From a bacterium (lineage in GTDB: Bacteria > SAR324 > NAC60-12): a stretch of 64,000 nt of DNA. Shown in pieces: positions 1-64,000 of the stretch. The translations under genes and the position numbers were made by a program. The notes beneath the pieces were generated by a model. It was not told where the DNA came from. It saw nothing but the letters and a program-made list of their open reading frames with translations, and searched no databases. Positions within the stretch are counted from its first letter, which is position 1; each line of letters begins with the position of its first letter. Location of the stretch: NCBI GenBank assembly GCA_965205865.1, contig CBDBHR010000030.1, positions 515,031 through 579,030 on the forward strand. Reading direction: 5' to 3'.

Positions 1-1335
1 TATCAGCCAGGGAGGCAGAGACCTGACCGCGCAAGCAGGCTTGATTCCGGTTGTCAAATTTTTTCACAAAGAAGGGATTGTTTCAAAGACAGAGCAGACC
101 GTAGATCATCGGCGTGGCGCCACGGGTCTTTATGACGCGGTGGACATGGTCATTTTGTCGGTGGTCGGCATTGTTGGTGGCGCCCGTTCGATTCGTTCGA
201 TTGTGACAGTTTGGAACGACCGTGTTTTGAGTCGTGTGGCCGGTTGGCTGAGGATTCCGGATGAAACCACATTCGGCCGGATACTGCGTACTTTCACACA
301 GAAAAACATCAATGAGATGGAGAGCTTGAACCATCGGATTCGAGCCGGTATCTGGCGTAAGGCGCTTCGAAGTGGGACAAGCATCGTTGGGGTGTTACAC
401 TGTCTTGTGATTGACGTGGACTCCACTGTGAAAACGGCCTACGGCAAGCAGCAAGGAGTGTCTGTCGGATATAATCCCCACAAACGCGGTGCAGCTTCGT
501 ATCATCCTCTGCTGGCATTTTGCGCAGAGACAAAGGAGATTCTTCAGGGTTGGCTTCGTGATGGGAGTGCCTATACCAGCAATGGAGTCGTTGAATTCAT
601 GCGGCAACTTCTCGCTCACCTTCCAAATCGGACTCGCACTCTGTTTCGTGGAGACAGTGGTTTTTTTGTGGGGGATTTGCTGGATTTCCTCGAAGAACGA
701 GGCCATGGCTATCTGATCAAGGTCAAACTCAAGGGGCTTGTCTCGTTGTTGGAAACCCAAAAATGGCAAAAAGTGAAGGGGCAGCCCGCTTGGGAAGGGT
801 GTGAGTTTTCCCACCAATGTGAAACTTGGAGGAGGTCAAGAAAATTCATGGCCGTACGCAGGGAGAAAGAGGAGGAACTCAAAGGGATGGCCACCCTCTT
901 TGAGATGAAGGAGTACGATTATTTTTGTTATGTTCTCACTGACGCGCTCACTCCCTGGCAGGCTCACAAAGAGTATGGCCAAAGGACGGTCGCTGAGACA
1001 TGGATTGAGGAAGCAAAAAATCAAACTGCGCTGGCTCAGATTAAAACCGACGATTTTTGGGCCAACAGTGCCTTGTTCCAATGCGCGATACTCGCTTACA
1101 ACACGCTGAAATTCGCTGGATGGCCCTTTGTAGTGGTAACGCAATACTGCGCCGTTGGGAACCGGCCACCATGCGCACCTATCTTGTCCGAATGGCAGGA
1201 AAATGGACGAGTGGCGCTCGTCAACAAAAACTGAGAGTTCCGGAAAGAACACTTTACAATGCTCAATGGGATGCATGGGTCGCTGTTGGAGAGACCTGGA
1301 TCCTTTGTTTCACTCCAGTGGATACATTTTGCTGA
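1..1335 (+). mobile_element. IS4/IS1380-superfamily DDE transposase gene, 5'-partial at window edge. Apparent frameshift near 1110-1120, with the C-terminus continuing in the +1 frame to 1335; likely pseudogene or defective IS.
   Basis: ORF 41..1234 is open back to nt 2 with no upstream stop. Motif GYNPHKRGAASYHPLLAF with a DDE-type core. C-terminal FWAN..AILAYNTL is followed in the other frame (ORF 1057..1335) by IRW..TMRTYLVRMAGKWTSGARQQKLRVPE, the typical transposase tail. Confidence 0.6.
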
Positions 1336-1918
1336 GATGTAGATTCCCAAATCCAGGGAGAAGTACGTCTTGAATCTTGTGCCCGCGAAAGCGGGTATCA
1401 GATCATCACAAAATATGACGATCTAATGGAGGGCGGAAAAACCTTTATGAGCAAGGACTGATGGAAATTCAACTCTCAAATCCTTTTTTTTAAAAAAACC
1501 TCTCAAAGAGTGGGGGGAAACTCAATCAAAATATTCAATTGCAGGATTTAGGTGTTAAGTAACTGTTACTCGCTGACTGACAAAAGTATCAGTTTTTGTC
1601 AATGAGTGTTCTCCCTTCGGTCGAGCGGTTCGCCGATGCGATGAATAGTAAAATGTGCTCAACGGGGAGTTTTTTGACCCCTGCTGAGGTTAAATAACCT
1701 GAGTTCGAGATAATAATTTAATAAATTCAATATGTTATGGAATCTTCATATCTTAGAGAAACCTTGTAATTATTGAGGGGATTTTATATATTCAACTCTT
1801 GAAAATAATCCTTGTTTGGTTCAGGCTGTGCCGGGTTAGTTGTTAGCCAAAAACGGTAGGTTCCGGTCTGAGTTCGAGCGCATGCGGTGGCGACCCCCCG
1901 CTGCCCCATAAGATGGTT

Positions 1919-2857
1919 TTATAAATGAACCTTCAATTGGGTGAGGGCTTGTTCTATTTCGTGTTGGTAAGCCGTGGAGGGGGCTGTGCCGTATCGAGTG
2001 ACGGAAATACCAGCCGCAGTATTGGCATAGCGAATAGCCTCCATCAATTCCATTCCCTGACTCAAAGCGGTCACGAAGCTGCCGTTGAAAGCGTCACCGG
2101 CCCCGGTGGTGTCGATCACCGGATCCTGCAAAATGATGGCGGGTACATGTTTGAACAAGGATGCGTTTTTGAGGACGACACCATGTTCTCCAAAAGTGAT
2201 GATCACATTTTTAACTCCTCGCTCCAAAAAGAAATCCGCTGCTTTTTCAGCATCTGCGACGGTTTTTACGGAAATCCCCGACAGCGACGAAGCTTCTACT
2301 TCATTGGGCGTGAGAAAATCACAAAGTGGATAAATCGAATCCGGCAACTCGTGGGCGGGGGCGGGATTGAGAATGACCGGGACCTGATGCTCACTGGCGA
2401 GTTCCAATGCTTTGAAAGTAGCGTCCAAAGGCATTTCCAATTGTGTCATGAAATAAGCTGAATTCCGGATGTGTAATTCGACCTGCATGATTTCCTCCAC
2501 GGTAAACGTTGAAGCAGCAGCCGGGCAGACGACAATCGCGTTACGACCCGTACTTTCCTCCAGCATGATGGACGCTATCCCGGTAGGTTGGTTTTCATCG
2601 CGAATGATCAAATCCGTATGGACGCCCTCATTCTTATAATGCTCCAACGCCATATCCCCATAGAGGTCCGCCCCGATTTTGGCGATGAAGTTCACCCTGC
2701 CTCCTGCCCGGCTGGCTGCAATGGCCTGGTTGGAACCCTTGCCACCCGGACCCATGGAAAAGTGCCCCATCAAGGTTTCTCCCGCAATCGGAATTCTTTC
2801 GGAACGAAAGTTCATATCCACTACGTATATGCCAAATATCGTAATTGCTTTGCTCAT
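1919..2857 (-). CDS. rbsK: Ribokinase (PfkB-family carbohydrate kinase).
   Basis: MSKAITIFGIYVVDMNF..GGKGSNQAIAASRAG..DTTGAGDAFNG motifs. GGAG RBS 9 nt upstream of the ATG at 2857. The longer ORF to 3151 is an unsupported N-terminal extension. Confidence 0.8.
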   Translation of the reverse strand: MSKAITIFGIYVVDMNFRSERIPIAGETLMGHFSMGPGGKGSNQAIAASRAGGRVNFIAKIGADLYGDMALEHYKNEGVHTDLIIRDENQPTGIASIMLEESTGRNAIVVCPAAASTFTVEEIMQVELHIRNSAYFMTQLEMPLDATFKALELASEHQVPVILNPAPAHELPDSIYPLCDFLTPNEVEASSLSGISVKTVADAEKAADFFLERGVKNVIITFGEHGVVLKNASLFKHVPAIILQDPVIDTTGAGDAFNGSFVTALSQGMELMEAIRYANTAAGISVTRYGTAPSTAYQHEIEQALTQLKVHL

Positions 2858-3384
2858 ATTCAGGTCTCCATGCAATCTCTCGTTGATGTTGTCTGACCTC
2901 GAGAACGGTTTTAACTCGTTTTCATTCCGGGAATTGTTCATTCCTATCAAAAATTCGTTTGCATTACCATCTTTTTGGATCGTCATGCAATTCATGTTTT
3001 TCGTTGCCGTATTTTGGGAAATCCTTTCCTGAATTGTTCTTGACGACCGCTGAGAAAACGACAATTCTTTTGAAATGGACAATCCTCCCACAAAGCCTCG
3101 GCATTTCATCAGGGAAACCTCGTGTCCTAACAGCATTCCTCTTCTCCCCAATCATCGAAATATCATCATTCTTGCTCCGTATCTCTCAGTATTTCAGAAT
3201 TGCTTTATTTGAATAAAATTATTGGAACTTGACGAGATTCTCTAATCCTAATATGGTTTGATGATCATGTATTAGTGAGAAGAGACCAAGCAATGTAATC
3301 GCGGAGAATATATGGTAAAAACAAGCGCACACTCCGCTATGCGCTTTAGTTACCCCCGGTTTGCTGATACCCCGGAGAATCATA

Positions 3385-4905
3385 ATGCCCAAAACCCGAG
3401 GATTGATCGCTGCCGGCCATATGGCCACTGCAGAAGCTGCCGCTTCCATTTTGCGAGAAGGTGGCAACGCCTTTGACGCAGCCGTCGCCGCATTCCTCAC
3501 CAGTTTTATTTCAGAACCATGCATGAACTCGGCGGGAGGTGGCGCATTCATGGTGGCCTGTGACAAAAATGGAACTGCCTCGGTTTACGATTTTTTCGTG
3601 CAAACTCCCCAACACAAACGTCCTCGGGAGGAAATTCAGTTTTTTCCCATAGAAATCGACTATGGCGCCACCAGGGAAATATTCCATGTAGGGATGGGTT
3701 CTGCCGGCGTGCCGGGTTCCATTGCGGGAATTTTCCAAATGCATGCGGATCGGTGCAGTCTTCCCATCAGAGTCCTGGTAGAACCGGCAATCCAGCTGGC
3801 GCGCAGTGGAGTGGAAGTGGACAGTTTCCAATACCATTCATTTCGCCTTCTCGAACCCATCCTTGCCTTGAATAAAAAAGTCTCCCAGGTCTTTTGGCGG
3901 AATGGACGGCTCATCCCGGAAGGGGAGTTGATGTTTATGCCTGAATTGGCGGACAGTCTTGATTACATGGCTCGCGAAGGAGCCGATGCATTCTATAAAG
4001 GAGAAATTGCCAGAAAACTGATCCTGCTCAATGAGGGAAGAGGCGGCCATCTCACTGCGAAAGATTTGGAAGATTACCAGGTCCGCATCCATCCACCATT
4101 GCAATTTCGCTACCGGGACCGGAAAGTGATCACCAATCCCCTCCCCAGTTTGGGCGGGAGCCTGATGGCTCTGATGTTGGCAATGCTGGAAGCGAAAGGT
4201 CCTGTCGATTATCCTCCACTGAGCCGAAACCACGTGGAACGGTTGATGGAAGTCTGTTACGATACCAGTCGGATTCCCAGAACACCGCAAAGACTTGTCG
4301 AATACCTGACACAGTGGTATCCCGGACAACGCTTTACGGCGTCCCATCACAGTGTCAAAATTGGAGGAACCAGCCACCTGAGTATCCTGGATGAAGATGG
4401 CAATGCCGTTGCCATGTCGGTCTCGAATGGAGAAAGCTGCGGTCATTTTATCCCCAAAACCGGAATCCTGATGAACAACATGCTGGGAGAATCCGCCCTC
4501 TTACCCAATGGTCTTCACTCCTGGGAGGAAGACGTGCGTCTCGGCTCCATGATGTCACCAACCATCGTGCTGGATAAAGAAAACAATGCGGAATTGGTGC
4601 TGGGAAGTGGAGGGGCCGGCCGTATTCCCTTCATGATTGCGCAGGTGATCCATTACGTTGTCGATCATGGAATGGAGATCGAAGAGGCCATCAACGCCCC
4701 ACGGCTTCATTGCTATGACGGGCTCTGCAACCTGGAACCCGGTTTGCCCAGCGATATCCAAATGCCCTCCTTTCTGCGCGAATTTGTTTTCTGGGAGGAA
4801 CAGTCTCTTTTTTTTGGCGGCGTGCACGGGATCCGCTGCCGGAACGGCAGGATGCGGGCAGAAGGAGATCAACGCCGCAGCGGGGTCATGCTTCGGGTTT
4901 ATTGA
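3385..4905 (+). CDS. ggt: Gamma-glutamyltranspeptidase family protein.
   Basis: GGT-like sequence throughout (GHMATAEAAASILREGGNAFDAAVAA; T..GGT.HLSILDEDGNAVAMSVSNG). GGAG RBS before ATG 3385. Confidence 0.75.
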   Translation: MPKTRGLIAAGHMATAEAAASILREGGNAFDAAVAAFLTSFISEPCMNSAGGGAFMVACDKNGTASVYDFFVQTPQHKRPREEIQFFPIEIDYGATREIFHVGMGSAGVPGSIAGIFQMHADRCSLPIRVLVEPAIQLARSGVEVDSFQYHSFRLLEPILALNKKVSQVFWRNGRLIPEGELMFMPELADSLDYMAREGADAFYKGEIARKLILLNEGRGGHLTAKDLEDYQVRIHPPLQFRYRDRKVITNPLPSLGGSLMALMLAMLEAKGPVDYPPLSRNHVERLMEVCYDTSRIPRTPQRLVEYLTQWYPGQRFTASHHSVKIGGTSHLSILDEDGNAVAMSVSNGESCGHFIPKTGILMNNMLGESALLPNGLHSWEEDVRLGSMMSPTIVLDKENNAELVLGSGGAGRIPFMIAQVIHYVVDHGMEIEEAINAPRLHCYDGLCNLEPGLPSDIQMPSFLREFVFWEEQSLFFGGVHGIRCRNGRMRAEGDQRRSGVMLRVY

Positions 4906-5272
4906 CCTCACTCTTCTATCAACCTTGTATTGTCTTGCAATGGTTCTGACATTTTTTTTAATTCTTAATAAATTGAAAATAAATCATTTCAAATACTTAG
5001 AAAAAGTATCTGAATTATTTACAACTTTGAGTCAGTTTCTCAGTTTGAAATAATTCAAGCAATCCCGATGACCGTGTCATGCATGACTTGATCAGGCATC
5101 CAGGAGTTCTTTGGCAGGCCCCCTGGATTCCTGGGCAAGCCAGGAATGACATTGATTCTGTGTACAGAACAAAGAATACTTCATAGGTATTTCAAAACTG
5201 TTAGAAGTATTGGTCTTGGAGATTTGTTAAAAAAGAAAAATTCAATCATCATATACCAATTTTTCATTCTGA

Positions 5273-6400
<1,128 letters not shown>

Positions 6401-6460
6401 AAAGCGTAGGAGATGACTTTGCTCCCCGTCCCCGTTTTTTTGCAATAACACGATGGGCTA

Positions 6461-6497
6461 CCCCCCTCCCCTAGCCCCTCCCTCCAGGGGAGGGGGA
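6461..6497. repeat. G/C-rich palindromic dispersed element (REP-like), family CCCCTCCCC...GGGGAGGGG.
   Basis: cccccctcccctagcccctccctccaggggaggggga. Nested inverted repeats; related copies at 16473, 33581, 40544, 41391 and 48383-48694. Confidence 0.8.
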
Positions 6498-6530
6498 TTC
6501 TCTTGAAGCGGTATTTGGTATCAGCTCTGA

Positions 6531-9500
6531 TTAAGGTGAGACAAACAATTTTTCAAAGCGTTGCAGGCCGTCCAGAATATGATTCATTGAATTGGGGATG
6601 TTGTTCAGAATCAGAGTGTTTTCGGGAACAAAACGGAGTGGGGTTTGTGGCTGTTGCAGCCATTCAATCAGTTTTTCAGTATTCAGCTTATCGGTTTTCA
6701 GGATTTGTACTTGCAACTGATTGTTGCGATGTTCGATGGTTTTAAAAGCGAAACGCTGCCCTAACAGACGGGCTTGGGTGCTTTTGAACAAATCGATCAA
6801 CGGGTCGGGCAAATGCCCGAAACGATTTTCCGTCTCATCCCTTAAGTTTCGGAGCGCCTCTTCATCGCGCACCGCCGCCAGTTTTTTATAGAGGCCCAAT
6901 CGTTGACCGGAGTTGCGGACGTAGGTTTCGGGGATATGACATTGCGCATCAAAACTGATTTTGATTGCTTCAAGTGGAAACGATTCTTTTTGTTTTTTCA
7001 GTTTTTTCACGGCATCGTCTATCATTTGAGTATAGAGTTCCATTCCCACACTGGCAATATGTCCGGATTGCGCGGCTCCCAACAAATTCCCGGCACCCCG
7101 CAATTCCAAATCCCGGGAGGCAATTTTGAATCCGCTTCCCAATTCGTTGAGTTCCTGCAGAATTTTTAAGCGCTCTTCAGCAACTTGGCTCAGGATGCCG
7201 TCCGCAGGAACCAGCAAATACGCATAGGCTTGCAGGTTGCTGCGTCCTACTCTACCGCGGAGTTGGTACAGTTGAGACAAACCGAATTGATGGGCATTGT
7301 TGACGATGATGGTGTTGGCGCGGGGAATATCCAGTCCCGATTCGATAATGGTCGTGGAAACCAAGACCTCATACTCTCCTTCAATAAAACGCATCATGAT
7401 CTTTTCCAACTCATTCTCGCTCAGCTGCCCGTGAGCAATGGCAATTCCCACGTCCGGTAAGATTTGCTTGAGATATGAAGCATATTCATAAATAGTCTCC
7501 ACGCGATTGTGCACGATAAAAACCTGTCCATTCCGTCGAATTTCCCGGCTGACGGCTTCTTGAATGATGTGGGCATTGGATTTGACAAAACGGGTTCGTA
7601 TCGACAGACGGTCCGGCGGTGGTGAGTGAATCAAGCTCAGGTCCCGTATTCCGAGCATGGACATGTACAAGGTTCGTGGAATGGGAGTGGCGGAGAGAGT
7701 GAGGACATCGATCTCGGCGCGGAACTTTTTGATCTTTTCTTTATGGCGCACTCCGAAACGCTGTTCCTCATCGACAACGAGCAGTCCTAAATCCTTGAAT
7801 TCAATATCGGCAGATAACATGCGATGGGTGCCAATCAGAACGTCCACTGTTCCGCAGGCAAGTCGTTTGATAATCTGACGCTGTTCCGCAGGCGTACGAA
7901 AGCGGCTGAGCACTTCAATGGTTACGGGCATGCCGTCCATGCGGTTGCGGAACGAGACAAAGTGCTGTTGCGCTAAAATCGTTGTTGGTACCAAGACACC
8001 CACCTGCTTACTATCGGCAACGGCTTTAAAGGCCGCACGGATGGCAATTTCCGTCTTGCCGAAGCCCACATCTCCACAAACGAGGCGATCCATTGGATAG
8101 GCGCTTTCCATATCCGCTTTGACTTCCCGGATAACGATCGACTGGTCCTCTGTTTCTTCAAAAGGGAAAGCCAATTCGAATTCTGTCATCAGGTGATTAT
8201 CGGGAGCATAACAAAAGCCCTGTTTTGCATTGCGGGCAGCATAAATCTCCACTAAATCATGGGACATTTCTGCTACTGCCTTCGCGACTTTGCTCTTCGC
8301 CTTCGTCCAGGCTTTTTCTCCCAACTTGTTCAAGCGAGGTGGGGAGCCGTCGGCATTGATATACTTTTGTACCAGATGGAATCGGTCTACCGGAATATAG
8401 ACCTTTTCCTCCCTGGCATAAGTGAGCACCATGAAGTCGGAACTTTGCCCCGTGACATTGATTTTTTCCAAACCCCGGTAACGCCCGACGCCATAATCCA
8501 GGTGAACCACGTGATCCCCTTCCTCCAAGTCCTCCAAATTTCCCATCACTTGTTGGATATTGCTTTGATTCAATCGTCGTTTTCGGAATTTTTCTCCAAA
8601 GATTTCTTCCTCCGTGAGCAATGCGAACTCAATCTTTCCCCGGTCATTGGCCATGCGAAATCCGCAAGACAGAGGACCCGTCAAAATCGGGCTCTCTGCG
8701 CAATCCCGGGGGAGTCTGAATCCGTTTTTCAACCAATCTTCCCAACCAGGCTTTTCGTTTTTCAAAGCCTGGCCATTCCCCTCTACTCTGAAATCAGCCA
8801 GCAGTTCTTTCAAATGATCCGCATGGGTTTGATTTCTGGCGGTGAACAGGACGGTTGCTCCATCCTGCTGCCAACTTTTAATTTTCCGGATTGCATGGGC
8901 TACCGATGAATGGGGATCTTGATGGGCTTTTCGTCCATCAGTCCGCAGGGAATGATTGTCCAGGAACGAGCAATCATAAAAAGGATGAACATGATTCAGC
9001 GACTTGGACGATTCAAAGAGATTCAGGGTCAAGAACTTCTTGAAAGCGAGTTCAACATCCTGGTGACTGAGATACGACTGCTCCGGTTTCAAGGCATAGT
9101 GCTTTTGTTGACGACTCAGTTCATATTCCATAAAAATTTCATCATAGACCGCCCGTGATTTCTCCTTGATCTTCCAGGGTTCATCCAAGACGAGCAAACT
9201 GCGGGGGTCCCAATAGTCAAAAAGAGAGGAAGGGTTTTGATAGAACAACCCGAGCAAAGATTCGATTCCGGAAAAATATTGTTTCTGCTGCAACAAAGCG
9301 CATGTTTGCTCCAGTACTGCGGACGGATTTTGTCGCTGCGCTTGCTCCAGCATTTCCTGCGCATGACTATGGATATCCGCGCTGAAGAGTATTTCCTGAG
9401 CTGGTAAAATGGCAATGCTTTCCAGAGGTTGTCCTGCGGAAAGCTGGGTTTGTACATCAAAGACTTTGATGCTCGAGAGCGATTCGTGTTCCCATTCCAG

Positions 9501-10070
9501 GCGCAAGGGGGTTTGATGGTTGAGCGGGAAAAGATCCACTATTTCCTCCCGTACGCTGTATTCTCCTCGTTCTTCCACCACATCCACCAGGATGTAACCC
9601 GCCTCTCCGATCCGCCTCAGTAGAAAAGGACGAGGAATGCTTTTTCCGCATTGCAATTCGAAGCAATTTCGCAAAAAAAGTGATTGGGGAATCATGCGCT
9701 GCATGAGGGCCATAGGGGTGGTGATCAACAACTGAACCTGTTTGTCATGCAAAGCTTTCAGCGCTTGAAAGCGACGGGAAACAATATCCCTGTGTGGCGA
9801 AAAATTGTCGTAAGGTAAGGTGTCCCAATGCGGAAAAAAATAAAGCCCTTCCCCTCCGGAGAAAAAATGAAGGTCTTCCTGAAGTTGTTCCGCCCTTTCA
9901 AACGAATCTGCAACCACAATGACCGGGCGACCATTGAAACGCGGCAACTGCGAAACGAGCAAGGATTTACTCGAACCTCGCAAACCTCCAAGATAGAGAT
10001 TTTGGCTCTGATTCGGGAGGTTGCTCAAAAACTTTTTGAGTGCGTCGTTCATACCTGAATCAAGAAACAA
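6531..10070 (-). CDS. mfd: Transcription-repair coupling factor.
   Basis: 1179 aa. UvrB-homology N-terminus, CarD/TRCF domain (LEEGDHVVHLDYGVGRY) and DEAD/DEAH helicase motifs (VCGDVGFGKTEIA, DEEQRFG). Confidence 0.9.
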   Translation of the reverse strand: MFLDSGMNDALKKFLSNLPNQSQNLYLGGLRGSSKSLLVSQLPRFNGRPVIVVADSFERAEQLQEDLHFFSGGEGLYFFPHWDTLPYDNFSPHRDIVSRRFQALKALHDKQVQLLITTPMALMQRMIPQSLFLRNCFELQCGKSIPRPFLLRRIGEAGYILVDVVEERGEYSVREEIVDLFPLNHQTPLRLEWEHESLSSIKVFDVQTQLSAGQPLESIAILPAQEILFSADIHSHAQEMLEQAQRQNPSAVLEQTCALLQQKQYFSGIESLLGLFYQNPSSLFDYWDPRSLLVLDEPWKIKEKSRAVYDEIFMEYELSRQQKHYALKPEQSYLSHQDVELAFKKFLTLNLFESSKSLNHVHPFYDCSFLDNHSLRTDGRKAHQDPHSSVAHAIRKIKSWQQDGATVLFTARNQTHADHLKELLADFRVEGNGQALKNEKPGWEDWLKNGFRLPRDCAESPILTGPLSCGFRMANDRGKIEFALLTEEEIFGEKFRKRRLNQSNIQQVMGNLEDLEEGDHVVHLDYGVGRYRGLEKINVTGQSSDFMVLTYAREEKVYIPVDRFHLVQKYINADGSPPRLNKLGEKAWTKAKSKVAKAVAEMSHDLVEIYAARNAKQGFCYAPDNHLMTEFELAFPFEETEDQSIVIREVKADMESAYPMDRLVCGDVGFGKTEIAIRAAFKAVADSKQVGVLVPTTILAQQHFVSFRNRMDGMPVTIEVLSRFRTPAEQRQIIKRLACGTVDVLIGTHRMLSADIEFKDLGLLVVDEEQRFGVRHKEKIKKFRAEIDVLTLSATPIPRTLYMSMLGIRDLSLIHSPPPDRLSIRTRFVKSNAHIIQEAVSREIRRNGQVFIVHNRVETIYEYASYLKQILPDVGIAIAHGQLSENELEKIMMRFIEGEYEVLVSTTIIESGLDIPRANTIIVNNAHQFGLSQLYQLRGRVGRSNLQAYAYLLVPADGILSQVAEERLKILQELNELGSGFKIASRDLELRGAGNLLGAAQSGHIASVGMELYTQMIDDAVKKLKKQKESFPLEAIKISFDAQCHIPETYVRNSGQRLGLYKKLAAVRDEEALRNLRDETENRFGHLPDPLIDLFKSTQARLLGQRFAFKTIEHRNNQLQVQILKTDKLNTEKLIEWLQQPQTPLRFVPENTLILNNIPNSMNHILDGLQRFEKLFVSP

Positions 10071-10548
10071 ACCGTTATTTCAGTGAGTGGAGTTCTGATG
10101 GAATAAAATGCGTAATGCCAATGATCTGATTCGAAGAGGAGGGCAGTTGTTTGCTTTGAAAGCGTAACATATTTCGCGAGGATGACATATAAATCAGGAT
10201 GCTCATATTATTGAAGATTTATGTCGAACTCAGATTAACATAAGATATATCCTGTTCCAATTAAAAAAACAATTCCTAATCCCACATCGTCCCTGCACCG
10301 ACAATTCGAGTGATCGACGCATGCCACTCTCCTCGTATTTTCTTCACGATTCTCCGGCATACTTGACAGAAGAGGCCACAAGGATTACTCTGAAAAGGAT
10401 CTTCGCATCCACCGATACAACAACATTGTAATCCCCGGATTCCCGCTTTCACGGGGATGATATTTTTGTTGTGAACTCGTTTGAGTAAACACAACGTTTT
10501 AAATGCAACTTCGTATAGAGTGCCATTACAAGCAGTAGATAGGACAAA

Positions 10549-12780
10549 ATGAGTTCTGAGCCACAAGCAGGTACATCCGCAGAGATTTCCTTCAAAAAGG
10601 GAAGTCTCCCAAAGGCGCAATCCAAAGTGGGAAAAAAGCTGAAAGATCCACTTTCCCGGCCTAAGACGATTCCGCTCCCATCCGATTGGAGCAAATGCGA
10701 CCCCGGTGAGCTCACGCACCCTTCGTTATATATCAACCGGGAATTGAGCTGGTGCCAATTCAATATGAGGGTATTGGATCAGGCATTCGACGCCAAACAT
10801 CCATTACTGGAGAGAGTTAAATTTTTTGCCATCGTCGCTTCCAACCTCGATGAATTTTTTATGATCCGCATTGCCACCTTGCTGCGCATCATCCGCTCCG
10901 ATCTGGAAAATATTACGCCCGACGGGTTGAGCACTACCGAAGCGTTTTGGGCTATTCATGAAGAAGTCGATAAAATGATGGCCAAACAGCGGGAATGCTG
11001 GAATTCTGTTTTGCGTCCTCTGTTGGCTGAAGAATCCATTGAAATCCTTGAGCCCTCGGAATACACGCCCGGAGTCCGCCAATACCTGGCAAATTACTTC
11101 AAAACGGAAATATTTCCGATTCTCACTCCGCTCGCCTTTGATCCCTCCCATCCCTTTCCGCACATTTCCAATCTCAGTCTAAATTTTGCAGTGGAAGTGC
11201 GTCATAACGAGCAAGTCAAATTCGCTCGGGTCAAGATCCCCCCCATCTTTCCCCGTTTTATTGCCCTTCCTGAGGAATTGAGTCGTAAATCAAAACGAGG
11301 AGCAGTTGGCAATCGCTTTGTCTTTGTGGAAGACGTGATAAAAATCAACATGAGTGCCTTGTTCCCCGAAACCCAAGTGGAAGCCATTTACCTTTTCCGG
11401 GTGATTCGAGACACGGACATCGAAATCCGGGAAGATGAAGCCTCGGATTTGCTGGAATCGGTGAGCGAAGGATTGAAACAGATTCGTTATGGCGAGATAT
11501 CCCGACTGGAAATCGAAGAAAAGATGCCACAGCGGATTTTGGAGATCCTCATCGAAAATTTTCATGTTCCTGAGAGCGCGATTACGGGGACCCAAGACCG
11601 TATGGGCTATGCGGATTGGATGACGTTGATGAAGATCAATCGTCCCCGTCTGAAAGATTCATTGCTGAAGCCCTTTGTCCTCTTTGATTCTATTGAAAGT
11701 CCTGATGCGATTTTTGAAAAAATCAAATATGAAGATTATTTTCTGCACCACCCTTATGATTCTTTCAGCGCGCTGGAAACTTTTTTGAAAGCGGCAGTGG
11801 ACGATCCCCAGGTGATTGCCATCAAGATGACCCTCTATCGCGTGGACGCCGATTCTCCCATCGTGGAATTGTTGACAAAAGCCCGTGAAATTGGAAAACA
11901 GGTAGCCGTTTTGGTAGAGTTGAAAGCGCGTTTTGATGAAGAAAGCAATATTTTGTGGGCGCAACGGATGGAGGCGGCCGGCGTGCACATGGTCTATGGG
12001 GTTTTGCGTCTCAAAACCCATTGCAAACTCTGCTTGATTGTTCGCAAGGAAGCCGAAGGCATCCGACGCTACGTCCACATCGGCACGGGAAATTACAATC
12101 AAGTCACCTCTCGAATCTACACGGATTTGGGGATATTTACTGCGCACCGGGGGATTGTGGAAGACGTCTCCCAGATCTTCAATTACCTGACAGGCTATTC
12201 AAACCAGAAGTCATTCAGAAATTTGCTGGTCTCTCCTGTCAGTTTTCGTTCCGGTATCATCGACCTCATCGAAAAGGAAACGGAGCGCGCCAAAGCGGGT
12301 CACTCGGCGCATCTCATTTTCAAAATCAATCAAATCACCGATCCCCCTGTCATCCAAACGCTCTACAAAGCCTCGCAGGCAGGCGTGAAGGTGGATTTGA
12401 TCGTCCGTGGAATTTGCTGTTTACGCCCCGCTATTGCCGGCATCAGCGACAACATTCGCGTCATATCCATCATCGGCCGGTTTTTAGAGCATTCGCGGAT
12501 TTTTTATTTCCACAACAAGGGGCAGGAAGAAATTTACATTGGCAGTGCCGATCTGATGGAACGCAACTTGGACAGACGGGTGGAAGTGGTCACTCCCATT
12601 TACAGCAGAAAAATCAAAAATTACTTGAAAACCCACGTCCTCGATATCATGCTGAAGGACAATCAACAGGCCAGTGAACTGCAGATCAACGGGGAATACA
12701 TCGATGTATCTCCTTCCAAGGCCACTCCCATCAGTACCCAAAAATATTTACTGGACTGGCACGGTTCCCGTCTCAATTGA
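10549..12780 (+). CDS. ppk: Polyphosphate kinase 1. The annotated start may be too far upstream (about 58-aa N-terminal extension relative to typical PPK1).
   Basis: PPK1 N-terminal signature YINRELSWCQFNMRVLDQA..NLDEFFMIRIA; PLD-like C-terminal domains. Confidence 0.85.
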   Translation: MSSEPQAGTSAEISFKKGSLPKAQSKVGKKLKDPLSRPKTIPLPSDWSKCDPGELTHPSLYINRELSWCQFNMRVLDQAFDAKHPLLERVKFFAIVASNLDEFFMIRIATLLRIIRSDLENITPDGLSTTEAFWAIHEEVDKMMAKQRECWNSVLRPLLAEESIEILEPSEYTPGVRQYLANYFKTEIFPILTPLAFDPSHPFPHISNLSLNFAVEVRHNEQVKFARVKIPPIFPRFIALPEELSRKSKRGAVGNRFVFVEDVIKINMSALFPETQVEAIYLFRVIRDTDIEIREDEASDLLESVSEGLKQIRYGEISRLEIEEKMPQRILEILIENFHVPESAITGTQDRMGYADWMTLMKINRPRLKDSLLKPFVLFDSIESPDAIFEKIKYEDYFLHHPYDSFSALETFLKAAVDDPQVIAIKMTLYRVDADSPIVELLTKAREIGKQVAVLVELKARFDEESNILWAQRMEAAGVHMVYGVLRLKTHCKLCLIVRKEAEGIRRYVHIGTGNYNQVTSRIYTDLGIFTAHRGIVEDVSQIFNYLTGYSNQKSFRNLLVSPVSFRSGIIDLIEKETERAKAGHSAHLIFKINQITDPPVIQTLYKASQAGVKVDLIVRGICCLRPAIAGISDNIRVISIIGRFLEHSRIFYFHNKGQEEIYIGSADLMERNLDRRVEVVTPIYSRKIKNYLKTHVLDIMLKDNQQASELQINGEYIDVSPSKATPISTQKYLLDWHGSRLN

Positions 12781-12834
12781 TAATTGACGACCTGCTTGTT
12801 TTTCAGCAAAACTGCTTGAGCAGCGCCTCAGAAT

Positions 12835-13182
12835 CTAGACATTCCAAAGGATCACTGCGCAAACCAAAGTCCCAACAATCGCAACTCCATAGCTTAAAAT
12901 CGCAATGGGCGCATTCCAGTATTTCAATTGCAACCCGTCAATGAGGAGGGAGCGAAAACGGTGAGCCCAATGAAAAAGGGAAAGCGAAATTAGTCCAAAG
13001 AGAAATAATCGTGTCAGCGGGTGTTTCAGCAGAGTGAATAACTCGGGATATTGGGGCGCTTCAATCCACCCCAGGGGAAACACCAGACCATTCAGGAGCA
13101 GCAAAATGGGAAGAAAGAATGCGGAAAGTACCCCGCCTGCACTGAACATTGTCCACCAAAAAGGATCGCTATTTTTTCTCAT
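12835..13182 (-). CDS. frdD: Fumarate reductase membrane anchor subunit D.
   Basis: 115-aa polytopic membrane protein directly downstream of frdC in the frdABCD order. Confidence 0.7.
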   Translation of the reverse strand: MRKNSDPFWWTMFSAGGVLSAFFLPILLLLNGLVFPLGWIEAPQYPELFTLLKHPLTRLFLFGLISLSLFHWAHRFRSLLIDGLQLKYWNAPIAILSYGVAIVGTLVCAVILWNV

Positions 13183-13197
13183 CTCCGTTTTTCCCCG

Positions 13198-13614
13198 CTA
13201 AATAATGATGAGGATTGAAGCAATGATTGCGGAAATGACAATCCAGGCAAGGTAATGCGATGCCGTGATTGCCGCACCGGGAATGGTTTTATTGCCAAGA
13301 CGGAGGACCAGCGCTTTTTGAGCAAGATGGAACCAGCTGATACTGTGAAAGAGTAAAAACAAAAAAGCAATGAGATGTAAAATCAGAGAACCCGGCGTTT
13401 GCAGCCACTGCGAGAAAGTTGCGTAGACCTCCTCCCCCTGCGATAATGCGCGAATATGAATCAACAGCATTATTGCATAGAAGGCGACGAACACGCAGGT
13501 AAATTCTCGCAAAATGAATTTGGCATGCGCCCATTTATGGGTCCACCAGAGAATGGGGATGCGCTTGCGATACGACTTGGGATGATATTTCGTATAACTC
13601 GGATTGTCATTCAT
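13198..13614 (-). CDS. frdC: Fumarate reductase membrane anchor subunit C.
   Basis: About 139-aa membrane protein between frdB and frdD. Start chosen at MNDNPSYTKY. Confidence 0.7.
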   Translation of the reverse strand: MNDNPSYTKYHPKSYRKRIPILWWTHKWAHAKFILREFTCVFVAFYAIMLLIHIRALSQGEEVYATFSQWLQTPGSLILHLIAFLFLLFHSISWFHLAQKALVLRLGNKTIPGAAITASHYLAWIVISAIIASILIII

Positions 13615-13670
13615 CGTGATCTTTCCTCCCAATGGCCAGGACGAGGTTTCAGGGATAAAATCTTGAATTG

Positions 13671-14414
13671 CTATTCACCGGCCCCGGGCATCAATAAAGA
13701 TTTCCACCAGTCCGCAGTGCCGGTTAATTTGTAGCGCTGAATGGCACCTGCCGGATCAACGTCTTTGGGACATACTACGGAGCACTCTCCAACCAAGGTG
13801 CATTCAAAGATACCATCGTCTTCCGCAAGCACGGCGAGCCTCTCTTTGTTACCCTCATCCCGGTTGTCAAAATTGTAACGTTGGGCCAGCGCAATTGCCG
13901 CGGGACCAATAAAATCCGGTTCCAGACCATAAATCGGACATGCCGCGTAGCAAAGCGTGCAGTTGATACACATACTGTATTGCTTGAACTCGGCAAGTTC
14001 GGCGGGAGTCTGTAAATATTCCCCATCCGACAGCGGCTTTTCTTCTTTGCGAATAATCCACGGCTTTACTCGTTGCAATTTCTCCATGAAGTCGCTCATT
14101 TCAACGACAAGATCCCGAACAACGGGAAAATTATCCATGGGAGCGACTCGGATGGGACCGGGTTGGTAGGCCTGCAAGAAAGTCGCGCACGTCAAAACAG
14201 GGGTGTTGTTGACCATCATTCCACAACTGCCACAAACCCCCATACGACAAGACCAGCGGTAAGACAAAGTGCCATCCAGATGGTCCTTGATGTAATTCAG
14301 GGCATCCAAAATGACCCAGTCTTTGTGAAGAGGAACTTCATAGCTCTGGTAGACCGGTTCTGATTCATTTTCCGGACGATAACGTAAGACTTCAAGGGTG
14401 ATGTTGGTTGACAT
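13671..14414 (-). CDS. frdB: Fumarate reductase iron-sulfur subunit.
   Basis: [21 protein letters not shown] ([2Fe-2S]); [12 protein letters not shown] and [13 protein letters not shown] cluster cysteines. Confidence 0.85.
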
Positions 14415-14477
14415 AGAACCTCTTCAACTGCTTGAGACCCTTCATTTTGGACAAAGGGCTTTTTGAAAAATAATCAT

Positions 14478-16229
14478 TTAATTTCCGTAAACGCGTTCTC
14501 CCGGGGGCCAACGCGTAATCGTCACCGGCAGGTATTCCACGCGCGGCGCTCCGTCGTCGCTATGGTAGGCCAAGCTGTGAGCCAGAAAATTTTCATCGTC
14601 ACGCTGCGGGAAATCCGTACGCTGATGCGAGCCTCGGGACTCTGTCCTTTGCAACGCGGATTGCGTAACGGCCTCCGCCACGTCCAACATATAACCAAGC
14701 TCCAACGCATTGACCAGTTCCGTATTGAAGGTGAGGCTGTGATCATCGAGGGAGAGGTTCAAAAATCGTTCCTGAAGTTGTCCGATGATTTGCTGAGATT
14801 TCTTCAGAGACCCTTGATCCCGGTAAATGCCAGCACCCTCTTCCATCGCCTGATGCATCTCTTTTCTCAATTGAGCGATACGCTCTTTTCCGCCTTTCTT
14901 TCTGAGAAACTGCTGTTCCAGTCGTTTGGCTTCATCGGACACCAGTGTCTGCAAGTGGGAGCCCGGTTGTTTCTGATCCAAGGCGAAGCGGGCCGCCGCC
15001 GTTCCCACTCTTGCGCCAAAAACCAACAATTCCGTCAGGGAATTGGAACCAAGTCGATTGGCCCCGTTGATACTGACGCAGGCTGCTTCGCCGGCGGCAT
15101 AAAGGCCTTCCAAAGGGGTTTCCCCATGAATATTGGTGTGGATCCCTCCCATCATGTAATGCACCACCGGCCTCACGGGGATCATTTCTTTTACCGGATC
15201 GATATTTTCGTACTTCATACAAAGTTCGCGGACAAAAGGCAATTTGGTATTGATCACCTCCTCACCCAAACGACGGAGATCAAGATGGACATAGTGTCCG
15301 TATTCACCGGCGAAAGTTCGTCCCTTTTCCATCTCCTTGACAAAAGCTTGAGAGAGCCGGTCGCGAGGTCCGAGTTCCATGGAACGCAGAACGGGTTCCG
15401 CTTGCGGAGCGCCCAAATTGTAATCTTGCAGGTAGCGATAGCCATCTTTGTTGAGTAACCACCCTCCTTCGGCGCGAGAGGCTTCAGTGATGAGAATTCC
15501 GGTAAAAGGAAGTCCGGTAGGATGATACTGCACAAACTCCATATCTTTAAGGGGAACACCCGCTCGGTAGGCCAGCGACATACCATCACCGTTTTTGATA
15601 TTGGCATTGGTGGTAAATGGAAACACTTTGCCACATCCCCCCGTGCAAACTATGACGGCTTTGGCCATGATGGCGTGAATTCTTCCGGTTGCCAGTTCAA
15701 TCGCCACTACCCCTTGACAACGACCTTCATTCACCAGCAATTTGGTGACGAAATATTCGTCATATCGTTGTACGGGGTGATATTTGAGACTGGTTTGGAA
15801 CAGGGTGTGAAGCATGTGAAAGCCTGTTTTATCAGCAGCATACCAGGTTCGTTTGATCTTCATTCCACCAAATGGACGCACGGCAACAGTGCCATCCGTT
15901 TCCCTGCTCCAGGGACACCCCCAATGCTCGAGTTGCAGCATCTCACGGGGCGCTTCATGGACAAAGGCTTCTACGGCATCTTGATCACAAAGCCAGTCTG
16001 CGCCGGAGATCGTATCGTAGGCGTGAGCATCCGGACTGTCATTCGACTTGATGACGGCTGCCGCGCCTCCTTCCGCGGATACGGTATGGCTGCGCATGGG
16101 ATAAACTTTCGAGACGACGGCGATGCTCAAATCCGCATTCGTCTCTGCAACTGCAATTGCTGCCCGAAGACCTGCTCCACCTCCGCCCACGATGAGGACG
16201 TCGTGCGCGCGTGTTTCATATGCGACCAT
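14478..16229 (-). CDS. frdA: Fumarate reductase flavoprotein subunit.
   Basis: [19 protein letters not shown] fold. [16 protein letters not shown] is an FrdA-type covalent-FAD His region. Succinate DH/fumarate reductase catalytic motifs. Confidence 0.9.
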
Positions 16230-16472
16230 TCACTCTCCTGAGGAATCCAAGATCTCTCGCGTTGCTCGAGACGACAGGGTATTTTCGGTTGAAAAATCTA
16301 TTGACGATATGAGTTCCGCATGTGCGCCGGCTCATTAATAAAACGAGATGGATTTTATAGCAATCGGTTAATTGCGCAAGATAAAAACATCGCTTGAATA
16401 CGCGCCCTCAGAAACGATATTCGTAAAGGATCGACCGGTAATGAGGAATGTCTTTCTTCGTACGCTAGAATA

Positions 16473-16505
16473 CCCCTCCCCTTGAGGGAGGGGCTAGGGG
16501 AGGGG
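16473..16505. repeat. REP-like G/C palindromic element.
   Basis: cccctccccttgagggaggggctaggggagggg in the frdA-rlmH intergenic region. Confidence 0.8.
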
Positions 16506-16674
16506 TAAACCGATTTCAAAGTCTGCCCGAAATCCATTTTGCTCATCGAATTCAGGGCGAAATGGAAGAGTGGGGCCATCCCTGGTATGATAAACAATCA
16601 GACGCAAGAAACCTGAAGGCGCCCTGCTTTTTTTCTGCTGAATCACTCATACTGAACAAGCGGACTGCTGAAAA

Positions 16675-17142
16675 ATGTACAAAATACGCTTCATCTGGGT
16701 GGGCAAAACTCAAGATGCCTACCTGAAAACGGGGATCGATCAATATCTGTCGAAATTACAACATTACTCGTCCATCTCATGTTTGGAAACCAGGGCGGGC
16801 AACTACGCGCATGGAAACCAGAGACTCTGGCGCATTAAAGACACCGAAGCCATCCTGAAAAAACTCCATGCATCTGATACGACGATTGTCCTCGATGAAC
16901 GAGGGCAGCAAAAATCTTCACGACAATTGGCTCGATTACTGGAACAACAGAAAACGATTCAGCGCCGCCAGCTGAATTTTGTCATAGGAGGCCCATACGG
17001 TCTGGAATTGTCACTTTTTGAAAATCCCACCCTCTTGAGCCTTTCTCCCATGACTTTTCCGCACCAGATGGTAAGATTGATCCTCATGGAACAAATTTAC
17101 CGGGCATTTAAAATCATCAACGATGAGCCATATCATCATTAA
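16675..17142 (+). CDS. rlmH: 23S rRNA (pseudouridine1915-N3)-methyltransferase.
   Basis: 155-aa SPOUT methyltransferase with typical RlmH N-terminus and FVIGGPYG motif. Confidence 0.85.
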   Translation: MYKIRFIWVGKTQDAYLKTGIDQYLSKLQHYSSISCLETRAGNYAHGNQRLWRIKDTEAILKKLHASDTTIVLDERGQQKSSRQLARLLEQQKTIQRRQLNFVIGGPYGLELSLFENPTLLSLSPMTFPHQMVRLILMEQIYRAFKIINDEPYHH

Positions 17143-17162
17143 TCTTCAATCAAGCATCATTC

Positions 17163-18473
17163 ATGAGACGACTCGTCATATTGGCTGCAATTTTGATCTT
17201 TCTCTGCATTGCCGGTTATTTCATTTACATGAATAACCACAAAGTTCCTCTTGTACTGATGGGTTCTTATACACTTCATTTATCCTTGTGGCTCATCTTA
17301 TTCGCAGTGTTTCTTTTCGGCTGGTTACTGGCTTGGATCCATCAAGTTCTTTTTCATCCGGATCGCCTGTTTCAACGAATCAAAAACCGCCTGGCGCGTT
17401 TTCAAGACACCAAACGGGAGAAAAAGCGCCAGACCTATTTTGACGCTTCTCTACGCTATGATTTGAAAGCAATGCGAGCTACTTTCCGCAGTATGCGGCG
17501 TTCGGACAGGCTCCCTTTGCATATCAGAGCGCATTATTTGAAACAACAACGTTACCAACAATCCAGTGCTTCCTTGATGGAGGCTTTTCACCAACTCAAA
17601 CAACAATACACCGGCAATTTGCAGGTCCTGCTTCCCTATCAAAAACTGGCGCTGGAATTACAGGAATGGGGACTTGCGGAATTGCTCAGCCAGGAAATTC
17701 TGGATTTGGAAAAAGACCATCCCCGTGGCCTGGAAGGATTGCGGCAGATCCATCAACACCGGCAGGAGTGGGAAAAATGCGCGCAGCAGGAAGTCAAACT
17801 CCTCACCCGTTTCCCCCAAAGCATGGTTGCCGAGCTCTTGCTTTTCCAACATGAAATCCACTTGCTCAAAGGATACGAACAAAATCCCCGCTTGATTTCG
17901 CAAAAAAACTTGAACCATTTTCCGGGCAAAGCCTCCGCGTTCAAAGAATTTCATCAAGTCACGCTGGCGCTGGCGGAAGCGGAGCGAATGTGCCGCAGCC
18001 AACAATACGAACAAGCTGCCAGATTGCTCAAACGCAGCTATGAGAAAACTGCCGCCCCCGTCTTGTTGGATCGCTTGGAGTCCATATTTTACCAAACAGG
18101 GCAGAGTGAGAAAGTCTCGAGTATTTTGCGTGATCTCCAACTGTCTTCTTCAGCAACCCTCTACGTGGACTTGGTCCGGGCTCGCATTCATTATCGTTTG
18201 AATCAGTTCGACCAGGCCCGTTCCATATTGAGCAGATTGGCCACCCGGCACCCCAAGCCACCTGTCTTGTATCGCACTCTGGATTATCTGCTCGCGAAGC
18301 AAGAAAGTAATCAAGAGCAACTTATCGAAGCGGCGCAGTCGTTGATTCCGGCAGAAACCCTGCTGGCAAACCTCTATTCCTGCAAACAGTGCGGAGCAGT
18401 CGGTGATTGGCAATCCGTCTGTCAGCGTTGCAACCACGTATACAGCTACGTTCACCGTGATCACTTGACCTGA
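17163..18473 (+). CDS. lapB: LPS assembly protein LapB (YciM)-like TPR protein with a LapA-like two-TM N-terminus (apparent LapA-LapB fusion).
   Basis: Two N-terminal TM helices plus the WLLAWI..RIKNRLARFQ LapA-like region. TPR-like repeats. C-terminal rubredoxin-like CxxC..CxxC (CKQCGAVGDWQSVCQRCNH). Confidence 0.6.
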   Translation: MRRLVILAAILIFLCIAGYFIYMNNHKVPLVLMGSYTLHLSLWLILFAVFLFGWLLAWIHQVLFHPDRLFQRIKNRLARFQDTKREKKRQTYFDASLRYDLKAMRATFRSMRRSDRLPLHIRAHYLKQQRYQQSSASLMEAFHQLKQQYTGNLQVLLPYQKLALELQEWGLAELLSQEILDLEKDHPRGLEGLRQIHQHRQEWEKCAQQEVKLLTRFPQSMVAELLLFQHEIHLLKGYEQNPRLISQKNLNHFPGKASAFKEFHQVTLALAEAERMCRSQQYEQAARLLKRSYEKTAAPVLLDRLESIFYQTGQSEKVSSILRDLQLSSSATLYVDLVRARIHYRLNQFDQARSILSRLATRHPKPPVLYRTLDYLLAKQESNQEQLIEAAQSLIPAETLLANLYSCKQCGAVGDWQSVCQRCNHVYSYVHRDHLT

Positions 18474-18494
18474 GTACAAGGGACCGGAAGATTT

Positions 18495-20918
18495 TTAGCC
18501 GGCAAATGATTGCGCTCCCACTTCGGAGACAAGGCTCTCCTTTTCAAAGGCTTTGGAGTCTTTTTCATACAATTTGGGGAAATATTCCAATCCGAAATGT
18601 AACGCTTCCTCCACGTTGACGACTGCCTGGATTTTCAATCCTTTTTTGATTTCATCCGGAATTTCAACCAGGTCTTTGGCATTGTCTCGAGGGATGAGAA
18701 CGGTGTCCAGGTTTCCACGTTTTGCAGCCAGTAATTTTTCTTTCAATCCTCCGATTTCCGTGACATGACCACGAAGGGTGATTTCGCCGGTCATGGCGAC
18801 CTCGTGGCGGACCGGTATCTTGGTAAAGGCGCTGACGATGGAAGTGATCAAAGGCAGTCCCGCAGACGGTCCGTCTTTGGGAATGGCGCCTTCGGGAAGA
18901 TGGATGTGTAAATCCGTCTTGCCGAAAATCGAGTCATCCAATCCTAAAAGCGCGACATTGGACTGGACATACGAATAAGCGGCCTGCGCGGATTCCTGCA
19001 TGACGTCTCCCAACTTCCCGGTCAGGGACAATGCGCCACTGCCGTCCATCAAACTCGCTTCCACCAGCAGCAGTTCTCCTCCCATCGCCGTCACCCCCAG
19101 TCCCATGCTGATCCCCACTTTGCTGGATTCTTCCTTCATATCGTGCTGGAAGAGCGGAACTCCGAGCAGCTTGTGGACCATTCCGGGAGTGACAATGAGG
19201 TTTTTTTCAGATTTCGCGCGCACCAGTTTCGTCACGATTTTCCGGCAAATTTTTCCGATTTCACGTTCCAGGTTACGGACCCCGGCTTCCCGGGTGTAGT
19301 GTTGTATGATTTCGGTAACGGCCATACTGCGGAAAGTGATTTGATCCGCTTCCACTCCGTGAAGGGCGCATTGCTTGGGCACCAGGAATCTTGTGGCAAT
19401 ATGATGCTTTTCCAATTCAGTGTACCCTGACAGATCGATGACTTCCATGCGGTCCAGCAGCGGTGGTTGGATGTATTCCGTGGAATTGGCGGTACAGATG
19501 AATAAAACCTCGGAAAGGTTGTATTCCACTTCCAGATAATGATCCATGAAGGTGTGATTCTGCTCGGGATCCAACACTTCGAGCAGGGCTGCCGCCGGGT
19601 CGCTCAACGGACTTTGGTAGACTTTATCGATTTCATCGATCAACAAGACCGGATTGTTGGTCTTGCTTTTACGGATCGACTGAATGATTTTGCCAGGCAA
19701 AGCGCCAATATACGTACGCCGGTGCCCTCGGATTTCCGCTTCATCCCGGATGCCTCCTAAACTCATTCTGACGAATTGCCGGTCCAAGGCTCGCGCTACG
19801 GATTTGGCCAGGGAGGTTTTCCCCACGCCCGGAGGACCGACCAGGCATAAAATCGGTCCTTTCAGCGTCCCTTTCAAATGAGCGACAGCAATATACTCGA
19901 TGATGCGCTGTTTTACTTTTTCCAATCCATAGTGATCTTCATCCAGCCGTTTTTGGGCAATATCCAGATCAAAATTGTCCTTTGTTTTATTCTGCCAGGG
20001 CATGCTGACCAACCATTCCAGGTAATTGCGTACAACGTTCGATTCTGCCGACATGGGAGACATCAGTTTCAGTTTTTTCAACTCCTTGAGCGCCAATTCA
20101 TCGGCCTCTTTCGACATTTTTGCTTCTTTGATACGTTGGGAAAGTTCTTCGATTTCAGTGCGAAATTCATCGATCTGTCCCAGTTCTTTCTGGATGGAGT
20201 GGAGTTGGTCTTGCAGATAATCTTCTTTCTGCGAACCCCGGATTTGTTCTTTGGCCTGAGTTTTCAAATGGCTTTCCAGTTTGTTCACTTCGAATTCTTC
20301 TTGCAAGATCCGGCAGATGTATTCGAGGCGTTCATGAACGTCCGCACATTCCAGCAAGTCTCGTTTTTGTTCTTGACGGGTCTCGAGCAACGGGGCGATG
20401 CTATCGGCTAAGAGGAGTGAGTCGACGGACAGCAAGGATTCAAATTTATTTTCCGGAATTTTCTGCTTGCTGAATTCTTGATATTTTTCCAGGGCTTGTC
20501 GGGTTTTCCGCACGATTTCTTCAAAGCGCTCATTATCGGAAATTTGATCGACAATGGTCTCCACGCGCGCCAGATACATGCCTTCTTCCAGCTGAGTTTC
20601 CAGAATACGAGCGCGTTGTTTGGCTTCGAACAATACCTTGACGGTCCCGTTGGGCAGCCGCATGATTTGCAAGACTTTTCCGATCGTCCCGATAAGGAAG
20701 AGATCATCTTCCCGCGGAGTCTCCGTGGAGGAATTCTTCTGAGTGATCACGAATATCTCCCGGTCCGTGGCAAGTGCTTTGTCAAGGGCTTCCATGGAAA
20801 GTTTACGTCCCACGAAGAAAGGAAGGGTCGTTGCCGGAAAAACCACTTCTTCCCGGAGAGGCAACATGGGTAGGATCTTGGGTCGCAGCACATAAAATTC
20901 AGACATATATTCTCTCAA
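18495..20918 (-). CDS. lon: ATP-dependent Lon protease.
   Basis: LON N-domain, AAA+ Walker A (GPPGVGKTS), and proteolytic domain with catalytic-Ser context (DGPSAG). Confidence 0.9.
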   Translation of the reverse strand: MREYMSEFYVLRPKILPMLPLREEVVFPATTLPFFVGRKLSMEALDKALATDREIFVITQKNSSTETPREDDLFLIGTIGKVLQIMRLPNGTVKVLFEAKQRARILETQLEEGMYLARVETIVDQISDNERFEEIVRKTRQALEKYQEFSKQKIPENKFESLLSVDSLLLADSIAPLLETRQEQKRDLLECADVHERLEYICRILQEEFEVNKLESHLKTQAKEQIRGSQKEDYLQDQLHSIQKELGQIDEFRTEIEELSQRIKEAKMSKEADELALKELKKLKLMSPMSAESNVVRNYLEWLVSMPWQNKTKDNFDLDIAQKRLDEDHYGLEKVKQRIIEYIAVAHLKGTLKGPILCLVGPPGVGKTSLAKSVARALDRQFVRMSLGGIRDEAEIRGHRRTYIGALPGKIIQSIRKSKTNNPVLLIDEIDKVYQSPLSDPAAALLEVLDPEQNHTFMDHYLEVEYNLSEVLFICTANSTEYIQPPLLDRMEVIDLSGYTELEKHHIATRFLVPKQCALHGVEADQITFRSMAVTEIIQHYTREAGVRNLEREIGKICRKIVTKLVRAKSEKNLIVTPGMVHKLLGVPLFQHDMKEESSKVGISMGLGVTAMGGELLLVEASLMDGSGALSLTGKLGDVMQESAQAAYSYVQSNVALLGLDDSIFGKTDLHIHLPEGAIPKDGPSAGLPLITSIVSAFTKIPVRHEVAMTGEITLRGHVTEIGGLKEKLLAAKRGNLDTVLIPRDNAKDLVEIPDEIKKGLKIQAVVNVEEALHFGLEYFPKLYEKDSKAFEKESLVSEVGAQSFAG

Positions 20919-21013
20919 TTGACGGGTTGTGTCATACCAACTTCTTGCAACTCTGGTTTTTTGAATTTAGGTCAATTTTGCGAAAAAGGCACGAAAAATA
21001 AAGAGGAGCGTTT

Positions 21014-21538
21014 TTATTCTCCCGAAAAGCTGATGAGCGAGAAGACGGGATAGCGGGACAATTGCGCCTTCCCCTCGAGATCGGGCAACTCGATGACGAA
21101 GACGCATTCCACAACGCGTGCTCCTGCTTTTTCGACAAGGCGGCAAGCGGCGTTCATTGTTCCACCGGTGGCCAGCAGGTCGTCCACTACAAGAACCTTT
21201 TGCTGTGCCGCAATGGAATCCACGTGCATTTCCAGACGGTCTTTTCCATATTCCAGCTCATATTCCACTCCAATCGTCTCAGCAGGCAATTTGTCCGGTT
21301 TTCGAATCAAAACCAATCCTTTGCGCAAGCGATCCGCTAGTGCCGCTCCGATAATGAAACCTCGGGCTTCGATCCCGGCAATTACGTCGATCTGATAGTC
21401 TCGATAGCGGTTTTCCAGGATATCGAGAGTCTCGCGCAACCCTGTCGCATCCGACAACAGGGTGGTGATGTCCCGGAATTGGATACCCGGTTTGGGAAAA
21501 TCCGCAATCGTGCGAACCCTGGCTTTCAATGATTCCAT
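21014..21538 (-). CDS. apt: Adenine phosphoribosyltransferase.
   Basis: IRTIADFPKPGIQFRDIT; PRPP-binding VLVVDDLLATGGT. Confidence 0.9.
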   Translation of the reverse strand: MESLKARVRTIADFPKPGIQFRDITTLLSDATGLRETLDILENRYRDYQIDVIAGIEARGFIIGAALADRLRKGLVLIRKPDKLPAETIGVEYELEYGKDRLEMHVDSIAAQQKVLVVDDLLATGGTMNAACRLVEKAGARVVECVFVIELPDLEGKAQLSRYPVFSLISFSGE

Positions 21539-21732
21539 AAAACGTCTTCTATTTCAGGTGATGAAGTTGCTGAGGAGGAGTTTTCGTTATATTTATTTCC
21601 GCTCGTCGCAGGAAGCGATCGTAGGATCGTATCACGTATAGTCGCTTCACTCAACCAACCATTCGGTCCCGGTAGGAGTGATGTTTCCCGGATTCTCTTT
21701 CTTATTGTCTTTCGCGCCTTCTTGATTTACTC

Positions 21733-22839
21733 TTGCCACAGACTTCTGAATTTCATTGTAAAATCAACCCCTATCAAAAAAGAGGAACCCTGAAGGAAGG
21801 TCCCATCAATCTTTACAGCGACACGCAAACCCGGCCCAGCGCGGGGATGCGTCAGGCGATGGCAACTGCGGAAGTCGGGGATGAGCAGCATGGGGGTGAC
21901 CCGACCGTCAACCGGCTCTGCGAGCAAGTCGCGCAGATGCTTGGTAAGGAAGCTGCTGTTTTCCTGCCCTCCGGTACGATGTGCAATGAGATTGCCATAC
22001 TCGTACACTGCCGGCCTGGTGATGAAATATACGCCGACCGTACGGCGCATATCATAAACTCGGAAGCGGGAGGACCCGCAGCGTTTGCCGGCGCCCATCT
22101 GTTTGCGTTGCCCGGGGAAAATGGCATATACGCGGCAGAGATGCTCGAAAGCTCGATTCGCCATGAAAACCGTCACAGTCCCCGACCACGGATGGTGGAA
22201 ATCGAGCAAACTTCAAACCTGGGAGGAGGAACAATCTGGCCTTTGCATGAAATTCGAGCAGTGGCGGAAGTTGCTGATCATCGCAAACTGGCGCTGCACA
22301 TGGATGGGGCGCGACTGTTCAATGCCGTGGTGGAATCAGGGGTGTCCGCCTCCGCATATTCCGTCTTTTTCGACAGTGTCTGGATTGACCTGAGCAAAGG
22401 ATTGGGATGTCCGGTGGGGGCTGTATTGGCGGGAAGCCAGGCCTTCATTGAAGAGGCGTGGCGCTGGAAACAGCGAATGGGGGGAGCCATGCGCCAGGCA
22501 GGGATACTTGCCGCAGCCGGCCTTTATGCCTTGGAACATCACATTGAGCGGCTGGCGGAGGACCATCGAAATGCGCGCCGTTTGGCCGAGATCGTGACAG
22601 AGCGTGAGGGCGTCCGGCTGGCTTGCGAGGTAATAGAAACCAATATCGTCTTTATCGATGTATCCACCAGCGGGGTTTCCGCCGACCTGCTCAGCAAACG
22701 CCTCGAAGACGAGGGAATAAACATTGGATCTTTCAGCGAGACGATGTTGCGGGCCGTCACCCACCTGGACGTGAACCGGGAGCAAGTGGAAACGGCAGGA
22801 GAAGCATTCCTCGCAACCGTCGAAATGCTCTCGAATTGA
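21733..22839 (+). CDS. ltaE: Low-specificity L-threonine aldolase. The true start is possibly a non-ATG codon nearer INLYSDTQTRPS.
   Basis: INLYSDTQTRPS..GDEQHGGDPTVN..FLPSGTMCNEIA matches the LtaE N-terminal region. Conserved PLP-lysine context. Confidence 0.75.
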   Translation: MPQTSEFHCKINPYQKRGTLKEGPINLYSDTQTRPSAGMRQAMATAEVGDEQHGGDPTVNRLCEQVAQMLGKEAAVFLPSGTMCNEIAILVHCRPGDEIYADRTAHIINSEAGGPAAFAGAHLFALPGENGIYAAEMLESSIRHENRHSPRPRMVEIEQTSNLGGGTIWPLHEIRAVAEVADHRKLALHMDGARLFNAVVESGVSASAYSVFFDSVWIDLSKGLGCPVGAVLAGSQAFIEEAWRWKQRMGGAMRQAGILAAAGLYALEHHIERLAEDHRNARRLAEIVTEREGVRLACEVIETNIVFIDVSTSGVSADLLSKRLEDEGINIGSFSETMLRAVTHLDVNREQVETAGEAFLATVEMLSN

Positions 22840-22959
22840 AGTCTTCTCCAGCAAGAATCGCAACAACCGTCCAACCTCCAAGCATTGCCGGTGATCGAAT
22901 TCCCGCCGGTGCGGAATTCTTTGAAACGTTCCGCAGGTCCTCTCTCCGGGTTTTGAGAT

Positions 22960-23370
22960 TCAATGGGCAACTTCTTTGACCATATTGCGATTCCAACCTG
23001 GAATTTCAACCACCACGTCTTCACTGCCATCAGGGATGCACTGGCAAGCCAGGCGGGATTCGGCTGTCAGGCCGGGAGCCAATTCCAGCATATCGTCCTC
23101 ATCCTCACTCGCTTCATTGCAACTTTCGGCTCCTTCTCGCACAATGACGTGGCAGGTAGAGCAAGCGCACACGCCACCACAGGAATGATCGATTTCCAAA
23201 CCATTTTTCGTCGCAATATCCAGGATTGATCCCAATTGCCCTTCGGAAGCTTCCTCGAGTTGGCCGGGGTCGACTTCCACGATTAAATTTTCGGGAAGGA
23301 AACGTATTCTATAGACGTTTTGAGGAAGACGCGCCTCGATTTCTTCAAGATAAGGATTGATGCCGGACAT
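22960..23370 (-). CDS. fdx: [2Fe-2S] ferredoxin (ISC-type Fdx).
   Basis: Cys ligands in CGGVCACSTCHV and LACQC; about 110-aa core of adrenodoxin-type Fdx. Confidence 0.8.
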   Translation of the reverse strand: MSGINPYLEEIEARLPQNVYRIRFLPENLIVEVDPGQLEEASEGQLGSILDIATKNGLEIDHSCGGVCACSTCHVIVREGAESCNEASEDEDDMLELAPGLTAESRLACQCIPDGSEDVVVEIPGWNRNMVKEVAH

Positions 23371-23441
23371 GGAGCGATTCTCTTGGAATTAAAAAAATGA
23401 TTGATTTCTATTTGGGGAAAAAATTCTGCGGTTTTCCCATC

Positions 23442-23762
23442 TCAAAATTGTACGGATTTCCGGATGCGCTCTTCTATCAATTGCGCGAGGCGGTTATAAA
23501 ATTCTTCTTGCTCTGCCCGGGCAATCCATTTTTGCGCTTCTTCCTCCCATTTGAAATGCCAGGCTCGAGCGCCTCCCGCCATCCAAATTTCATGGATGGC
23601 GCGCTGCGTGTTGATCACGAGGGGACTGCTACCATTTTCAAATTGGATCTCTATCTTTCCATCTGTCTTATCATAGTCGACGTCTTCTTCGAATTCTTCC
23701 AGTTTGTCTTCCACGATTCGGAAAAGCTCATCGGCCTTATTGAGGTATTCTGCCATTTCCAT
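23442..23762 (-). CDS. cyaY: Iron-sulfur cluster assembly protein CyaY (frataxin homolog).
   Basis: 106 aa from MEMAEYLNKADELF..; DGKIEIQFENGS..INTQRAIHEIW motifs. The longer ORF to 23906 is unsupported. Confidence 0.75.
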   Translation of the reverse strand: MEMAEYLNKADELFRIVEDKLEEFEEDVDYDKTDGKIEIQFENGSSPLVINTQRAIHEIWMAGGARAWHFKWEEEAQKWIARAEQEEFYNRLAQLIEERIRKSVQF

Positions 23763-23978
23763 GGACGCTCCTTTGTTTACAATTGGCGGGGGTTCAAATA
23801 GTACTTGATTGGTGCTATTTAAAAACAAAAAGCGCCGAATGTCAATAGTCGCCCTTGCGGGAAGCAGTCTTCCAACTGAAAATCTTTGTCCCCGAATGCC
23901 TGTCATTGCCTGTTTTTGTCATTTCCGGCTTGACCGGCATAAAAAATTCACGCGGAGCTGCAAAAATCGAAGATGCTC

Positions 23979-24006
23979 TTGACATTCCCGCATTTTGAAT
24001 TAATTT
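23979..24006 (+). promoter_or_regulatory. Candidate sigma70 promoter upstream of lpxA.
   Basis: TTGACA, 16-nt spacer, TAATTT. Confidence 0.25.
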
Positions 24007-24119
24007 GAGAAAGCGCCCGGCAAGACGCTGCGATGAGCAAGTTCGTACGAAATCGATGCTCTGGCTCTTCGAGATCGGGACATACCGTTATTTTCCAATA
24101 TCCTGGCAATTCAACCATT

Positions 24120-24896
24120 ATGAACAAAATAAACCCCACTGCCATTGTTGAAAAAGGAGCGGAATTGGGGAACGACGTTGAAGTGGGCCCTTATTGTCGC
24201 ATTGGTCCCCAAGTGACTCTCGATGAAGGGTGCTTCTTGCGTTCCCATGTCGTGATTGAGGGAAACACGAGGATTGGCAAGAGAAATTTATTCTTTCAGT
24301 TCTCCACCATCGGTTCCGATCCTCAAGATCTCAAATACGACCAGGAAGACACCCGTCTGACCATTGGAAACGACAACACGTTCCGGGAAGGGGTTTCCGT
24401 TCACAAAGGCACCGAAGCCGGTCCGCGGGAAACGGTGATAGGCGATAACAATCTGCTGATGGGCTATGTCCACGTGGCCCATGATTGTCGAATCGGCAAT
24501 CATAACATCCTCACCAACTACACGGGTCTCAGTGGTCACGTGATTCTGGATAATTACGTGACGCTGGGAGGCCAGAATGGAGTCACCCAATTCGTCAGGA
24601 TTGGGGCCCACAGTTATTTTGGCGCAGGCACGATGATCGACAAGCATATCGCTCCTTACACCACCGGTTACGGTAACCGCGTGCGGGTCAAAGGCGTGAA
24701 CATCGTGGGATTGAAGCGACGGGGATTCTCCCGGGAGGCAATCAATAATATTCTGGACGTGCACCGCTTGTTTTTCCGTTCGGAATTGAATGAAAAAGAT
24801 GCCCTGCGCACAATCGAGGAACAGTATGGGCATTTGGAAGAAATACGGGTATTTATCGATTTTGTCCGCTCCGTGGAAGGGGGAGTGCGAAAATAA
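24120..24896 (+). CDS. lpxA: UDP-N-acetylglucosamine O-acyltransferase.
   Basis: Left-handed beta-helix hexapeptide repeats. N-terminus MNKINPTAIVEKGAELG; ends with LpxA C-terminal helical domain. Confidence 0.85.
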   Translation: MNKINPTAIVEKGAELGNDVEVGPYCRIGPQVTLDEGCFLRSHVVIEGNTRIGKRNLFFQFSTIGSDPQDLKYDQEDTRLTIGNDNTFREGVSVHKGTEAGPRETVIGDNNLLMGYVHVAHDCRIGNHNILTNYTGLSGHVILDNYVTLGGQNGVTQFVRIGAHSYFGAGTMIDKHIAPYTTGYGNRVRVKGVNIVGLKRRGFSREAINNILDVHRLFFRSELNEKDALRTIEEQYGHLEEIRVFIDFVRSVEGGVRK

Positions 24897-24978
24897 CCCC
24901 CCGGCTTGGAAAAATTGAAGGATATGGACCAGTTCCCTGTCCCTGACATGATTCATTTCTCAGGAAAAGAAACTAAAA

Positions 24979-25998
24979 ATGCAAGATCAACTCAATGCCC
25001 TCAAGGAAAAAGGGCTTCAAGAATTGAAACGACTCTCAGAAAGCGAACAACTCCCCCAATGGCACCGTCAGTACCTTTCCAAGAAAGGCGAGCTGACTCG
25101 ATTTTTCAAGATGCTGGCCGGGGTGTCTCCCGGGGAAAGGCCCGTGCTCGGCAAATCGCTCAATCAAGTCAAACAAATTCTCACCGAGCAATTTGAATAT
25201 CACCAGGAGCAATTGCGGGAAGAGAAACTCAACCGCTCCTTAAGCGACGCGATCGACGTCACCCTGCCAGGCCGTCCTTACTCGCGGGGCCATCTGCACA
25301 TCAGCACTCGAACTCTGCGAAGGATCAGTACTATTTTTGGTGAAATGGGATTTCAGATTTATGAATCACCGGAAGTGGAAACGGACGAGTACAATTTTCA
25401 ACTGCTGAACATCCCCCCCTACCATCCTGCCCGGGACATGTGGGACACGTTTTGGATCAATGACCAGGTGGTTTTGCGCACTCACACCTCTCCGGGACAA
25501 ATCCGGGCCATGCGTGAATTTTATCCCGAACCCATTCGCATCATACTGCCAGGCAAAGTATACCGCTATGAACAAATCACCCCGCGTTCCGAACACCAAT
25601 TCTACCAGATTGAAGGACTGGCTATCGGGCACAAAATAAAAATGACCGACTTGATTGGGGTGATGACCGAATTTGCCCGTAAAATGCATGGTTCGGAACG
25701 GAAAATTCGCATCCGGGGCAGCTACTTCCCTTTCACCGAACCGAGCATCGAGATCGACATGGACTGCATTTTATGCGACGGCAAAGGATGCCGGGTTTGT
25801 AAATACACCAATTGGCTGGAAGTGGCCGGAGCCGGAATGGTGCATCCGGTCGTCTTGAAAAATGGGGGCTATGATCCTGAAAAATGGAATGGATTTGCCT
25901 TTGGCCTGGGCTTGGAACGTCCGGTGATGCTGCAGCATGGCATCAACGACATTCGATATTTTTATGGCAACGATCTCAATTTTCTGCAACAATTTTAG
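24979..25998 (+). CDS. pheS: Phenylalanine--tRNA ligase alpha subunit.
   Basis: Class II aaRS motifs (FRxE context, GLGLERPVML). 339 aa. Confidence 0.9.
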   Translation: MQDQLNALKEKGLQELKRLSESEQLPQWHRQYLSKKGELTRFFKMLAGVSPGERPVLGKSLNQVKQILTEQFEYHQEQLREEKLNRSLSDAIDVTLPGRPYSRGHLHISTRTLRRISTIFGEMGFQIYESPEVETDEYNFQLLNIPPYHPARDMWDTFWINDQVVLRTHTSPGQIRAMREFYPEPIRIILPGKVYRYEQITPRSEHQFYQIEGLAIGHKIKMTDLIGVMTEFARKMHGSERKIRIRGSYFPFTEPSIEIDMDCILCDGKGCRVCKYTNWLEVAGAGMVHPVVLKNGGYDPEKWNGFAFGLGLERPVMLQHGINDIRYFYGNDLNFLQQF

Positions 25999-26010
25999 TC
26001 ACTTCCCGCC

Positions 26011-26427
26011 ATGGCGTTGACTGTTCATCTCCATAGCTTCGGCTACCTCTTATCAGGAATCCCCCAAGATCCCGCAGGAAATGGAGGAGGATTCGTTTTC
26101 GACTGCCGTGGTTTGCCCAATCCGGGAAAAGAGGAACAATACCGCTTCTTAAGCGGACTGGAGCGTCCCGTTCAGCAATATTTTCAACAAATTCCTGCCG
26201 TTGCGCAATTTGCCGAAGCCTGCGCGCTCCTCGTCGAACAAACCATGCGCAGCTATCGAACATTGGAATTCACGGACCTGATGGTCTCGTTTGGATGCAC
26301 GGGAGGACAGCACCGCTCCGTCTACCAGGCGGAATGGTTGGGACAGCGACTCGCCGGACAAGATGGCGTGGTGGTGGTCGTCACTCACCAGGAAAAGCCG
26401 CACTGGTTGTCGCCATCTTCATTTTAA
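26011..26427 (+). CDS. Stand-alone RapZ C-terminal-domain protein (RNase adaptor RapZ-like, lacking the N-terminal P-loop domain).
   Basis: FDCRGLPNP and GCTGGQHRSV motifs of the RapZ C-terminal domain; only 138 aa. Confidence 0.55.
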   Translation: MALTVHLHSFGYLLSGIPQDPAGNGGGFVFDCRGLPNPGKEEQYRFLSGLERPVQQYFQQIPAVAQFAEACALLVEQTMRSYRTLEFTDLMVSFGCTGGQHRSVYQAEWLGQRLAGQDGVVVVVTHQEKPHWLSPSSF

Positions 26428-26491
26428 ATTTGATTTTTGAAGAAATTTTTTGTAAAAGGTATGTTTGTCTTTTTTGCAGACTCCTCAACAT

Positions 26492-26578
26492 GCCGAAGTG
26501 GCGGAATTGGTAGACGCGCTAGATTCAGGTTCTAGTGTCCGCGAGGACGTGGGTGTTCGAGTCACCTCTTCGGCACCA
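26492..26578 (+). tRNA. tRNA-Leu (anticodon CAG), long variable arm.
   Basis: GCCGAAGTGGCGGAATTGGTAGAC...CTAGATTCAGGTTCTAG anticodon loop (CAG). Variable arm GTCCGCGAGGACG. T-arm GGGTGTTCGAGTCACC. Ends CGGCACCA. Confidence 0.85.
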
Positions 26579-26607
26579 TTTCCCTCTGCGGACGCTTTTT
26601 TCTTAAC

Positions 26608-26680
26608 GGCCAGATAGCTCAGACGGTAGAGCAGAGGACTGAAAATCCTCGTGTCCCTGGTTCGATTCCTGGTCTGGCCA
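26608..26680 (+). tRNA. tRNA-Phe (anticodon GAA).
   Basis: GGCCAGATAGCTCAGACGGTAGAGCAGAGGACTGAAAATCCTC...GGTTCGATTCCTGGTCTGGCCA. Near-identical architecture to canonical bacterial tRNA-Phe. Confidence 0.85.
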
Positions 26681-26702
26681 CCTTCTCCCTCGAGACGGAT
26701 TC

Positions 26703-28064
26703 TCATGCTGCCTTCTTTTGCGGTTCCGACTGCCGCATTTGCTCCTGGCTATACATGCAAAGACCCAACACGAGCAAGACGGCAATTTGCACTTCTCCAT
26801 CCAGAAAATTATTCTCAAAAATCCCGGCCACTAAAAACCCCAAAATACCTGCGCTTCCTCCCAACAAGAGGCAGGGGTAAAAAGTCCATCTCCGGCTTTT
26901 CCGCAAAGCAGTCCAATTCTGCTGAAAAAGCAGAATCCAAATCAACGAATAGCTGAGCAAACTCATCAAACCTCCACTGACCCAGATCTCCAGGTAAATA
27001 TTATGTACGCCCGACTTCAGCCCCGTCAAAAAACGATAGCCGCTGCGTTGACTGACGAGTTCGCGGTAGCGAGGCATCACCTCCACTCTATTGCGCGCGC
27101 CGATCCCCCACCACGGGTGATCCCGGATGACATGCCATCCTGCTTGCCACAACATCAACCGCTCTTGATTGGCAACCGGCATGAAGGCGCTGCTGAAGCG
27201 TTGCCAGAGCAGTCCTGCATGGGAGTCGGCTCGTTGCGCTTTTCTTCCGGTGAATGTATAGCTGAACAGCATCAATACGACGACCAGGCTGCCTGCCAGT
27301 CCCAAAATGAGAGGAATCCTGCGGCCAAAACGAAAACTCAAAACAAAGCCGGCAAACGCGCTGCCCAGCCAGATACTGCGTGACATGGAGAAAACGACGG
27401 CCGCCAACATGATCAAGACCACCAGGCCATACCATTTTCTCACTCTTGCCGGCAAATCCGGACAAAGAGCAAGGGCCGCCATCAAAGGGGCCATCAGCAG
27501 TAAATATCCTCCATAGGTCAAAGCGTGAGTGAAATTCCCTCGGGCGCGAAAGACAGTCTCTTCGCCAATTTTGTAGGAACCTAATTGCTGGTCGGGAGGA
27601 CGCAGCCAATCCGCTCCGCTGAAAAACTGGATGACGCCATAAAGGGCGATGAGGCATAAAAATACGGAAAAAAAATGAAACCAGCGGGGAAGATTCAGCT
27701 GAGCAAAACTCAAATAGAGCGCGAATGGCAAAAACAATCGCCAGTTTTCCAAAAGAGCGCTTCCGCCCCCGCGCGTATAGGGGGAAAGCAATCCGGAAAT
27801 CCAGACGCAAACGATAAAAAGCAGGATCGCCCGCCACAAACCGGCAGGCGCCTGCCAATAGTGACGGTTCAGCGTCACGTTCAATAAACAGATCAGATAA
27901 AGACCGAGAATGGTCGCTTCGCTACCGGAAATAGAGAAAGTGCTGAACAGCGCAAAGCAATACAGCAGCACACGGTTGCAGGCAGGTGATTTGGCGATGA
28001 TCAGCTGCCGGAAACGAAGTCCTGAGGAAGTATTTATTGGCTGATTCGTATTTTCGCTTTGCAT
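26703..28064 (-). CDS. O-antigen ligase/polymerase family membrane protein (WaaL/Wzy_C-like).
   Basis: 453-aa polytopic membrane protein with the large periplasmic-loop pattern of the O-antigen ligase family. Convergent with tRNA-Phe. Confidence 0.6.
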   Translation of the reverse strand: MQSENTNQPINTSSGLRFRQLIIAKSPACNRVLLYCFALFSTFSISGSEATILGLYLICLLNVTLNRHYWQAPAGLWRAILLFIVCVWISGLLSPYTRGGGSALLENWRLFLPFALYLSFAQLNLPRWFHFFSVFLCLIALYGVIQFFSGADWLRPPDQQLGSYKIGEETVFRARGNFTHALTYGGYLLLMAPLMAALALCPDLPARVRKWYGLVVLIMLAAVVFSMSRSIWLGSAFAGFVLSFRFGRRIPLILGLAGSLVVVLMLFSYTFTGRKAQRADSHAGLLWQRFSSAFMPVANQERLMLWQAGWHVIRDHPWWGIGARNRVEVMPRYRELVSQRSGYRFLTGLKSGVHNIYLEIWVSGGLMSLLSYSLIWILLFQQNWTALRKSRRWTFYPCLLLGGSAGILGFLVAGIFENNFLDGEVQIAVLLVLGLCMYSQEQMRQSEPQKKAA

Positions 28065-28080
28065 CCTTTATTCATTCTTC

Positions 28081-28584
28081 TCAGCGCCATGTGCAATCCT
28101 GTTTAAATCCCTTTGGACATTCCTCCAAGACCTCCCACCGATTTCCATCGTCGGAAGCCGTGTGCAAACACTTCAATAATACGAATTTGGTCTGATTCGC
28201 CGTCTTCCTCGTCCCTTCGGCATAAGCGAAAGGCACGGATATAACAGCAGCCACGGCAGCCCCCAGCAAAGCGCCTTCCGCGGAACTCTTGTCCAGATCG
28301 GGAGCTACGACCGTGCCAAGAACGGCTCCGACCGTGGCGGCTTCCGTAACATTCGTAATGGTTTCCAGTTCCCCCTCCTGAGACGCCGTGTTTTGACGAT
28401 TCGCGGCAGCTTGCCGGCATACCGCCAATGCCTGTGAATAATACGCTTCGTTGCCTTCAAAAACCAAAACGGCAGGCGTATATTGACCTGCGCCCAAGCC
28501 AGTCACGTTGACCGTACCCGACTGCTGAGCGCCACATCCCGTCAGAACGACGGATATGATAACGATCCATAGATAATTTCTCAT
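28081..28584 (-). CDS. Putative lipoprotein (signal peptide with LTGC lipobox).
   Basis: MRNYLWIVIISVVLTGCGAQ. Gly/Ala-rich mature protein with C-terminal Cys pairs. Confidence 0.5.
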   Translation of the reverse strand: MRNYLWIVIISVVLTGCGAQQSGTVNVTGLGAGQYTPAVLVFEGNEAYYSQALAVCRQAAANRQNTASQEGELETITNVTEAATVGAVLGTVVAPDLDKSSAEGALLGAAVAAVISVPFAYAEGTRKTANQTKFVLLKCLHTASDDGNRWEVLEECPKGFKQDCTWR

Positions 28585-28836
28585 GATTTCTCCTTTATTA
28601 TTCGTACGCGAAGATACGTGGATGATTATTACACTATTTACCGGATTGAGAGCATCAATCCATCTTACTACCTCAGGCAAGCAGCGACGGCCCTTATGCC
28701 AGACTGCAGGAAAAGGAATTTCGCAAAAAATGAACTCGACCGCCGGCAGCTTTCAAAGACTATCATGCAACAACAAGCTTGCAAACATGAAAGATTCATC
28801 CCGGTAAATTCGTATTATCGAGAATCCTTCTTTGTT

Positions 28837-28884
28837 TTACCTCGCGCCGGTCGATACCGGCCATATTTCTGAAAGAGCAAACAT
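28837..28884 (-). pseudogene. 15-codon remnant of a wecA-like gene start (MFALSEIWPVSTGAR*).
   Basis: Near-identical to the first 13 codons of the intact wecA-like gene at 54697 (MFALSELWPLSSG). Part of the duplicated block 28851-29060 vs 54667-54860. Confidence 0.5.
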
Positions 28885-28932
28885 TTGCGAACAATTCGTG
28901 GTTCCCGTTTCAAAAGCGCTCCGAGTCCTGAT

Positions 28933-31125
28933 TCAGGACGCGTCTTTCGCTTTTTTTTCGGCACGTTCCTCAATGACTTTTTCCTGCAGGAAAGAAGGCA
29001 TTGCGACGTATTTTTCAAATTCCATCGTAAAGGTGGCTTTTCCGGCACTGATGGAGCGAAGTTCGGTGGCATATCCGAACATTTCCAAGAGAGGCACTCC
29101 CGCACGGACCACCGTGCTTTCTTCGCCGACCTCCGAACCATAAATCACCCCCCGTCTGGAACTCAGATCTCCAATCACCGTCCCCTGGTATTCGGCTGGA
29201 GTTTCCACTTCGACTTTCATGACCGGTTCCAGAAGAATCGGTCGGGATTTGGCGATGGCTTGTTTCATCGCCTCCCGGCAGGCAAGGCGGTAGGCCAGAT
29301 CACTGGAATCGACGTCATGGTATTTGCCATCAATCAGGGTAACCTTGATCCCGGTCACGGGAAACCCCGCCAGCGGGCCTTTTTCCATGACGTCCTGAAA
29401 TCCTTTTTCGCATGAAGGAATATGAGCGCTGGGAATAGAGCCGCCAAAAATATCGTTGATGAATTCAAAACCGTTTTCGTGTTCTGCCGGCAAGGGCTCG
29501 ATAGTGCCACTGACTCCGGCAAACTGACCTGCTCCGCCCGTTTGTTTCTTGTGTAAATGAACAAATTTCGCGGCTTGGGTGATCGCTTCCCGGTAGTTGA
29601 CTCGAGGTGCGCCAACCAAGACGTCGACTTTATATTCACGCTGGATCCGTTCCAGGTATATTTCCAGGTGCAACTCTCCCATCCCTGAAATATGGGTTTC
29701 TCCCGACTCCTTGTCCACCTTGACCTTGAAGGTGGGATCTTCACGCATGAACCGTCCCAGGGCCTTGCTCATCCTGACCTGCGATTCATTGTTTTTGGTA
29801 TCCACCGCCAGTGAAATCACCGGTTCGGAGACGTGCATGGATTCACACGCCAGCTGAATCCCGGAGCCGCAAAATGTATCCCCGGAGGCGCACTCGACGC
29901 CAATCATAGCCACGATATCCCCTGCTTGCGCCTTGTCTATATTCTGCCTGTCATTGGCATGCATGCGTACCATTCGACCCACGCGAATCTTCTTGCCGGT
30001 GCGAATGTTGACGATTTGATCCCCTTTGCGCATGGAACCCTGGTAGATCCTCGTATAGGTCAGTTGCCCGAATTGCTCTTCTGTCAGCTTGAATGCCATT
30101 GCAACCAGCGGTAACTGTGGGTCCGGCAGCAATTCGACGCTTTGATTTTCGTCTGCAGGATTCTTTGCCAAAGCCGGTTCCGCTTCCAGCGGGGAAGGCA
30201 GGTAGTGGCAAACCGCGTCCAAAAGCGGTTGCACCCCCTTGTTGCGGAACGCCGAACCCAAATAGACCGGACAGAGTTGCAACGACTGCACCCCTTTTCT
30301 GACAGCCACGTGGATCGCTTCTGCGGAAACTTCCTTTTCCTCCAGCAAATCCTCCATCAGTTGGTCATCGAACATGGAAACCGCTTCCAGCATCTCCCTG
30401 CGCCTCTCCTCGGCCGCCTCAATCGAGTCGGCAGGAATACCTTCCACGCGCAATTTCTCTCCTCGCGTCCCCTCGAAATAAATGGCCTTCATGCTGACCA
30501 GATCCACCACCCCTCGATGCTCCTCTTCCAGACCAATCGGAATCTGCATGGCGACCGCATTCAATTCCAGGATCTCGCAAAGGTCTTCGACCACTCGTGC
30601 GGGATCCGCCCCCCGGCGGTCCAGTTTGTTGATAAAAGCCAGCCGGGGCACCCGGTAGCGTTTCATCTGACGATCCACCGTGATCGATTGCGACTGTACC
30701 CCGGCAACTCCGCAAAGGACCATGATCGCGCCATCCAACACTCGCAAGGAACGCTCCACTTCAACCGTGAAGTCCACATGCCCCGGGGTGTCGATGATGT
30801 TGATCGTCTCTCCCTTCCAAAAAACGGTGGTGGCGGCGGAAGTAATGGTGATCCCCTTCTCTTTTTCCAAATCCATATGATCCATCGTCGCCCCCGCTCC
30901 CCCGCCATGCACTTCCCCGATCTTGTGAATCTTTCCCGCGTAATACAAAATGCGCTCGCTCAAAGTGGTTTTGCCACTGTCGATGTGGGCTGATATACCG
31001 ATGTTTTTCATACGTCCAATGCTTCTTTGCAGGATATCGTCGCACGACAATTCCCGACTTTCCGACAGGTCACTGCCGTATTTATACGAAGGTTCAGAAA
31101 CGATTACCTCTCCTTGATTTTCCAT
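28933..31125 (-). CDS. fusA: Elongation factor G paralog (EF-G2-like translational GTPase), not in an str operon context. Alternative start at 31011 (MKNIGISAH).
   Basis: G1-G4 GTPase motifs ([21 protein letters not shown]) and EF-G domains II-V. 730 aa. Confidence 0.85.
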
Positions 31126-31283
31126 GAATTTCTACTGCTTTCTAATTAGGGTTTGCCCATCTGCGTAATAAAAGTTAAGCTGCATTTTTTATATCATCTA
31201 TCAAAGGATCGCAAGTTTTTTTCATATCATGATGCGCTCCTCATTGCTATCCCTCCGTTGCAGTGAAGCAAGAGGACGCGAAT

Positions 31284-31650
31284 AAGGAGCCCGAAACATA
31301 GTCGCCGGTGATCGAATCACGGGAGGAAAGTCCGGGCAACGCAGGGCAGGATGCTGGCTAACAGCCAGGCAGCGCGAGCTGACGGAAAGTGCAACAGAAA
31401 ATAAACCGCCGATGGCTTTTTTGAGCACAGGCAAGGGTGAAAAGGCAGGGTAAGAGCCTACCGCGGCTCTGGTGACAGAGTCGGCAGTGTAAACCCCATC
31501 CGTTGCAAGTCCAAATAGAACCGCGTCGAAAGATGGCCCGTCCAGCGGTTGGGTAGGACGCTCGAGGTTCCTGGCAACAGGGATCCCAGATAAATGACTA
31601 TGGTCTGCCGCAAGGCAGGAACAGAACCCGGCTTATTGCGGGCTCCGCTC
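31284..31650 (+). ncRNA. rnpB: RNase P RNA (bacterial type A).
   Basis: P4 GGGAGGAAAGTCCGGGC; ACAGAAAATAAACCGCC; GGTAAGAGCCTACC; GCAAGTCCAAATAG; 3' ACAGAACCCGGCTTA. P1 pairing ggagcccg (31286-93) with cgggctcc (31639-46). Confidence 0.75.
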
Positions 31651-31668
31651 GACAGGCATGATAGAATT

Positions 31669-33249
31669 TCAAGGCCGCGGCAGCGCTTTGAGACAGAGCA
31701 GTGAGGTGGTCGAGGTGTTCTTCACGGTATAGTCTTGCAAGGCTACGGGAAGAAATAATCCATTCGCCGGTTGCAGGAAAGCGGGTTTCTGCGACCGGCG
31801 TTCCTGCGGCGCGGGGACCGGCCCGCCTTTTTTGTCGAGGGAGAAATGAAGCGTTCCTTCTCCCTTTACGCCGTACCACAGGTGGTAATCATCGCCCGTC
31901 TTATCCGAGTATTCACCCCCGGGGCGGACGATGATGCGCTCGACTGAAAAATCCGGGAAATCCACCACGCGTTCTTTTTGCCACTCTTCCGTTTTTCCCA
32001 ATTCCTGCGGCGGAGAGCTGCGGTACGCTTCGGGTTTCAGCAGGGAGAGAGCTTTTGCCGTGTCCCGGTAATCCTGGGTGAGCACCTTTTGCCCGGACAT
32101 GAGAATCAGTCTTTCGTAATGCGGCGTTTGGAATTCAACGACCCGAATGCCATGCTGCAGGCTATGCAGGTGACAGGGGGGAAAGGTAATGACGTCCCCC
32201 ACCCCGACCTGGTGATTTCCCACAAAATCGTAAAGTTGCTCCCGGCGCCGTTTTTCTTCATTTTGCAAGACGAGCGGGATTTTTTTCAGGAGTTGTAAAG
32301 CGGTCTCCGGGGGGAGAGTGGCATGAGGGTCGATATGTTCACGTATTTTCATCTCATCCAGCAAACTGTCGATCCGGAGGCGGGTGTCCGCATAGGCGGC
32401 AAGGGAGCTTTCAAAATTCCGCAGGTAGGGGGCGAGCCAGTCCTCTCCACGGCAATCCCGGTAAGCTTTCACTTTGCCGGGATGCAATCCTGCCTTGATG
32501 ATGCCCACCCCTGAAGGCCAGGCTGTGGGATCGATCTCCGTGACCAGATAAACTTCCCATTTTTTTTCATGCATTTCCAGGTAGAGGTCTCCCAAGACTT
32601 TCTGGGGCGCCGGATTCAAGGTTTTCAACAAAATCGGGCACTCCGCGTGGTTCTTCAAATAGCACTGGCGAAAGAGGGACAACGCATAGGGCAATTCCGT
32701 GGATCCTTCGGCAGTCCGTACGCGAGCCACTCCTCTTTTTTCAACCCCGGTGTACCATTCTTCATACCCCCATGGCTTGGGAACGAGGACCGTTTGCAAG
32801 GACAGGGGTTGCCCGGAAGACAGCAGGGCCGCCCGCTGCTGAGCGGCGATCGTTTCCAGCGGCGCCTGCCGGTTCAGTTGCAGCATTCGTTCGATTTCAG
32901 AGGCAGGTCGAAATGAGCCCTTCCAGACGCAACCCCGCATCGCAGCCGAGTCGGATTGGAAACACAAAAGCTCCTGAAAATCCTGGCGGAGTGCCGGTTG
33001 TCGCCAGGATTCTTCCCGCCGTCTATCGAGAAGCAGGAAAAATCGCGTGATCGCATGGTTTCGCATCCACTCGTGAATGAAGGGAGCCAACAAGGCGCCC
33101 TCGAATTTTCCCAGGTCGCTTCTTCCCCGCAGATCCACTGCCAGGAAGGCGCGTCGCCTGGAATTGCGAGGTGGCGAGATGATCCGAACCTGATGCCGGT
33201 GGGCGTCCCAAAGCGCGGATAGGATGGAGACGGACATGGTCATGATCAA
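31669..33249 (-). CDS. Cupin-fold protein with weak similarity to type I phosphomannose isomerase; function uncertain.
   Basis: KPWGYEEWY and PILLKTLNP resemble PMI-I N-terminal motifs. GDVITFPPCHLHSLQHG..VEFQTP is cupin-like metal-site spacing. 526 aa. Confidence 0.4.
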   Translation of the reverse strand: MIMTMSVSILSALWDAHRHQVRIISPPRNSRRRAFLAVDLRGRSDLGKFEGALLAPFIHEWMRNHAITRFFLLLDRRREESWRQPALRQDFQELLCFQSDSAAMRGCVWKGSFRPASEIERMLQLNRQAPLETIAAQQRAALLSSGQPLSLQTVLVPKPWGYEEWYTGVEKRGVARVRTAEGSTELPYALSLFRQCYLKNHAECPILLKTLNPAPQKVLGDLYLEMHEKKWEVYLVTEIDPTAWPSGVGIIKAGLHPGKVKAYRDCRGEDWLAPYLRNFESSLAAYADTRLRIDSLLDEMKIREHIDPHATLPPETALQLLKKIPLVLQNEEKRRREQLYDFVGNHQVGVGDVITFPPCHLHSLQHGIRVVEFQTPHYERLILMSGQKVLTQDYRDTAKALSLLKPEAYRSSPPQELGKTEEWQKERVVDFPDFSVERIIVRPGGEYSDKTGDDYHLWYGVKGEGTLHFSLDKKGGPVPAPQERRSQKPAFLQPANGLFLPVALQDYTVKNTSTTSLLCLKALPRP

Positions 33250-33408
33250 AATATGGGAATAAAAAACATCTCCGCGGTCAACTGCGAGCTATCAAGACCT
33301 CGACCGCTTCGCGCTCTCCGGAGAGGCAAAGCGCCGGAACGGTCGGTCACGCGGCAAGCTACGGGGAAGCGCACGCGGAAAATCGAAGACGAGCGCCAAG
33401 AAAACGGG

Positions 33409-34398
33409 TCAAAACAAATCGGGTTTGAGCGTATGGTTTTGCAATGCATGCATGGTACTCGAAGAAATCTCAGACAAAAAGCGAGACACGGTGGCCACTT
33501 CGTTGGCAGGAAGCGCATATCGGGATATGAATTCAACGGAAAAATTGCCGGCAAGCGGAGCATGCTCTTCGGATGAAAGAATCCCCCTCCCCTTGAGGGA
33601 GGGGTCGGGGGTGAGGTGTCGCGGGGAGGGGTAATACGGCATTTGGGCCATGATTTGTCGGCAAGCCGCTTCATTGGGATCGAGTATCACCGCCTGGCGT
33701 CCCAACTCTTGAAAGGCTTTTTCAAATAATTTTGCCTGGTATCCATAATGGGTACATCCCAAAAAAGCATAAAGGGGTTTGAAAGGTCGGGACGTTTGCG
33801 CCAGGGCAATTTTGATGAAGTTCGTGATGCTCTGATAGACCTGTTTTCCTTCAGGGTCATTGGAGATCATGGTGGCCACTCCCGGAAGGGCTCGGGAAAT
33901 CATGCGATCGCCGGCAATGCCGGCTGCTGACAGCTTTGTGGCGTAAATCGATTCCGCAATGGTGGTCTCGGCAGCAAAAATGAATACGCCGGATGCGGGA
34001 TTGGCGGAGAGGTGGCGGACAATCTGGCAGACGCCGGCGGAAATCATACCTGCCGGCGAAAGGGCAAAGCGACGGCTTTGCTTGTCCTGGAAAAAAGCCG
34101 TCTCCGAGAGCAAGGCGGACAGAGTATGGCAGGCGATAAAAATGAAATCAGGCTGGTACCAGCGCTCGATCCCCGCCAGGACTTTGTCGAAGAAAAAAAT
34201 TTTCTGCAACCGCGATTCCATTTGATTGAATCCCCAATCATTTTCGGGAACGGCATTCACGTATTTGAATTCGACGGAAGCGGAGCGCCACCTGTTTGGG
34301 CGCTTGGCGGAACCAGACGCTCCGCCGACGCGGCGAGGGGTCAGTAAGGCGCAGATGGACAGGCCACCCAGTCCGGAATCGACAATCGCAATTTTCAT
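33409..34398 (-). CDS. murI: Glutamate racemase. The ORF runs about 60 codons past the expected MurI C-terminus, through a REP-like element.
   Basis: MKIAIVDSGLGGLS N-terminus. The conserved CTHYP-type motif (LGCTHYGY) is present. The C-terminal tail (PSPRHLTPDPSLKGRGIL...) is encoded by repeat DNA. Confidence 0.8.
   Translation of the reverse strand: MKIAIVDSGLGGLSICALLTPRRVGGASGSAKRPNRWRSASVEFKYVNAVPENDWGFNQMESRLQKIFFFDKVLAGIERWYQPDFIFIACHTLSALLSETAFFQDKQSRRFALSPAGMISAGVCQIVRHLSANPASGVFIFAAETTIAESIYATKLSAAGIAGDRMISRALPGVATMISNDPEGKQVYQSITNFIKIALAQTSRPFKPLYAFLGCTHYGYQAKLFEKAFQELGRQAVILDPNEAACRQIMAQMPYYPSPRHLTPDPSLKGRGILSSEEHAPLAGNFSVEFISRYALPANEVATVSRFLSEISSSTMHALQNHTLKPDLF
33581..33631. 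repeat. REP-like G/C palindromic element (degenerate, compound), lying in-frame inside the murI 3' extension.
   Basis: tccccctccccttgagggaggggtcgggggtgaggtgtcgcggggagggg. Confidence 0.75.
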
Positions 34399-34446
34399 TG
34401 AAACGCCTGAAATGCTTTTCAATTTCAATAAAGGAAAAAGGCCGCT

Positions 34447-37400
34447 TCAGTTTGCCATACCAGCCGCCTCTTGAAATTCGACCGAAACCATTTTGGAAAC
34501 TCCCGGCTCTTCCATGGTCACCCCATACAAACGGTGCCCTATTTCCATGGTCCTCTTGTTGTGCGTGATGATGATGAATTGTGAATCCTTCATCATCTGT
34601 TGGATCATCACATTGAAACGCCTCACGTTCACGTCGTCCAAAGGCGCGTCTACTTCATCGAGTAAACAAAAAGGACAGGGTTTGATCAAAAAGATCGCAA
34701 AAATGAGCGAGATGGCCGTCAGGGCTTTCTCACCTCCTGAAAGCAAATTCATGTTTTGTAGTTTTTTCCCGGGAGGCTGAGCAATGATCTGAATACCGGC
34801 TTCCAGGACGTCTTCGTCATCCGTCAGAACCATGCGGGCCTCTCCCCCTTCGAACAAGGTGGTAAAGGTCTCTTTGAAATACTGATTGACCTGTTCGAAG
34901 GTTTTCTGAAACCGCTGGCGTGATTCCACGTTGATTGCTCGAATGGATTGTCTCAAATCATTCATGGCCTTTTGCAAATCCGAAGATTGCTGCTCCAGAA
35001 AAAGGACTCTTTCCGCGAGGGCCGCGTGTTCCTGCGGAGCGCTCTGGTTGACGTGGGACATTTCGTTCAACCGCGCGCGCAATTTTTTCAATTGTCCCGC
35101 CAGCTGACTTTCATCGAGATTCTCGAGATCCAATTGCTCCGTCATTTCCTGAGGAGCAAGGCTGTATGAATTGGATATTTCCTCTTCGATTTGTTCACGC
35201 TGAATGCGTTGTTCGGTTGCCTGCAGGCTTGCTTCATGTATTTTCGTCAACAACCGCTCCAACTCCTCCGTCAGCTCCTGCAAATCTGTAGAGGATTGGG
35301 ATCGTTTTTCCATCATTTGCTCGTGAATCTCCGTTTCCTGGTTCAAACGGGTCTTCAAGGCATCCCTTGCTTGCAGAAAGTCGTCGAAACGGGAATCGAT
35401 TTCTGCGATGATCTGCCGGCTTTTTTTGATTTTTTCCCCGACTTCTTTTTGAGAATTCTGCAAAACCCCCATGCGTTTCCGACAATCCATCGACTCGTGG
35501 GATAGTCGTTGTACCCGCTCCTCAGCGGTTTTGAGTTGTTGATGGACTTCCGTCAGCTTCACCCGGGTGGTGAGCAAGGTTTCCAATATTTTTTCCACGG
35601 TCTCCCGTTGGGCCCGCATCGATTGCTGGTGTCCTTCCATTTCCCCTTCCAGGCGTTTGCGGTCTTTTTCGAGGTGGACCAGTTTCGTATCGATTTCCTG
35701 CCGGTCTTTTTCATATTTTTCGATTTCCTGCCGCTGCTGTTGCCGGTCTGCTTTGAGTTGTTCCTTGAGTTGCGCGGTCCGTCGGTGTTCGAGTTGGTCG
35801 AATTCCAGTTCTTTGTGGAGGCGGGACAATTCCACATCCGATTCATGCTGCCGGCTTTTTTCCCGGTCAATGGTTTCACTCCGTTGCGAGTATTGATCTT
35901 CGAGGGCCGTTTTTTCTTTCTGCAAGAGGGCCATTTCTTTCTGCGAATGCGATGCTTTTTGGGTCAGCATTTCAATTTGGTTTTTACGTTTGAGGAAGCC
36001 AAAGGACGATTGGCGAGGCTGACCGATTCTGACGATTCCCTGCCGCGCGTAATAACTCCCTTGAGGAGAAATCCATTCAATGGCTGTTTCGTCCACCGGT
36101 CGGGTTTGCCATGCCTGCTGGTTTTCCACCAGGTAAATCCGGCTGAAGAATCCCCGCGCCAACGAAGTAACGGCAGTATCCGGCAGGGGGGCGACGAATC
36201 GAAGCAGATCCGACAAAGGAATACCGGGCAGTTGGCCGGGAGGGGGAAAATGGTCTGCCTGGTCCAGGGGGATGAAACCCAGGCGCCCCATTTCCTGCTG
36301 CTGGCAAAACCTTTCGATCTCGGGGAGAAATGCCGCTTTTTCCACCAGCAACAAATCCAGGTAATCCACCAGGGCGGGAGCGACTTTGGCAAAGTGGGAA
36401 GCTTCGACGTTGAGGAATTCAGCCACCACTCCTATAATTCCCAGGCGTTTTTTTTCCGCAGGGGATTCTTTCAGCAACATTAAAAAAGATTTCACGCTTT
36501 CATCGAGATCTTCATATTGATCCTGAATGCTCCTCAGGGATTCGAGGTGGGAGGTAGTCGTCTGAAAGCGATATTGTCTTTCCTGCAGTCGCCTCTCATG
36601 GTCCGCCATTTTTCTTTGATGATCCGCATGCGCCGCTTCCAATTCTTGCAGGGATTGCAAAGCCTGCTCTTGCTCCGTCTGCAAACGATTGACGTTTTCC
36701 CCGGTTCGCGTCGCTTTCTCATGAGTCTCGCGCAAATAGGCCTCGTTGCTCCGTCTCTGTTCCTCGAGGCGGATGCCTCGTTCCGAAGTACTTTCAAGAC
36801 GGTCTTGCAAAAATCCTTTTTGATTCGAGTGATTGGTCAAGCGCGTATGAATGGCAAGCAACTGTGTTTGTAAGGCTTGCGTGGCTTCGTTCAAGGTATT
36901 CAGGACGTTCCCCTCCTGTTGACGAGACTGCTCGACCTGCTCGACGTCCTCCTCGATTTGCACGAATTGTTTTTCCAGCAAGGCTGTTTCCTCTTGCGCG
37001 CAAGCCTGCTGCTCCCGCAAGATGGCGTCCTTGCCTTGCAATTCTTCCAACTCGCGGGCGTGTTGTTGGATCCACTCCTCGTAGTTTTGTATGTTTTGCC
37101 GTTCCAGTATACGTTTGTTGTCACTTTCCTGGATTTCCCGTTCTTTCTGAAACGCCTCTTCGCGAAGGGTTTCCAGGTGGGTGTTGTGCCGGGTCGATTC
37201 CGAAGAAAGTTGTTCCAGTCGATTTTCCCGGACGGCGCGCTTTTCCTGCAAGACCGTCTGCTGTTTTTGGTGGCGGTTTTTGATGGTTTGCGATTCTTTT
37301 TCCTGCCGCTGCGTCCTTTGCCATTTCAAGGCCAGCAGTTGTTGATCGATTTGCCGCGTTTTATTTTTCAGATCGAGATAACGGATCGCTTTGTCCATTT

Positions 37401-38034
37401 GTTCGCGGAGGCCTTTTTCCTGGCGGCGCAACTCCTGCAGCAGATCGTCGACGCGCAACAGATTTTGCTGCGTGCTTTCCAAGCGTCTTTCCGCAGTTTG
37501 ACGTTTCGTTTTGAATTTGACGATACCCGCCGCTTCCTCGATCAGATAACGGCGGTCGAGGGGTTTGGCGCTAATTATTTCTCCCACTCTTCCCTGCTCG
37601 ATGATAGCATAGGATTTGCTGCCGATCCCGGTGTCCATGATCAACTCCCGCACGTCCATCAAGCGTACCGGTGATTTATTGATCATATAGACGCTCTCGC
37701 CGGAACGGTACAATTTACGGGAAACCGAAATTTCCGCAAAGTCCCGGTATCGAGGCAACACGGGACCGGCCTGATTATCGAAGGTCAGCATCACCTCGGC
37801 CAGGCCGACCGGTTTTTGGAAGTCACTGCCTGCGAAAATCACGTCTTCCATCCCGCCTCCACGTAAGTGCTTGGCACTTTGCTCTCCCAGCACCCAGAGG
37901 ATGGCATCGGCGACGTTGCTCTTGCCACACCCATTGGGGCCGACCACCATGGTGATGCCATTTTGGATGAACTCGAATTTGACGGAATGACAAAAAGACT
38001 TGAATCCTGTGATTTGCAGACTTTTGATGCGCAT
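34447..38034 (-). CDS. smc: Chromosome partition protein Smc.
   Basis: 1195 aa. Walker A (GPNGCGKSN); long coiled coils with hinge; C-terminal ABC signature (LSGGEKALTAISLIFAIF) and Walker B (LDEVDAPLD). Confidence 0.9.
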   Translation of the reverse strand: MRIKSLQITGFKSFCHSVKFEFIQNGITMVVGPNGCGKSNVADAILWVLGEQSAKHLRGGGMEDVIFAGSDFQKPVGLAEVMLTFDNQAGPVLPRYRDFAEISVSRKLYRSGESVYMINKSPVRLMDVRELIMDTGIGSKSYAIIEQGRVGEIISAKPLDRRYLIEEAAGIVKFKTKRQTAERRLESTQQNLLRVDDLLQELRRQEKGLREQMDKAIRYLDLKNKTRQIDQQLLALKWQRTQRQEKESQTIKNRHQKQQTVLQEKRAVRENRLEQLSSESTRHNTHLETLREEAFQKEREIQESDNKRILERQNIQNYEEWIQQHARELEELQGKDAILREQQACAQEETALLEKQFVQIEEDVEQVEQSRQQEGNVLNTLNEATQALQTQLLAIHTRLTNHSNQKGFLQDRLESTSERGIRLEEQRRSNEAYLRETHEKATRTGENVNRLQTEQEQALQSLQELEAAHADHQRKMADHERRLQERQYRFQTTTSHLESLRSIQDQYEDLDESVKSFLMLLKESPAEKKRLGIIGVVAEFLNVEASHFAKVAPALVDYLDLLLVEKAAFLPEIERFCQQQEMGRLGFIPLDQADHFPPPGQLPGIPLSDLLRFVAPLPDTAVTSLARGFFSRIYLVENQQAWQTRPVDETAIEWISPQGSYYARQGIVRIGQPRQSSFGFLKRKNQIEMLTQKASHSQKEMALLQKEKTALEDQYSQRSETIDREKSRQHESDVELSRLHKELEFDQLEHRRTAQLKEQLKADRQQQRQEIEKYEKDRQEIDTKLVHLEKDRKRLEGEMEGHQQSMRAQRETVEKILETLLTTRVKLTEVHQQLKTAEERVQRLSHESMDCRKRMGVLQNSQKEVGEKIKKSRQIIAEIDSRFDDFLQARDALKTRLNQETEIHEQMMEKRSQSSTDLQELTEELERLLTKIHEASLQATEQRIQREQIEEEISNSYSLAPQEMTEQLDLENLDESQLAGQLKKLRARLNEMSHVNQSAPQEHAALAERVLFLEQQSSDLQKAMNDLRQSIRAINVESRQRFQKTFEQVNQYFKETFTTLFEGGEARMVLTDDEDVLEAGIQIIAQPPGKKLQNMNLLSGGEKALTAISLIFAIFLIKPCPFCLLDEVDAPLDDVNVRRFNVMIQQMMKDSQFIIITHNKRTMEIGHRLYGVTMEEPGVSKMVSVEFQEAAGMAN

Positions 38035-38279
38035 GTGGCAAGTCTTTGAAAATGGCGGAGCGGACTGTTATTTTTCTATGACGTCATCAGAATCTATGCC
38101 ATAGTGCGGGGATAAAGAAAAGTTTTCCCGTAAATGACGCGGATTCCACGGCGAGTATCATGGACAGCAACAAACGATGCGGAAAAATCTGTTGATTTCA
38201 ATTACGGGACTGTGATACCTTGCCGGGAAGCTCCATTGAGTAAACGTCATTGCTCTACCATTCTGCGAAAGTTTTTACC

Positions 38280-38513
38280 ATGTCGGAACACGCTTTTGAA
38301 ACTGCATTGAAACATCTCGAGGAAGCTGTCAACCAACTGGAGACCGGTTCGTTGCCTCTGGAAGATGCCTTGAAATCCTTTGAAAACGGCATTCGCTGGA
38401 GCAGGGAATGCCACCGGTTTCTGGAAAAAGCCGAAAAACGCATCGAAGTGATTTTGAAAAATGAGCAGGGAGAACACGCCCGGAGCTTATTCGATGCGGA
38501 GCAGCGGGATTGA
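38280..38513 (+). CDS. xseB: Exodeoxyribonuclease VII small subunit.
   Basis: 77 aa; MSEHAFETALKHLEEAVNQLETGSLPLEDALKSFENGI is a typical XseB helix-hairpin sequence. Confidence 0.75.
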   Translation: MSEHAFETALKHLEEAVNQLETGSLPLEDALKSFENGIRWSRECHRFLEKAEKRIEVILKNEQGEHARSLFDAEQRD

Positions 38514-38633
38514 CTATCCACATTCATATAATGCAAAATCACTGCTTGGAACCTCACTTTTCCACTTTCCTTCTGAAAACAATCAAACCATCTCCTCTCC
38601 GGAGTCTCTTACCTTTTCGATAAAGGAATTTTA

Positions 38634-41075
38634 ATGATAAAAGAAAATAAAAAAATGCTCGTCAACGTCGATGATGACGAAACGCGTATTGCCGCGGTCA
38701 CCGGGAATACCCTGGACAATCTCCACGTCGAACAGACGGGAACCAATCGAATGATTGGCAACATCTATCGTGGCAAGGTGGTCAAAGTGCAGAGTTCCTT
38801 CCAGGCCGCTTTTGTGGAATACGGGGCGGAGCGTCACGGGTTTCTGGCGTTTTCGGACGTCAACTTTCAGGTCATCAAAGCTGCCGATAATCCGCTTAGT
38901 AAATCTGCCATTGAAAAATTTCTCAAGCCCGGACAATGGGTCATGGTACAAGTGACCCGCAATCAAATAGGACGCAAAGGGGCGAGTCTGACGACCCATA
39001 TCAGCCTGCCGGGACGTTTTCTGGTCTTCATGCCCAACAGCAACAAGGGAGGCGTTTCCAAGAAAATCGAGGATTTGGAAACCCGGGCGCGCTTGAAGCA
39101 TTTGCTCGAGGGACTGTGTGGCGAGAAAGATTCGGCAATCATCCGCACTGCCGGAGTGAACCGGGGCGCATCCGAACTGAAGCGGGATTTCATGGCCCTG
39201 CGCCGCAAATGGAACGAAATCCTGAGAAATTATGAAAGCGCCGCCGGACCCGGACTTTTGTATGAGGAAGAGGACGTGGTGGTGCGCACCTTGAGAGACT
39301 ATTTTATCGACGACATTGCTGAAATCTGGATTGATCACCCGGAAACCTTTCAACGAGCCCGGGAGTTTTTCAAGGCCAATATTCCCAACCGCCAGAAGCG
39401 CCTGCAATTTTATTTGGGAGAACGTTCCCTGTTTTCGGATTATGGCATTGAAAACCAAATCGAACAGCTCAGCAGTAACCATGTGCCACTTCCTTCAGGA
39501 GGGAGCCTGGTGATCGATCCCACCGAGGCCTTGGTGGCGATCGACGTCAATTCAGGACGTTACAACCAGAGCCATGATATCGAAGAGACGGCACTGCGCA
39601 CCAATCAGGAGGCGGCCGAGGAAGTCGCCCGTCAGCTTCGTTTGCGGAATCTGGGGGGCTTGATCGTGATTGATTTCGTCGATATGACTGGCGAGGAAAA
39701 CCGCAATGCCGTTGTCAGAACGATGGAAGAGCGCTTGCAGGACGACAAAGCCAAGTGGACCCTGGGGAGTATTTCACAATTCGGTTTGCTCGAAATGAGC
39801 CGGCAGCGCATCGCCAATGCGCTTTCCCAGGAAATGAAAACCACCTGTCCCACTTGTGGCGGGATGGGGGAAGTTCTTTCGGTTTCCTCCCTGGCCAACG
39901 CGGTTTTGCGGAAAATCCGGGATCTGGCTGCAACTGCGGTGCGCGGGAGTGGCGAGATCATTGAAATCCATAGCCTCGTTCCGGTGGAATTATCCAATCA
40001 TTTGTTCAATAAGAAACGGCAACAGTTGGATGAACTCGAAGTTGAATTCGGCATCAAGATAGTGCTGACGGCGGATCTTTCCGCAGATCCCGGAAAATTG
40101 CCGGATTTCGAGGTGCTCAACAGAACGGCCGGTACCTCGGAAACGGTCGGTGGAAGCGGGAAAAAATCATTGCGGGAAGAAGAGAAGACTCCCAAGGACA
40201 AGGAAGAGAAAGAAAAATCAGGAAAAAACCGGCGTAAAAAGGAAAAACCGGCGGCTCTTTCACAGCCATCCGAAAGCATGGAAGAAGCAAAAACCGCAGT
40301 CGACCCGGCGGAAGAACCGGTGGATTCCAATAAGGATTTACCTGGCGAAGTGGAAAAGCCACCAAAACCCGTCCCCTTGTATAGCAGCGCCCACCAGCCT
40401 GGGCCCGCAGAGCAGGCAGGCGTCGCGCCACCGGCGCTTCCCTCCGCAAAAGCGAATCCCCCTGATGAGAATGGCAAAGACGTTCCTCCGTCCACCGTGC
40501 TTTTCAGCAGTTCCCATCGTGATTCACGGCAAAACCGGATCAGTCCCCCTCCCCCGGCCCCTCCCTCCAGGGGAGGGGAATTGATCGATCGCGCTCCGGA
40601 GGTTGCGGAACCGGTGGATCATATCAGCGCGGCCGGGGTTGCCGTTTCCGAGCCGGTGAACGAGCCCGCCGCCGTGGAGGTTCCGCCACCAGTTCCCGTC
40701 GCCGGGGAAAAGGCGCCGGCCAAGCCACGCGGCTCCACGAGGCGAAAGCCGACTCAAAAAAAAGAAACAGCCGAGCCGGCCACGCGGAGTGAAAAAAAAC
40801 CGAAGCCAAAACCCCGCAATGCTCCCAAAAAAGCGGAAGATACTGCGGAAAAGAAGGACGAAAGCGCAGCCGTGACTGCAAAGGCGGGCAAGAAAACTGC
40901 TGCAGAAACCGTGAAGAGCAAATCGAAAAAAACGACGACTCCTTCAAAAGCAGAACCCACTGCCACTGAAAAGGCGGCCAAAAAAGCTCAGCCGACCACC
41001 GCTAAAAAGGCAGCCGGGACGAAAACCGCAAAGTCGGGCAAAGCAGTCCGCCAAAGCGGGAAAACAACGGAGTGA
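38634..41075 (+). CDS. rne: Ribonuclease E (RNase E/G family) with a Lys/Ala/Pro/Glu-rich disordered C-terminal scaffold region.
   Basis: S1 domain (GNIYRGKVVKVQSSFQAAFVEYGAERHGFL); DNase I-like catalytic region; Zn-link CPTCGGMG; low-complexity C-terminus. Contains an in-frame REP-like insert at 40544-40579. Confidence 0.85.
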   Translation: MIKENKKMLVNVDDDETRIAAVTGNTLDNLHVEQTGTNRMIGNIYRGKVVKVQSSFQAAFVEYGAERHGFLAFSDVNFQVIKAADNPLSKSAIEKFLKPGQWVMVQVTRNQIGRKGASLTTHISLPGRFLVFMPNSNKGGVSKKIEDLETRARLKHLLEGLCGEKDSAIIRTAGVNRGASELKRDFMALRRKWNEILRNYESAAGPGLLYEEEDVVVRTLRDYFIDDIAEIWIDHPETFQRAREFFKANIPNRQKRLQFYLGERSLFSDYGIENQIEQLSSNHVPLPSGGSLVIDPTEALVAIDVNSGRYNQSHDIEETALRTNQEAAEEVARQLRLRNLGGLIVIDFVDMTGEENRNAVVRTMEERLQDDKAKWTLGSISQFGLLEMSRQRIANALSQEMKTTCPTCGGMGEVLSVSSLANAVLRKIRDLAATAVRGSGEIIEIHSLVPVELSNHLFNKKRQQLDELEVEFGIKIVLTADLSADPGKLPDFEVLNRTAGTSETVGGSGKKSLREEEKTPKDKEEKEKSGKNRRKKEKPAALSQPSESMEEAKTAVDPAEEPVDSNKDLPGEVEKPPKPVPLYSSAHQPGPAEQAGVAPPALPSAKANPPDENGKDVPPSTVLFSSSHRDSRQNRISPPPPAPPSRGGELIDRAPEVAEPVDHISAAGVAVSEPVNEPAAVEVPPPVPVAGEKAPAKPRGSTRRKPTQKKETAEPATRSEKKPKPKPRNAPKKAEDTAEKKDESAAVTAKAGKKTAAETVKSKSKKTTTPSKAEPTATEKAAKKAQPTTAKKAAGTKTAKSGKAVRQSGKTTE
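40544..40579. repeat. REP-like G/C palindromic element inside the rne coding sequence (in-frame).
   Basis: tccccctcccccggcccctccctccaggggagggga, translated SPPPPAPPSRGGE. Confidence 0.8.
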
Positions 41076-41157
41076 TCCACTCGAGCGCTGAGCTGAATTG
41101 GCGTTTCGACCTTGCGGTCAGCTGGAGTGGTGTTCCACGAAAGGCGTGATAAAGGCT

Positions 41158-42699
41158 ATGTCGACCCGCAAAACATCCGCACCGCAACAGCAAAGTAAGG
41201 GGGAAACCCGGGCGGGGGTCCGCTCTTCCAATCCCCTCGAGGCGCGTTCCGCGCTTTATGGTCTGTTGCCTTCGATCAGGGAAGTCGATCATTATCTGAA
41301 AGCGCGCGATCTGCACTTTGGTAAACCGGTGCGCGCCCATGTCAACGGGGTTCTGGACGGATTGCGGGAAGAAATTTCAGCTTCAATCAATCCCCCTCCC
41401 CTGGAGGGAGGGGCCAGGGGAGGGGGATTGGCGGAGGGTGGAGAGCCGGCGGTCCCCCCTTTGCCGTTTTCCAGCAAAGAGCAAATCCTGGAGCATCTGG
41501 CTGCGATCGTCAGGCAGCGGGGTCAGATCAGTATTCGTCGCGTGATCAATGCGACCGGCGTGGTCATTCATACCAATCTGGGCCGCGCTCCTATTTCGCG
41601 GAAATTGATCGATTCGATTCTGCCGCTGCTCTCTTCTTATGCCACCGTCGAGTACGATTTGGAATCCGGCAAACGCGGCACCCGTGGCGAGGGAGTGAGG
41701 AATCACCTGCGCTTTCTATCGGGAGCGGAGGACGCGCTGGTGGTCAACAACAATGCCGCGGCGCTTTATTTGATGCTGGTGGCCCTGGCTTACGGAAAGG
41801 AAGTGATTGTTTCCCGCGGGGAACTCATGGAAATAGGTGGATCCTTCCGCGTTCCGGACATCATGCGGGCTGCCGGCGTTCGACTGGTGGAAGTGGGAAC
41901 GACCAACCGCACGCGTCTTTCCGATTATGAAAAAGCCATCAACGGCAATACGGCCGCCTTGCTGAAAGTTCATCCTTCCAATTACGAGATGCGGGGATTT
42001 GTCGAGGAGACGCCGGTTGCCCAAATTTCCCGGTTGGCGCGCGAGCATGAACTGTTCGCGTTCCATGATCTGGGAAGCGGCAATTTCTATCAATTCGAAC
42101 AGCCGGCCTTGCGGGGTATCTCCACGGTGCAGTGGGAAGTACGCAGTGGAGTCGACCTGCTGACCTTCAGTGGAGATAAATTACTGGGCAGTACCCAGGC
42201 AGGCATCGTGGTTGGTCGTAAAAATCTGATCCGCCGACTTGCCCGCCATCCCCTGTTCCGCGTGCTGCGTTTGGACAAGATCACCATGGCTTTGCTGGAA
42301 GTCCATCTGGCAGCCTATTTTCAAATGGAGACACTGGCCAGCGCCATCCCCACCATCGGACTATTGGAACAATCGAGCGACGCCATCCGGCAAAAGGCGG
42401 AGACCGTGCTGCGCTCCCTCAGCATTCCTCCTCGATGCGGCTGGTCCTGCAAGTTGGCAGCGGCAGCTTCCCTGAGCGGAGGTGGGGCTTTGCCGGAAAT
42501 TTATCTCGATTCCTATTGCCTGGTGCTGGAACACGTCACTTTGCCTGCTGAAAAAATCCAGCAGTTTTTCCGACAACAGGAGATACCGGTCATTGCAAGA
42601 GTGCGGAACAACCAGGTCTGGCTGGATTTCCGCACGGTTTTTCCCGAGGAATTTCCCCTGATCACTCGCGTTCTTCATCAACTGTTCGCTGCTCAATGA
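41158..42699 (+). CDS. selA: L-seryl-tRNA(Sec) selenium transferase.
   Basis: SelA motifs INATGVVIHTNLGRAP, VVNNNAAAL, VSRGELMEIGGSFR, FSGDKLLG. Contains an in-frame REP-like insert (NPPPLEGGARGGGLAEGG) in the N-terminal linker. Confidence 0.85.
   Translation: MSTRKTSAPQQQSKGETRAGVRSSNPLEARSALYGLLPSIREVDHYLKARDLHFGKPVRAHVNGVLDGLREEISASINPPPLEGGARGGGLAEGGEPAVPPLPFSSKEQILEHLAAIVRQRGQISIRRVINATGVVIHTNLGRAPISRKLIDSILPLLSSYATVEYDLESGKRGTRGEGVRNHLRFLSGAEDALVVNNNAAALYLMLVALAYGKEVIVSRGELMEIGGSFRVPDIMRAAGVRLVEVGTTNRTRLSDYEKAINGNTAALLKVHPSNYEMRGFVEETPVAQISRLAREHELFAFHDLGSGNFYQFEQPALRGISTVQWEVRSGVDLLTFSGDKLLGSTQAGIVVGRKNLIRRLARHPLFRVLRLDKITMALLEVHLAAYFQMETLASAIPTIGLLEQSSDAIRQKAETVLRSLSIPPRCGWSCKLAAAASLSGGGALPEIYLDSYCLVLEHVTLPAEKIQQFFRQQEIPVIARVRNNQVWLDFRTVFPEEFPLITRVLHQLFAAQ
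41391..41427. repeat. REP-like G/C palindromic element inside the selA coding sequence (in-frame).
   Basis: tccccctcccctggagggaggggccaggggaggggga; identical to the core unit of the 48.4-kb tandem array. Confidence 0.85.
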
Positions 42700-42817
42700 A
42701 ACGTGGCATCCGAAAGTCCGGCGCAAAACGGTCTTGAACCTATCAGCAATATGATTCATAACAGCTTAAATTTTTTATTCTCTTTCAATGGCTCCATCCC
42801 CTCCTCGACAGAGGCTT

Positions 42818-44146
42818 ATGACAGACACGTTGACTGAACAAGCGCAAATTGCCCGGCGCGCTTCCCTCGAGTTGGCTAATTTGCAAACAAGCCGGAAAAA
42901 TCGGGTACTGCAAGCGATTGCGGAAAACTTGCGTCTGAACCGGCAGAAAATCCTGCAAGCCAACGCCTTGGATCAAGTGCAGGCCAAAGCGATCATGGAA
43001 GCGGGAAAGCTTTCTGCTTCCGCCTTCGCGCGGGTTTCATTGAATGAAAAAAAAATCGAGCAGATGGCGCTCAATATGGAAAGCGTGGCTCGCTTGCCGG
43101 ACCCCGTCGGAAAAATCGAAAGGGGCACGCGGCTGGCGGATGGTCTGGAACTTTACCGGGTGTCCTGTCCACTGGGGGTCATTCTGGCGATTTTTGAATC
43201 ACGGCCCGAGGTGCTTGCGCAGATTTCCGCCTTGGCGATCAAGTCGGGCAACGCGGTGATTCTCAAAGGAGGCAGCGAGGCGCAACACTCCAATCAAGCG
43301 CTGGCCCGGTTGATAGGGGAAACGCTGGCCCGGTTCGATTTCATGCCGCAGGGAACGACGTCGCTGCTCAATACCCGTGCGCAAGTGTCCCGCATTCTGC
43401 AAGCCGCTGACTGCATCGATTTGATCGTCCCACGCGGAAGCAATTCCCTGGTGCGCTACGTCCAGGCCCATTCCCGAGTGCCCGTGCTGGCCCATGCGGA
43501 TGGCATTTGCCACGTTTATCTCGATTGCCGGGCCGACCTGGGCAAGAGTGAGGAAATCGTACTCGATGCCAAGCTGCAATATCCGGCGGTCTGCAACGCT
43601 ATGGAAACGATGCTGGTTCATCGAGCATTCCCTCGATCTTCCCTGGTGGATATCCTGAAAAAGCTGCAAGACGCCGAGGTGGATTTGCGTGTTTGTGAGA
43701 CGACCCGACAGCGTCTGCAGGGAGTCGATTCATTGCGTCTGAAAGAAGCATTGCCGGAAGACTGGGTGACGGAATACGGCGATTTGATCCTTTCCGTAAA
43801 AACGGTCTCTTCTCTGCAGGAGGCTGTGGCCCACATCAATGCTTTCGGTTCCAAACACACGGACGCGATCGTCACCGAAAACAAGGAAAAGGCGGAATGG
43901 TTCATGAATCAAGTGGACGCGGCCAATGTCTTTTGGAACGCTTCCACCCGATTTTCCGATGGCTTTCGCTACGGATTCGGCGCCGAAGTGGGAATCAGCA
44001 CCAGTAAAACCCATGCCCGTGGTCCGGTGGGATTGGAAGGGCTGGTGATTTACAAATACAAATTGTACGGGCAGGGACAAAGCGTGGGGCGTTTCGAGGG
44101 ATCAGGCGCTGATTACCTGCATGAAGCGATCCCACCCGTTCAATAG
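42818..44146 (+). CDS. proA: Gamma-glutamyl phosphate reductase.
   Basis: Aldehyde-dehydrogenase fold with ProA-specific sequence (VILKGGSEA; catalytic Cys in NASTRFSDG region). Confidence 0.9.
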   Translation: MTDTLTEQAQIARRASLELANLQTSRKNRVLQAIAENLRLNRQKILQANALDQVQAKAIMEAGKLSASAFARVSLNEKKIEQMALNMESVARLPDPVGKIERGTRLADGLELYRVSCPLGVILAIFESRPEVLAQISALAIKSGNAVILKGGSEAQHSNQALARLIGETLARFDFMPQGTTSLLNTRAQVSRILQAADCIDLIVPRGSNSLVRYVQAHSRVPVLAHADGICHVYLDCRADLGKSEEIVLDAKLQYPAVCNAMETMLVHRAFPRSSLVDILKKLQDAEVDLRVCETTRQRLQGVDSLRLKEALPEDWVTEYGDLILSVKTVSSLQEAVAHINAFGSKHTDAIVTENKEKAEWFMNQVDAANVFWNASTRFSDGFRYGFGAEVGISTSKTHARGPVGLEGLVIYKYKLYGQGQSVGRFEGSGADYLHEAIPPVQ

Positions 44147-44156
44147 ATGAAAAGAG

Positions 44157-44819
44157 ATGCGATTGATTTTTTTAGGCGCCCCGGGGTCGGGTAAAGGAAC
44201 ACAGGCGCAAAAGTTCGTGAAGGATTTTGGTATCGTGCAACTTTCCACGGGCGATATGCTCCGCAAGGCGGTGGCTGGCGGGATGGAAATCGGACTGAGA
44301 GCCGCGGCGGTGATGGAGTCGGGCCAACTGGTAGCCGACGAAATCATGATCGGCATTATCCGGGAACGGCTTGCGGCGCCGGACTGCGCCAATGGCTATC
44401 TCCTCGACGGCTTCCCACGCACGGTGGCGCAAGCCGAAAAACTGGATGAGTTGCTCGCGGAAAGAAAGGAAAGGATCGATGCCGCTATTTATTTGATGGT
44501 GGCAGACGATTTGTTGCTCAGGCGAATCATGGGACGGCGCGTGCATCTGCCCAGCGGTCGCGTTTATCACGTCGAATTCAATCCACCCCGAATCCCCGGC
44601 AAAGATGACGTCAGCGGCGAAGTCCTCACGCATCGAAAAGATGACACCGAGGACACGGTCAGGGAACGCCTGGCCGCATATCTCGAACAAACCGAACCCT
44701 TGACCGGCTACTATGCGAAGGCCGGGATGCTCGCAAAGGTGGACGGGGTCGGAGAAATCGAAGAAATATATTCCCGTATCAAAAGCGCTGTTTCCCGTTG
44801 TGGCGAGGAGAACCTTTGA
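44157..44819 (+). CDS. adk: Adenylate kinase.
   Basis: MRLIFLGAPGSGKGTQA P-loop; LID domain. Confidence 0.9.
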   Translation: MRLIFLGAPGSGKGTQAQKFVKDFGIVQLSTGDMLRKAVAGGMEIGLRAAAVMESGQLVADEIMIGIIRERLAAPDCANGYLLDGFPRTVAQAEKLDELLAERKERIDAAIYLMVADDLLLRRIMGRRVHLPSGRVYHVEFNPPRIPGKDDVSGEVLTHRKDDTEDTVRERLAAYLEQTEPLTGYYAKAGMLAKVDGVGEIEEIYSRIKSAVSRCGEENL

Positions 44820-44841
44820 AACCATCACGACAACCGTGAGC

Positions 44842-45297
44842 ATGGATTTAACAAAAGAACTGGAACAACGCCTGCACCGGGATATCGCCATGACACGACA
44901 CATGGGACTGCGCGTCGAAGAGTATGGTGGCAAAGGCTTGGTGCTCAGCGCTCCCCTGGCAAAAAATCTCAACCACAAACAAACCGCTTTCGGAGGCAGT
45001 TTGAACAGCCTGGTGACTTTGGCGGGATGGGGTATGGTTTATCTCCTCTTGAAGGAAATGGGACGGGAAGCCCATATCATCATTCAGGAAAGTGAGATTT
45101 CGTATCTCAAACCGGTGAAGGATGATTTTCAGGCAATTTGCCCTCTTCCCGAAGAGCAAGTGCTCTTCAAATTCCAAAGGATGATCCGCAAAAAGAAAAT
45201 AGGGCGGATTTCGTTGCCTTCTTTCATATACCGGAAAAAGGAATTGGCTGTCTCATTCCAGGGAAGCTACGTGGCCACCGTCTTTTCTGAAAGATGA
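44842..45297 (+). CDS. Hotdog-fold thioesterase-like protein (YiiD C-terminal-domain-like).
   Basis: About 151 aa from MDLTKELEQRL; pattern resembles thioesterase/DUF4442 hotdog proteins. Weak assignment. Confidence 0.4.
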   Translation: MDLTKELEQRLHRDIAMTRHMGLRVEEYGGKGLVLSAPLAKNLNHKQTAFGGSLNSLVTLAGWGMVYLLLKEMGREAHIIIQESEISYLKPVKDDFQAICPLPEEQVLFKFQRMIRKKKIGRISLPSFIYRKKELAVSFQGSYVATVFSER

Positions 45298-45344
45298 TAA
45301 AGCGTCCTTCGTTCAAGTTATCCAAGTTATCGGGAGTCACCTAG

Positions 45345-47144
45345 TTGCAGCAACAGTACATACGAAATTTTTGCATCATCGCTCACGTCGATCATGGCAA
45401 ATCCACTTTGGCGGACCGTTTGATGGAACGCACCGGTGCCGTCAGTGCCCGGGAATCCCGCGATCAGCTGCTCGATTCCATGGATATCGAGCGGGAACGG
45501 GGCATCACCATCAAATCTCAGACGGCCAGCCTGCGATACGAAGCCGGGGATGGCCACACTTATTTGTTGAATCTGATCGACACTCCCGGACACGTTGATT
45601 TCAGCTATGAAGTGTCACGCTCCCTGGCTGCCTGTGAAGGGGCCCTCTTGGTCGTGGACGCGGCACAGGGTGTAGAGGCCCAGACGCTGGCCAACGTTTA
45701 CCTGGCATTGGACAATGACCTGGAGATTCTGCCGGTGCTGAACAAGATCGACCTGCCCACCGCTCGCGCAGATCAGGTTTGCCGGGAAATCGAAGACCTG
45801 ATCGGTCTGGATACCAGCATGGCCGTCCGTGCCAGCGCCAAGCAAAACACGGGCATTGCCGAAATCCTGGAGCAAATCGTGGCTTTGATCCCTCCTCCCC
45901 GCGGGGTGGTGAAAGCGCCGTTGCGAGCCTTGATTTTCGATTCCTGGTTCGACGCCTATCTGGGCATCGTCGTCATGGTGCGGGTGGTGGACGGCAAGGT
46001 CCGGCTAGGGGATAAAATCCGTTTCATGGCAACCGGGAGGGAATATGAAGTCCTGCAATTGGGAAATTTCAATCCCTTTCAGCAAGAAAAAAAAGTATTG
46101 CTGAGCGGAGAGGTGGGATTTATCAGCGCCTCCATCAAAACCATCGGCCACACTAAAATCGGGGACACGGTAACCTTGCGCGATCACCCGGCGCGAGAGC
46201 CCCTGCCGGGATACGCTGAAGCGAAACCGGTGGTTTTCAGCGGAATCTATCCCCTGGAAAGCGAGGCTTATGAAGAACTGAAGGACGCTCTGCGCAAACT
46301 GACCCTCAACGACGTCTCCATCACCTATCAGCCCGAAAGCTCGGCAGCCCTCGGTTTCGGGTTTCGTTGCGGGTTTTTAGGGTTGCTCCACATGGAAATC
46401 GCTCAGGAACGCCTGGAACGTGAATTCGAGTTGCAACTGATCGCCACTGCGCCGACGGTTATTTACCGGGTTCACTTGAAGAATGGGGAGGTCTTGCAAA
46501 TCGACAATCCTGCGCGACTGCCCCCTGCCATGGAGATCGATCGCATCGAGGAACCTTTCGTCCGTGGAAAAATAATGAGCCCCCCGGAATTTCTCGGCAA
46601 TCTCTTGTCGTTGTGCCAGGAAAATCGCGGAATTCAGCTCGGCATCGAATACCCGACGCCCGACCGCACCCTGCTCATCTATGATTTTCCCCTCAACGAG
46701 ATCATGATGAATTTTTATGATCGCTTGAAATCGATTTCGAGAGGTTATGCTTCCTTTGATTATGAACTGCTCGATTACCGGAAAGGCGACCTGGTCAAAC
46801 TGGATTTAGCGCTCAACGGCAACCCGGTGGATGCTCTCTCGCTGATCGTGGCCAGGGTGAACGCCTATTACCGGGGGCGGGAACTGGCGTCCAAAATCAA
46901 GAGTCTCATTCCGCGACAGATGTATGAAGTGGCCATTCAGGCAGCTATCGGTACTAAAGTGATTGCCCGGGAAACCCTGGGCGCCCTGCGCAAAAACGTG
47001 ACGGCCAAATGTTACGGAGGAGATATCACCCGCAAACGCAAGTTGCTGGAAAAACAAAAAGAAGGGAAAAAACGAATGAAACGTCTGGGAACCGTGGAGG
47101 TGCCTCAGGAAGCATTCATGGCAGTCTTGAAACTGGACAAATGA
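45345..47144 (+). CDS. lepA: Elongation factor 4.
   Basis: [30 protein letters not shown]; LepA C-terminal domain. 599 aa. Confidence 0.9.
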
Positions 47145-47180
47145 AACAATGGATTGATCTTCGGGGAAAAAAGCAGTGGG

Positions 47181-47237
47181 GGCGCCCGCGAGGGGTGCTT
47201 CAATCATCTCCGTAGGGGCGCCCTCGCGGGTGCCCTT
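47181..47237. terminator. Candidate bidirectional stem-loop terminator between the convergent lepA and sprT-like genes.
   Basis: gggcgcccgcgaggggtgc ... gtaggggcgccctcgcgggtgccc can form a GC-rich stem of about 10 bp. Confidence 0.35.
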
Positions 47238-47628
47238 AGGATTGATCATTGAAGGCATAAATCACTTTCGCCCTGCAATAGCGGCAGACCAGATTTTTCC
47301 GTTTGCGGTGCACTTCCCGTTTCCAGCAGTGGTTTGAGCATTGCTGAATATATTTCGCTTCAACGAATTTCAGGGAGTGACAGCGCTGGGCTTTGCAACC
47401 GATCGCCAAGGCGACCTGTCGCCAGACCCGGTCATGTCCGCGCATGGGAGTGAGCGCGTGAGCGATTTCATGCAAGATGGTATCAGTGATTTCGGCATGA
47501 AGAGCATGGACGGTGAAATGTCTTGAAAGGGAGATTAATTTTTTATCGTAGCGACACTGGCCCGCTCTCGACCGGGCGTGATCGAATTGAAATTGCCATC
47601 CCTTTTGGATCAATCCATGCTTGCGCAT
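47236..47628 (-). CDS. SprT-like zinc metallopeptidase-domain protein. The ORF is open further upstream to 47745.
   Basis: HEIAHAL zincin motif followed by Cys-rich zinc-ribbon-like C-terminus (CSNHC..CRYCRAK). Confidence 0.6.
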   Translation of the reverse strand: MRKHGLIQKGWQFQFDHARSRAGQCRYDKKLISLSRHFTVHALHAEITDTILHEIAHALTPMRGHDRVWRQVALAIGCKAQRCHSLKFVEAKYIQQCSNHCWKREVHRKRKNLVCRYCRAKVIYAFNDQS

Positions 47629-47730
47629 CAAACAGTGGGCTTCCCGATTCACCTCTTCCTGCCGGGCTGTTTGCTCCTGTTTACCGGGAATATCCTGCTC
47701 CCGGTTGCAATTCCGGCGCTCATTCTTTTG

Positions 47731-47847
47731 TTGATTCCGCATCATTCATCCTTGCCTGGTAGGGGGAACCACATTGTTACGATGCCGGTGCCTGTTCATT
47801 TCTTGATTCCGCATCATTCATCCTTCCCTGGTAGGGGGGAACCACAT
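47731..47847. repeat. Two direct copies of a 44-45-bp repeat (47731-47774 and 47803-47847) separated by 28 bp.
   Basis: ttgattccgcatcattcatccttgcctggtagggggaaccacat and ttgattccgcatcattcatccttccctggtaggggggaaccacat. Confidence 0.85.
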
Positions 47848-47993
47848 TTTTGTTTGCAACTATTCAGGTGCGAGTTTGCTGGGTTTGCGGGTATTTTCCT
47901 TAGAAAAAGCGCACTAAATCATCCACTTTTGAGGTATTTTGACGCAATTTAGAGGTTCTGTCGACCTCTATCCCAGTGTTTTCGCACCTCAAT

Positions 47994-48209
47994 AGTTAGT
48001 GCTTGGCCGAAAAATACTCAAATTGCTGGTATTAAATGACATTTCTTCAATTTCACAGGATGAAGATTTGTTTGATACAGTGTTCAGATGGCCAGAATCA
48101 GCAAAAAATGGGATTTTTGATAAGTTTTCCCAAAATCTTCGTTTCTTGAAAATAGGTGAATACCATTAAATATCATGTAGTTATCTAATTTTCAGCCAAG
48201 CACTAATTA
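47994..48209. repeat. About 15-bp imperfect inverted repeats bracketing roughly 185 bp of AT-rich non-coding DNA (MITE-like or att-like structure).
   Basis: tagttagtgcttggc (47994-48008) and gccaagcactaatta (48195-48209). Additional palindrome tagaggttctgtcgacctcta at 47950-47970. Confidence 0.3.
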
Positions 48210-48382
48210 CTTTTGTTTTAATAGAGGTAATGGTATTTGGGGTCATATTGCTCGGTGTCTTCTCGACCGCAGAGAGAGATCTTCAAGGGTCCTCCGGAAA
48301 CCGGGATTTCAATGTTTCTCTCTCCTCAGGTTTCGCTGGCTTGGACCAAATAGTCAATTCATACGAAGTTGCGCATATAAAG

Positions 48383-48694
48383 AATCCCCCTCCCTTGGAG
48401 GGAGGGGCCAGCACGGGAAAATCCCCCTCCCCTGGAGGGAGGGGCCAGGGGAGGGGGACAGCAGCCCAAAGAATCCCCCTCCACGCCAAGAATCCCCCTC
48501 CACGCCAAGAATCCCCCTCCACGCCAAGAATCCCCCTCCCTTGAAGGGAGGGGCCAGCACGGGAAAATCCCCCTCCCCTGGAGGGAGGGGCCAGGGGAGG
48601 GGGACAGCAGCCCAAAGAATCCCCCTCCACGCCAAGAATCCCCCTCCACGCCAAGAATCCCCCTCCCCTGGAGGGAGGGGCCAGGGGAGGGGGC
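48383..48694. repeat. Nested tandem array of REP-like palindromic elements.
   Basis: Higher-order unit: two palindromic cores (89 bp in total) plus 3 copies of aatccccctccacgccaag, then the same 89 bp plus 2 such copies, then one terminal palindrome. The two 89-bp blocks differ by a single substitution. Confidence 0.9.
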
Positions 48695-48823
48695 GCGAAG
48701 CTGGAAGATCCCCCCCGACGTCAAAAAATTCACTACTCGTCGGGTTGTCTTGATTATCCTAAAGATTTCAGTATTACTCATTGAATCACAACTATTTTTT
48801 ATTATTTTCCCTATTCCGGAGCC

Positions 48824-50872
48824 ATGAGATTTCAACTGTATTTTCGTCTTGTACTGCTGCTTTTTTGTTATTTTCTGGGAGCATGTTTCGTCTTTTTTCT
48901 TTTTCGTCTCAACTTTTTGATTCGTTTTGGAGATTTACATGAAATTTCAGTTCATTATAAATGGGACCTGTTCGAGTCTTTTTGGATGGGCGCCCGTTTC
49001 GACGCCAAGGTGCTGGCCATCTCACTGGCGCCTCTCTTTGTTTTATGCGCCTTGAGTCTGCCTTTTCCCAAGGTGAGTCGGAATCTCATATTCTTTTGCT
49101 GGCCCTGGCTTGTTTTACAGTCTTTGCTGCTTTATTTCTTGCTTTTTATAGACCAGCTTTATTACGGTTATTTTCAAAACCATATCGATATTCGCATTTT
49201 TGGTTTTATGGAAGACGATACCCGGGCCTTGCTGGACACTTTCTGGCAGGAATACCCTGTATTGCCTGTTCTTTCCCTTTTGTTATTGCTGTCTGTTCTG
49301 ACGGGCTGGCTGCTTTGGAAATTGCATGCGCGCCTGCGAAACAGAAAAGCGCCCGCCTGTTTTTCGGGGTCGGCAGCCCGCATCTCTTTTGTGATTTTTA
49401 CTTTGCTTTTCGTCAGTTTGGCGGCGCGCGGTTCGCTTGGCGTCTTTCCGCTCGCAAACCAGGAACGTGGCATCTCGGATCACCAGTTTCTGAATTTATT
49501 GGCGTATAACGGCATTTTTAGTTTTTATGATGCCTTCCAGCACCGGATAGAGAATCGATTTTCCACGGACATGGCACCTGTTTTAGCCAGGTATGAACAC
49601 AAAGACCTCCGGGAAGCGCTGCGCAACTATTACCAGCTTGCCAGCCCTCAGGCTCCTTTTCGAAGGTATATGTTCCGCAAGTCGGAGACCGCCTTCAGTG
49701 CTCCGGATAGGAAGTACCACGTCATTCTGATCATCATGGAAAGCTGGAGCGGATATTATTTTCGTTGGCATAACCCGAGCTTTCACCTGTTGGGTCGTCT
49801 GGAGAAGCATTGGGATTCGTTGCTCCATTTCCCATACTTTTTTTCTGCGGAAAATGGCACTATTCTCGGTCTCGAAAGCCTTCTCATAAGAAATTCGGGG
49901 TCAATTTTATCACAGACAAAGTATGCTTCGCACAGCTTCGACACTGCCATCACGCGTCCATTCCTGAAGGCCGGTTATGAAACGCACTTTATCAGCAGTG
50001 GTAAACTGGCATGGCGTAATCTCGATTTATTTTTGCCAATGCAAGGTTTTGAGAAGCTCAGTGGCCAGGTAAAATTAGAATCCTTGCGCAAGGATGAGAA
50101 TGCGCAAAATAACGTCTGGGGTGTTTTTGACGGGTATATGTTTGATTTTATGCTGGAAACCCTGCGCCAGGCTGAGAAACCTCAATTTATGGTAGCCCTG
50201 AGCATTACTCACCATCCGCCTTATAGAACGCCGGACGAGTACCAGGCTTCAGCGCTGCAAATCCCTCCCGCCCTGAGCGCAAAGCTCAAGACTGATAAGG
50301 ACACGGCTCGACGCGCCTTCCTTTCCTTTCAATACGCCAATGACGCTTTGGGTTATTTCCTGGAGCAGATCGAGCAAAGCAACTTGGCGAAAGAGACGCT
50401 GGTCGTCATGACGGGCGACCACAATACCTGGGGTCTGTTGGATTACGATCAGGAGAATCTGCATTGGAAATATGCGGTCCCCCTTCTTTTTTACCTTCCT
50501 CCGGAATTAAAAGAGAAGGTCTCTTTTGCGGACCACCAGCGCTTTGGTTCCCACGACGATATCTTTCCCACTCTGATGGCTCTGCTCTTTCCCGAAGAGG
50601 AATTTCTGCAAACAGGTTACAATCTTCTTGCTCCCCAAAGGCCGCCAAGTTTTGCAGTGAATGCCGCCGGATGGGCTCTGGACCCGCAAGGAGCCGTTTC
50701 CCTGACGGGTCAGCCTTTGTTTTATAAATGGAGCAGTCCCCAACGCCAGAAGCTGGTCAAAAGCGCTCCCCGGCCTGAACTCATGGAATTGAGAAAGAGG
50801 GCGCAGGCTCGTAAGGTAATTATGAATTATGCGTTGCGCGCCGATATTTCAGGAGAACAGGCAGGAAAATAA
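48824..50872 (+). CDS. LTA-synthase/sulfatase-family membrane protein (phosphoglycerol- or phosphoethanolamine-transferase-like; alkaline-phosphatase superfamily).
   Basis: Five N-terminal TM helices followed by a sulfatase domain (VILIIMESWSG..; TGDHN). 682 aa. Confidence 0.7.
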   Translation: MRFQLYFRLVLLLFCYFLGACFVFFLFRLNFLIRFGDLHEISVHYKWDLFESFWMGARFDAKVLAISLAPLFVLCALSLPFPKVSRNLIFFCWPWLVLQSLLLYFLLFIDQLYYGYFQNHIDIRIFGFMEDDTRALLDTFWQEYPVLPVLSLLLLLSVLTGWLLWKLHARLRNRKAPACFSGSAARISFVIFTLLFVSLAARGSLGVFPLANQERGISDHQFLNLLAYNGIFSFYDAFQHRIENRFSTDMAPVLARYEHKDLREALRNYYQLASPQAPFRRYMFRKSETAFSAPDRKYHVILIIMESWSGYYFRWHNPSFHLLGRLEKHWDSLLHFPYFFSAENGTILGLESLLIRNSGSILSQTKYASHSFDTAITRPFLKAGYETHFISSGKLAWRNLDLFLPMQGFEKLSGQVKLESLRKDENAQNNVWGVFDGYMFDFMLETLRQAEKPQFMVALSITHHPPYRTPDEYQASALQIPPALSAKLKTDKDTARRAFLSFQYANDALGYFLEQIEQSNLAKETLVVMTGDHNTWGLLDYDQENLHWKYAVPLLFYLPPELKEKVSFADHQRFGSHDDIFPTLMALLFPEEEFLQTGYNLLAPQRPPSFAVNAAGWALDPQGAVSLTGQPLFYKWSSPQRQKLVKSAPRPELMELRKRAQARKVIMNYALRADISGEQAGK

Positions 50873-50961
50873 ATGAGGCTGGCACGGAAGGGGTTGAGGT
50901 GAATAAGGTCTCGGAAGGAGACCATGACTCAGTCCTATGTCTTTTCTAACAATTAAATTCA

Positions 50962-50996
50962 AATATGCAAGCCTGACCCCTTTTTTGACCCCTTTT
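50962..50996. repeat. Left inverted repeat (IR-L) bracketing the three-gene cassette.
   Basis: aatatgcaagcctgacccc is a perfect 19-bp reverse complement of 53331-53349. Followed by a duplicated tgacccc(t)ttt motif. Confidence 0.85.
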
Positions 50997-51278
50997 CTCC
51001 AAGAGAAGAAAACTGAAAGATGAAAATATCCCACTTTTACCTTGATTAGTCTTCCAAAATACGAAAAAATCATGAAAAATTGTCCTTTACTCCCAGATTT
51101 CCAGTTGTTATCGTTTTCAGTGATTTTCTTATGTTGATGATTTTCAGATATTGTCTAGATGTCATCATCCTCAATGATTTTTATTTTCCTAAAATGTCAC
51201 CTCTTCCGGGTCTTGTAGTATCCGGAGGTTAGGGAACATACGGAGCTTGAAACACAAGAAATTCGGAGGAAAAACCCC

Positions 51279-52049
51279 ATGCGTCCGCATCGCCGTTACA
51301 AAAACCCACCCATAGAAGAGGCGCTTTGTGAATTTCGCTTCAAACCGGGACGGGACTGGGACCTCTTCATTCCAGGTAAACTCCATTCCAAAATCGATGA
51401 GGAATATGGTGGTAAGCCACGGGAACAAAAAGTTGTCGAGTTGGGATTGGAAGCCCAGGGAGGCAAGCCTCCCAATCTGAGATATGGTGAAGCGTTGTCA
51501 ATTATCCAACTGGTCACGAAGGATGGCAAAAGGATAGTTGGGGTTGGACCCGACATACTCAACGTTCACATGCTGCGTCCCTATCAAAATCCTCTTGATC
51601 CTGAACGCAGTGGATGGGACGAGTTCAAACCCCGGATTTCAGAAGCGCTCGATGCATACTGGAAGGTGGCTAAGCCAATTGGTGTATGTAGGATTGGTAT
51701 TCGGTACATAAACAAAATCCTCATACCACAGAAAACGGTAGAGGTCGAGGAATATCTCAAGTGTGCTTTGCCGGTTGTAAGAGGATTGCCAGATCGCCGG
51801 AAGCACTTTGTGAGCCGTGTTGATTATGACTATGGAGACGGTATGCGTCTGGGTTTGTCTCAGCGATCGATCAAGGCCCCTCCGGATCACATGGGTTTTC
51901 TGCTTGATCTTGACGTCATTTGGGAGAACTCCAAATCGCTTGCGCAGGACAAAGCATTGGAAAAAGTAGGTGACTTGCGCACTCGTGAAAGAGAAGCATT
52001 CGAAACTGTCATCACGGATAAAGCCAGGGAACTCTTCGATGCCGATTGA
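51279..52049 (+). CDS. Uncharacterized protein, TIGR04255-family-like, first gene of the three-gene operon.
   Basis: 256 aa; GGAGG RBS 8 nt upstream. N-terminal Y..PPIEEALCEFRF pattern recalled as typical of TIGR04255 proteins (from memory, not searched). Confidence 0.55.
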   Translation: MRPHRRYKNPPIEEALCEFRFKPGRDWDLFIPGKLHSKIDEEYGGKPREQKVVELGLEAQGGKPPNLRYGEALSIIQLVTKDGKRIVGVGPDILNVHMLRPYQNPLDPERSGWDEFKPRISEALDAYWKVAKPIGVCRIGIRYINKILIPQKTVEVEEYLKCALPVVRGLPDRRKHFVSRVDYDYGDGMRLGLSQRSIKAPPDHMGFLLDLDVIWENSKSLAQDKALEKVGDLRTREREAFETVITDKARELFDAD

Positions 52050-52761
52050 AAAATACGTACCTGCGCGTTCCAGAACCTCGACCTTTGATTCGGACACATT
52101 CTTTAAGATGGACGAATCGGGAGTGGCCTATGCCTCCCCGCATTGGCTCACCGAGGGAAAGGAATCGTTTGCGGCTTCTTTAGACGCCGAGACACCGCAA
52201 AAAGCGATGGCGGATCTGTTCGAACTATTCCCTGAGCAAACGACAGTGGTCCCGGATAGTACTTTATGGGTTGCGCTTATTTTTCCTGTACTCGTGGATG
52301 CAGCCTGCTTCGAACCGGCAGTCTCGCAACAGGCGCCTGTTGAAGGTCGAGAACAAAAACTGCTTGCGGCCAAACTGTGGACGTCCTTTGAAGCCGACAC
52401 CCTTGAAGACGGAATGGAACATCCAGCCGAGCAGATTATTGGAAAGGCGTTGCGATCCGAGGAAGAACTGCGCGTTCTTGAATGGTTCAGGGCTTTTGCT
52501 TTGGATGCTGAACGGCCGAGCTTTGCGGCATCGGTTCTGCGTTGCCTGGGACGTCAAATGCATCCGGGGACGGATTCATGGCGTGTTGAACTCGTGCGTG
52601 ACGCGCTGGCCATGGATGATGTGGAGATCAGGGACGCAGCCGCACAAGCAGCTGAATCGTGGGGTGGCCGGGATCTGATCGAGGTTCTAACGTCTCATCG
52701 TGAGCCGGAACCTTGGCTTCGAGACTACATTCGGGACATCATTGATGACCTGAGGGAGTAG
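52039..52761 (+). CDS. Uncharacterized acidic protein (possible helical-repeat fold), second gene of the three-gene operon.
   Basis: ATG overlaps the upstream stop by 11 nt (translational coupling). 240 aa; no recognizable catalytic motif. Confidence 0.5.
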   Translation: MPIEKYVPARSRTSTFDSDTFFKMDESGVAYASPHWLTEGKESFAASLDAETPQKAMADLFELFPEQTTVVPDSTLWVALIFPVLVDAACFEPAVSQQAPVEGREQKLLAAKLWTSFEADTLEDGMEHPAEQIIGKALRSEEELRVLEWFRAFALDAERPSFAASVLRCLGRQMHPGTDSWRVELVRDALAMDDVEIRDAAAQAAESWGGRDLIEVLTSHREPEPWLRDYIRDIIDDLRE

Positions 52762-52764
52762 GGG

Positions 52765-53280
52765 ATGTTCCTGGCACGCAAGATTACACGCGCCAAGTGG
52801 CGCCCCAAGGAGGAATTGTCGGTGGAAGAAATTCCGGCCGATGCGGTGACTGTTGATCTGAGGACACAGGAAAACTCGTTGTCTTTCTGGCAGTGTAGCA
52901 TCGGGGAAGAGGCCGAAGTCGAAGAGGTGGCGCTGGCGATAGCCGCCGCAGGTGAACGTATCGATAAGCTCGACATCGTTTGGTTTTCCGATGACGAGCT
53001 GCGGGCTGACAGCCAACAGTGGAAAAAAACCGACGGACGAACACCCGTTGCAGAGTTGGTCAGGCGACATGTCGATGTGTATCGTCTCGACTACGTGCGC
53101 CTCGGAAAAGTCGCTTCTCGTATCGCTACTGCAATAAAAGAGAGCCGATTCCGGCGGCTATCGAAGAAGCGTGTTACAGATCTCCTTGCGACAGCAGTCG
53201 AACAAGAACGTGTCAAACTGGACGACCTTGATAGTCGTGTCCATACAGAGGTGCGTGAGTCGCTCGGGGTAGAGAGATGA
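52765..53280 (+). CDS. Uncharacterized protein, third gene of the three-gene operon.
   Basis: ATG 4 nt after the upstream stop, with a GGGAG RBS. 171 aa; no recognizable motif. Confidence 0.5.
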   Translation: MFLARKITRAKWRPKEELSVEEIPADAVTVDLRTQENSLSFWQCSIGEEAEVEEVALAIAAAGERIDKLDIVWFSDDELRADSQQWKKTDGRTPVAELVRRHVDVYRLDYVRLGKVASRIATAIKESRFRRLSKKRVTDLLATAVEQERVKLDDLDSRVHTEVRESLGVER

Positions 53281-53308
53281 TCCATGCACTGCTAATGGTT
53301 GTACGAAT

Positions 53309-53350
53309 TGAAATGGGGTCAGGCTGAAATGGGGTCAGGCTTGCATATTG
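53309..53350. repeat. Right inverted repeat (IR-R) of the cassette, with internal tandem duplication of gaaatggggtcaggct.
   Basis: ggggtcaggcttgcatatt (53331-53349) is a perfect reverse complement of IR-L. The 16-mer is duplicated at 53309-53324 and 53325-53340. Confidence 0.85.
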
Positions 53351-53532
53351 GTATTTGGGAATTGTCTCGAGTGCAGGAGTTCTTCAGCCAACCTTGGATC
53401 GACTCTCGTCTGGGTTTCCAAGGCAATGCGTTGTCGGCTCAACGAGGAAAGGTCTCTTTGATAATACTGAGCCTCCTCCTCTAAGAGCCCGCCCTTTTCC
53501 GTATAAAAGAGCGTCATCCTTCCTCATATATA

Positions 53533-53556
53533 AATATGCAAGCATGACCACATTTT
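53533..53556. repeat. Third, diverged copy of the IR sequence in IR-L orientation, just downstream of the wecA-like gene.
   Basis: aatatgcaagcatgaccacatttt vs IR-L aatatgcaagcctgacccctttt. Confidence 0.6.
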
Positions 53557-53572
53557 CGTCCGGGGTTTTTTT

Positions 53573-54697
53573 CTAATGTTGACGTCCCCGGAATCTTCTC
53601 GCCAGTCTTTTGGGGATTCGCAGAATAGGATGGCGACGCAGCAATGCCACTCGTCGGTAAACCATGAAGTATAGAATGAACTGCAACACGAATGCCAGCA
53701 TTGCCCATTCCCGGGTGTGTGGAATAAATACGGCGAAAACCAGACTGCTCATTGTTCCTCCCCAGAGCAGCACGCTGGTGATGGCATTGGCGAGCTTTTC
53801 GTTTTTCAGCGATTTTGCAATCTTGCGGGCATAGGTCCGGTAGACCAACATATGCAGGTGTACTTTATCCGGTCTGGTGGGTCGATGGCGCTTACGGATC
53901 GTTTTTCGAATAATCGAATGAACGATTTCCAGCAGCGGATATGCCAGGATCATGATGCTGACCCATTCCGATATTTCCGGATTTCGTACGGGAAGCATGA
54001 CCGCCAGGGCGCCAAGCAGGAAACCCGCGAAATAGGCTCCTCCATCTCCCAGAAAAATGTATCCCCAGGGAAAATTCACCAAGAGGAACCCCAACAGAAC
54101 TGCGACGATAATGGCCGCCAACAAGACCAATTCGTAATCATCCACCATATAGGCCACAACTCCGAACGCCGAAGCCATGATGATCACGGCTCCCGCGGCC
54201 AGGCCGTTAAAACCATCGATGACGTTGATGGCGTTAGTCAGACCGCTTATTGCGAGAGCGGTGAATACGAGTGAGACGAAATGCCGCTCGATGAGATCGT
54301 CGACCAGATAGACTTCCGTTTGGGTCACCGAGTATCCGGTCATCACGCAGAAAAGCAGACCCGAAATTATCGTTGCCAGCAGGCGCAAGACGACCGGCGC
54401 TCTTTTGGTCAAATCTTCCATCAGACCCGCAAGGAAAGCCGGGCTGCCACTCATGCCAAGCACGATCAACAGACTTTGCGTTGGTTGGGAAGTCGCCATC
54501 ACGACCATCCAGAATCCGACGAACAGGGTCAGCCCGCCGATCCTCGGTGTCGGCTTATCGTGAAACTTCTGGGGTCCCGTGAAGGTATCGAAGGTAAGAG
54601 AACCATGCCAGCGCTTGCTGAGCACGATCAGAACGCTGCCGAGTAAGGAGACAAAAAAACCGCTCGATAGCGGCCATAATTCTGAAAGAGCAAACAT
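53573..54697 (-). CDS. wecA: Undecaprenyl-phosphate N-acetylhexosamine-1-phosphate transferase (WecA/WbpL/MraY family, GT4 polyprenyl-phosphate transferase).
   Basis: Polytopic membrane protein with NAINVIDGFNGLAAG and other MraY/WecA motifs. 374 aa. Confidence 0.8.
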   Translation of the reverse strand: MFALSELWPLSSGFFVSLLGSVLIVLSKRWHGSLTFDTFTGPQKFHDKPTPRIGGLTLFVGFWMVVMATSQPTQSLLIVLGMSGSPAFLAGLMEDLTKRAPVVLRLLATIISGLLFCVMTGYSVTQTEVYLVDDLIERHFVSLVFTALAISGLTNAINVIDGFNGLAAGAVIIMASAFGVVAYMVDDYELVLLAAIIVAVLLGFLLVNFPWGYIFLGDGGAYFAGFLLGALAVMLPVRNPEISEWVSIMILAYPLLEIVHSIIRKTIRKRHRPTRPDKVHLHMLVYRTYARKIAKSLKNEKLANAITSVLLWGGTMSSLVFAVFIPHTREWAMLAFVLQFILYFMVYRRVALLRRHPILRIPKRLARRFRGRQH

Positions 54698-54745
54698 TTG
54701 CGAACAATTCCTGGTTTCCGTCTCAAAGCCTGTCCGAATCCTGCT

Positions 54746-54860
54746 TCAGGACTGTTCTTTGGCTTTTCCGGCACATTCCGTGATGGCTTTTTCCTGCAGG
54801 AAAGAAGGCATTGCGGCGTATTTTTCAAAATTCATCGTATAGGTGGCTTTTCCTACAATG
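54746..54860 (-). pseudogene. Remnant of the 3' end of an EF-G (fusA2-like) gene.
   Basis: Reverse strand translates to [36 protein letters not shown], against the fusA2 C-terminus [40 protein letters not shown] identity about 80% to 28933-29060. Confidence 0.7.
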
Positions 54861-55065
54861 AAACTTCTATACCAGGTATTAAGGGATCACAAGCTTTTAT
54901 CAAATCATAATGCGCGTCCTCATTGCGCCCCGGCCAAAACACAGTCGCTGGTGATGATCGACTTTTTGGTCCGTCACGGTCACCTTGACCCGCATGATCC
55001 CCATTTTTTGGAAATCGTCCATGGATTACGGTGGCTTCGTTGAGGATTATATGGGCAAATTTCCC

Positions 55066-55094
55066 TTGCCAGAGGTTGCAACTTGTATTATAAA
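55066..55094 (+). promoter_or_regulatory. Candidate sigma70 promoter for the rfaH-like / polysaccharide operon.
   Basis: TTGCCA, 17-nt spacer, TATAAA. Confidence 0.3.
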
Positions 55095-55238
55095 ATTATC
55101 CCTGAAAGAGACTCTACGAATGACCACAATTAATTTCATTTTTGTAGTAGCGTCTTATTGGGTACATTTCTCCGGATTCACGCTTTGTGACCATCGAAAT
55201 CATCCGGATTTGGAGTCGCTGATTTCTGAACGCCCTGA

Positions 55239-55796
55239 ATGTCTGAAGTCGAAATGCAGTACAGCAGCACAGAAAACTGGTACGCGCTCCGTATCCGTTC
55301 CAGGTTCGACCAATTGTCGGAAAGGGCGCTGAAGAACAAACGATTCGAGGTTTTCAATCCAACCTACCACGAATGGAGTCGACGCAAGGATCGTAAAAAA
55401 CTATTGAGAAAATCCATATTCAAGGAATACATGTTTTTACGAACCACCCTGACTGCGGAGATTCACCTGGAAGTATTGAAAACCTATGGAGTAATGCTAC
55501 TCTTGCAAAACCGTACCGGTCCGGTCCCGATCCCCGACAGTCAAATCGCCAACATACGCCTGCTCGAGCAGCACGTGGGACGCTGTTTCCACGCTCCGGA
55601 ATATGCGCAGGGGGATTGGGTCCGTATCCGTGATGGGGTTATGGAAGGTTTGGTTGGTCAAATTGATTGGATGAAAAAAAATCTATTACGCATCACAGTC
55701 AACGGCATTGCCGGATCGGTTGCCATCGAAGTCAATCCGCATCAGGTGGAACTGCTGGAAAAGGACCCGGTCTACAAGGCAGTGGTCAGTCACTAG
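55239..55796 (+). CDS. rfaH: NusG-paralog transcription antiterminator (RfaH/UpxY-like), leading the polysaccharide gene cluster.
   Basis: NusG N-terminal-domain signature (WYALRIRSRFDQ) and C-terminal KOW-like region (GDWVRIRDGVMEGLVGQI). Confidence 0.6.
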   Translation: MSEVEMQYSSTENWYALRIRSRFDQLSERALKNKRFEVFNPTYHEWSRRKDRKKLLRKSIFKEYMFLRTTLTAEIHLEVLKTYGVMLLLQNRTGPVPIPDSQIANIRLLEQHVGRCFHAPEYAQGDWVRIRDGVMEGLVGQIDWMKKNLLRITVNGIAGSVAIEVNPHQVELLEKDPVYKAVVSH

Positions 55797-55913
55797 TCCT
55801 TTTTTTCTGCGCCGCATTTTGTCCGGTGCATTCCCGGGTCATGTAACGCAGATGGCGAAGCTTGCTCAAAAATAAAAGAATCAATTGAACCTACTCAAAA
55901 GGAGAAACGCATA

Positions 55914-57211
55914 ATGTCGGATCAACCAATTTCGCCGGTCGAAGATTCCGAAATCGATTTGCTCCACGTCTTCGCCGTCATCTGGCGCAGGAAATGGTTG
56001 ATCGCCGGCGGTACGCTCATCGTTCTCGTTGCCGCCTGGTTTGCCTGCGCCAATCTTCCCAAGGCGTACCAGGTTACCGTCAAGATCTGGCCGGTCCACA
56101 CCCCGGCGATTGGCGGAGAACTGACGTCGGGCGGAACCAATAGAGTGGACATGGAGGCCATCGTCAAACCGATCGTGGCATTTTTTCAAAACTATTCCCT
56201 GGCCGAGAGCGCCATTCGAGAGTTCGAACTGGACAAATCTCCATTCGACCTGACGGCGAGCGCTTTCCTCGAAGGAAACGTAGACGTGCAACTGGACCGG
56301 AAAACCAATTTGATCAATTTCAGTCGTGGAACTGACAGACGCCGCTTTGGCATGGGAGGTTGTGAATTACATGGCCCGTGAAGGGATCGAGAGGTACTCT
56401 CAGCTTGTCCAGAAAAAATTTACGCAGGAATGCGGATTACCTGGTGAGCCAACTGGATGAGAGCAGGATGCAATTGAAAAAGGAGGGGGAAGCGCTGACC
56501 GCCTTCCAACAGAAGGCCAACACGACCAGCCTGACTGGTCGCAAGTATTTTTTGCAGAGCCAGAGCGATGAACTTGCCGGCAAGATCGTCGAGGCGGAAA
56601 TCGAACTGGCGGCAAAAGGCGCGGAAATTCTCGTGCTGGAGGATGCGGTCAAGGGAAACAACCAGAGCACGGGGGCGAATGCATCTCCCAGTGGAGCAAA
56701 AATAAGCAGGGAGGAAACCAGTTCTTCAAATGATGGCCTTGATTCCATGCGGCTGCTTACCGAAGGACTGAAAAATTTTTTCGAAAATAACGAGGCGAGA
56801 TTGATTCGAAACAAGGCAGAGTATGCATCGTTGCAGGCGGGCAAGGAAAAGATGGAGCAAACTAAACGTGAGACCGAGGCGGAGCTCGCCTTGATCGAAG
56901 AACAGCTCGCCACGGTGAGCGTCGAAGAAGAAAAGTTGCGTCGTAAACTGGAGTTGACGAACAAGATGAATGAACTCACCGAGTTGGAATTGGTGAAAAG
57001 CAGGAATGCCTCGGAGTTGCTGGTTCAACAAATCGCAATCGTGGATACCGGGGGCATACCCCAGAAACCGGTTCGTCCTCGAGTGCTTTTCATTACCGCC
57101 CTGTCCGGTGCCGTGGCTTTCTCATTTTTCACCTTCCTTGCGTTTCTAATGGAGGAAGCCGTCAGGCGTCGTGAGATCCGTACATTGGAAAGACCTGCTT
57201 CGCTGTCCTGA
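55914..57211 (+). pseudogene. wzz: Polysaccharide chain-length determinant (Wzz/PCP family) gene interrupted by frameshift(s) around 56313-56415.
   Basis: N-terminal Wzz domain with TM helix in frame 0 (ORF 55914..56381). The expected continuation ELTDAALAWEVVNYMAREGIERYSQLVQKK is in frame +1. The remainder (LRRNADYLVSQLDES..coiled coil..C-terminal TM) is in frame +2 (ORF 56378..57211). An A6 homopolymer lies at 56406-56411. Confidence 0.6.
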
Positions 57212-58604
57212 CGGATACAGCAATGAATGCAACTATTGGGTTAACCAAATGAGAGCGCTATTCTGGCTGCTAGCTGTAATTGTTCTGCTGAACCTGAATA
57301 GCGCAACTCATATGTTTACCGGCGTGCCGAGCGCGTTTAAACCGGTACTTGTTCTTTGCTCTCTGCTCCTGATTTTGATTGGTTTGCTCAAGGTTCCGCC
57401 GGGGCGTGCCCTTGGAGTACCTGGCCTGCTGATCATTGCCGCCTTGGGGTCGTACCTGGTCATTGCCTCGACAGTGTCCCTCACCACCGGCTTCGGCCCG
57501 GTTTGGGATGCCTGGGAACATTTTGAGGATTACGCCAGCTCCATTATTTTGATTCTGGCCGCGGCTCTCGGTGGATACTCGGTGATGCGAATTATGGGCA
57601 GCGAAACGCTCCTGAAAGTACTACTCGTGCTCTTGACCGTGGATTGCATTGCCATATTGGCCACGCCCTTATTATCTGAATTTTACGTCATCAGTGGTCT
57701 ATCGCCATATCGCTTCCTTGGAAACTTTAAGAACCCCAATGTCGCTGGTCTGATTGGATGTCTGACGGCAGTGTTGGCCCTGTCTTTTCTTCAAGTCCGC
57801 CGGCATCGATGGTTCGCTTACCTGGCGTTGACCCTGGCCGTGGGAGCCACTGTCGGGACGTTTTCGAGAGCCGCTTTCCTGATTTTGATCTTCGTCCTGA
57901 TGGTTTTCTTTTTATTCAACTATCGCGGGAAAGCATTTGTTGTCAAGTGGTTGTCTCTCGTGGTTCCGATCGGCGTCATTTTCCTGATGATCGTGGATTT
58001 GGACCTCTTTGTCTTGGAACAACGATGGCAACGGTTATGGGAAATAGCTACGTTGCTTCCCGGTTACGAGGTTACCGATTCATCAATAAGTGAAAGACAG
58101 GAATTGTTAGTCCTGGCTCTGGATGAGACAGCAAAATCTCCTCTCTTTGGTAATGGTCTCGGCACGATTCATTCACTGGATCATGCCCCATACAGCTCGC
58201 AAGGCGTACCTCAGGGTGCTCACAATCTATACCTGATTTTAATAGGAGAAGCTGGCATTTTTCCGCTGGTGTTTTTTTTATTGTTTCTCGGTTCCTTACT
58301 GCGATTGCGCTTGACGACATCGAAATCCGTTGCCAGGGATGCCGTTGTCGGTTGGGCGATTGTCATTGGCATGGCTTGCATGGCCTCCCATAATATACTG
58401 GCTATGAGAACAGTCGACTTCCTTATCGGTTTGAGTTGCGCAATGGTGGCCGGCTATCGGAGAATCCCAAACGCGCCGGGTAGCGAATCCCAGTCTTCTT
58501 TTTCAGCAATCAGTCAAGGCTGTAATCAAGTCGTGTTTGGCCAAACCGGTAGAGGAGGTCCATCGCAGAGAGAAAAGGGAAATGACTGTGTGTCTCCGAT
58601 CTGA
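57171..58604 (+). CDS. wzy: O-antigen polymerase/ligase family membrane protein (Wzy_C domain). Alternative start 57249 (MRALFWLLAV).
   Basis: About 10 TM helices and a large loop with GAHNLYLILIGEAGIFPL, typical of Wzy/WaaL proteins. Confidence 0.65.
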   Translation: MRSVHWKDLLRCPDGYSNECNYWVNQMRALFWLLAVIVLLNLNSATHMFTGVPSAFKPVLVLCSLLLILIGLLKVPPGRALGVPGLLIIAALGSYLVIASTVSLTTGFGPVWDAWEHFEDYASSIILILAAALGGYSVMRIMGSETLLKVLLVLLTVDCIAILATPLLSEFYVISGLSPYRFLGNFKNPNVAGLIGCLTAVLALSFLQVRRHRWFAYLALTLAVGATVGTFSRAAFLILIFVLMVFFLFNYRGKAFVVKWLSLVVPIGVIFLMIVDLDLFVLEQRWQRLWEIATLLPGYEVTDSSISERQELLVLALDETAKSPLFGNGLGTIHSLDHAPYSSQGVPQGAHNLYLILIGEAGIFPLVFFLLFLGSLLRLRLTTSKSVARDAVVGWAIVIGMACMASHNILAMRTVDFLIGLSCAMVAGYRRIPNAPGSESQSSFSAISQGCNQVVFGQTGRGGPSQREKGNDCVSPI

Positions 58605-58673
58605 CGTCTCGATGTTGCCTCATCCAAATCCTGCAAACCGCTGATAAGTCTACCAACGACCCGTAAGGCGCTG

Positions 58674-60026
58674 ATGACGACGGATTCCTCACAAGATCTG
58701 ATGACGACGGGCGGACAGGAGGTTGTCATGGTTTTGGCGACCAAGGCCGGGCTCTTTATAACCGGTCTTTTGATCCAGAGCCTGCTCGCCTACGCGCTCC
58801 TTCCGGAAGGCCGCGGGGAATATGCCGTATGCATCATGTTTGGAGGGCTGCTCGGAGTATTGTTTACGCCTGGGGCCGACCGGGGCTCGCAGTATTTCGT
58901 CATGGCGAAACAGATCAGCGTTTCTCAGGGCGTATCCGTTGCCCTGACCATCTGTCTGACGGGTACCGCATTGGCCCTAGTGCTGGTGGTTCCACTGATC
59001 CAAAGCGATATTGCCTTCTTTCGCAAGGCAAAACCCCACTCTTTGTACCTGGCACTCGCATTGGTCTTTCTCATGTCCTTCTCCACTTCACTTCAATTAC
59101 AACTCGCCGGGCTCAGGCGTTTCGCTCGACTCGCATTATTTACATTATCTCAGGCTATGTTTCACGTGCTGGCAATAATTTCTCTTGTTTGGGGCCTTGG
59201 TCTTGGAGTTGATGGCGCCATCGTATCGCTCACCCTCGGCCATCTCGTGATGATCATCGCTTGCCTCCTAGATCTCCGAAAGAATTGCCGTCTGGTGTTG
59301 GAAATGCCGTCTCGTTCCGGGCTGACTCGTGTTTTTAGTTACGGTCTGAAATACTACGTCGCGCGTGTCGGAGCTGAGGTCGGTTCGAAAGTTGGAGTCC
59401 TTTTCCTCGGATTGGTAGCGAGCCGTTCTGAAATTGGCTTCTTTGCTCTGGGAAGCTCACTCATGTTACAGGTATTCATGCTCTCGAATGCGGTCTCTGC
59501 CTCCTTGCTACCTCGCGTCTCAAGCGATGAGAAAGGACGGCCTGAACTTGTTGCATTCTGCGCACGCAGTTCGTGCTGGGCCACCGGTGTGGCTCTTGTC
59601 GCACTGCTCGCAGTCAGTACGCCGCTGATTCGAATCCTGTTTTCGGATGCTTTCCTTCCAGTGATTCCGCTTATCTGGATCATCGCACCCGGAATTTTCG
59701 TATACTCAGGTAGCAGTATTTTTAGAATATATTTTCTTGGTGTAAACCGTCCGGAAGTATGCTCCTGGGCCATATGGACTGGACTGAGCGCAAATCTCGT
59801 CGTGCTCGTTTGGCTCTACTCACAACTGGGTGTTGAAGCTGTTGCTTGGGCAATGACCACTGGTATGCTCTGTAATAGCGCATTTCTCTGGATCGCATAT
59901 CGGCGGACTACTCGTATGAGCTTTTTCTCGACATGGGTGCCAAAGCGTAGCGACATCAAATTACTATTGACCTCGGGTCGGTTATTATTCAGCCGTGTCT
60001 TCAGGGTGAGGTCCGGTGATGCTTGA
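58674..60026 (+). CDS. wzx: Polysaccharide flippase (MOP superfamily, Wzx-like).
   Basis: 450-aa membrane protein with about 12-14 TM helices, between wzy and the modification genes. Confidence 0.7.
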   Translation: MTTDSSQDLMTTGGQEVVMVLATKAGLFITGLLIQSLLAYALLPEGRGEYAVCIMFGGLLGVLFTPGADRGSQYFVMAKQISVSQGVSVALTICLTGTALALVLVVPLIQSDIAFFRKAKPHSLYLALALVFLMSFSTSLQLQLAGLRRFARLALFTLSQAMFHVLAIISLVWGLGLGVDGAIVSLTLGHLVMIIACLLDLRKNCRLVLEMPSRSGLTRVFSYGLKYYVARVGAEVGSKVGVLFLGLVASRSEIGFFALGSSLMLQVFMLSNAVSASLLPRVSSDEKGRPELVAFCARSSCWATGVALVALLAVSTPLIRILFSDAFLPVIPLIWIIAPGIFVYSGSSIFRIYFLGVNRPEVCSWAIWTGLSANLVVLVWLYSQLGVEAVAWAMTTGMLCNSAFLWIAYRRTTRMSFFSTWVPKRSDIKLLLTSGRLLFSRVFRVRSGDA

Positions 60027-60768
60027 TGCTCGGATTCAGGAATTAAGAGTACGCCGGACGACCGTGGAAATCGACGGCGACCGAGTCATAAAGAGACAGT
60101 CACCAGATCGTTCGCGTTTCGAGCGCGAACGCACTCAATTTGGAGCTTGCATCGCTTCCGAATGTGGCTTGTTCCATGTCCCCGAAATTCTTTCGTTCGA
60201 CGATTCTGCAGGGGAGAATATCGTACGTTTCATACCTGGCGCGGTCCCGCTCAGAAGTTATCTCATTAAGCGATCTGAGCCTGAGCTTTTGGAACGTGCC
60301 GGTCGTGCGCTCGCAGCCATTCATAACGCTGGCTCCGACTTCAGCGAATCCGATGTGTTTTGGCACGGCGACTACAGCTTGGGAAATCTGTTGTACTCAG
60401 AGAGCCACGATCGAATTACCATCGTCGACTGGAACAATGCGGATTGGGCGCTTGAGCCTCCAGAGCGCTCACGAGGATCCGCAGGGTTGGATCTGGGAAT
60501 TGCTCTGCTTTCTCTTTTCCATAGCAGAATCGCGTCTACCAAGCATATCCCCCAACCTGCACAGCTCGGCTCAATATTCCTGGAAGGCTATGCTAGAGAT
60601 CGAAGTTACCTTCAGGTCCAAGGAATCCGACCATTCATTTCGGAACTGTTCCGCCGCTGGAATCGATATTGGCTGGCTCAGTGTGGAATCATGAGAGCCC
60701 AGGCGTATGCTCCTTCTATGATTCGACTCCGTCTCTTTCTATCAAGAACCGAAATTCTGGGTAAGTAA
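60016..60768 (+). CDS. LPS-kinase-family protein (Kdo/WaaP-like protein-kinase fold).
   Basis: HGDYSLGNLL catalytic-loop motif (HGD..N) and downstream DWN metal-binding motif. Start overlaps wzx by 11 nt. Confidence 0.6.
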   Translation: MMLDARIQELRVRRTTVEIDGDRVIKRQSPDRSRFERERTQFGACIASECGLFHVPEILSFDDSAGENIVRFIPGAVPLRSYLIKRSEPELLERAGRALAAIHNAGSDFSESDVFWHGDYSLGNLLYSESHDRITIVDWNNADWALEPPERSRGSAGLDLGIALLSLFHSRIASTKHIPQPAQLGSIFLEGYARDRSYLQVQGIRPFISELFRRWNRYWLAQCGIMRAQAYAPSMIRLRLFLSRTEILGK

Positions 60769-60769
60769 G

Positions 60770-61510
60770 GTGAACGAGAGAAGTTACCGCAACTCCCATT
60801 TGTGCAAGGGCGCGGACTATCACGAAACCTACACATCAATGCCTCACCGGGCAATGCTCTGGAATCTGGAACGCAAACTGCTGCGACGACTCGTTCTGGA
60901 ACTATTCCCGACTTCTCCGCCACGATACCTTGATTTTGCATGCGGTACCGGACGGATTCTTGCGCATCTGACACCATTTACGAAAGATGCCGTCGGCGTA
61001 GATATTTCGTCTTCCATGCTCGCAATCGCAAGTCGTGAACTTCCACACGTCGAATTGATAGAAGCTGATCTCACCCGCGATGATCGATTTGGCAACCGAA
61101 AATTTGACCTTATTACTGCTTTTCGTTTTTTCCCCAACGCTGAACCAGCGCTGCGAATGGATGCGTTCAGAGTTCTGGTTCGACACTTAAGTTTCAAAGG
61201 GGTACTGATTTTCAATAACCACAAGAATAGCGGAAGCCTGGCTCGCCGTATAACAATAGCCCTAGGAAGAATCGACCCGGACAAGCGATCGGATTCCGAC
61301 CGGTTCATGTCTCGTCAAGAGGTTTTCGAACTTGCGGTACGGGCAGGCCTGCGAATTACCAACGAATACCCTTTGGGAGTACTTCCTTTTACGGACCGTC
61401 ACATGTTTAAACCCCCGGTTCTGCTAGAAGGTATTGAGTTGGTACTAAGCCAAGTGGGATTTGTCAAACCATTGGCTCAGAATCTGATCTACCTTTGCCG
61501 GCATGTTTGA
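60770..61510 (+). CDS. Class I SAM-dependent methyltransferase.
   Basis: Motif I LDFACGTGR; post-I acidic residue (VGVDIS); motif II region. Starts 2 nt after the kinase stop. Confidence 0.75.
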   Translation: MNERSYRNSHLCKGADYHETYTSMPHRAMLWNLERKLLRRLVLELFPTSPPRYLDFACGTGRILAHLTPFTKDAVGVDISSSMLAIASRELPHVELIEADLTRDDRFGNRKFDLITAFRFFPNAEPALRMDAFRVLVRHLSFKGVLIFNNHKNSGSLARRITIALGRIDPDKRSDSDRFMSRQEVFELAVRAGLRITNEYPLGVLPFTDRHMFKPPVLLEGIELVLSQVGFVKPLAQNLIYLCRHV

Positions 61511-61870
61511 CCGTGAGTTATTACCGATTTCTCGGGACCTCAACCATCCTTCGGAACTAGACGAATGAAAATGCACAAATTAAAAACCGCAGTTGTCATG
61601 GGACCACGGTTCAAGTTCCGAAAGAACTAGCAGAGCTTTTTGTAAATGCTGACTGATGAGCGAGTCTCTGATGCGCAACGAGCGATTACCGAGATGCTTC
61701 AAGTTCAAGATAACGAGCAACGATGGTCATTGATCATCCCCACAGTTGTACTTCAAGGGAATCTCCTGATTTCTACCAATTTCGGAGCTTTCAGAGTGAT
61801 CGGCTCAAGCCTCTTGCGGGTGGACATGGTTGCAACGAGCCCGTCTTTTCAAAACATGGCCGATCAATAG

Positions 61871-63004
61871 GTGAGGCATAAACACGTTCTCTTTCTGATC
61901 CCTTCCCTTCGTGGTGGCGGAGCCGAACGCGTCATAACGACGCTTCTCCGGCATCTGGATCGATCGAGTTTCAAATTGACACTCGCGCTTGTGGATGCGC
62001 GGGACGCAGTTTTCCTGAATGAAGTCCCCGCAGACGTTGAGTTCATCGACCTGCGTTGCCGAAGAGTGCGTGACGCACTGCCGAAAATAGTTGCAATGAT
62101 CTGGAAGCGGCGCCCAGACGTGGTTTTCTCGACGTTGGGTCATTTGAACTTGGCCCTGGCCCTGCTTCGGCCACTACTGCCGCGACATCCGCGCTATATT
62201 GCGCGGGAAACGAACATCGTCAGTCAGATTTTGGTTGCTCACGGAAACCCCTGGCTTTGGCGATGGATGTACCGGCACTTTTATGGCAATCATGATGCTG
62301 TCGTATGTCAATCGCAGGACATGCTGGATGATCTGGTTGAAAATTATGCGTTTCCCGAGGAGCGGGCTACCTTGATTTATAACCCGGTTGACTTTGAGCG
62401 CATACGGCAGTCGGTTGAGGAAACATGTCCCGACTATTTCTCCACGTTCAAAAGGCATTCGGATATCGTTCAATTGGTTGCGGCTGGTAGATTAGTCGAT
62501 CAAAAAGGATTTGACTTGCTCATTGATGCCATAACACTACTGCATGACGACCGTATTCGGTTGACTATTCTCGGTGTAGGGCCATTATGCACAAGCTTGG
62601 AACGACTTGCGCAAGCCAGGCGCGTAGCAGATCAAGTGCAGTTTGCTGGTTATCAGACAAACCCCTACGCTTGGTTTGCCCGAGCAGACGCCTTCGTCCT
62701 TTCCTCGCGCTATGAGGGCTTTCCTAATGTCGTGCTGGAGGCTTTGGCTTGTGGCACGCCGGTCATTGCCACCCCGGCGCCAGGTGGAACGCGTGAAATA
62801 CTGGATAGCATTCCGCAATGCATAGTGGCGGAAGAGATCAGTTCGAATTCGCTGGCGGATGCTATTAACGAGTGGCTGAAGAGTAGTCGGGACCGGGTTC
62901 CCGAATACGCGGTCGTACCCTATCGACTATCGACCATCATGCCTCGCTATACGCGACTTTTCACGGGAGAGGTAGAGCGTGAAGCTGGCAAGGATCGGAT
63001 ATGA
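61871..63004 (+). CDS. Glycosyltransferase family 4 (GT-B).
   Basis: EGFPNVVLEALACGTPVIAT E-x7-E motif region; N-terminal VLFLIPSLRGGGAERV. GTG start. Confidence 0.8.
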   Translation: MRHKHVLFLIPSLRGGGAERVITTLLRHLDRSSFKLTLALVDARDAVFLNEVPADVEFIDLRCRRVRDALPKIVAMIWKRRPDVVFSTLGHLNLALALLRPLLPRHPRYIARETNIVSQILVAHGNPWLWRWMYRHFYGNHDAVVCQSQDMLDDLVENYAFPEERATLIYNPVDFERIRQSVEETCPDYFSTFKRHSDIVQLVAAGRLVDQKGFDLLIDAITLLHDDRIRLTILGVGPLCTSLERLAQARRVADQVQFAGYQTNPYAWFARADAFVLSSRYEGFPNVVLEALACGTPVIATPAPGGTREILDSIPQCIVAEEISSNSLADAINEWLKSSRDRVPEYAVVPYRLSTIMPRYTRLFTGEVEREAGKDRI

Positions 63005-63132
63005 CCAGTGTCGGAACCAAGGAATGATTTTCGCTAAACTCCGACGACATAGCAAGTTGAATCGATTCAGAGAAATTCCACACCGGAGAGTGTTCAGGTT
63101 CACACACCTGTTAGAAAAGAGGGTTGAACGAA

Positions 63133-64000
63133 ATGGATAACAACACACTCATCAACACACAAGTGGTAATTCGTCATACCGGCACCGTGGCTTATCCTGC
63201 TTTTCCCTATAATCCGCCGCGCCGGTACCCGGAGTTCTCGACATTCGACGTGCAAGTCGACGAGACGAATCATATCTATGAAGCTGTGCGGAACGTACTA
63301 GCCGACCTGCAACTCGATCGGGACAACTTCGACCACCCTTTGTGGAATCCTCTAGGGAGTTTCATCAAGAGCGGTCAACGGGCCTTGATCAAGCCCAACT
63401 GGGTGCTCCATGCGAACAGACTGGACGGGTCGATAGAATCCCTTATAACCCACACCTCGCTGATCCGAACTATGATGGATTATCTTTTACTGGCGCTGAA
63501 TCAGGAGGGTACCATAGAAATCGCAGATGCGCCATTACAGGGTTGCGACTTCGCCGAACTCCTGCGTCGCAATCTGGTCATGGAACTGCTTGAGGAGTAC
63601 ATAACACGGTTTCCCGCGGTAACGTTTACCGTCCTAGATCTGCGCAAGACAATCATGAGCGGAAAGGAAAAATGGTTCGGAGGGTTTGAAAAACAGACGG
63701 CACAAAGTGGTGACCCACGTGGTTATGCGCTGGTCGATCTCGGACAAGCGAGCTTTCTCGCGGAGATACAGGACAAATTCCAGCGATTTCGTGTTACTGA
63801 GTACGATTATCGCCTAATGCTTGAGCATCATAACGAAGAGAAGCACGAATATCTGGTTGCCAACTCTATTCTTTCGGCCGACTTCATCGTCAACCTGCCG
63901 AAGCTGAAGTGTCACATGAAGGCGGGCATAACCGGCGCGCTGAAAAATCTCGTAGGAATCAATGGGCATAAGGAATATCTACCTCACCACACCAACGGCT
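63133..64000 (+). CDS. DUF362-domain protein, 3'-partial (runs off the window end).
   Basis: Open frame from ATG 63133 to the window end. ALIKPNW..HTSLIRTMMDYLL..GTIEIADAP..LPKLKCHMKAGITGALKNLVGI resembles DUF362 signatures. Not in the supplied ORF track, presumably because no stop lies within the window. Confidence 0.5.
   Translation, partial: MDNNTLINTQVVIRHTGTVAYPAFPYNPPRRYPEFSTFDVQVDETNHIYEAVRNVLADLQLDRDNFDHPLWNPLGSFIKSGQRALIKPNWVLHANRLDGSIESLITHTSLIRTMMDYLLLALNQEGTIEIADAPLQGCDFAELLRRNLVMELLEEYITRFPAVTFTVLDLRKTIMSGKEKWFGGFEKQTAQSGDPRGYALVDLGQASFLAEIQDKFQRFRVTEYDYRLMLEHHNEEKHEYLVANSILSADFIVNLPKLKCHMKAGITGALKNLVGINGHKEYLPHHTNG

Follow-up and report, generated by a model that had tools for sequence, protein, structure and literature searches.

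Inverted repeats beside a wecA-like gene of a SAR324-like bacterium are very probably the remains of decayed TIRtrons

Introduction

The available portions of Di Nocera (2013; BMC Genomics 14:522, PMC3733652) describe TIRtrons as RAYT-like genes with long terminal inverted repeats (TIRs), and name their products TIRYTs (TIR-associated tyrosine transposases). According to the same portions, TIRtron TIRs share the tip motif GGGGWSAS, may reach into the gene at either its 5′ or its 3′ end, and form 'moderately abundant' repeat families whose members occur singly, as dimers or in groups (PMC3733652). Most TIRYTs fall into subclass 2.1 of the TnpA-REP-like proteins, of which subgroup 2.1.2 has a DnaA_C-like tail (Quentin, 2018; PMC6006769), and subclass 2.1 corresponds to RAYT Group 1 (Bertels, 2017; PMC5581495). 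Experimental characterisation of the TIRYT family was not found in the literature.

Two other kinds of short repeated DNA are relevant here. A REP or REPIN unit is an imperfect palindrome tagged by GTAG (or CGTC), and a MITE is a short (70–300 bp) TIR-bounded element without a functional transposase. Target-site duplications are not expected for Y1/HUH elements (IS200/IS605).

We analyzed a 64-kb stretch of DNA (the window, in its whole length) whose LepA is ~80% identical to LepA of SAR324-cluster metagenome-assembled genomes. An initial annotation of this DNA had drawn attention to a pair of inverted repeats (IR-L and IR-R) around a gene cassette, and to a third copy that, together with IR-R, delimits a small unit next to a wecA-like gene.

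Results

Three copies of one repeat and a tandem duplication

The 18-mer ATATGCAAGCCTGACCCC is found exactly at 50963–50980 on the plus strand (IR-L) and at 53331–53348 on the minus strand (IR-R), and with two mismatches at 53534–53551 on the plus strand. Three matches compare with 0.06 expected, and none of 100 shuffled sequences gave three; no further copy was detected in the 64-kb window. The diverged third copy proposed initially was therefore real, and 17 nt separate its end from the wecA-like stop codon (53573–53575). The arms 50955–50984 and 53327–53356 are 90% complementary over 30 nt. The arms 53327–53357 and 53525–53555 are 84% complementary over 31 nt and are spaced by 167 nt, and only one TIR doublet is present within the 64-kb window.

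Beside IR-R, the 16-nt unit TGAAATGGGGTCAGGC is present as exact head-to-tail copies at 53309–53324 and 53325–53340. The tandem duplication reported earlier was thus confirmed, with the string given at that time shifted in register by one base: gaaatggggtcaggct is the same 16-nt repeat read at 53310–53325 and 53326–53341.

The 19-mer AATATGCAAGCCTGACCCC, which forms the core of the repeat, is not self-complementary and has no GTAG tag, so it is not a REP or REPIN unit. An Rfam search of 50500–54000 in E-value mode gave no match, and a literature search with the motif string gave no relevant match.

Other repeats were observed in the window. A separate REP-like family is based on the 21-nt palindrome CCCCTCCCYTGRAGGGAGGGG, with 10 sites compared with 0 expected. 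Five copies are clustered upstream of a sulfatase gene (48380–48700), where 19-nt tandem units AAGAATCCCCCTCCACGCC and a higher-order duplication of 146 nt are interspersed among them, and others are at 6475, 16473, 33584, 40558 and 41393; the repeat around this palindrome is also found elsewhere in the related assembly L081. Downstream of an SprT-like gene (47704–47838), a 63-nt direct repeat is present in two copies of 84% identity, 72 nt apart.

The repeat corresponds to the TIR of TIRtrons

On sequence grounds, the repeat is the terminal inverted repeat of TIRtrons. The tip of IR-L and IR-R, GGGGTCAG, fits GGGGWSAS, and the tip of the third copy, GTGGTCAT, is a decayed form of it. When the 19-mer was scanned against 185,579 species genomes, matches were obtained in nine contigs from very different phyla. 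Three of them (L001, L005 and L009) lacked any TIRYT context and were taken as chance matches, of which ~4 were expected by estimate; the match in L009 sits within an unrelated ORF.

A gene whose product starts with MARKPR(I/L)H follows shortly after the motif in L004 (Deltaproteobacteria) and in L007 (Muproteobacteria). On the TIRYT gene strand the upstream motif reads GGGGTCAGGCTTGCATATT, and an inverted second copy at the 3′ end of the gene reads ATG CAA GCC TGA CCCC (M Q A stop). Both proteins contain Y1_Tnp (PF01797) and Bac_DnaA_C (PF08299), and match the NCBIfam model 'REP-associated tyrosine transposase' slightly under its cut-off. The exact 19-mer flanks full-length TIRYT genes in L004, L007, L032, L046 and L064, and the downstream TIR of full-length genes overlaps the stop codon, reading CAAGCCTGA followed by CCCC.

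Among 8000 candidates scored, 7244 proteins were TIRYT homologues at E ≤ 1e-10, and the full-length relatives have ~310 aa. Both domains were present in all of the best 120 homologues, and 67 of these 120 end in QA; the family C-terminal ending is N[AT]I[MT]QA followed by the stop. In the full-length loci L014, L015, L018 and L019, the upstream TIR is 45–95 nt before the ATG, and element-specific sequence lengthens each inverted repeat to ~25–30 nt. The downstream TIR extends over the stop codon in L014, L015 and L019 and begins just past it in L018. In most full-length loci examined, as in the window, the downstream TIR codes for the final QA and the stop.

The presence of the same 19-mer at the flanks of Y1 (TIRYT) genes in several phyla agrees with the initial proposal that the repeat forms the ends of a family of mobile elements rather than a terminator. 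A cognate full-length transposase with the same termini, suggested as a check at that time, was found in other phyla (e.g., L004 and L007). A six-frame profile search revealed no intact TIRYT gene within the 64-kb window. Because no intact Y1 gene lies between the TIRs, the window holds TIRtron relics and no functional member.

The unit next to the wecA-like gene is a probable internally deleted TIRtron

The segment 53309–53556, read on the minus strand and here called element B, is very probably an internally deleted TIRtron, that is, a fossil and neither a terminator nor an active miniature transposon. Its order is upstream TIR, 7 nt, ATG with 60 codons, downstream TIR and an extra 16 nt. 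The upstream TIR (53525–53556, minus strand), which is the third copy of the repeat, has the same geometry as the upstream TIRs of full-length TIRYT genes; its core (53534–53551) reads GTGGTCATGCTTGCATAT on the minus strand, with two mismatches to the consensus GGGGTCAGGCTTGCATAT. The 60-codon ORF (53335–53517, minus strand; product MTLFYTEKGG...FPNTNMQA) is a putative pseudogene remnant of the DnaA_C-like HTH tail at the TIRYT C-terminus, and its ending NTNMQA agrees with that of the family. The downstream TIR (IR-R; 53325–53357, minus strand, 19-mer core at 53331–53349) codes for the final N-M-Q-A and the TGA stop (53335–53337). The extra tandem copy of its outermost 16 nt (53309–53324, minus strand) consists of the tip AGCCTGACCCC and the 5-nt flank ATTTC. 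Missing are ~255 N-terminal codons, including the entire HUH/Y1 domain.

A TIRYT profile built from ~100 homologues was searched against 2069 six-frame segments of the window. The best match was at 53338–53523 (minus strand, E = 0.032, HMM positions 265–305 of 312), and the second best at 50830–50928 (minus strand, E = 0.15, HMM positions 119–133); both adjoin a TIR and are on the strand predicted from TIR orientation. The weak direct score of the ORF is backed by two intermediates, P0243 and P0245 (transitive homology). These are longer remnants, 73 and 53% identical to the ORF, and they match the profile with E = 4e-9 and 5e-16, respectively, over HMM positions 199–308. The proposed identities of the remnants are drawn from transitive homology together with position, the direct scores (E = 0.032 and 0.15) being weak when taken alone.

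An exhaustive search of 1.84 billion representative proteins with the 60-codon ORF gave ten matches, nine of which are short ORFs (34–174 aa). The weakest of the ten, P0250, has 894 aa (E = 1.9e-4, no aligned stretch reported), and no close full-length parent of the ORF was found in this set. Nonsynonymous changes predominate between the ORF and its relatives (9:2, 4:1 and 16:2), as expected for a pseudogene. The ORF interior has no indels relative to these relatives, which is slightly unexpected for a long-dead pseudogene. A functional small protein of 60 aa was considered and disfavored, given the mostly nonsynonymous changes and neighboring alleles that are read through or truncated. Of the earlier description of an IR-bounded, non-coding unit of ~230 bp, the IR-bounded part holds, with the GGGG tips pointing outward, but the unit does contain the 60-codon ORF. 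Since this ORF appears to be a pseudogene remnant, the unit probably has no functional coding capacity.

The arms of element B are predicted to form a long hairpin (z = −3.5 for RNA and −4.7 for DNA). An intrinsic terminator was nevertheless rejected: a terminator scan reported nothing in 53300–53570, and the repeat copies lie 2.3 kb apart and are found beside transposase genes elsewhere. Nothing points to a present function of the unit in the window; no terminator was called there, and in close relatives the unit is missing or rearranged.

A probable second remnant lies on the other side of the cassette

IR-L is, judging from the leader next to it, the upstream end of a second and more truncated minus-strand TIRtron remnant, element A. 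This upstream-type TIR (50962–50997, minus strand, core 50962–50980) is 92% identical over 37 nt to the TIR and outer flank in L004/L059, and its tip unit TGACCCCTTTT is reiterated at 50974–50984 and 50986–50996. The adjoining segment (50880–50961, minus strand) is homologous to the TIR-to-ATG leader of L020 (BLAST, 77% over 82 nt) and is a putative leader remnant. L020, the P0243 locus, is a ~470-bp internally deleted TIRtron in an unrelated context; it retains both TIRs, and its N-terminus MARKPRIHYSDTVYHAMLRG (MARKPRIHY..) is joined to HMM positions 219–307. Its leader aligns with 50980–50880 of the window (minus strand), and because this alignment lies beside IR-L we take IR-L to be the upstream TIR of a second minus-strand copy.

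Within the second profile match, LIHLNPFRA (50881–50907) aligns to the catalytic Y-motif region (yihlnPvra), and these 9 residues are a possible fragment of that region. Element A breaks off at the sulfatase stop codon, and no distal TIR was found left of 50880. The segment is specific to the window, the similarity of the relatives ending at 50874/50879.

Between the two remnants, and part of neither, is a three-gene cassette (51279–53280, plus strand) encoding a TIGR04255-family protein, a weakly HEAT-like protein and an unknown protein. In every intact element and doublet the GGGG tips point outward. The tips of IR-L and IR-R both face the cassette, which places it outside both elements rather than within one. 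The two repeats had been read at first as the bounds of a single cassette element; they belong instead to two separate remnants, and a composite transposon or IR-bounded cassette is ruled out by the tip orientation. A single TIRtron split by insertion of the cassette was also rejected: on the minus strand the C-terminal remnant precedes the leader remnant, and therefore two copies in tandem orientation are present.

The cassette is absent from all related assemblies and was found nowhere else. PADLOC defense-system models gave no match to the three cassette proteins, and Pfam gave a weak HEAT match alone. An integration site at a tRNA gene was discarded, since the only tRNAs of the window are at ~26.5 kb.

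Inward-facing TIR pairs 5 kb apart, with the same geometry as IR-L and IR-R, were seen in L006 (Acidobacteriota; positions 1740/6793) and in the metagenome contigs L043 (2250/7295) and L052 (1923/6968). The L006 pair brackets two large genes (781 and 736 aa), and ~60 nt of similar sequence are present outside each TIR.

Element B is probably an old resident that has decayed differently among sister strains

Six related assemblies were recovered (L010, L011, L012, L013, L080 and L081), and the flanking genes of these sister strains have 90–99% nucleotide identity. An orthologue of the upstream TIR is found at the wecA-like junction in four of them: intact in L012 and L013, with one mismatch in L080, and present in L081. 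In L081 the wecA-side TIR is followed by another small IR-bounded element, and a longer TIRYT remnant (HMM positions 216–305, E = 2e-7); next come a diverged downstream TIR, in which the 16-mer unit is single, and a HipA cassette. L080 retains the upstream TIR and a remnant; its downstream TIR is deleted, and 525 nt without a cassette lead to the sulfatase gene. In L012 and L013 the intact TIR is followed by the same 104 nt of the interior in inverted orientation and then by unrelated DNA, which in L013 includes PemK. L010 and L011 have no TIR beside wecA and carry unrelated DNA in the place of the element, so no clean empty site was found among the relatives. L010 does have, 2 kb away, a decayed trace that includes one AGCCTGACCCCATTTC unit and shares its outer flank with the window. 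The DNA specific to the window extends from ~50875 to 53345.

Because the sister strains hold the same junction in differing states of decay, element B is considered old and vertically inherited at this position. It has undergone lineage-specific decay, and its interior was inverted at least once. The earlier reading of a repeated insertion or MITE at a hotspot therefore gives way to that of an old resident fossil. Deletion end points also vary from locus to locus: L020 has ~470 bp and L012 has 104 nt, and the L081 remnant is longer than that of the window.

The relics of elements A and B border a hypervariable spot on both sides. This spot, between the sulfatase-like gene and the wecA-like one (50875–53565 in the window, and its orthologues in L010–L013, L080 and L081), is a hotspot of cassette turnover. 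In the window it contains TIGR04255 and two ORFs, in L081 HipA_C, in L013 PemK, and in L010 and L011 small ORFs; L080 has almost nothing there.

Another IR-bounded MITE-like element of ~230 bp, with ends AACCTGAGTTCGA[CG]ATAA..., was noted in L080 (16201–16430) and L081 (~16016 onwards, and 18155–18425). It abuts the sulfatase stop in both assemblies, is also found between the TIRYT remnant and the wecA-side TIR in L081, and is absent from the window.

Gene-less doublets and tip duplications in the TIRtron family

A second scan with the 19-mer, against metagenomes, yielded 58 loci, which were classed by profile and TIR search. In ~11 of them the TIR adjoins a full or partial TIRYT gene. Gene-less doublets with tips outward and 29–99 nt between the 19-nt arms accounted for 22 loci, and the remaining matches were solo TIRs. 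A uniform 125-bp gene-less doublet was present in at least six flanking contexts (L023–L063; Ga0209324, Ga0209641, Ga0209342 and others); its outer flanks are conserved and asymmetric (AAAACTC-GGGG...ACCCT-ATTCCTG, hyphens marking the borders), with no target duplication. Because it recurs in these contexts, the TIRtron family does make true miniature elements. The 125-bp doublet is a bona fide miniature element family derived from TIRtrons, and the unit in the window is not among such forms.

The term 'MITE-like' used for the unit initially is therefore apt in part: with 248 bp (53309–53556), 31-nt arms and no catalytic domain the unit has the size and TIRs of a MITE, and gene-less TIR doublets exist elsewhere, but the unit itself is an apparent internally deleted element that keeps 60 codons. 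The target-site duplication looked for at its outer borders was not seen, as the flanks (..ACGAATT before and GTCCGGG.. after the element) contain no direct repeat. At L008 (1140–1290) a solo TIR lies between two ~30-nt direct repeats (GCTTTTTGATTTTCTG.GA..GCCAGC), which could be a duplicated target or reflect insertion into a repeat.

The 16-mer duplication is private to the window, a single unit being present in L010, L081, L012 and L013. Of 102 distinct TIR ends, 10 carried an exact tandem duplication of the TIR tip with 4–9 nt of flank, whereas 21 of 5000 random 52-mers from the same DNA had such a duplication. Duplications of the terminal 9–17 nt thus affect ~10% of the examined TIR ends across phyla, ~23 times the background; L030 and L035, which share one tip duplication, are one locus in two assemblies. 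In the initial annotation, absence from independent assemblies had been taken as a sign of an assembly artefact. The duplication is indeed absent from all related assemblies, but comparable tip duplications recur in the family, which argues against an artefact. The 16-mer duplication fits a recurrent trait of the family.

Discussion

An intact TIRtron consists of a TIRYT gene, encoding HUH/Y1 and a DnaA_C-like HTH tail, between inverted repeats of ~25–35 nt with the tip GGGGWSAS. Its upstream TIR lies 45–95 nt ahead of the ATG, and its downstream TIR in most cases covers the last codons and the stop. By analogy with IS200/IS605 and RAYT, the TIRYT protein may act on the TIRs: in intact elements the Y1/HUH protein would work close to the tip, on TIR DNA in single-stranded form, and its HTH tail would aid recognition. 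The upstream TIR overlaps a TTGCAT hexamer, a candidate −35 box. On the favored reading, element B has lost ~255 codons and is left with the upstream TIR, the last 60 codons and the downstream TIR with its extra 16 nt, and elements A and B are two non-autonomous same-strand relics that flank the spot now holding the TIGR04255 cassette. The tip duplication may be the footprint of TIRYT nicking, or of tip slippage, before decay set in.

A bolder reading, which we offer as a speculation and regard as rather unlikely, is that the TIR tips are, or formerly were, active recombination substrates. It is prompted by the tip duplications, by the interior that is inverted between sister strains and by the relics at the edges of cassette exchange (TIGR04255, HipA and PemK). 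If true, TIRYT would nick at a fixed distance outside GGGG, leading to local duplication, inversion and cassette exchange, and the near-invariant 19-mer, which also provides the final codons of the gene, would be the TIRYT recognition site.

Other explanations of the unit were weighed against that of a decayed TIRtron. An active non-autonomous MITE, i.e., a REPIN-like doublet mobilized in trans by a TIRYT encoded elsewhere and inserted repeatedly at a hotspot, is improbable. The location of the unit at the orthologous position in five related assemblies, its lineage-specific deletions, the differing deletion end points of the relatives and the two mismatches in the upstream TIR core speak against it, as do the lack of target-site duplications, of an intact TIRYT in the 64-kb window and of a close full-length parent among the 1.84 billion representative proteins. 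In its favor are the abundance of gene-less, tips-outward doublets in metagenomes (22 of 58 loci) with a 125-bp form in at least six contexts, the long predicted hairpin, and the position of the unit between convergent genes, a frequent setting of REPs and MITEs. The hairpin and this location could also be taken to mean that the relic was co-opted, either as an RNA hairpin that terminates or stabilizes the convergent transcripts or as an invertible switch, and we judge this very unlikely. L012 has a hairpin with a T-run directly outside the TIR (GCCCCCACGTCCGGGGCTTTTTTT), but half of it is deleted in the window, where the scan of 53300–53570 called no terminator, and close relatives do without the unit or have it rearranged (L010 and L011 having no TIR beside wecA). 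The same 104 nt are in opposite orientation among sister strains (L012 and L013), as a switch would predict; however, there is no adjacent recombinase gene, and different sequence follows the inversion, which looks like a single past event.

It is still harder to believe that IR-L and IR-R are the ends of one mobile three-gene cassette, with the 230-bp unit as a by-product. Their arms, 90% complementary over 30 nt, enclose precisely the strain-specific DNA, and a similar plus/minus TIR pair 5 kb apart surrounds two genes in L006, L043 and L052. However, the tips point inward, whereas every intact element and doublet has them outward; IR-R forms one stretch with the remnant gene and is ancestral, as L081 has it but lacks this cassette; and there is neither a distal TIR left of 50880 nor another copy of the cassette.

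Reading the repeats as the ends of two decayed TIRtrons removes a false lead, since the IR pair around the cassette would be neither a transposon boundary nor a terminator. It also contributes data on a very large family: (i) different phyla have an identical TIR core, which also supplies C-terminal codons; (ii) there are true families of gene-less doublets; and (iii) the tips are prone to tandem duplication. The TIR with 4–9 nt of flank provides concrete substrates for a first biochemical assay of TIRYT. The invariance of the 19-mer across phyla, the enrichment of tip duplications and the link between relics and a cassette spot were not found in the available portions of PMC3733652, PMC6006769 and PMC5581495.

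Compared with bacterial MITEs, the unit is alike in its length of ~230–250 bp, its ~30-nt TIRs, the internal transposase deletion and the intergenic site. Unlike them, it has no target-site duplication and no evidence of amplification of the deletion form, and it occupies an orthologous position in sister strains with varied decay. In REPIN-RAYT systems (Bertels and Rainey, 2011), pairs of inverted short repeats with a spacer likewise form hairpins, and the repeats are tied to a single-copy Y1 transposase gene that they flank, as here; gene-less doublets are also common to both families. In contrast to REPINs, the TIR is not itself palindromic and has no GTAG tag. The doublet of the window also differs from the gene-less doublets of the TIRtron family, as it keeps coding remnants and has a spacer of 167 nt rather than 29–99 nt.

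RAYT Group 1 (subclass 2.1) combines Y1_Tnp with a Bac_DnaA_C-like HTH, a wide and patchy taxonomy and no classical REPs nearby. Unlike Group 1 and subgroup 2.1.2, the window has no catalytic domain, so that only the ancestor of the remnants can be counted as a member. The locus differs from TIRtrons, as presented in the available portions of Di Nocera (2013), in that element B retains 60 codons of the transposase gene and element A a leader fragment, and in its host, a SAR324-like bacterium; the window shares with them the GGGGWSAS tip and a downstream TIR that runs across the stop codon.

Follow-up and report, generated by a model that had tools for sequence, protein, structure and literature searches.

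A frameshifted wzz-like co-polymerase gene in an uncultured bacterium: two single-base insertions that probably derive from merged strain haplotypes

A Wzz-like polysaccharide co-polymerase gene in the window (the whole 64,000-nt stretch of DNA analysed here) is spread over three reading frames by two single-base insertions, located at positions 56326 and 56427. Both insertions are likely, with a probability of roughly 0.7, to be a consensus artefact arising from merged strain haplotypes, with the gene for the 431-residue co-polymerase otherwise intact.

Reading frames and extra bases

The ATG at 55914 was read from the sequence as the start of the gene. From this codon, frame 0 extends over 55914–56381 (stop codon 56379–56381) and encodes a 155-residue product with the C-terminal end ...RGTDRRRFGMGGCELHGP; frame +1 carries VELTDAALAWEVVNYMAREGIERYSQLVQKKFTQ, followed by nonsense, and frame +2 carries NADYLVSQLDESRMQLKK..., a coiled-coil region and a hydrophobic C-terminus, ending with a stop codon at 57209–57211. 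An earlier, sequence-only reading of the window had recognised a Wzz gene spread over three frames, and this is borne out both by the reading of the frames and by the match of the 155-residue frame 0 piece to the Wzz profile PF02706 (33.4 bits, the cut-off being 25.5). The features of the gene are arranged as follows.

55900..55904, + strand: AGGAG resembling a Shine-Dalgarno site, 9 nt ahead of the ATG, seen directly in the sequence
55914..56325, + strand: segment 1, codons 1–137, frame 0; PF02706 match, aligned with homolog residues 1–137
56326, + strand: extra base no. 1 (G), AGTC[G]TGG, shifting frame 0 to +1; absent from 10 of 10 relatives
56327..56426, + strand: segment 2, frame +1, LELTDAALAWEVVNYMAREGIERYSQLVQKKFTQ; homologs identical in register through QKKFTQ
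56413..56418, + strand: A6 tract, coding for K-K in the correct frame, with no shift there according to the alignment of relatives
56427, + strand: extra base no. 2 (one G of GG 56427–56428), ACGCAG[G]AAT, shifting +1 to +2; absent from 10 of 10 relatives
56428..57211, + strand: segment 3, frame +2, 260 codons, free of other stops and indels; weak GNVR match

Segment 1 holds the cytoplasmic N-terminus, the first transmembrane helix (TM1) and the majority of the alpha/beta base domain; segment 2 completes the base domain and begins a long helix; and segment 3 holds a helical hairpin, the proline-rich stretch IPQKPVRPR, the second transmembrane helix (TM2) and the stop codon. The two insertions lie 101 nt apart. 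Removal of both 56326 and 56427 yields a single ORF of 431 codons plus stop, which removal of either one alone does not, and the 1296 nt of the gene are without any other stop or indel. The corrected length of 431 residues is exactly that of P0001, the closest intact homolog (91% identity). The earlier expectation that two single-base changes would restore an ORF of about 430 residues thus holds, with the correction that the A-tract is not one of the two sites.

The reconstructed protein has 27 close homologs (41–92% identity, best E = 9e-246), the intact ones being 421–432 residues long, and because of these matches the three-frame split lies far beyond chance. The homologs are single proteins, so that the two pieces do not correspond to independent complete proteins. 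The closest intact homologs read ...NLIHFS[L/V]ELTDAA...QLVQKKFTQNADYLVSQL; since the homolog reads QKKFTQN, frame +1 is still correct through the A6 tract (K-K) plus three codons (F-T-Q).

For comparison at the DNA level we used ten related loci (L001–L010). Exactly two bases are unique to the window against this set, 56326 and one G of 56427–56428, and both their positions and their absence from the relatives are directly established. Extra base no. 1 can equivalently be placed at T56324, in AG[T]CGTGG; it lies outside homopolymers and is no copy of an adjacent base. These alignments move the frame boundaries from where they had been put: frame +1 is right only from 56326–56329 (rather than from about 56314), frame +2 only from 56428 (rather than from about 56415), and the A6 tract itself is at 56413–56418, not 56406–56411. 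The switch from frame +1 to +2, previously assigned to the tract, is produced by the extra G 9–10 nt downstream of it (CAG|G|AAT).

Relatives of the locus were found in long-read metagenome assemblies only. Scanning of GTDB genomes returned a single relative, L002 (OZ242383.1; 79% protein identity, approximately 78% nucleotide identity), whilst a protein-profile scan and a search with the exact DNA pattern GCATGGGAGGTKGTGAATTACATGGCCCG returned no relative in JGI metagenomes. By exact-sequence look-up, no identical copies of the 155-residue fragment, of the adjacent NusG-like protein or of the Wzy are on record. Roughly one in four of the database homologs appears to be truncated or to have a local frameshift, and the shorter entries P0018, P0019, P0021, P0024 and P0025 are disrupted copies, each broken elsewhere.

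Tandem-allele form of the insertions

Each extra base coincides with a site at which the related strains differ. At site 1 the relatives carry either AGTCTGG (Ser-Leu; L001, L004 and L006–L008) or AGCGTGG (Ser-Val; L002, L003, L005 and L009), and the window sequence AGTCGTGG equals the two placed in tandem; it is reproduced by aligning TC with CG at their common C and retaining both flanking bases, and in neither haplotype could copying of an adjacent base produce it. At site 2 the alleles are ACGCAGAAT (Thr-Gln-Asn; L001, L003 and L005–L008) and ACCAGGAAT (Thr-Arg-Asn; L004), and the window has ACGCAGGAAT, the two in series. The SNPs flanking site 2 are all of the L001/L003 type, so that the inserted G is all that an L004-type partner would supply; simple doubling of a G, whether real or erroneous, explains this site equally well. 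In the window around site 1, L001-like and L003-like alleles alternate every few bases.

The same form recurs in other assemblies. All 11 of the singleton insertions found in wzz (two in the window, one in L006, four in L007, three in L008 and one in L010) combine a sequence's own allele with that of another haplotype in tandem, which we term union-type, and only one of the 11 is, as placed by the aligner, a duplication of a neighbouring base. As a null we enumerated all distinct one-base insertions (3709 outcomes over 1235 alignable nt of the gene), assuming that insertions are uniform over positions and bases; under this model 20.7% of the outcomes are union-type, giving a chance of 0.207^11, or approximately 3e-8, for 11 out of 11. 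The particular type of shift seen at both window sites makes up a share of 0.0154, giving 2.4e-4 for the two sites together. L007 and L010, from different samples and with different flanking haplotypes, share an identical insertion at one polymorphic site. The three insertions in L008 amount to a net +3, and its protein is therefore locally scrambled yet full-length. The union form and its recurrence in other assemblies are, like the insertion positions, direct observations; in every disrupted homolog for which DNA was fetched, the single-base insertions have the tandem-allele form at a strain-polymorphic site. A further tandem-allele case was seen in the GT4 glycosyltransferase gene of L004.

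We infer a long-read assembly of mixed strains as the source of the window, with the insertions made at the consensus step. The reads of two strains that belong to one species and occur together would have been merged into one consensus; adjacent substitutions between the strains (TC versus CG; GCAG versus CAGG) can also be aligned as an insertion plus a deletion, and a consensus that retained the bases of both alleles serially would gain one base per site. A partial-order-alignment consensus that placed alleles in series instead of in parallel may thus have left the tandem signature. Such a mechanism needs a graph-based consensus or low coverage, because under a simple majority one haplotype cannot win both the 'keep' and the 'insert' columns. 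Going by the coverage values encoded in the contig names, insertions are commonest at low coverage (four in L007 at 2x and three in L008 at 4x), with none in the wzz of L001 (25x) or L003 (17x). The contig names of the relatives (ctgN_NNx_l, ctgNl) resemble the output of metaMDBG, which we presume to be their source. With this assembler, strains that are similar become collapsed into consensus genomes, and the polishing is racon-like (PMC13087279). The gene sits at the border between a conserved flank (98–99% identity between strains) and a hypervariable polysaccharide cluster (approximately 87%), and it is at such a boundary that partial strain collapse is most likely. We also note that the relatives do have genuine defects at non-polymorphic sites, among them a one-nucleotide deletion in the wzy of L001 and a CAA-to-TAA nonsense codon in the wzz of L005 (a contig of 2x coverage), which run counter to an artefact; the wzz of L009 has a one-nucleotide deletion that is likewise not of union form.

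The window as a whole does not appear to be error-ridden. Many of its ORFs are 700–1200 residues long, and adjacent ORF pairs are distinct genes; against the syntenic L001 it is 95–99% identical over 10.8 kb with only seven indels. Three of the seven break a frame, namely the two insertions in the window wzz and the wzy deletion of L001. With long ORFs throughout and so few indels, a generally error-ridden window was rejected as an account.

Competing explanations

The principal alternative is that wzz is a genuine recent pseudogene, inactivated by two real 1-bp insertions and reduced to a 155-residue stump, and this we consider unlikely. The sequence as given does carry both insertions, surface-polysaccharide genes are common targets of inactivation, and site 2 can be read as a simple G-to-GG duplication; moreover, since relatives carry defects that are not union-type (the nonsense codon of L005 and the deletion of L009 in wzz, and the wzy deletion of L001), a pseudogene of very recent origin has to be considered. 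Against it, real mutations would have had to fall twice, independently and 101 nt apart, in a gene that is otherwise sound, each time exactly on a shiftable polymorphism and each time so as to give the two alleles in tandem (P about 2.4e-4), in a form shared by 11 of 11 insertions across independent assemblies; site 1 is, in addition, no duplication or slippage product of either haplotype. The 260 codons downstream show no decay. In the corrected frame, dN/dS over the three segments is 0.13–0.4 where sites sufficed, and 0.2–0.4 downstream of the shifts; reflecting mostly older divergence among functional alleles, these values do not discriminate between an artefact and a pseudogene of very recent origin, and the lack of additional lesions is likewise compatible with either. 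Were the pseudogene real, the stump would comprise TM1 and part of the base domain, and chain-length control would be lost with wzy and wzx left intact. A broader version holds that the disruptions are real throughout and that the lineage repeatedly inactivates its chain-length regulator in nature, citing the two frameshifts of the window, the nonsense codon of L005 and the frameshifts in L006, L007, L009 and L010; we think this improbable. If true, it would point to selection against regulated long chains, for instance by phages, and the tandem-allele insertions would represent an unusual mutational process that acts, between co-resident alleles, at the sites where these are polymorphic.

Sequencing error had been offered earlier as one option, in the form of a homopolymer error; error is indeed what we favour, at polymorphic sites and through merged haplotypes instead. 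Generic sequencing or polishing indels unrelated to strain mixture are a slim prospect by comparison: long-read metagenome assemblies do hold some frameshift errors (PMC13087279) and the G-to-GG at site 2 would suit them, but site 1 is outside a homopolymer, both sites are polymorphic and reproduce the other allele, and comparison with L001 reveals no errors of this kind in the remainder of the window. Slipped-strand phase variation at the A6 tract, switching wzz on and off, was the leading idea of the earlier reading, and it does have an A6 tract inside the gene; shortening of the tract to A5 would likewise open the frame again, there being no stop between the tract and 56428. This A5 repair gives QKNLRRN, and was rejected because the homologs keep A6 and read KKFTQ (QKKFTQN in the closest, QKKLTRN in others). 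The tract is AAAAAA in L001 and L003–L008, of which five have an intact gene (L001, L003, L004, L007 and L008) and two have defects elsewhere (L005 and L006); the more distant L002 and L009 have AATAAA, and no length variants occur. Neither extra base lies inside the tract, the homologs and frame +1 of the window agree on QKKFTQN through it, and no change in the tract could mend the shift at 56326. With the shift outside the tract and the tract length constant, phase variation at A6 is refuted, and we give it very little weight. That the ribosome makes programmed +1 shifts here, or that the split gene is functional as it stands, is hardly credible at all, its support being the mere presence of the shifts. 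Programmed +1 frameshifting is known from prfB, where it involves a stop-codon pause site and a slippery motif; neither was seen at either position here, the net shift is +2, and conservation of the shifts is lacking, all intact homologs being single ORFs without the extra bases and the short entries (P0018, P0019, P0021, P0024 and P0025) being broken at differing positions. None of the five explanations (merged haplotypes, recent pseudogene, generic error, A6 phase variation or programmed frameshifting) amounts to novel biology.

The protein, its locus and known systems

The reconstructed protein matches PF02706 with 32.0 bits, and the last piece has a weak GNVR match (E = 0.008, below cut-off). 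None of the NCBIfam curated models reaches its cut-off for the reconstructed protein, the best being TIGR03007 (56.2 bits against a cut-off of 278.85, E = 1.7e-15, residues 15–346). Searching of the PDB by sequence gave marginal matches only, all to polysaccharide co-polymerases (PCPs; FepE, E = 0.003, and Wzc, 0.018), and a fold search was therefore needed. For this we used an AlphaFold2 model of P0001 (91% identical to the reconstructed protein), built from a 22-sequence alignment with a pLDDT of 74.6. The model comprises TM1 (27–46), two long helices (143–249 and 274–368) and TM2 (390–425), together with a small alpha/beta base domain and strands at 51–61, 123–140 and 372–377. Every one of the 38 best Foldseek matches in the PDB is a PCP (Wzc, WzzE, WzzB, the Wzz-Wzy complex, KpsE and FepE), with E values of 3e-9 to 5e-3 and TM-scores of only 0.2–0.4.

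Members of the PCP family carry a periplasmic base domain and a long helical hairpin between two transmembrane helices, and a conserved proline/glycine-rich motif lies just before TM2. In the present protein TM2 is preceded by GGIPQKPVRPR, a candidate for this motif in which P382 and R389 never vary in alignment A3 and P385 and P388 hardly do. The chain ends 10–20 residues past TM2, and no kinase domain was found in profile searches or in the model, which argues against the PCP-2a type (Wzc-type, with a BY-kinase). These data support an ordinary Wzz-like polysaccharide co-polymerase without a kinase domain, encoded by a gene that is probably intact. By analogy with the family, the intact 431-residue protein would oligomerise and work with the neighbouring Wzy to set polymer length. 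The gene had been assigned to O-antigen chain-length control; its Wzz-family membership stands, and the 'O-antigen' label is narrower than the evidence allows, which is a co-polymerase fold next to wzy and wzx, the best curated match being to an exopolysaccharide model and far below cut-off.

The genes around wzz are listed below.

53573..54697, - strand: WecA/MraY-family initiating phosphoglycosyl transferase, divergent (PF00953, E = 2e-28; TIGR02380 wecA, E = 2.5e-23, below cut-off)
55239..55796, + strand: NusG-paralog antiterminator (UpxY/RfaH-like), just upstream (PF02357, E = 1.6e-15; NF033644 UpxY, E = 4e-23, below cut-off)
57249..58604, + strand: Wzy-like polymerase (O-antigen ligase family), intact (PF04932 Wzy_C, E = 1.6e-14)
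58674..60026, + strand: Wzx-like flippase (PF01943 and PF13440, Polysacc_synt)

Further genes of the locus encode an APH-like kinase, a methyltransferase and a GT4 glycosyltransferase. The order co-polymerase, wzy, wzx is the same in L003, L004, L006 and L008, and the gene order fits a Wzx/Wzy-dependent heteropolysaccharide locus. Biologically the case is a minor one, an ordinary Wzz-like gene in an ordinary locus of this kind in an uncultured bacterium, whether the insertions are an artefact or mark a pseudogene. Since tandem-allele insertions recur, apparent pseudogenes in hypervariable surface-polysaccharide loci of long-read metagenome-assembled genomes need read-level, strain-aware checks before they are read as phase variation or decay.

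Amongst known co-polymerases, the predicted protein resembles the PCP-1 type (WzzB, WzzE and FepE) in having a Wzz domain above threshold, no kinase, and two transmembrane helices with a base domain and hairpin; the gene is directly upstream of wzy and wzx, and the Foldseek matches include WzzE (8bhw and 8p3p), WzzB (6rbg), the Wzz-Wzy complex (8c0e) and FepE (3b8m). It differs from this type in its low identity (approximately 10–13%, with the TM-scores given above) and in its length, 431 residues against roughly 300–390 for solved Wzz chains. Its best curated match, TIGR03007 (the XrtA-system chain length determinant, EpsF), is a PCP-2b-like exopolysaccharide determinant lacking a kinase domain and of similar size and architecture, and the top structural matches are to the periplasmic and transmembrane part of Wzc; however, the score of 56 bits falls far short of the cut-off of 279 bits, and a tyrosine kinase, a Wza-type exporter or an XrtA/PEP-CTERM gene was not noticed among the annotated ORFs of the locus.

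As in homopolymer contingency loci, a surface-polysaccharide gene holds a short A tract and looks frameshifted; the case departs from such loci in that the shift is outside a tract whose length is constant among strains. Six adenines are, in any case, short for a contingency tract. There is also a likeness to the frameshift artefacts of long-read metagenome assemblies with collapsed strains, where single-base indels truncate predicted proteins (PMC13087279); among the contigs compared here, they are commoner in those of low coverage. The feature that sets the present insertions apart from those published is the signature of both alleles in tandem at a polymorphic site, which was derived here from 11 cases and of which we found no description in the literature examined. 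Where related haplotypes exist, asking whether an inserted base equals the other allele provides a cheap test for such an artefact.

Disrupted reading frames in related polysaccharide loci

Interruptions of wzz, the gene for the Wzz-like co-polymerase, are also found among the related loci, in more than one form. In L005 (a 2x contig) the wzz homolog at positions 455–1726 carries no indel; codon 179 is instead a nonsense codon (CAA to TAA), as a result of which the gene is stored in the database as two proteins of 178 and 239 aa. The wzz genes of L007 and L010 share an extra G, GAAGAAGA[G]AAAG, at the position equivalent to window 56931, which is itself the site of an A/G polymorphism; the two contigs come from different samples, have 2x and 14x coverage, respectively, and differ in their flanking haplotypes.

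Two further genes of the locus are affected in relatives. In L001 (a 25x contig), one C is missing at position 11889, equivalent to window 57804 (CCGCCGG-ATCG). Six other sequences are all alike at this site. The loss breaks the Wzy gene of L001 into ORFs of 219 and 100 aa. This deletion is not of the union type, i.e. a single-base insertion that reads as two strain alleles in tandem. In L004 (a 2x contig), the WecA-like (GT4) gene reads ACGGGACCCCCAG at the equivalent of approximately window 54570, compared with ACGGGA-CCCCAG or ACGGGC-CCCCAG elsewhere, and is cut off at codon 48 by this change, which can be read either as tandem A and C alleles or as a C4-to-C5 change.

The 90%-identity database cluster of P0001, the closest intact wzz homolog, lists as members P0031 and P0032, two JGI 'hypothetical proteins' of 54 aa. 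Their sequences look unrelated to P0001, and their membership is probably a clustering oddity.

Additional genes and RNAs in the window

26492–26575 and 26608–26680, two tRNA genes
26703–28067, minus strand, second Wzy_C / O-antigen-ligase-family protein, 454 aa (E = 3e-19)
31286–31650, plus strand, bacterial RNase P RNA class A (319 bits)
51219–53280, three successive ORFs of 276, 263 and 172 aa, between the sulfatase and WecA-like genes

The 454-aa Wzy_C protein, which could be a WaaL-type ligase, is encoded at a distance from the polysaccharide locus and adjoins the two tRNA genes. A 137-aa minus-strand ORF overlapping the RNase P RNA is spurious. A Pfam search gave no match for any of the three successive ORFs, and the region that holds them is missing from L001 and variable among the relatives.

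Duplicated and repeated sequences

A duplication of approximately 200 nt links window 28847–29051 with 54660–54861 (84% identity). The former copy comprises the 3′ end of the EF-G gene (28933–31131, minus strand) together with downstream sequence, whilst the latter is situated between the WecA-like and NusG-like genes, a position that it also occupies in L001, L003, L004 and L006–L008. An element of approximately 80 nt at window 1692–1771, probably a small dispersed repeat, matches L001 at 4139–4215 and 7053–7132 (95–97% identity), where the two copies lie in opposite orientations.

48380–48727, tandem repeat with a 146-nt unit, copies 99% identical

The 146-nt unit is composed of G/C-rich palindromes (AATCCCCCTCCC...GGGAGGGG) and 19-nt sub-repeats, and its palindrome of approximately 39 nt recurs at two further sites in the window, 41389–41427 and, inverted, 6462–6501. 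The palindrome and the tandem repeat that contains it have the appearance of a REP-like or terminator-like dispersed element.
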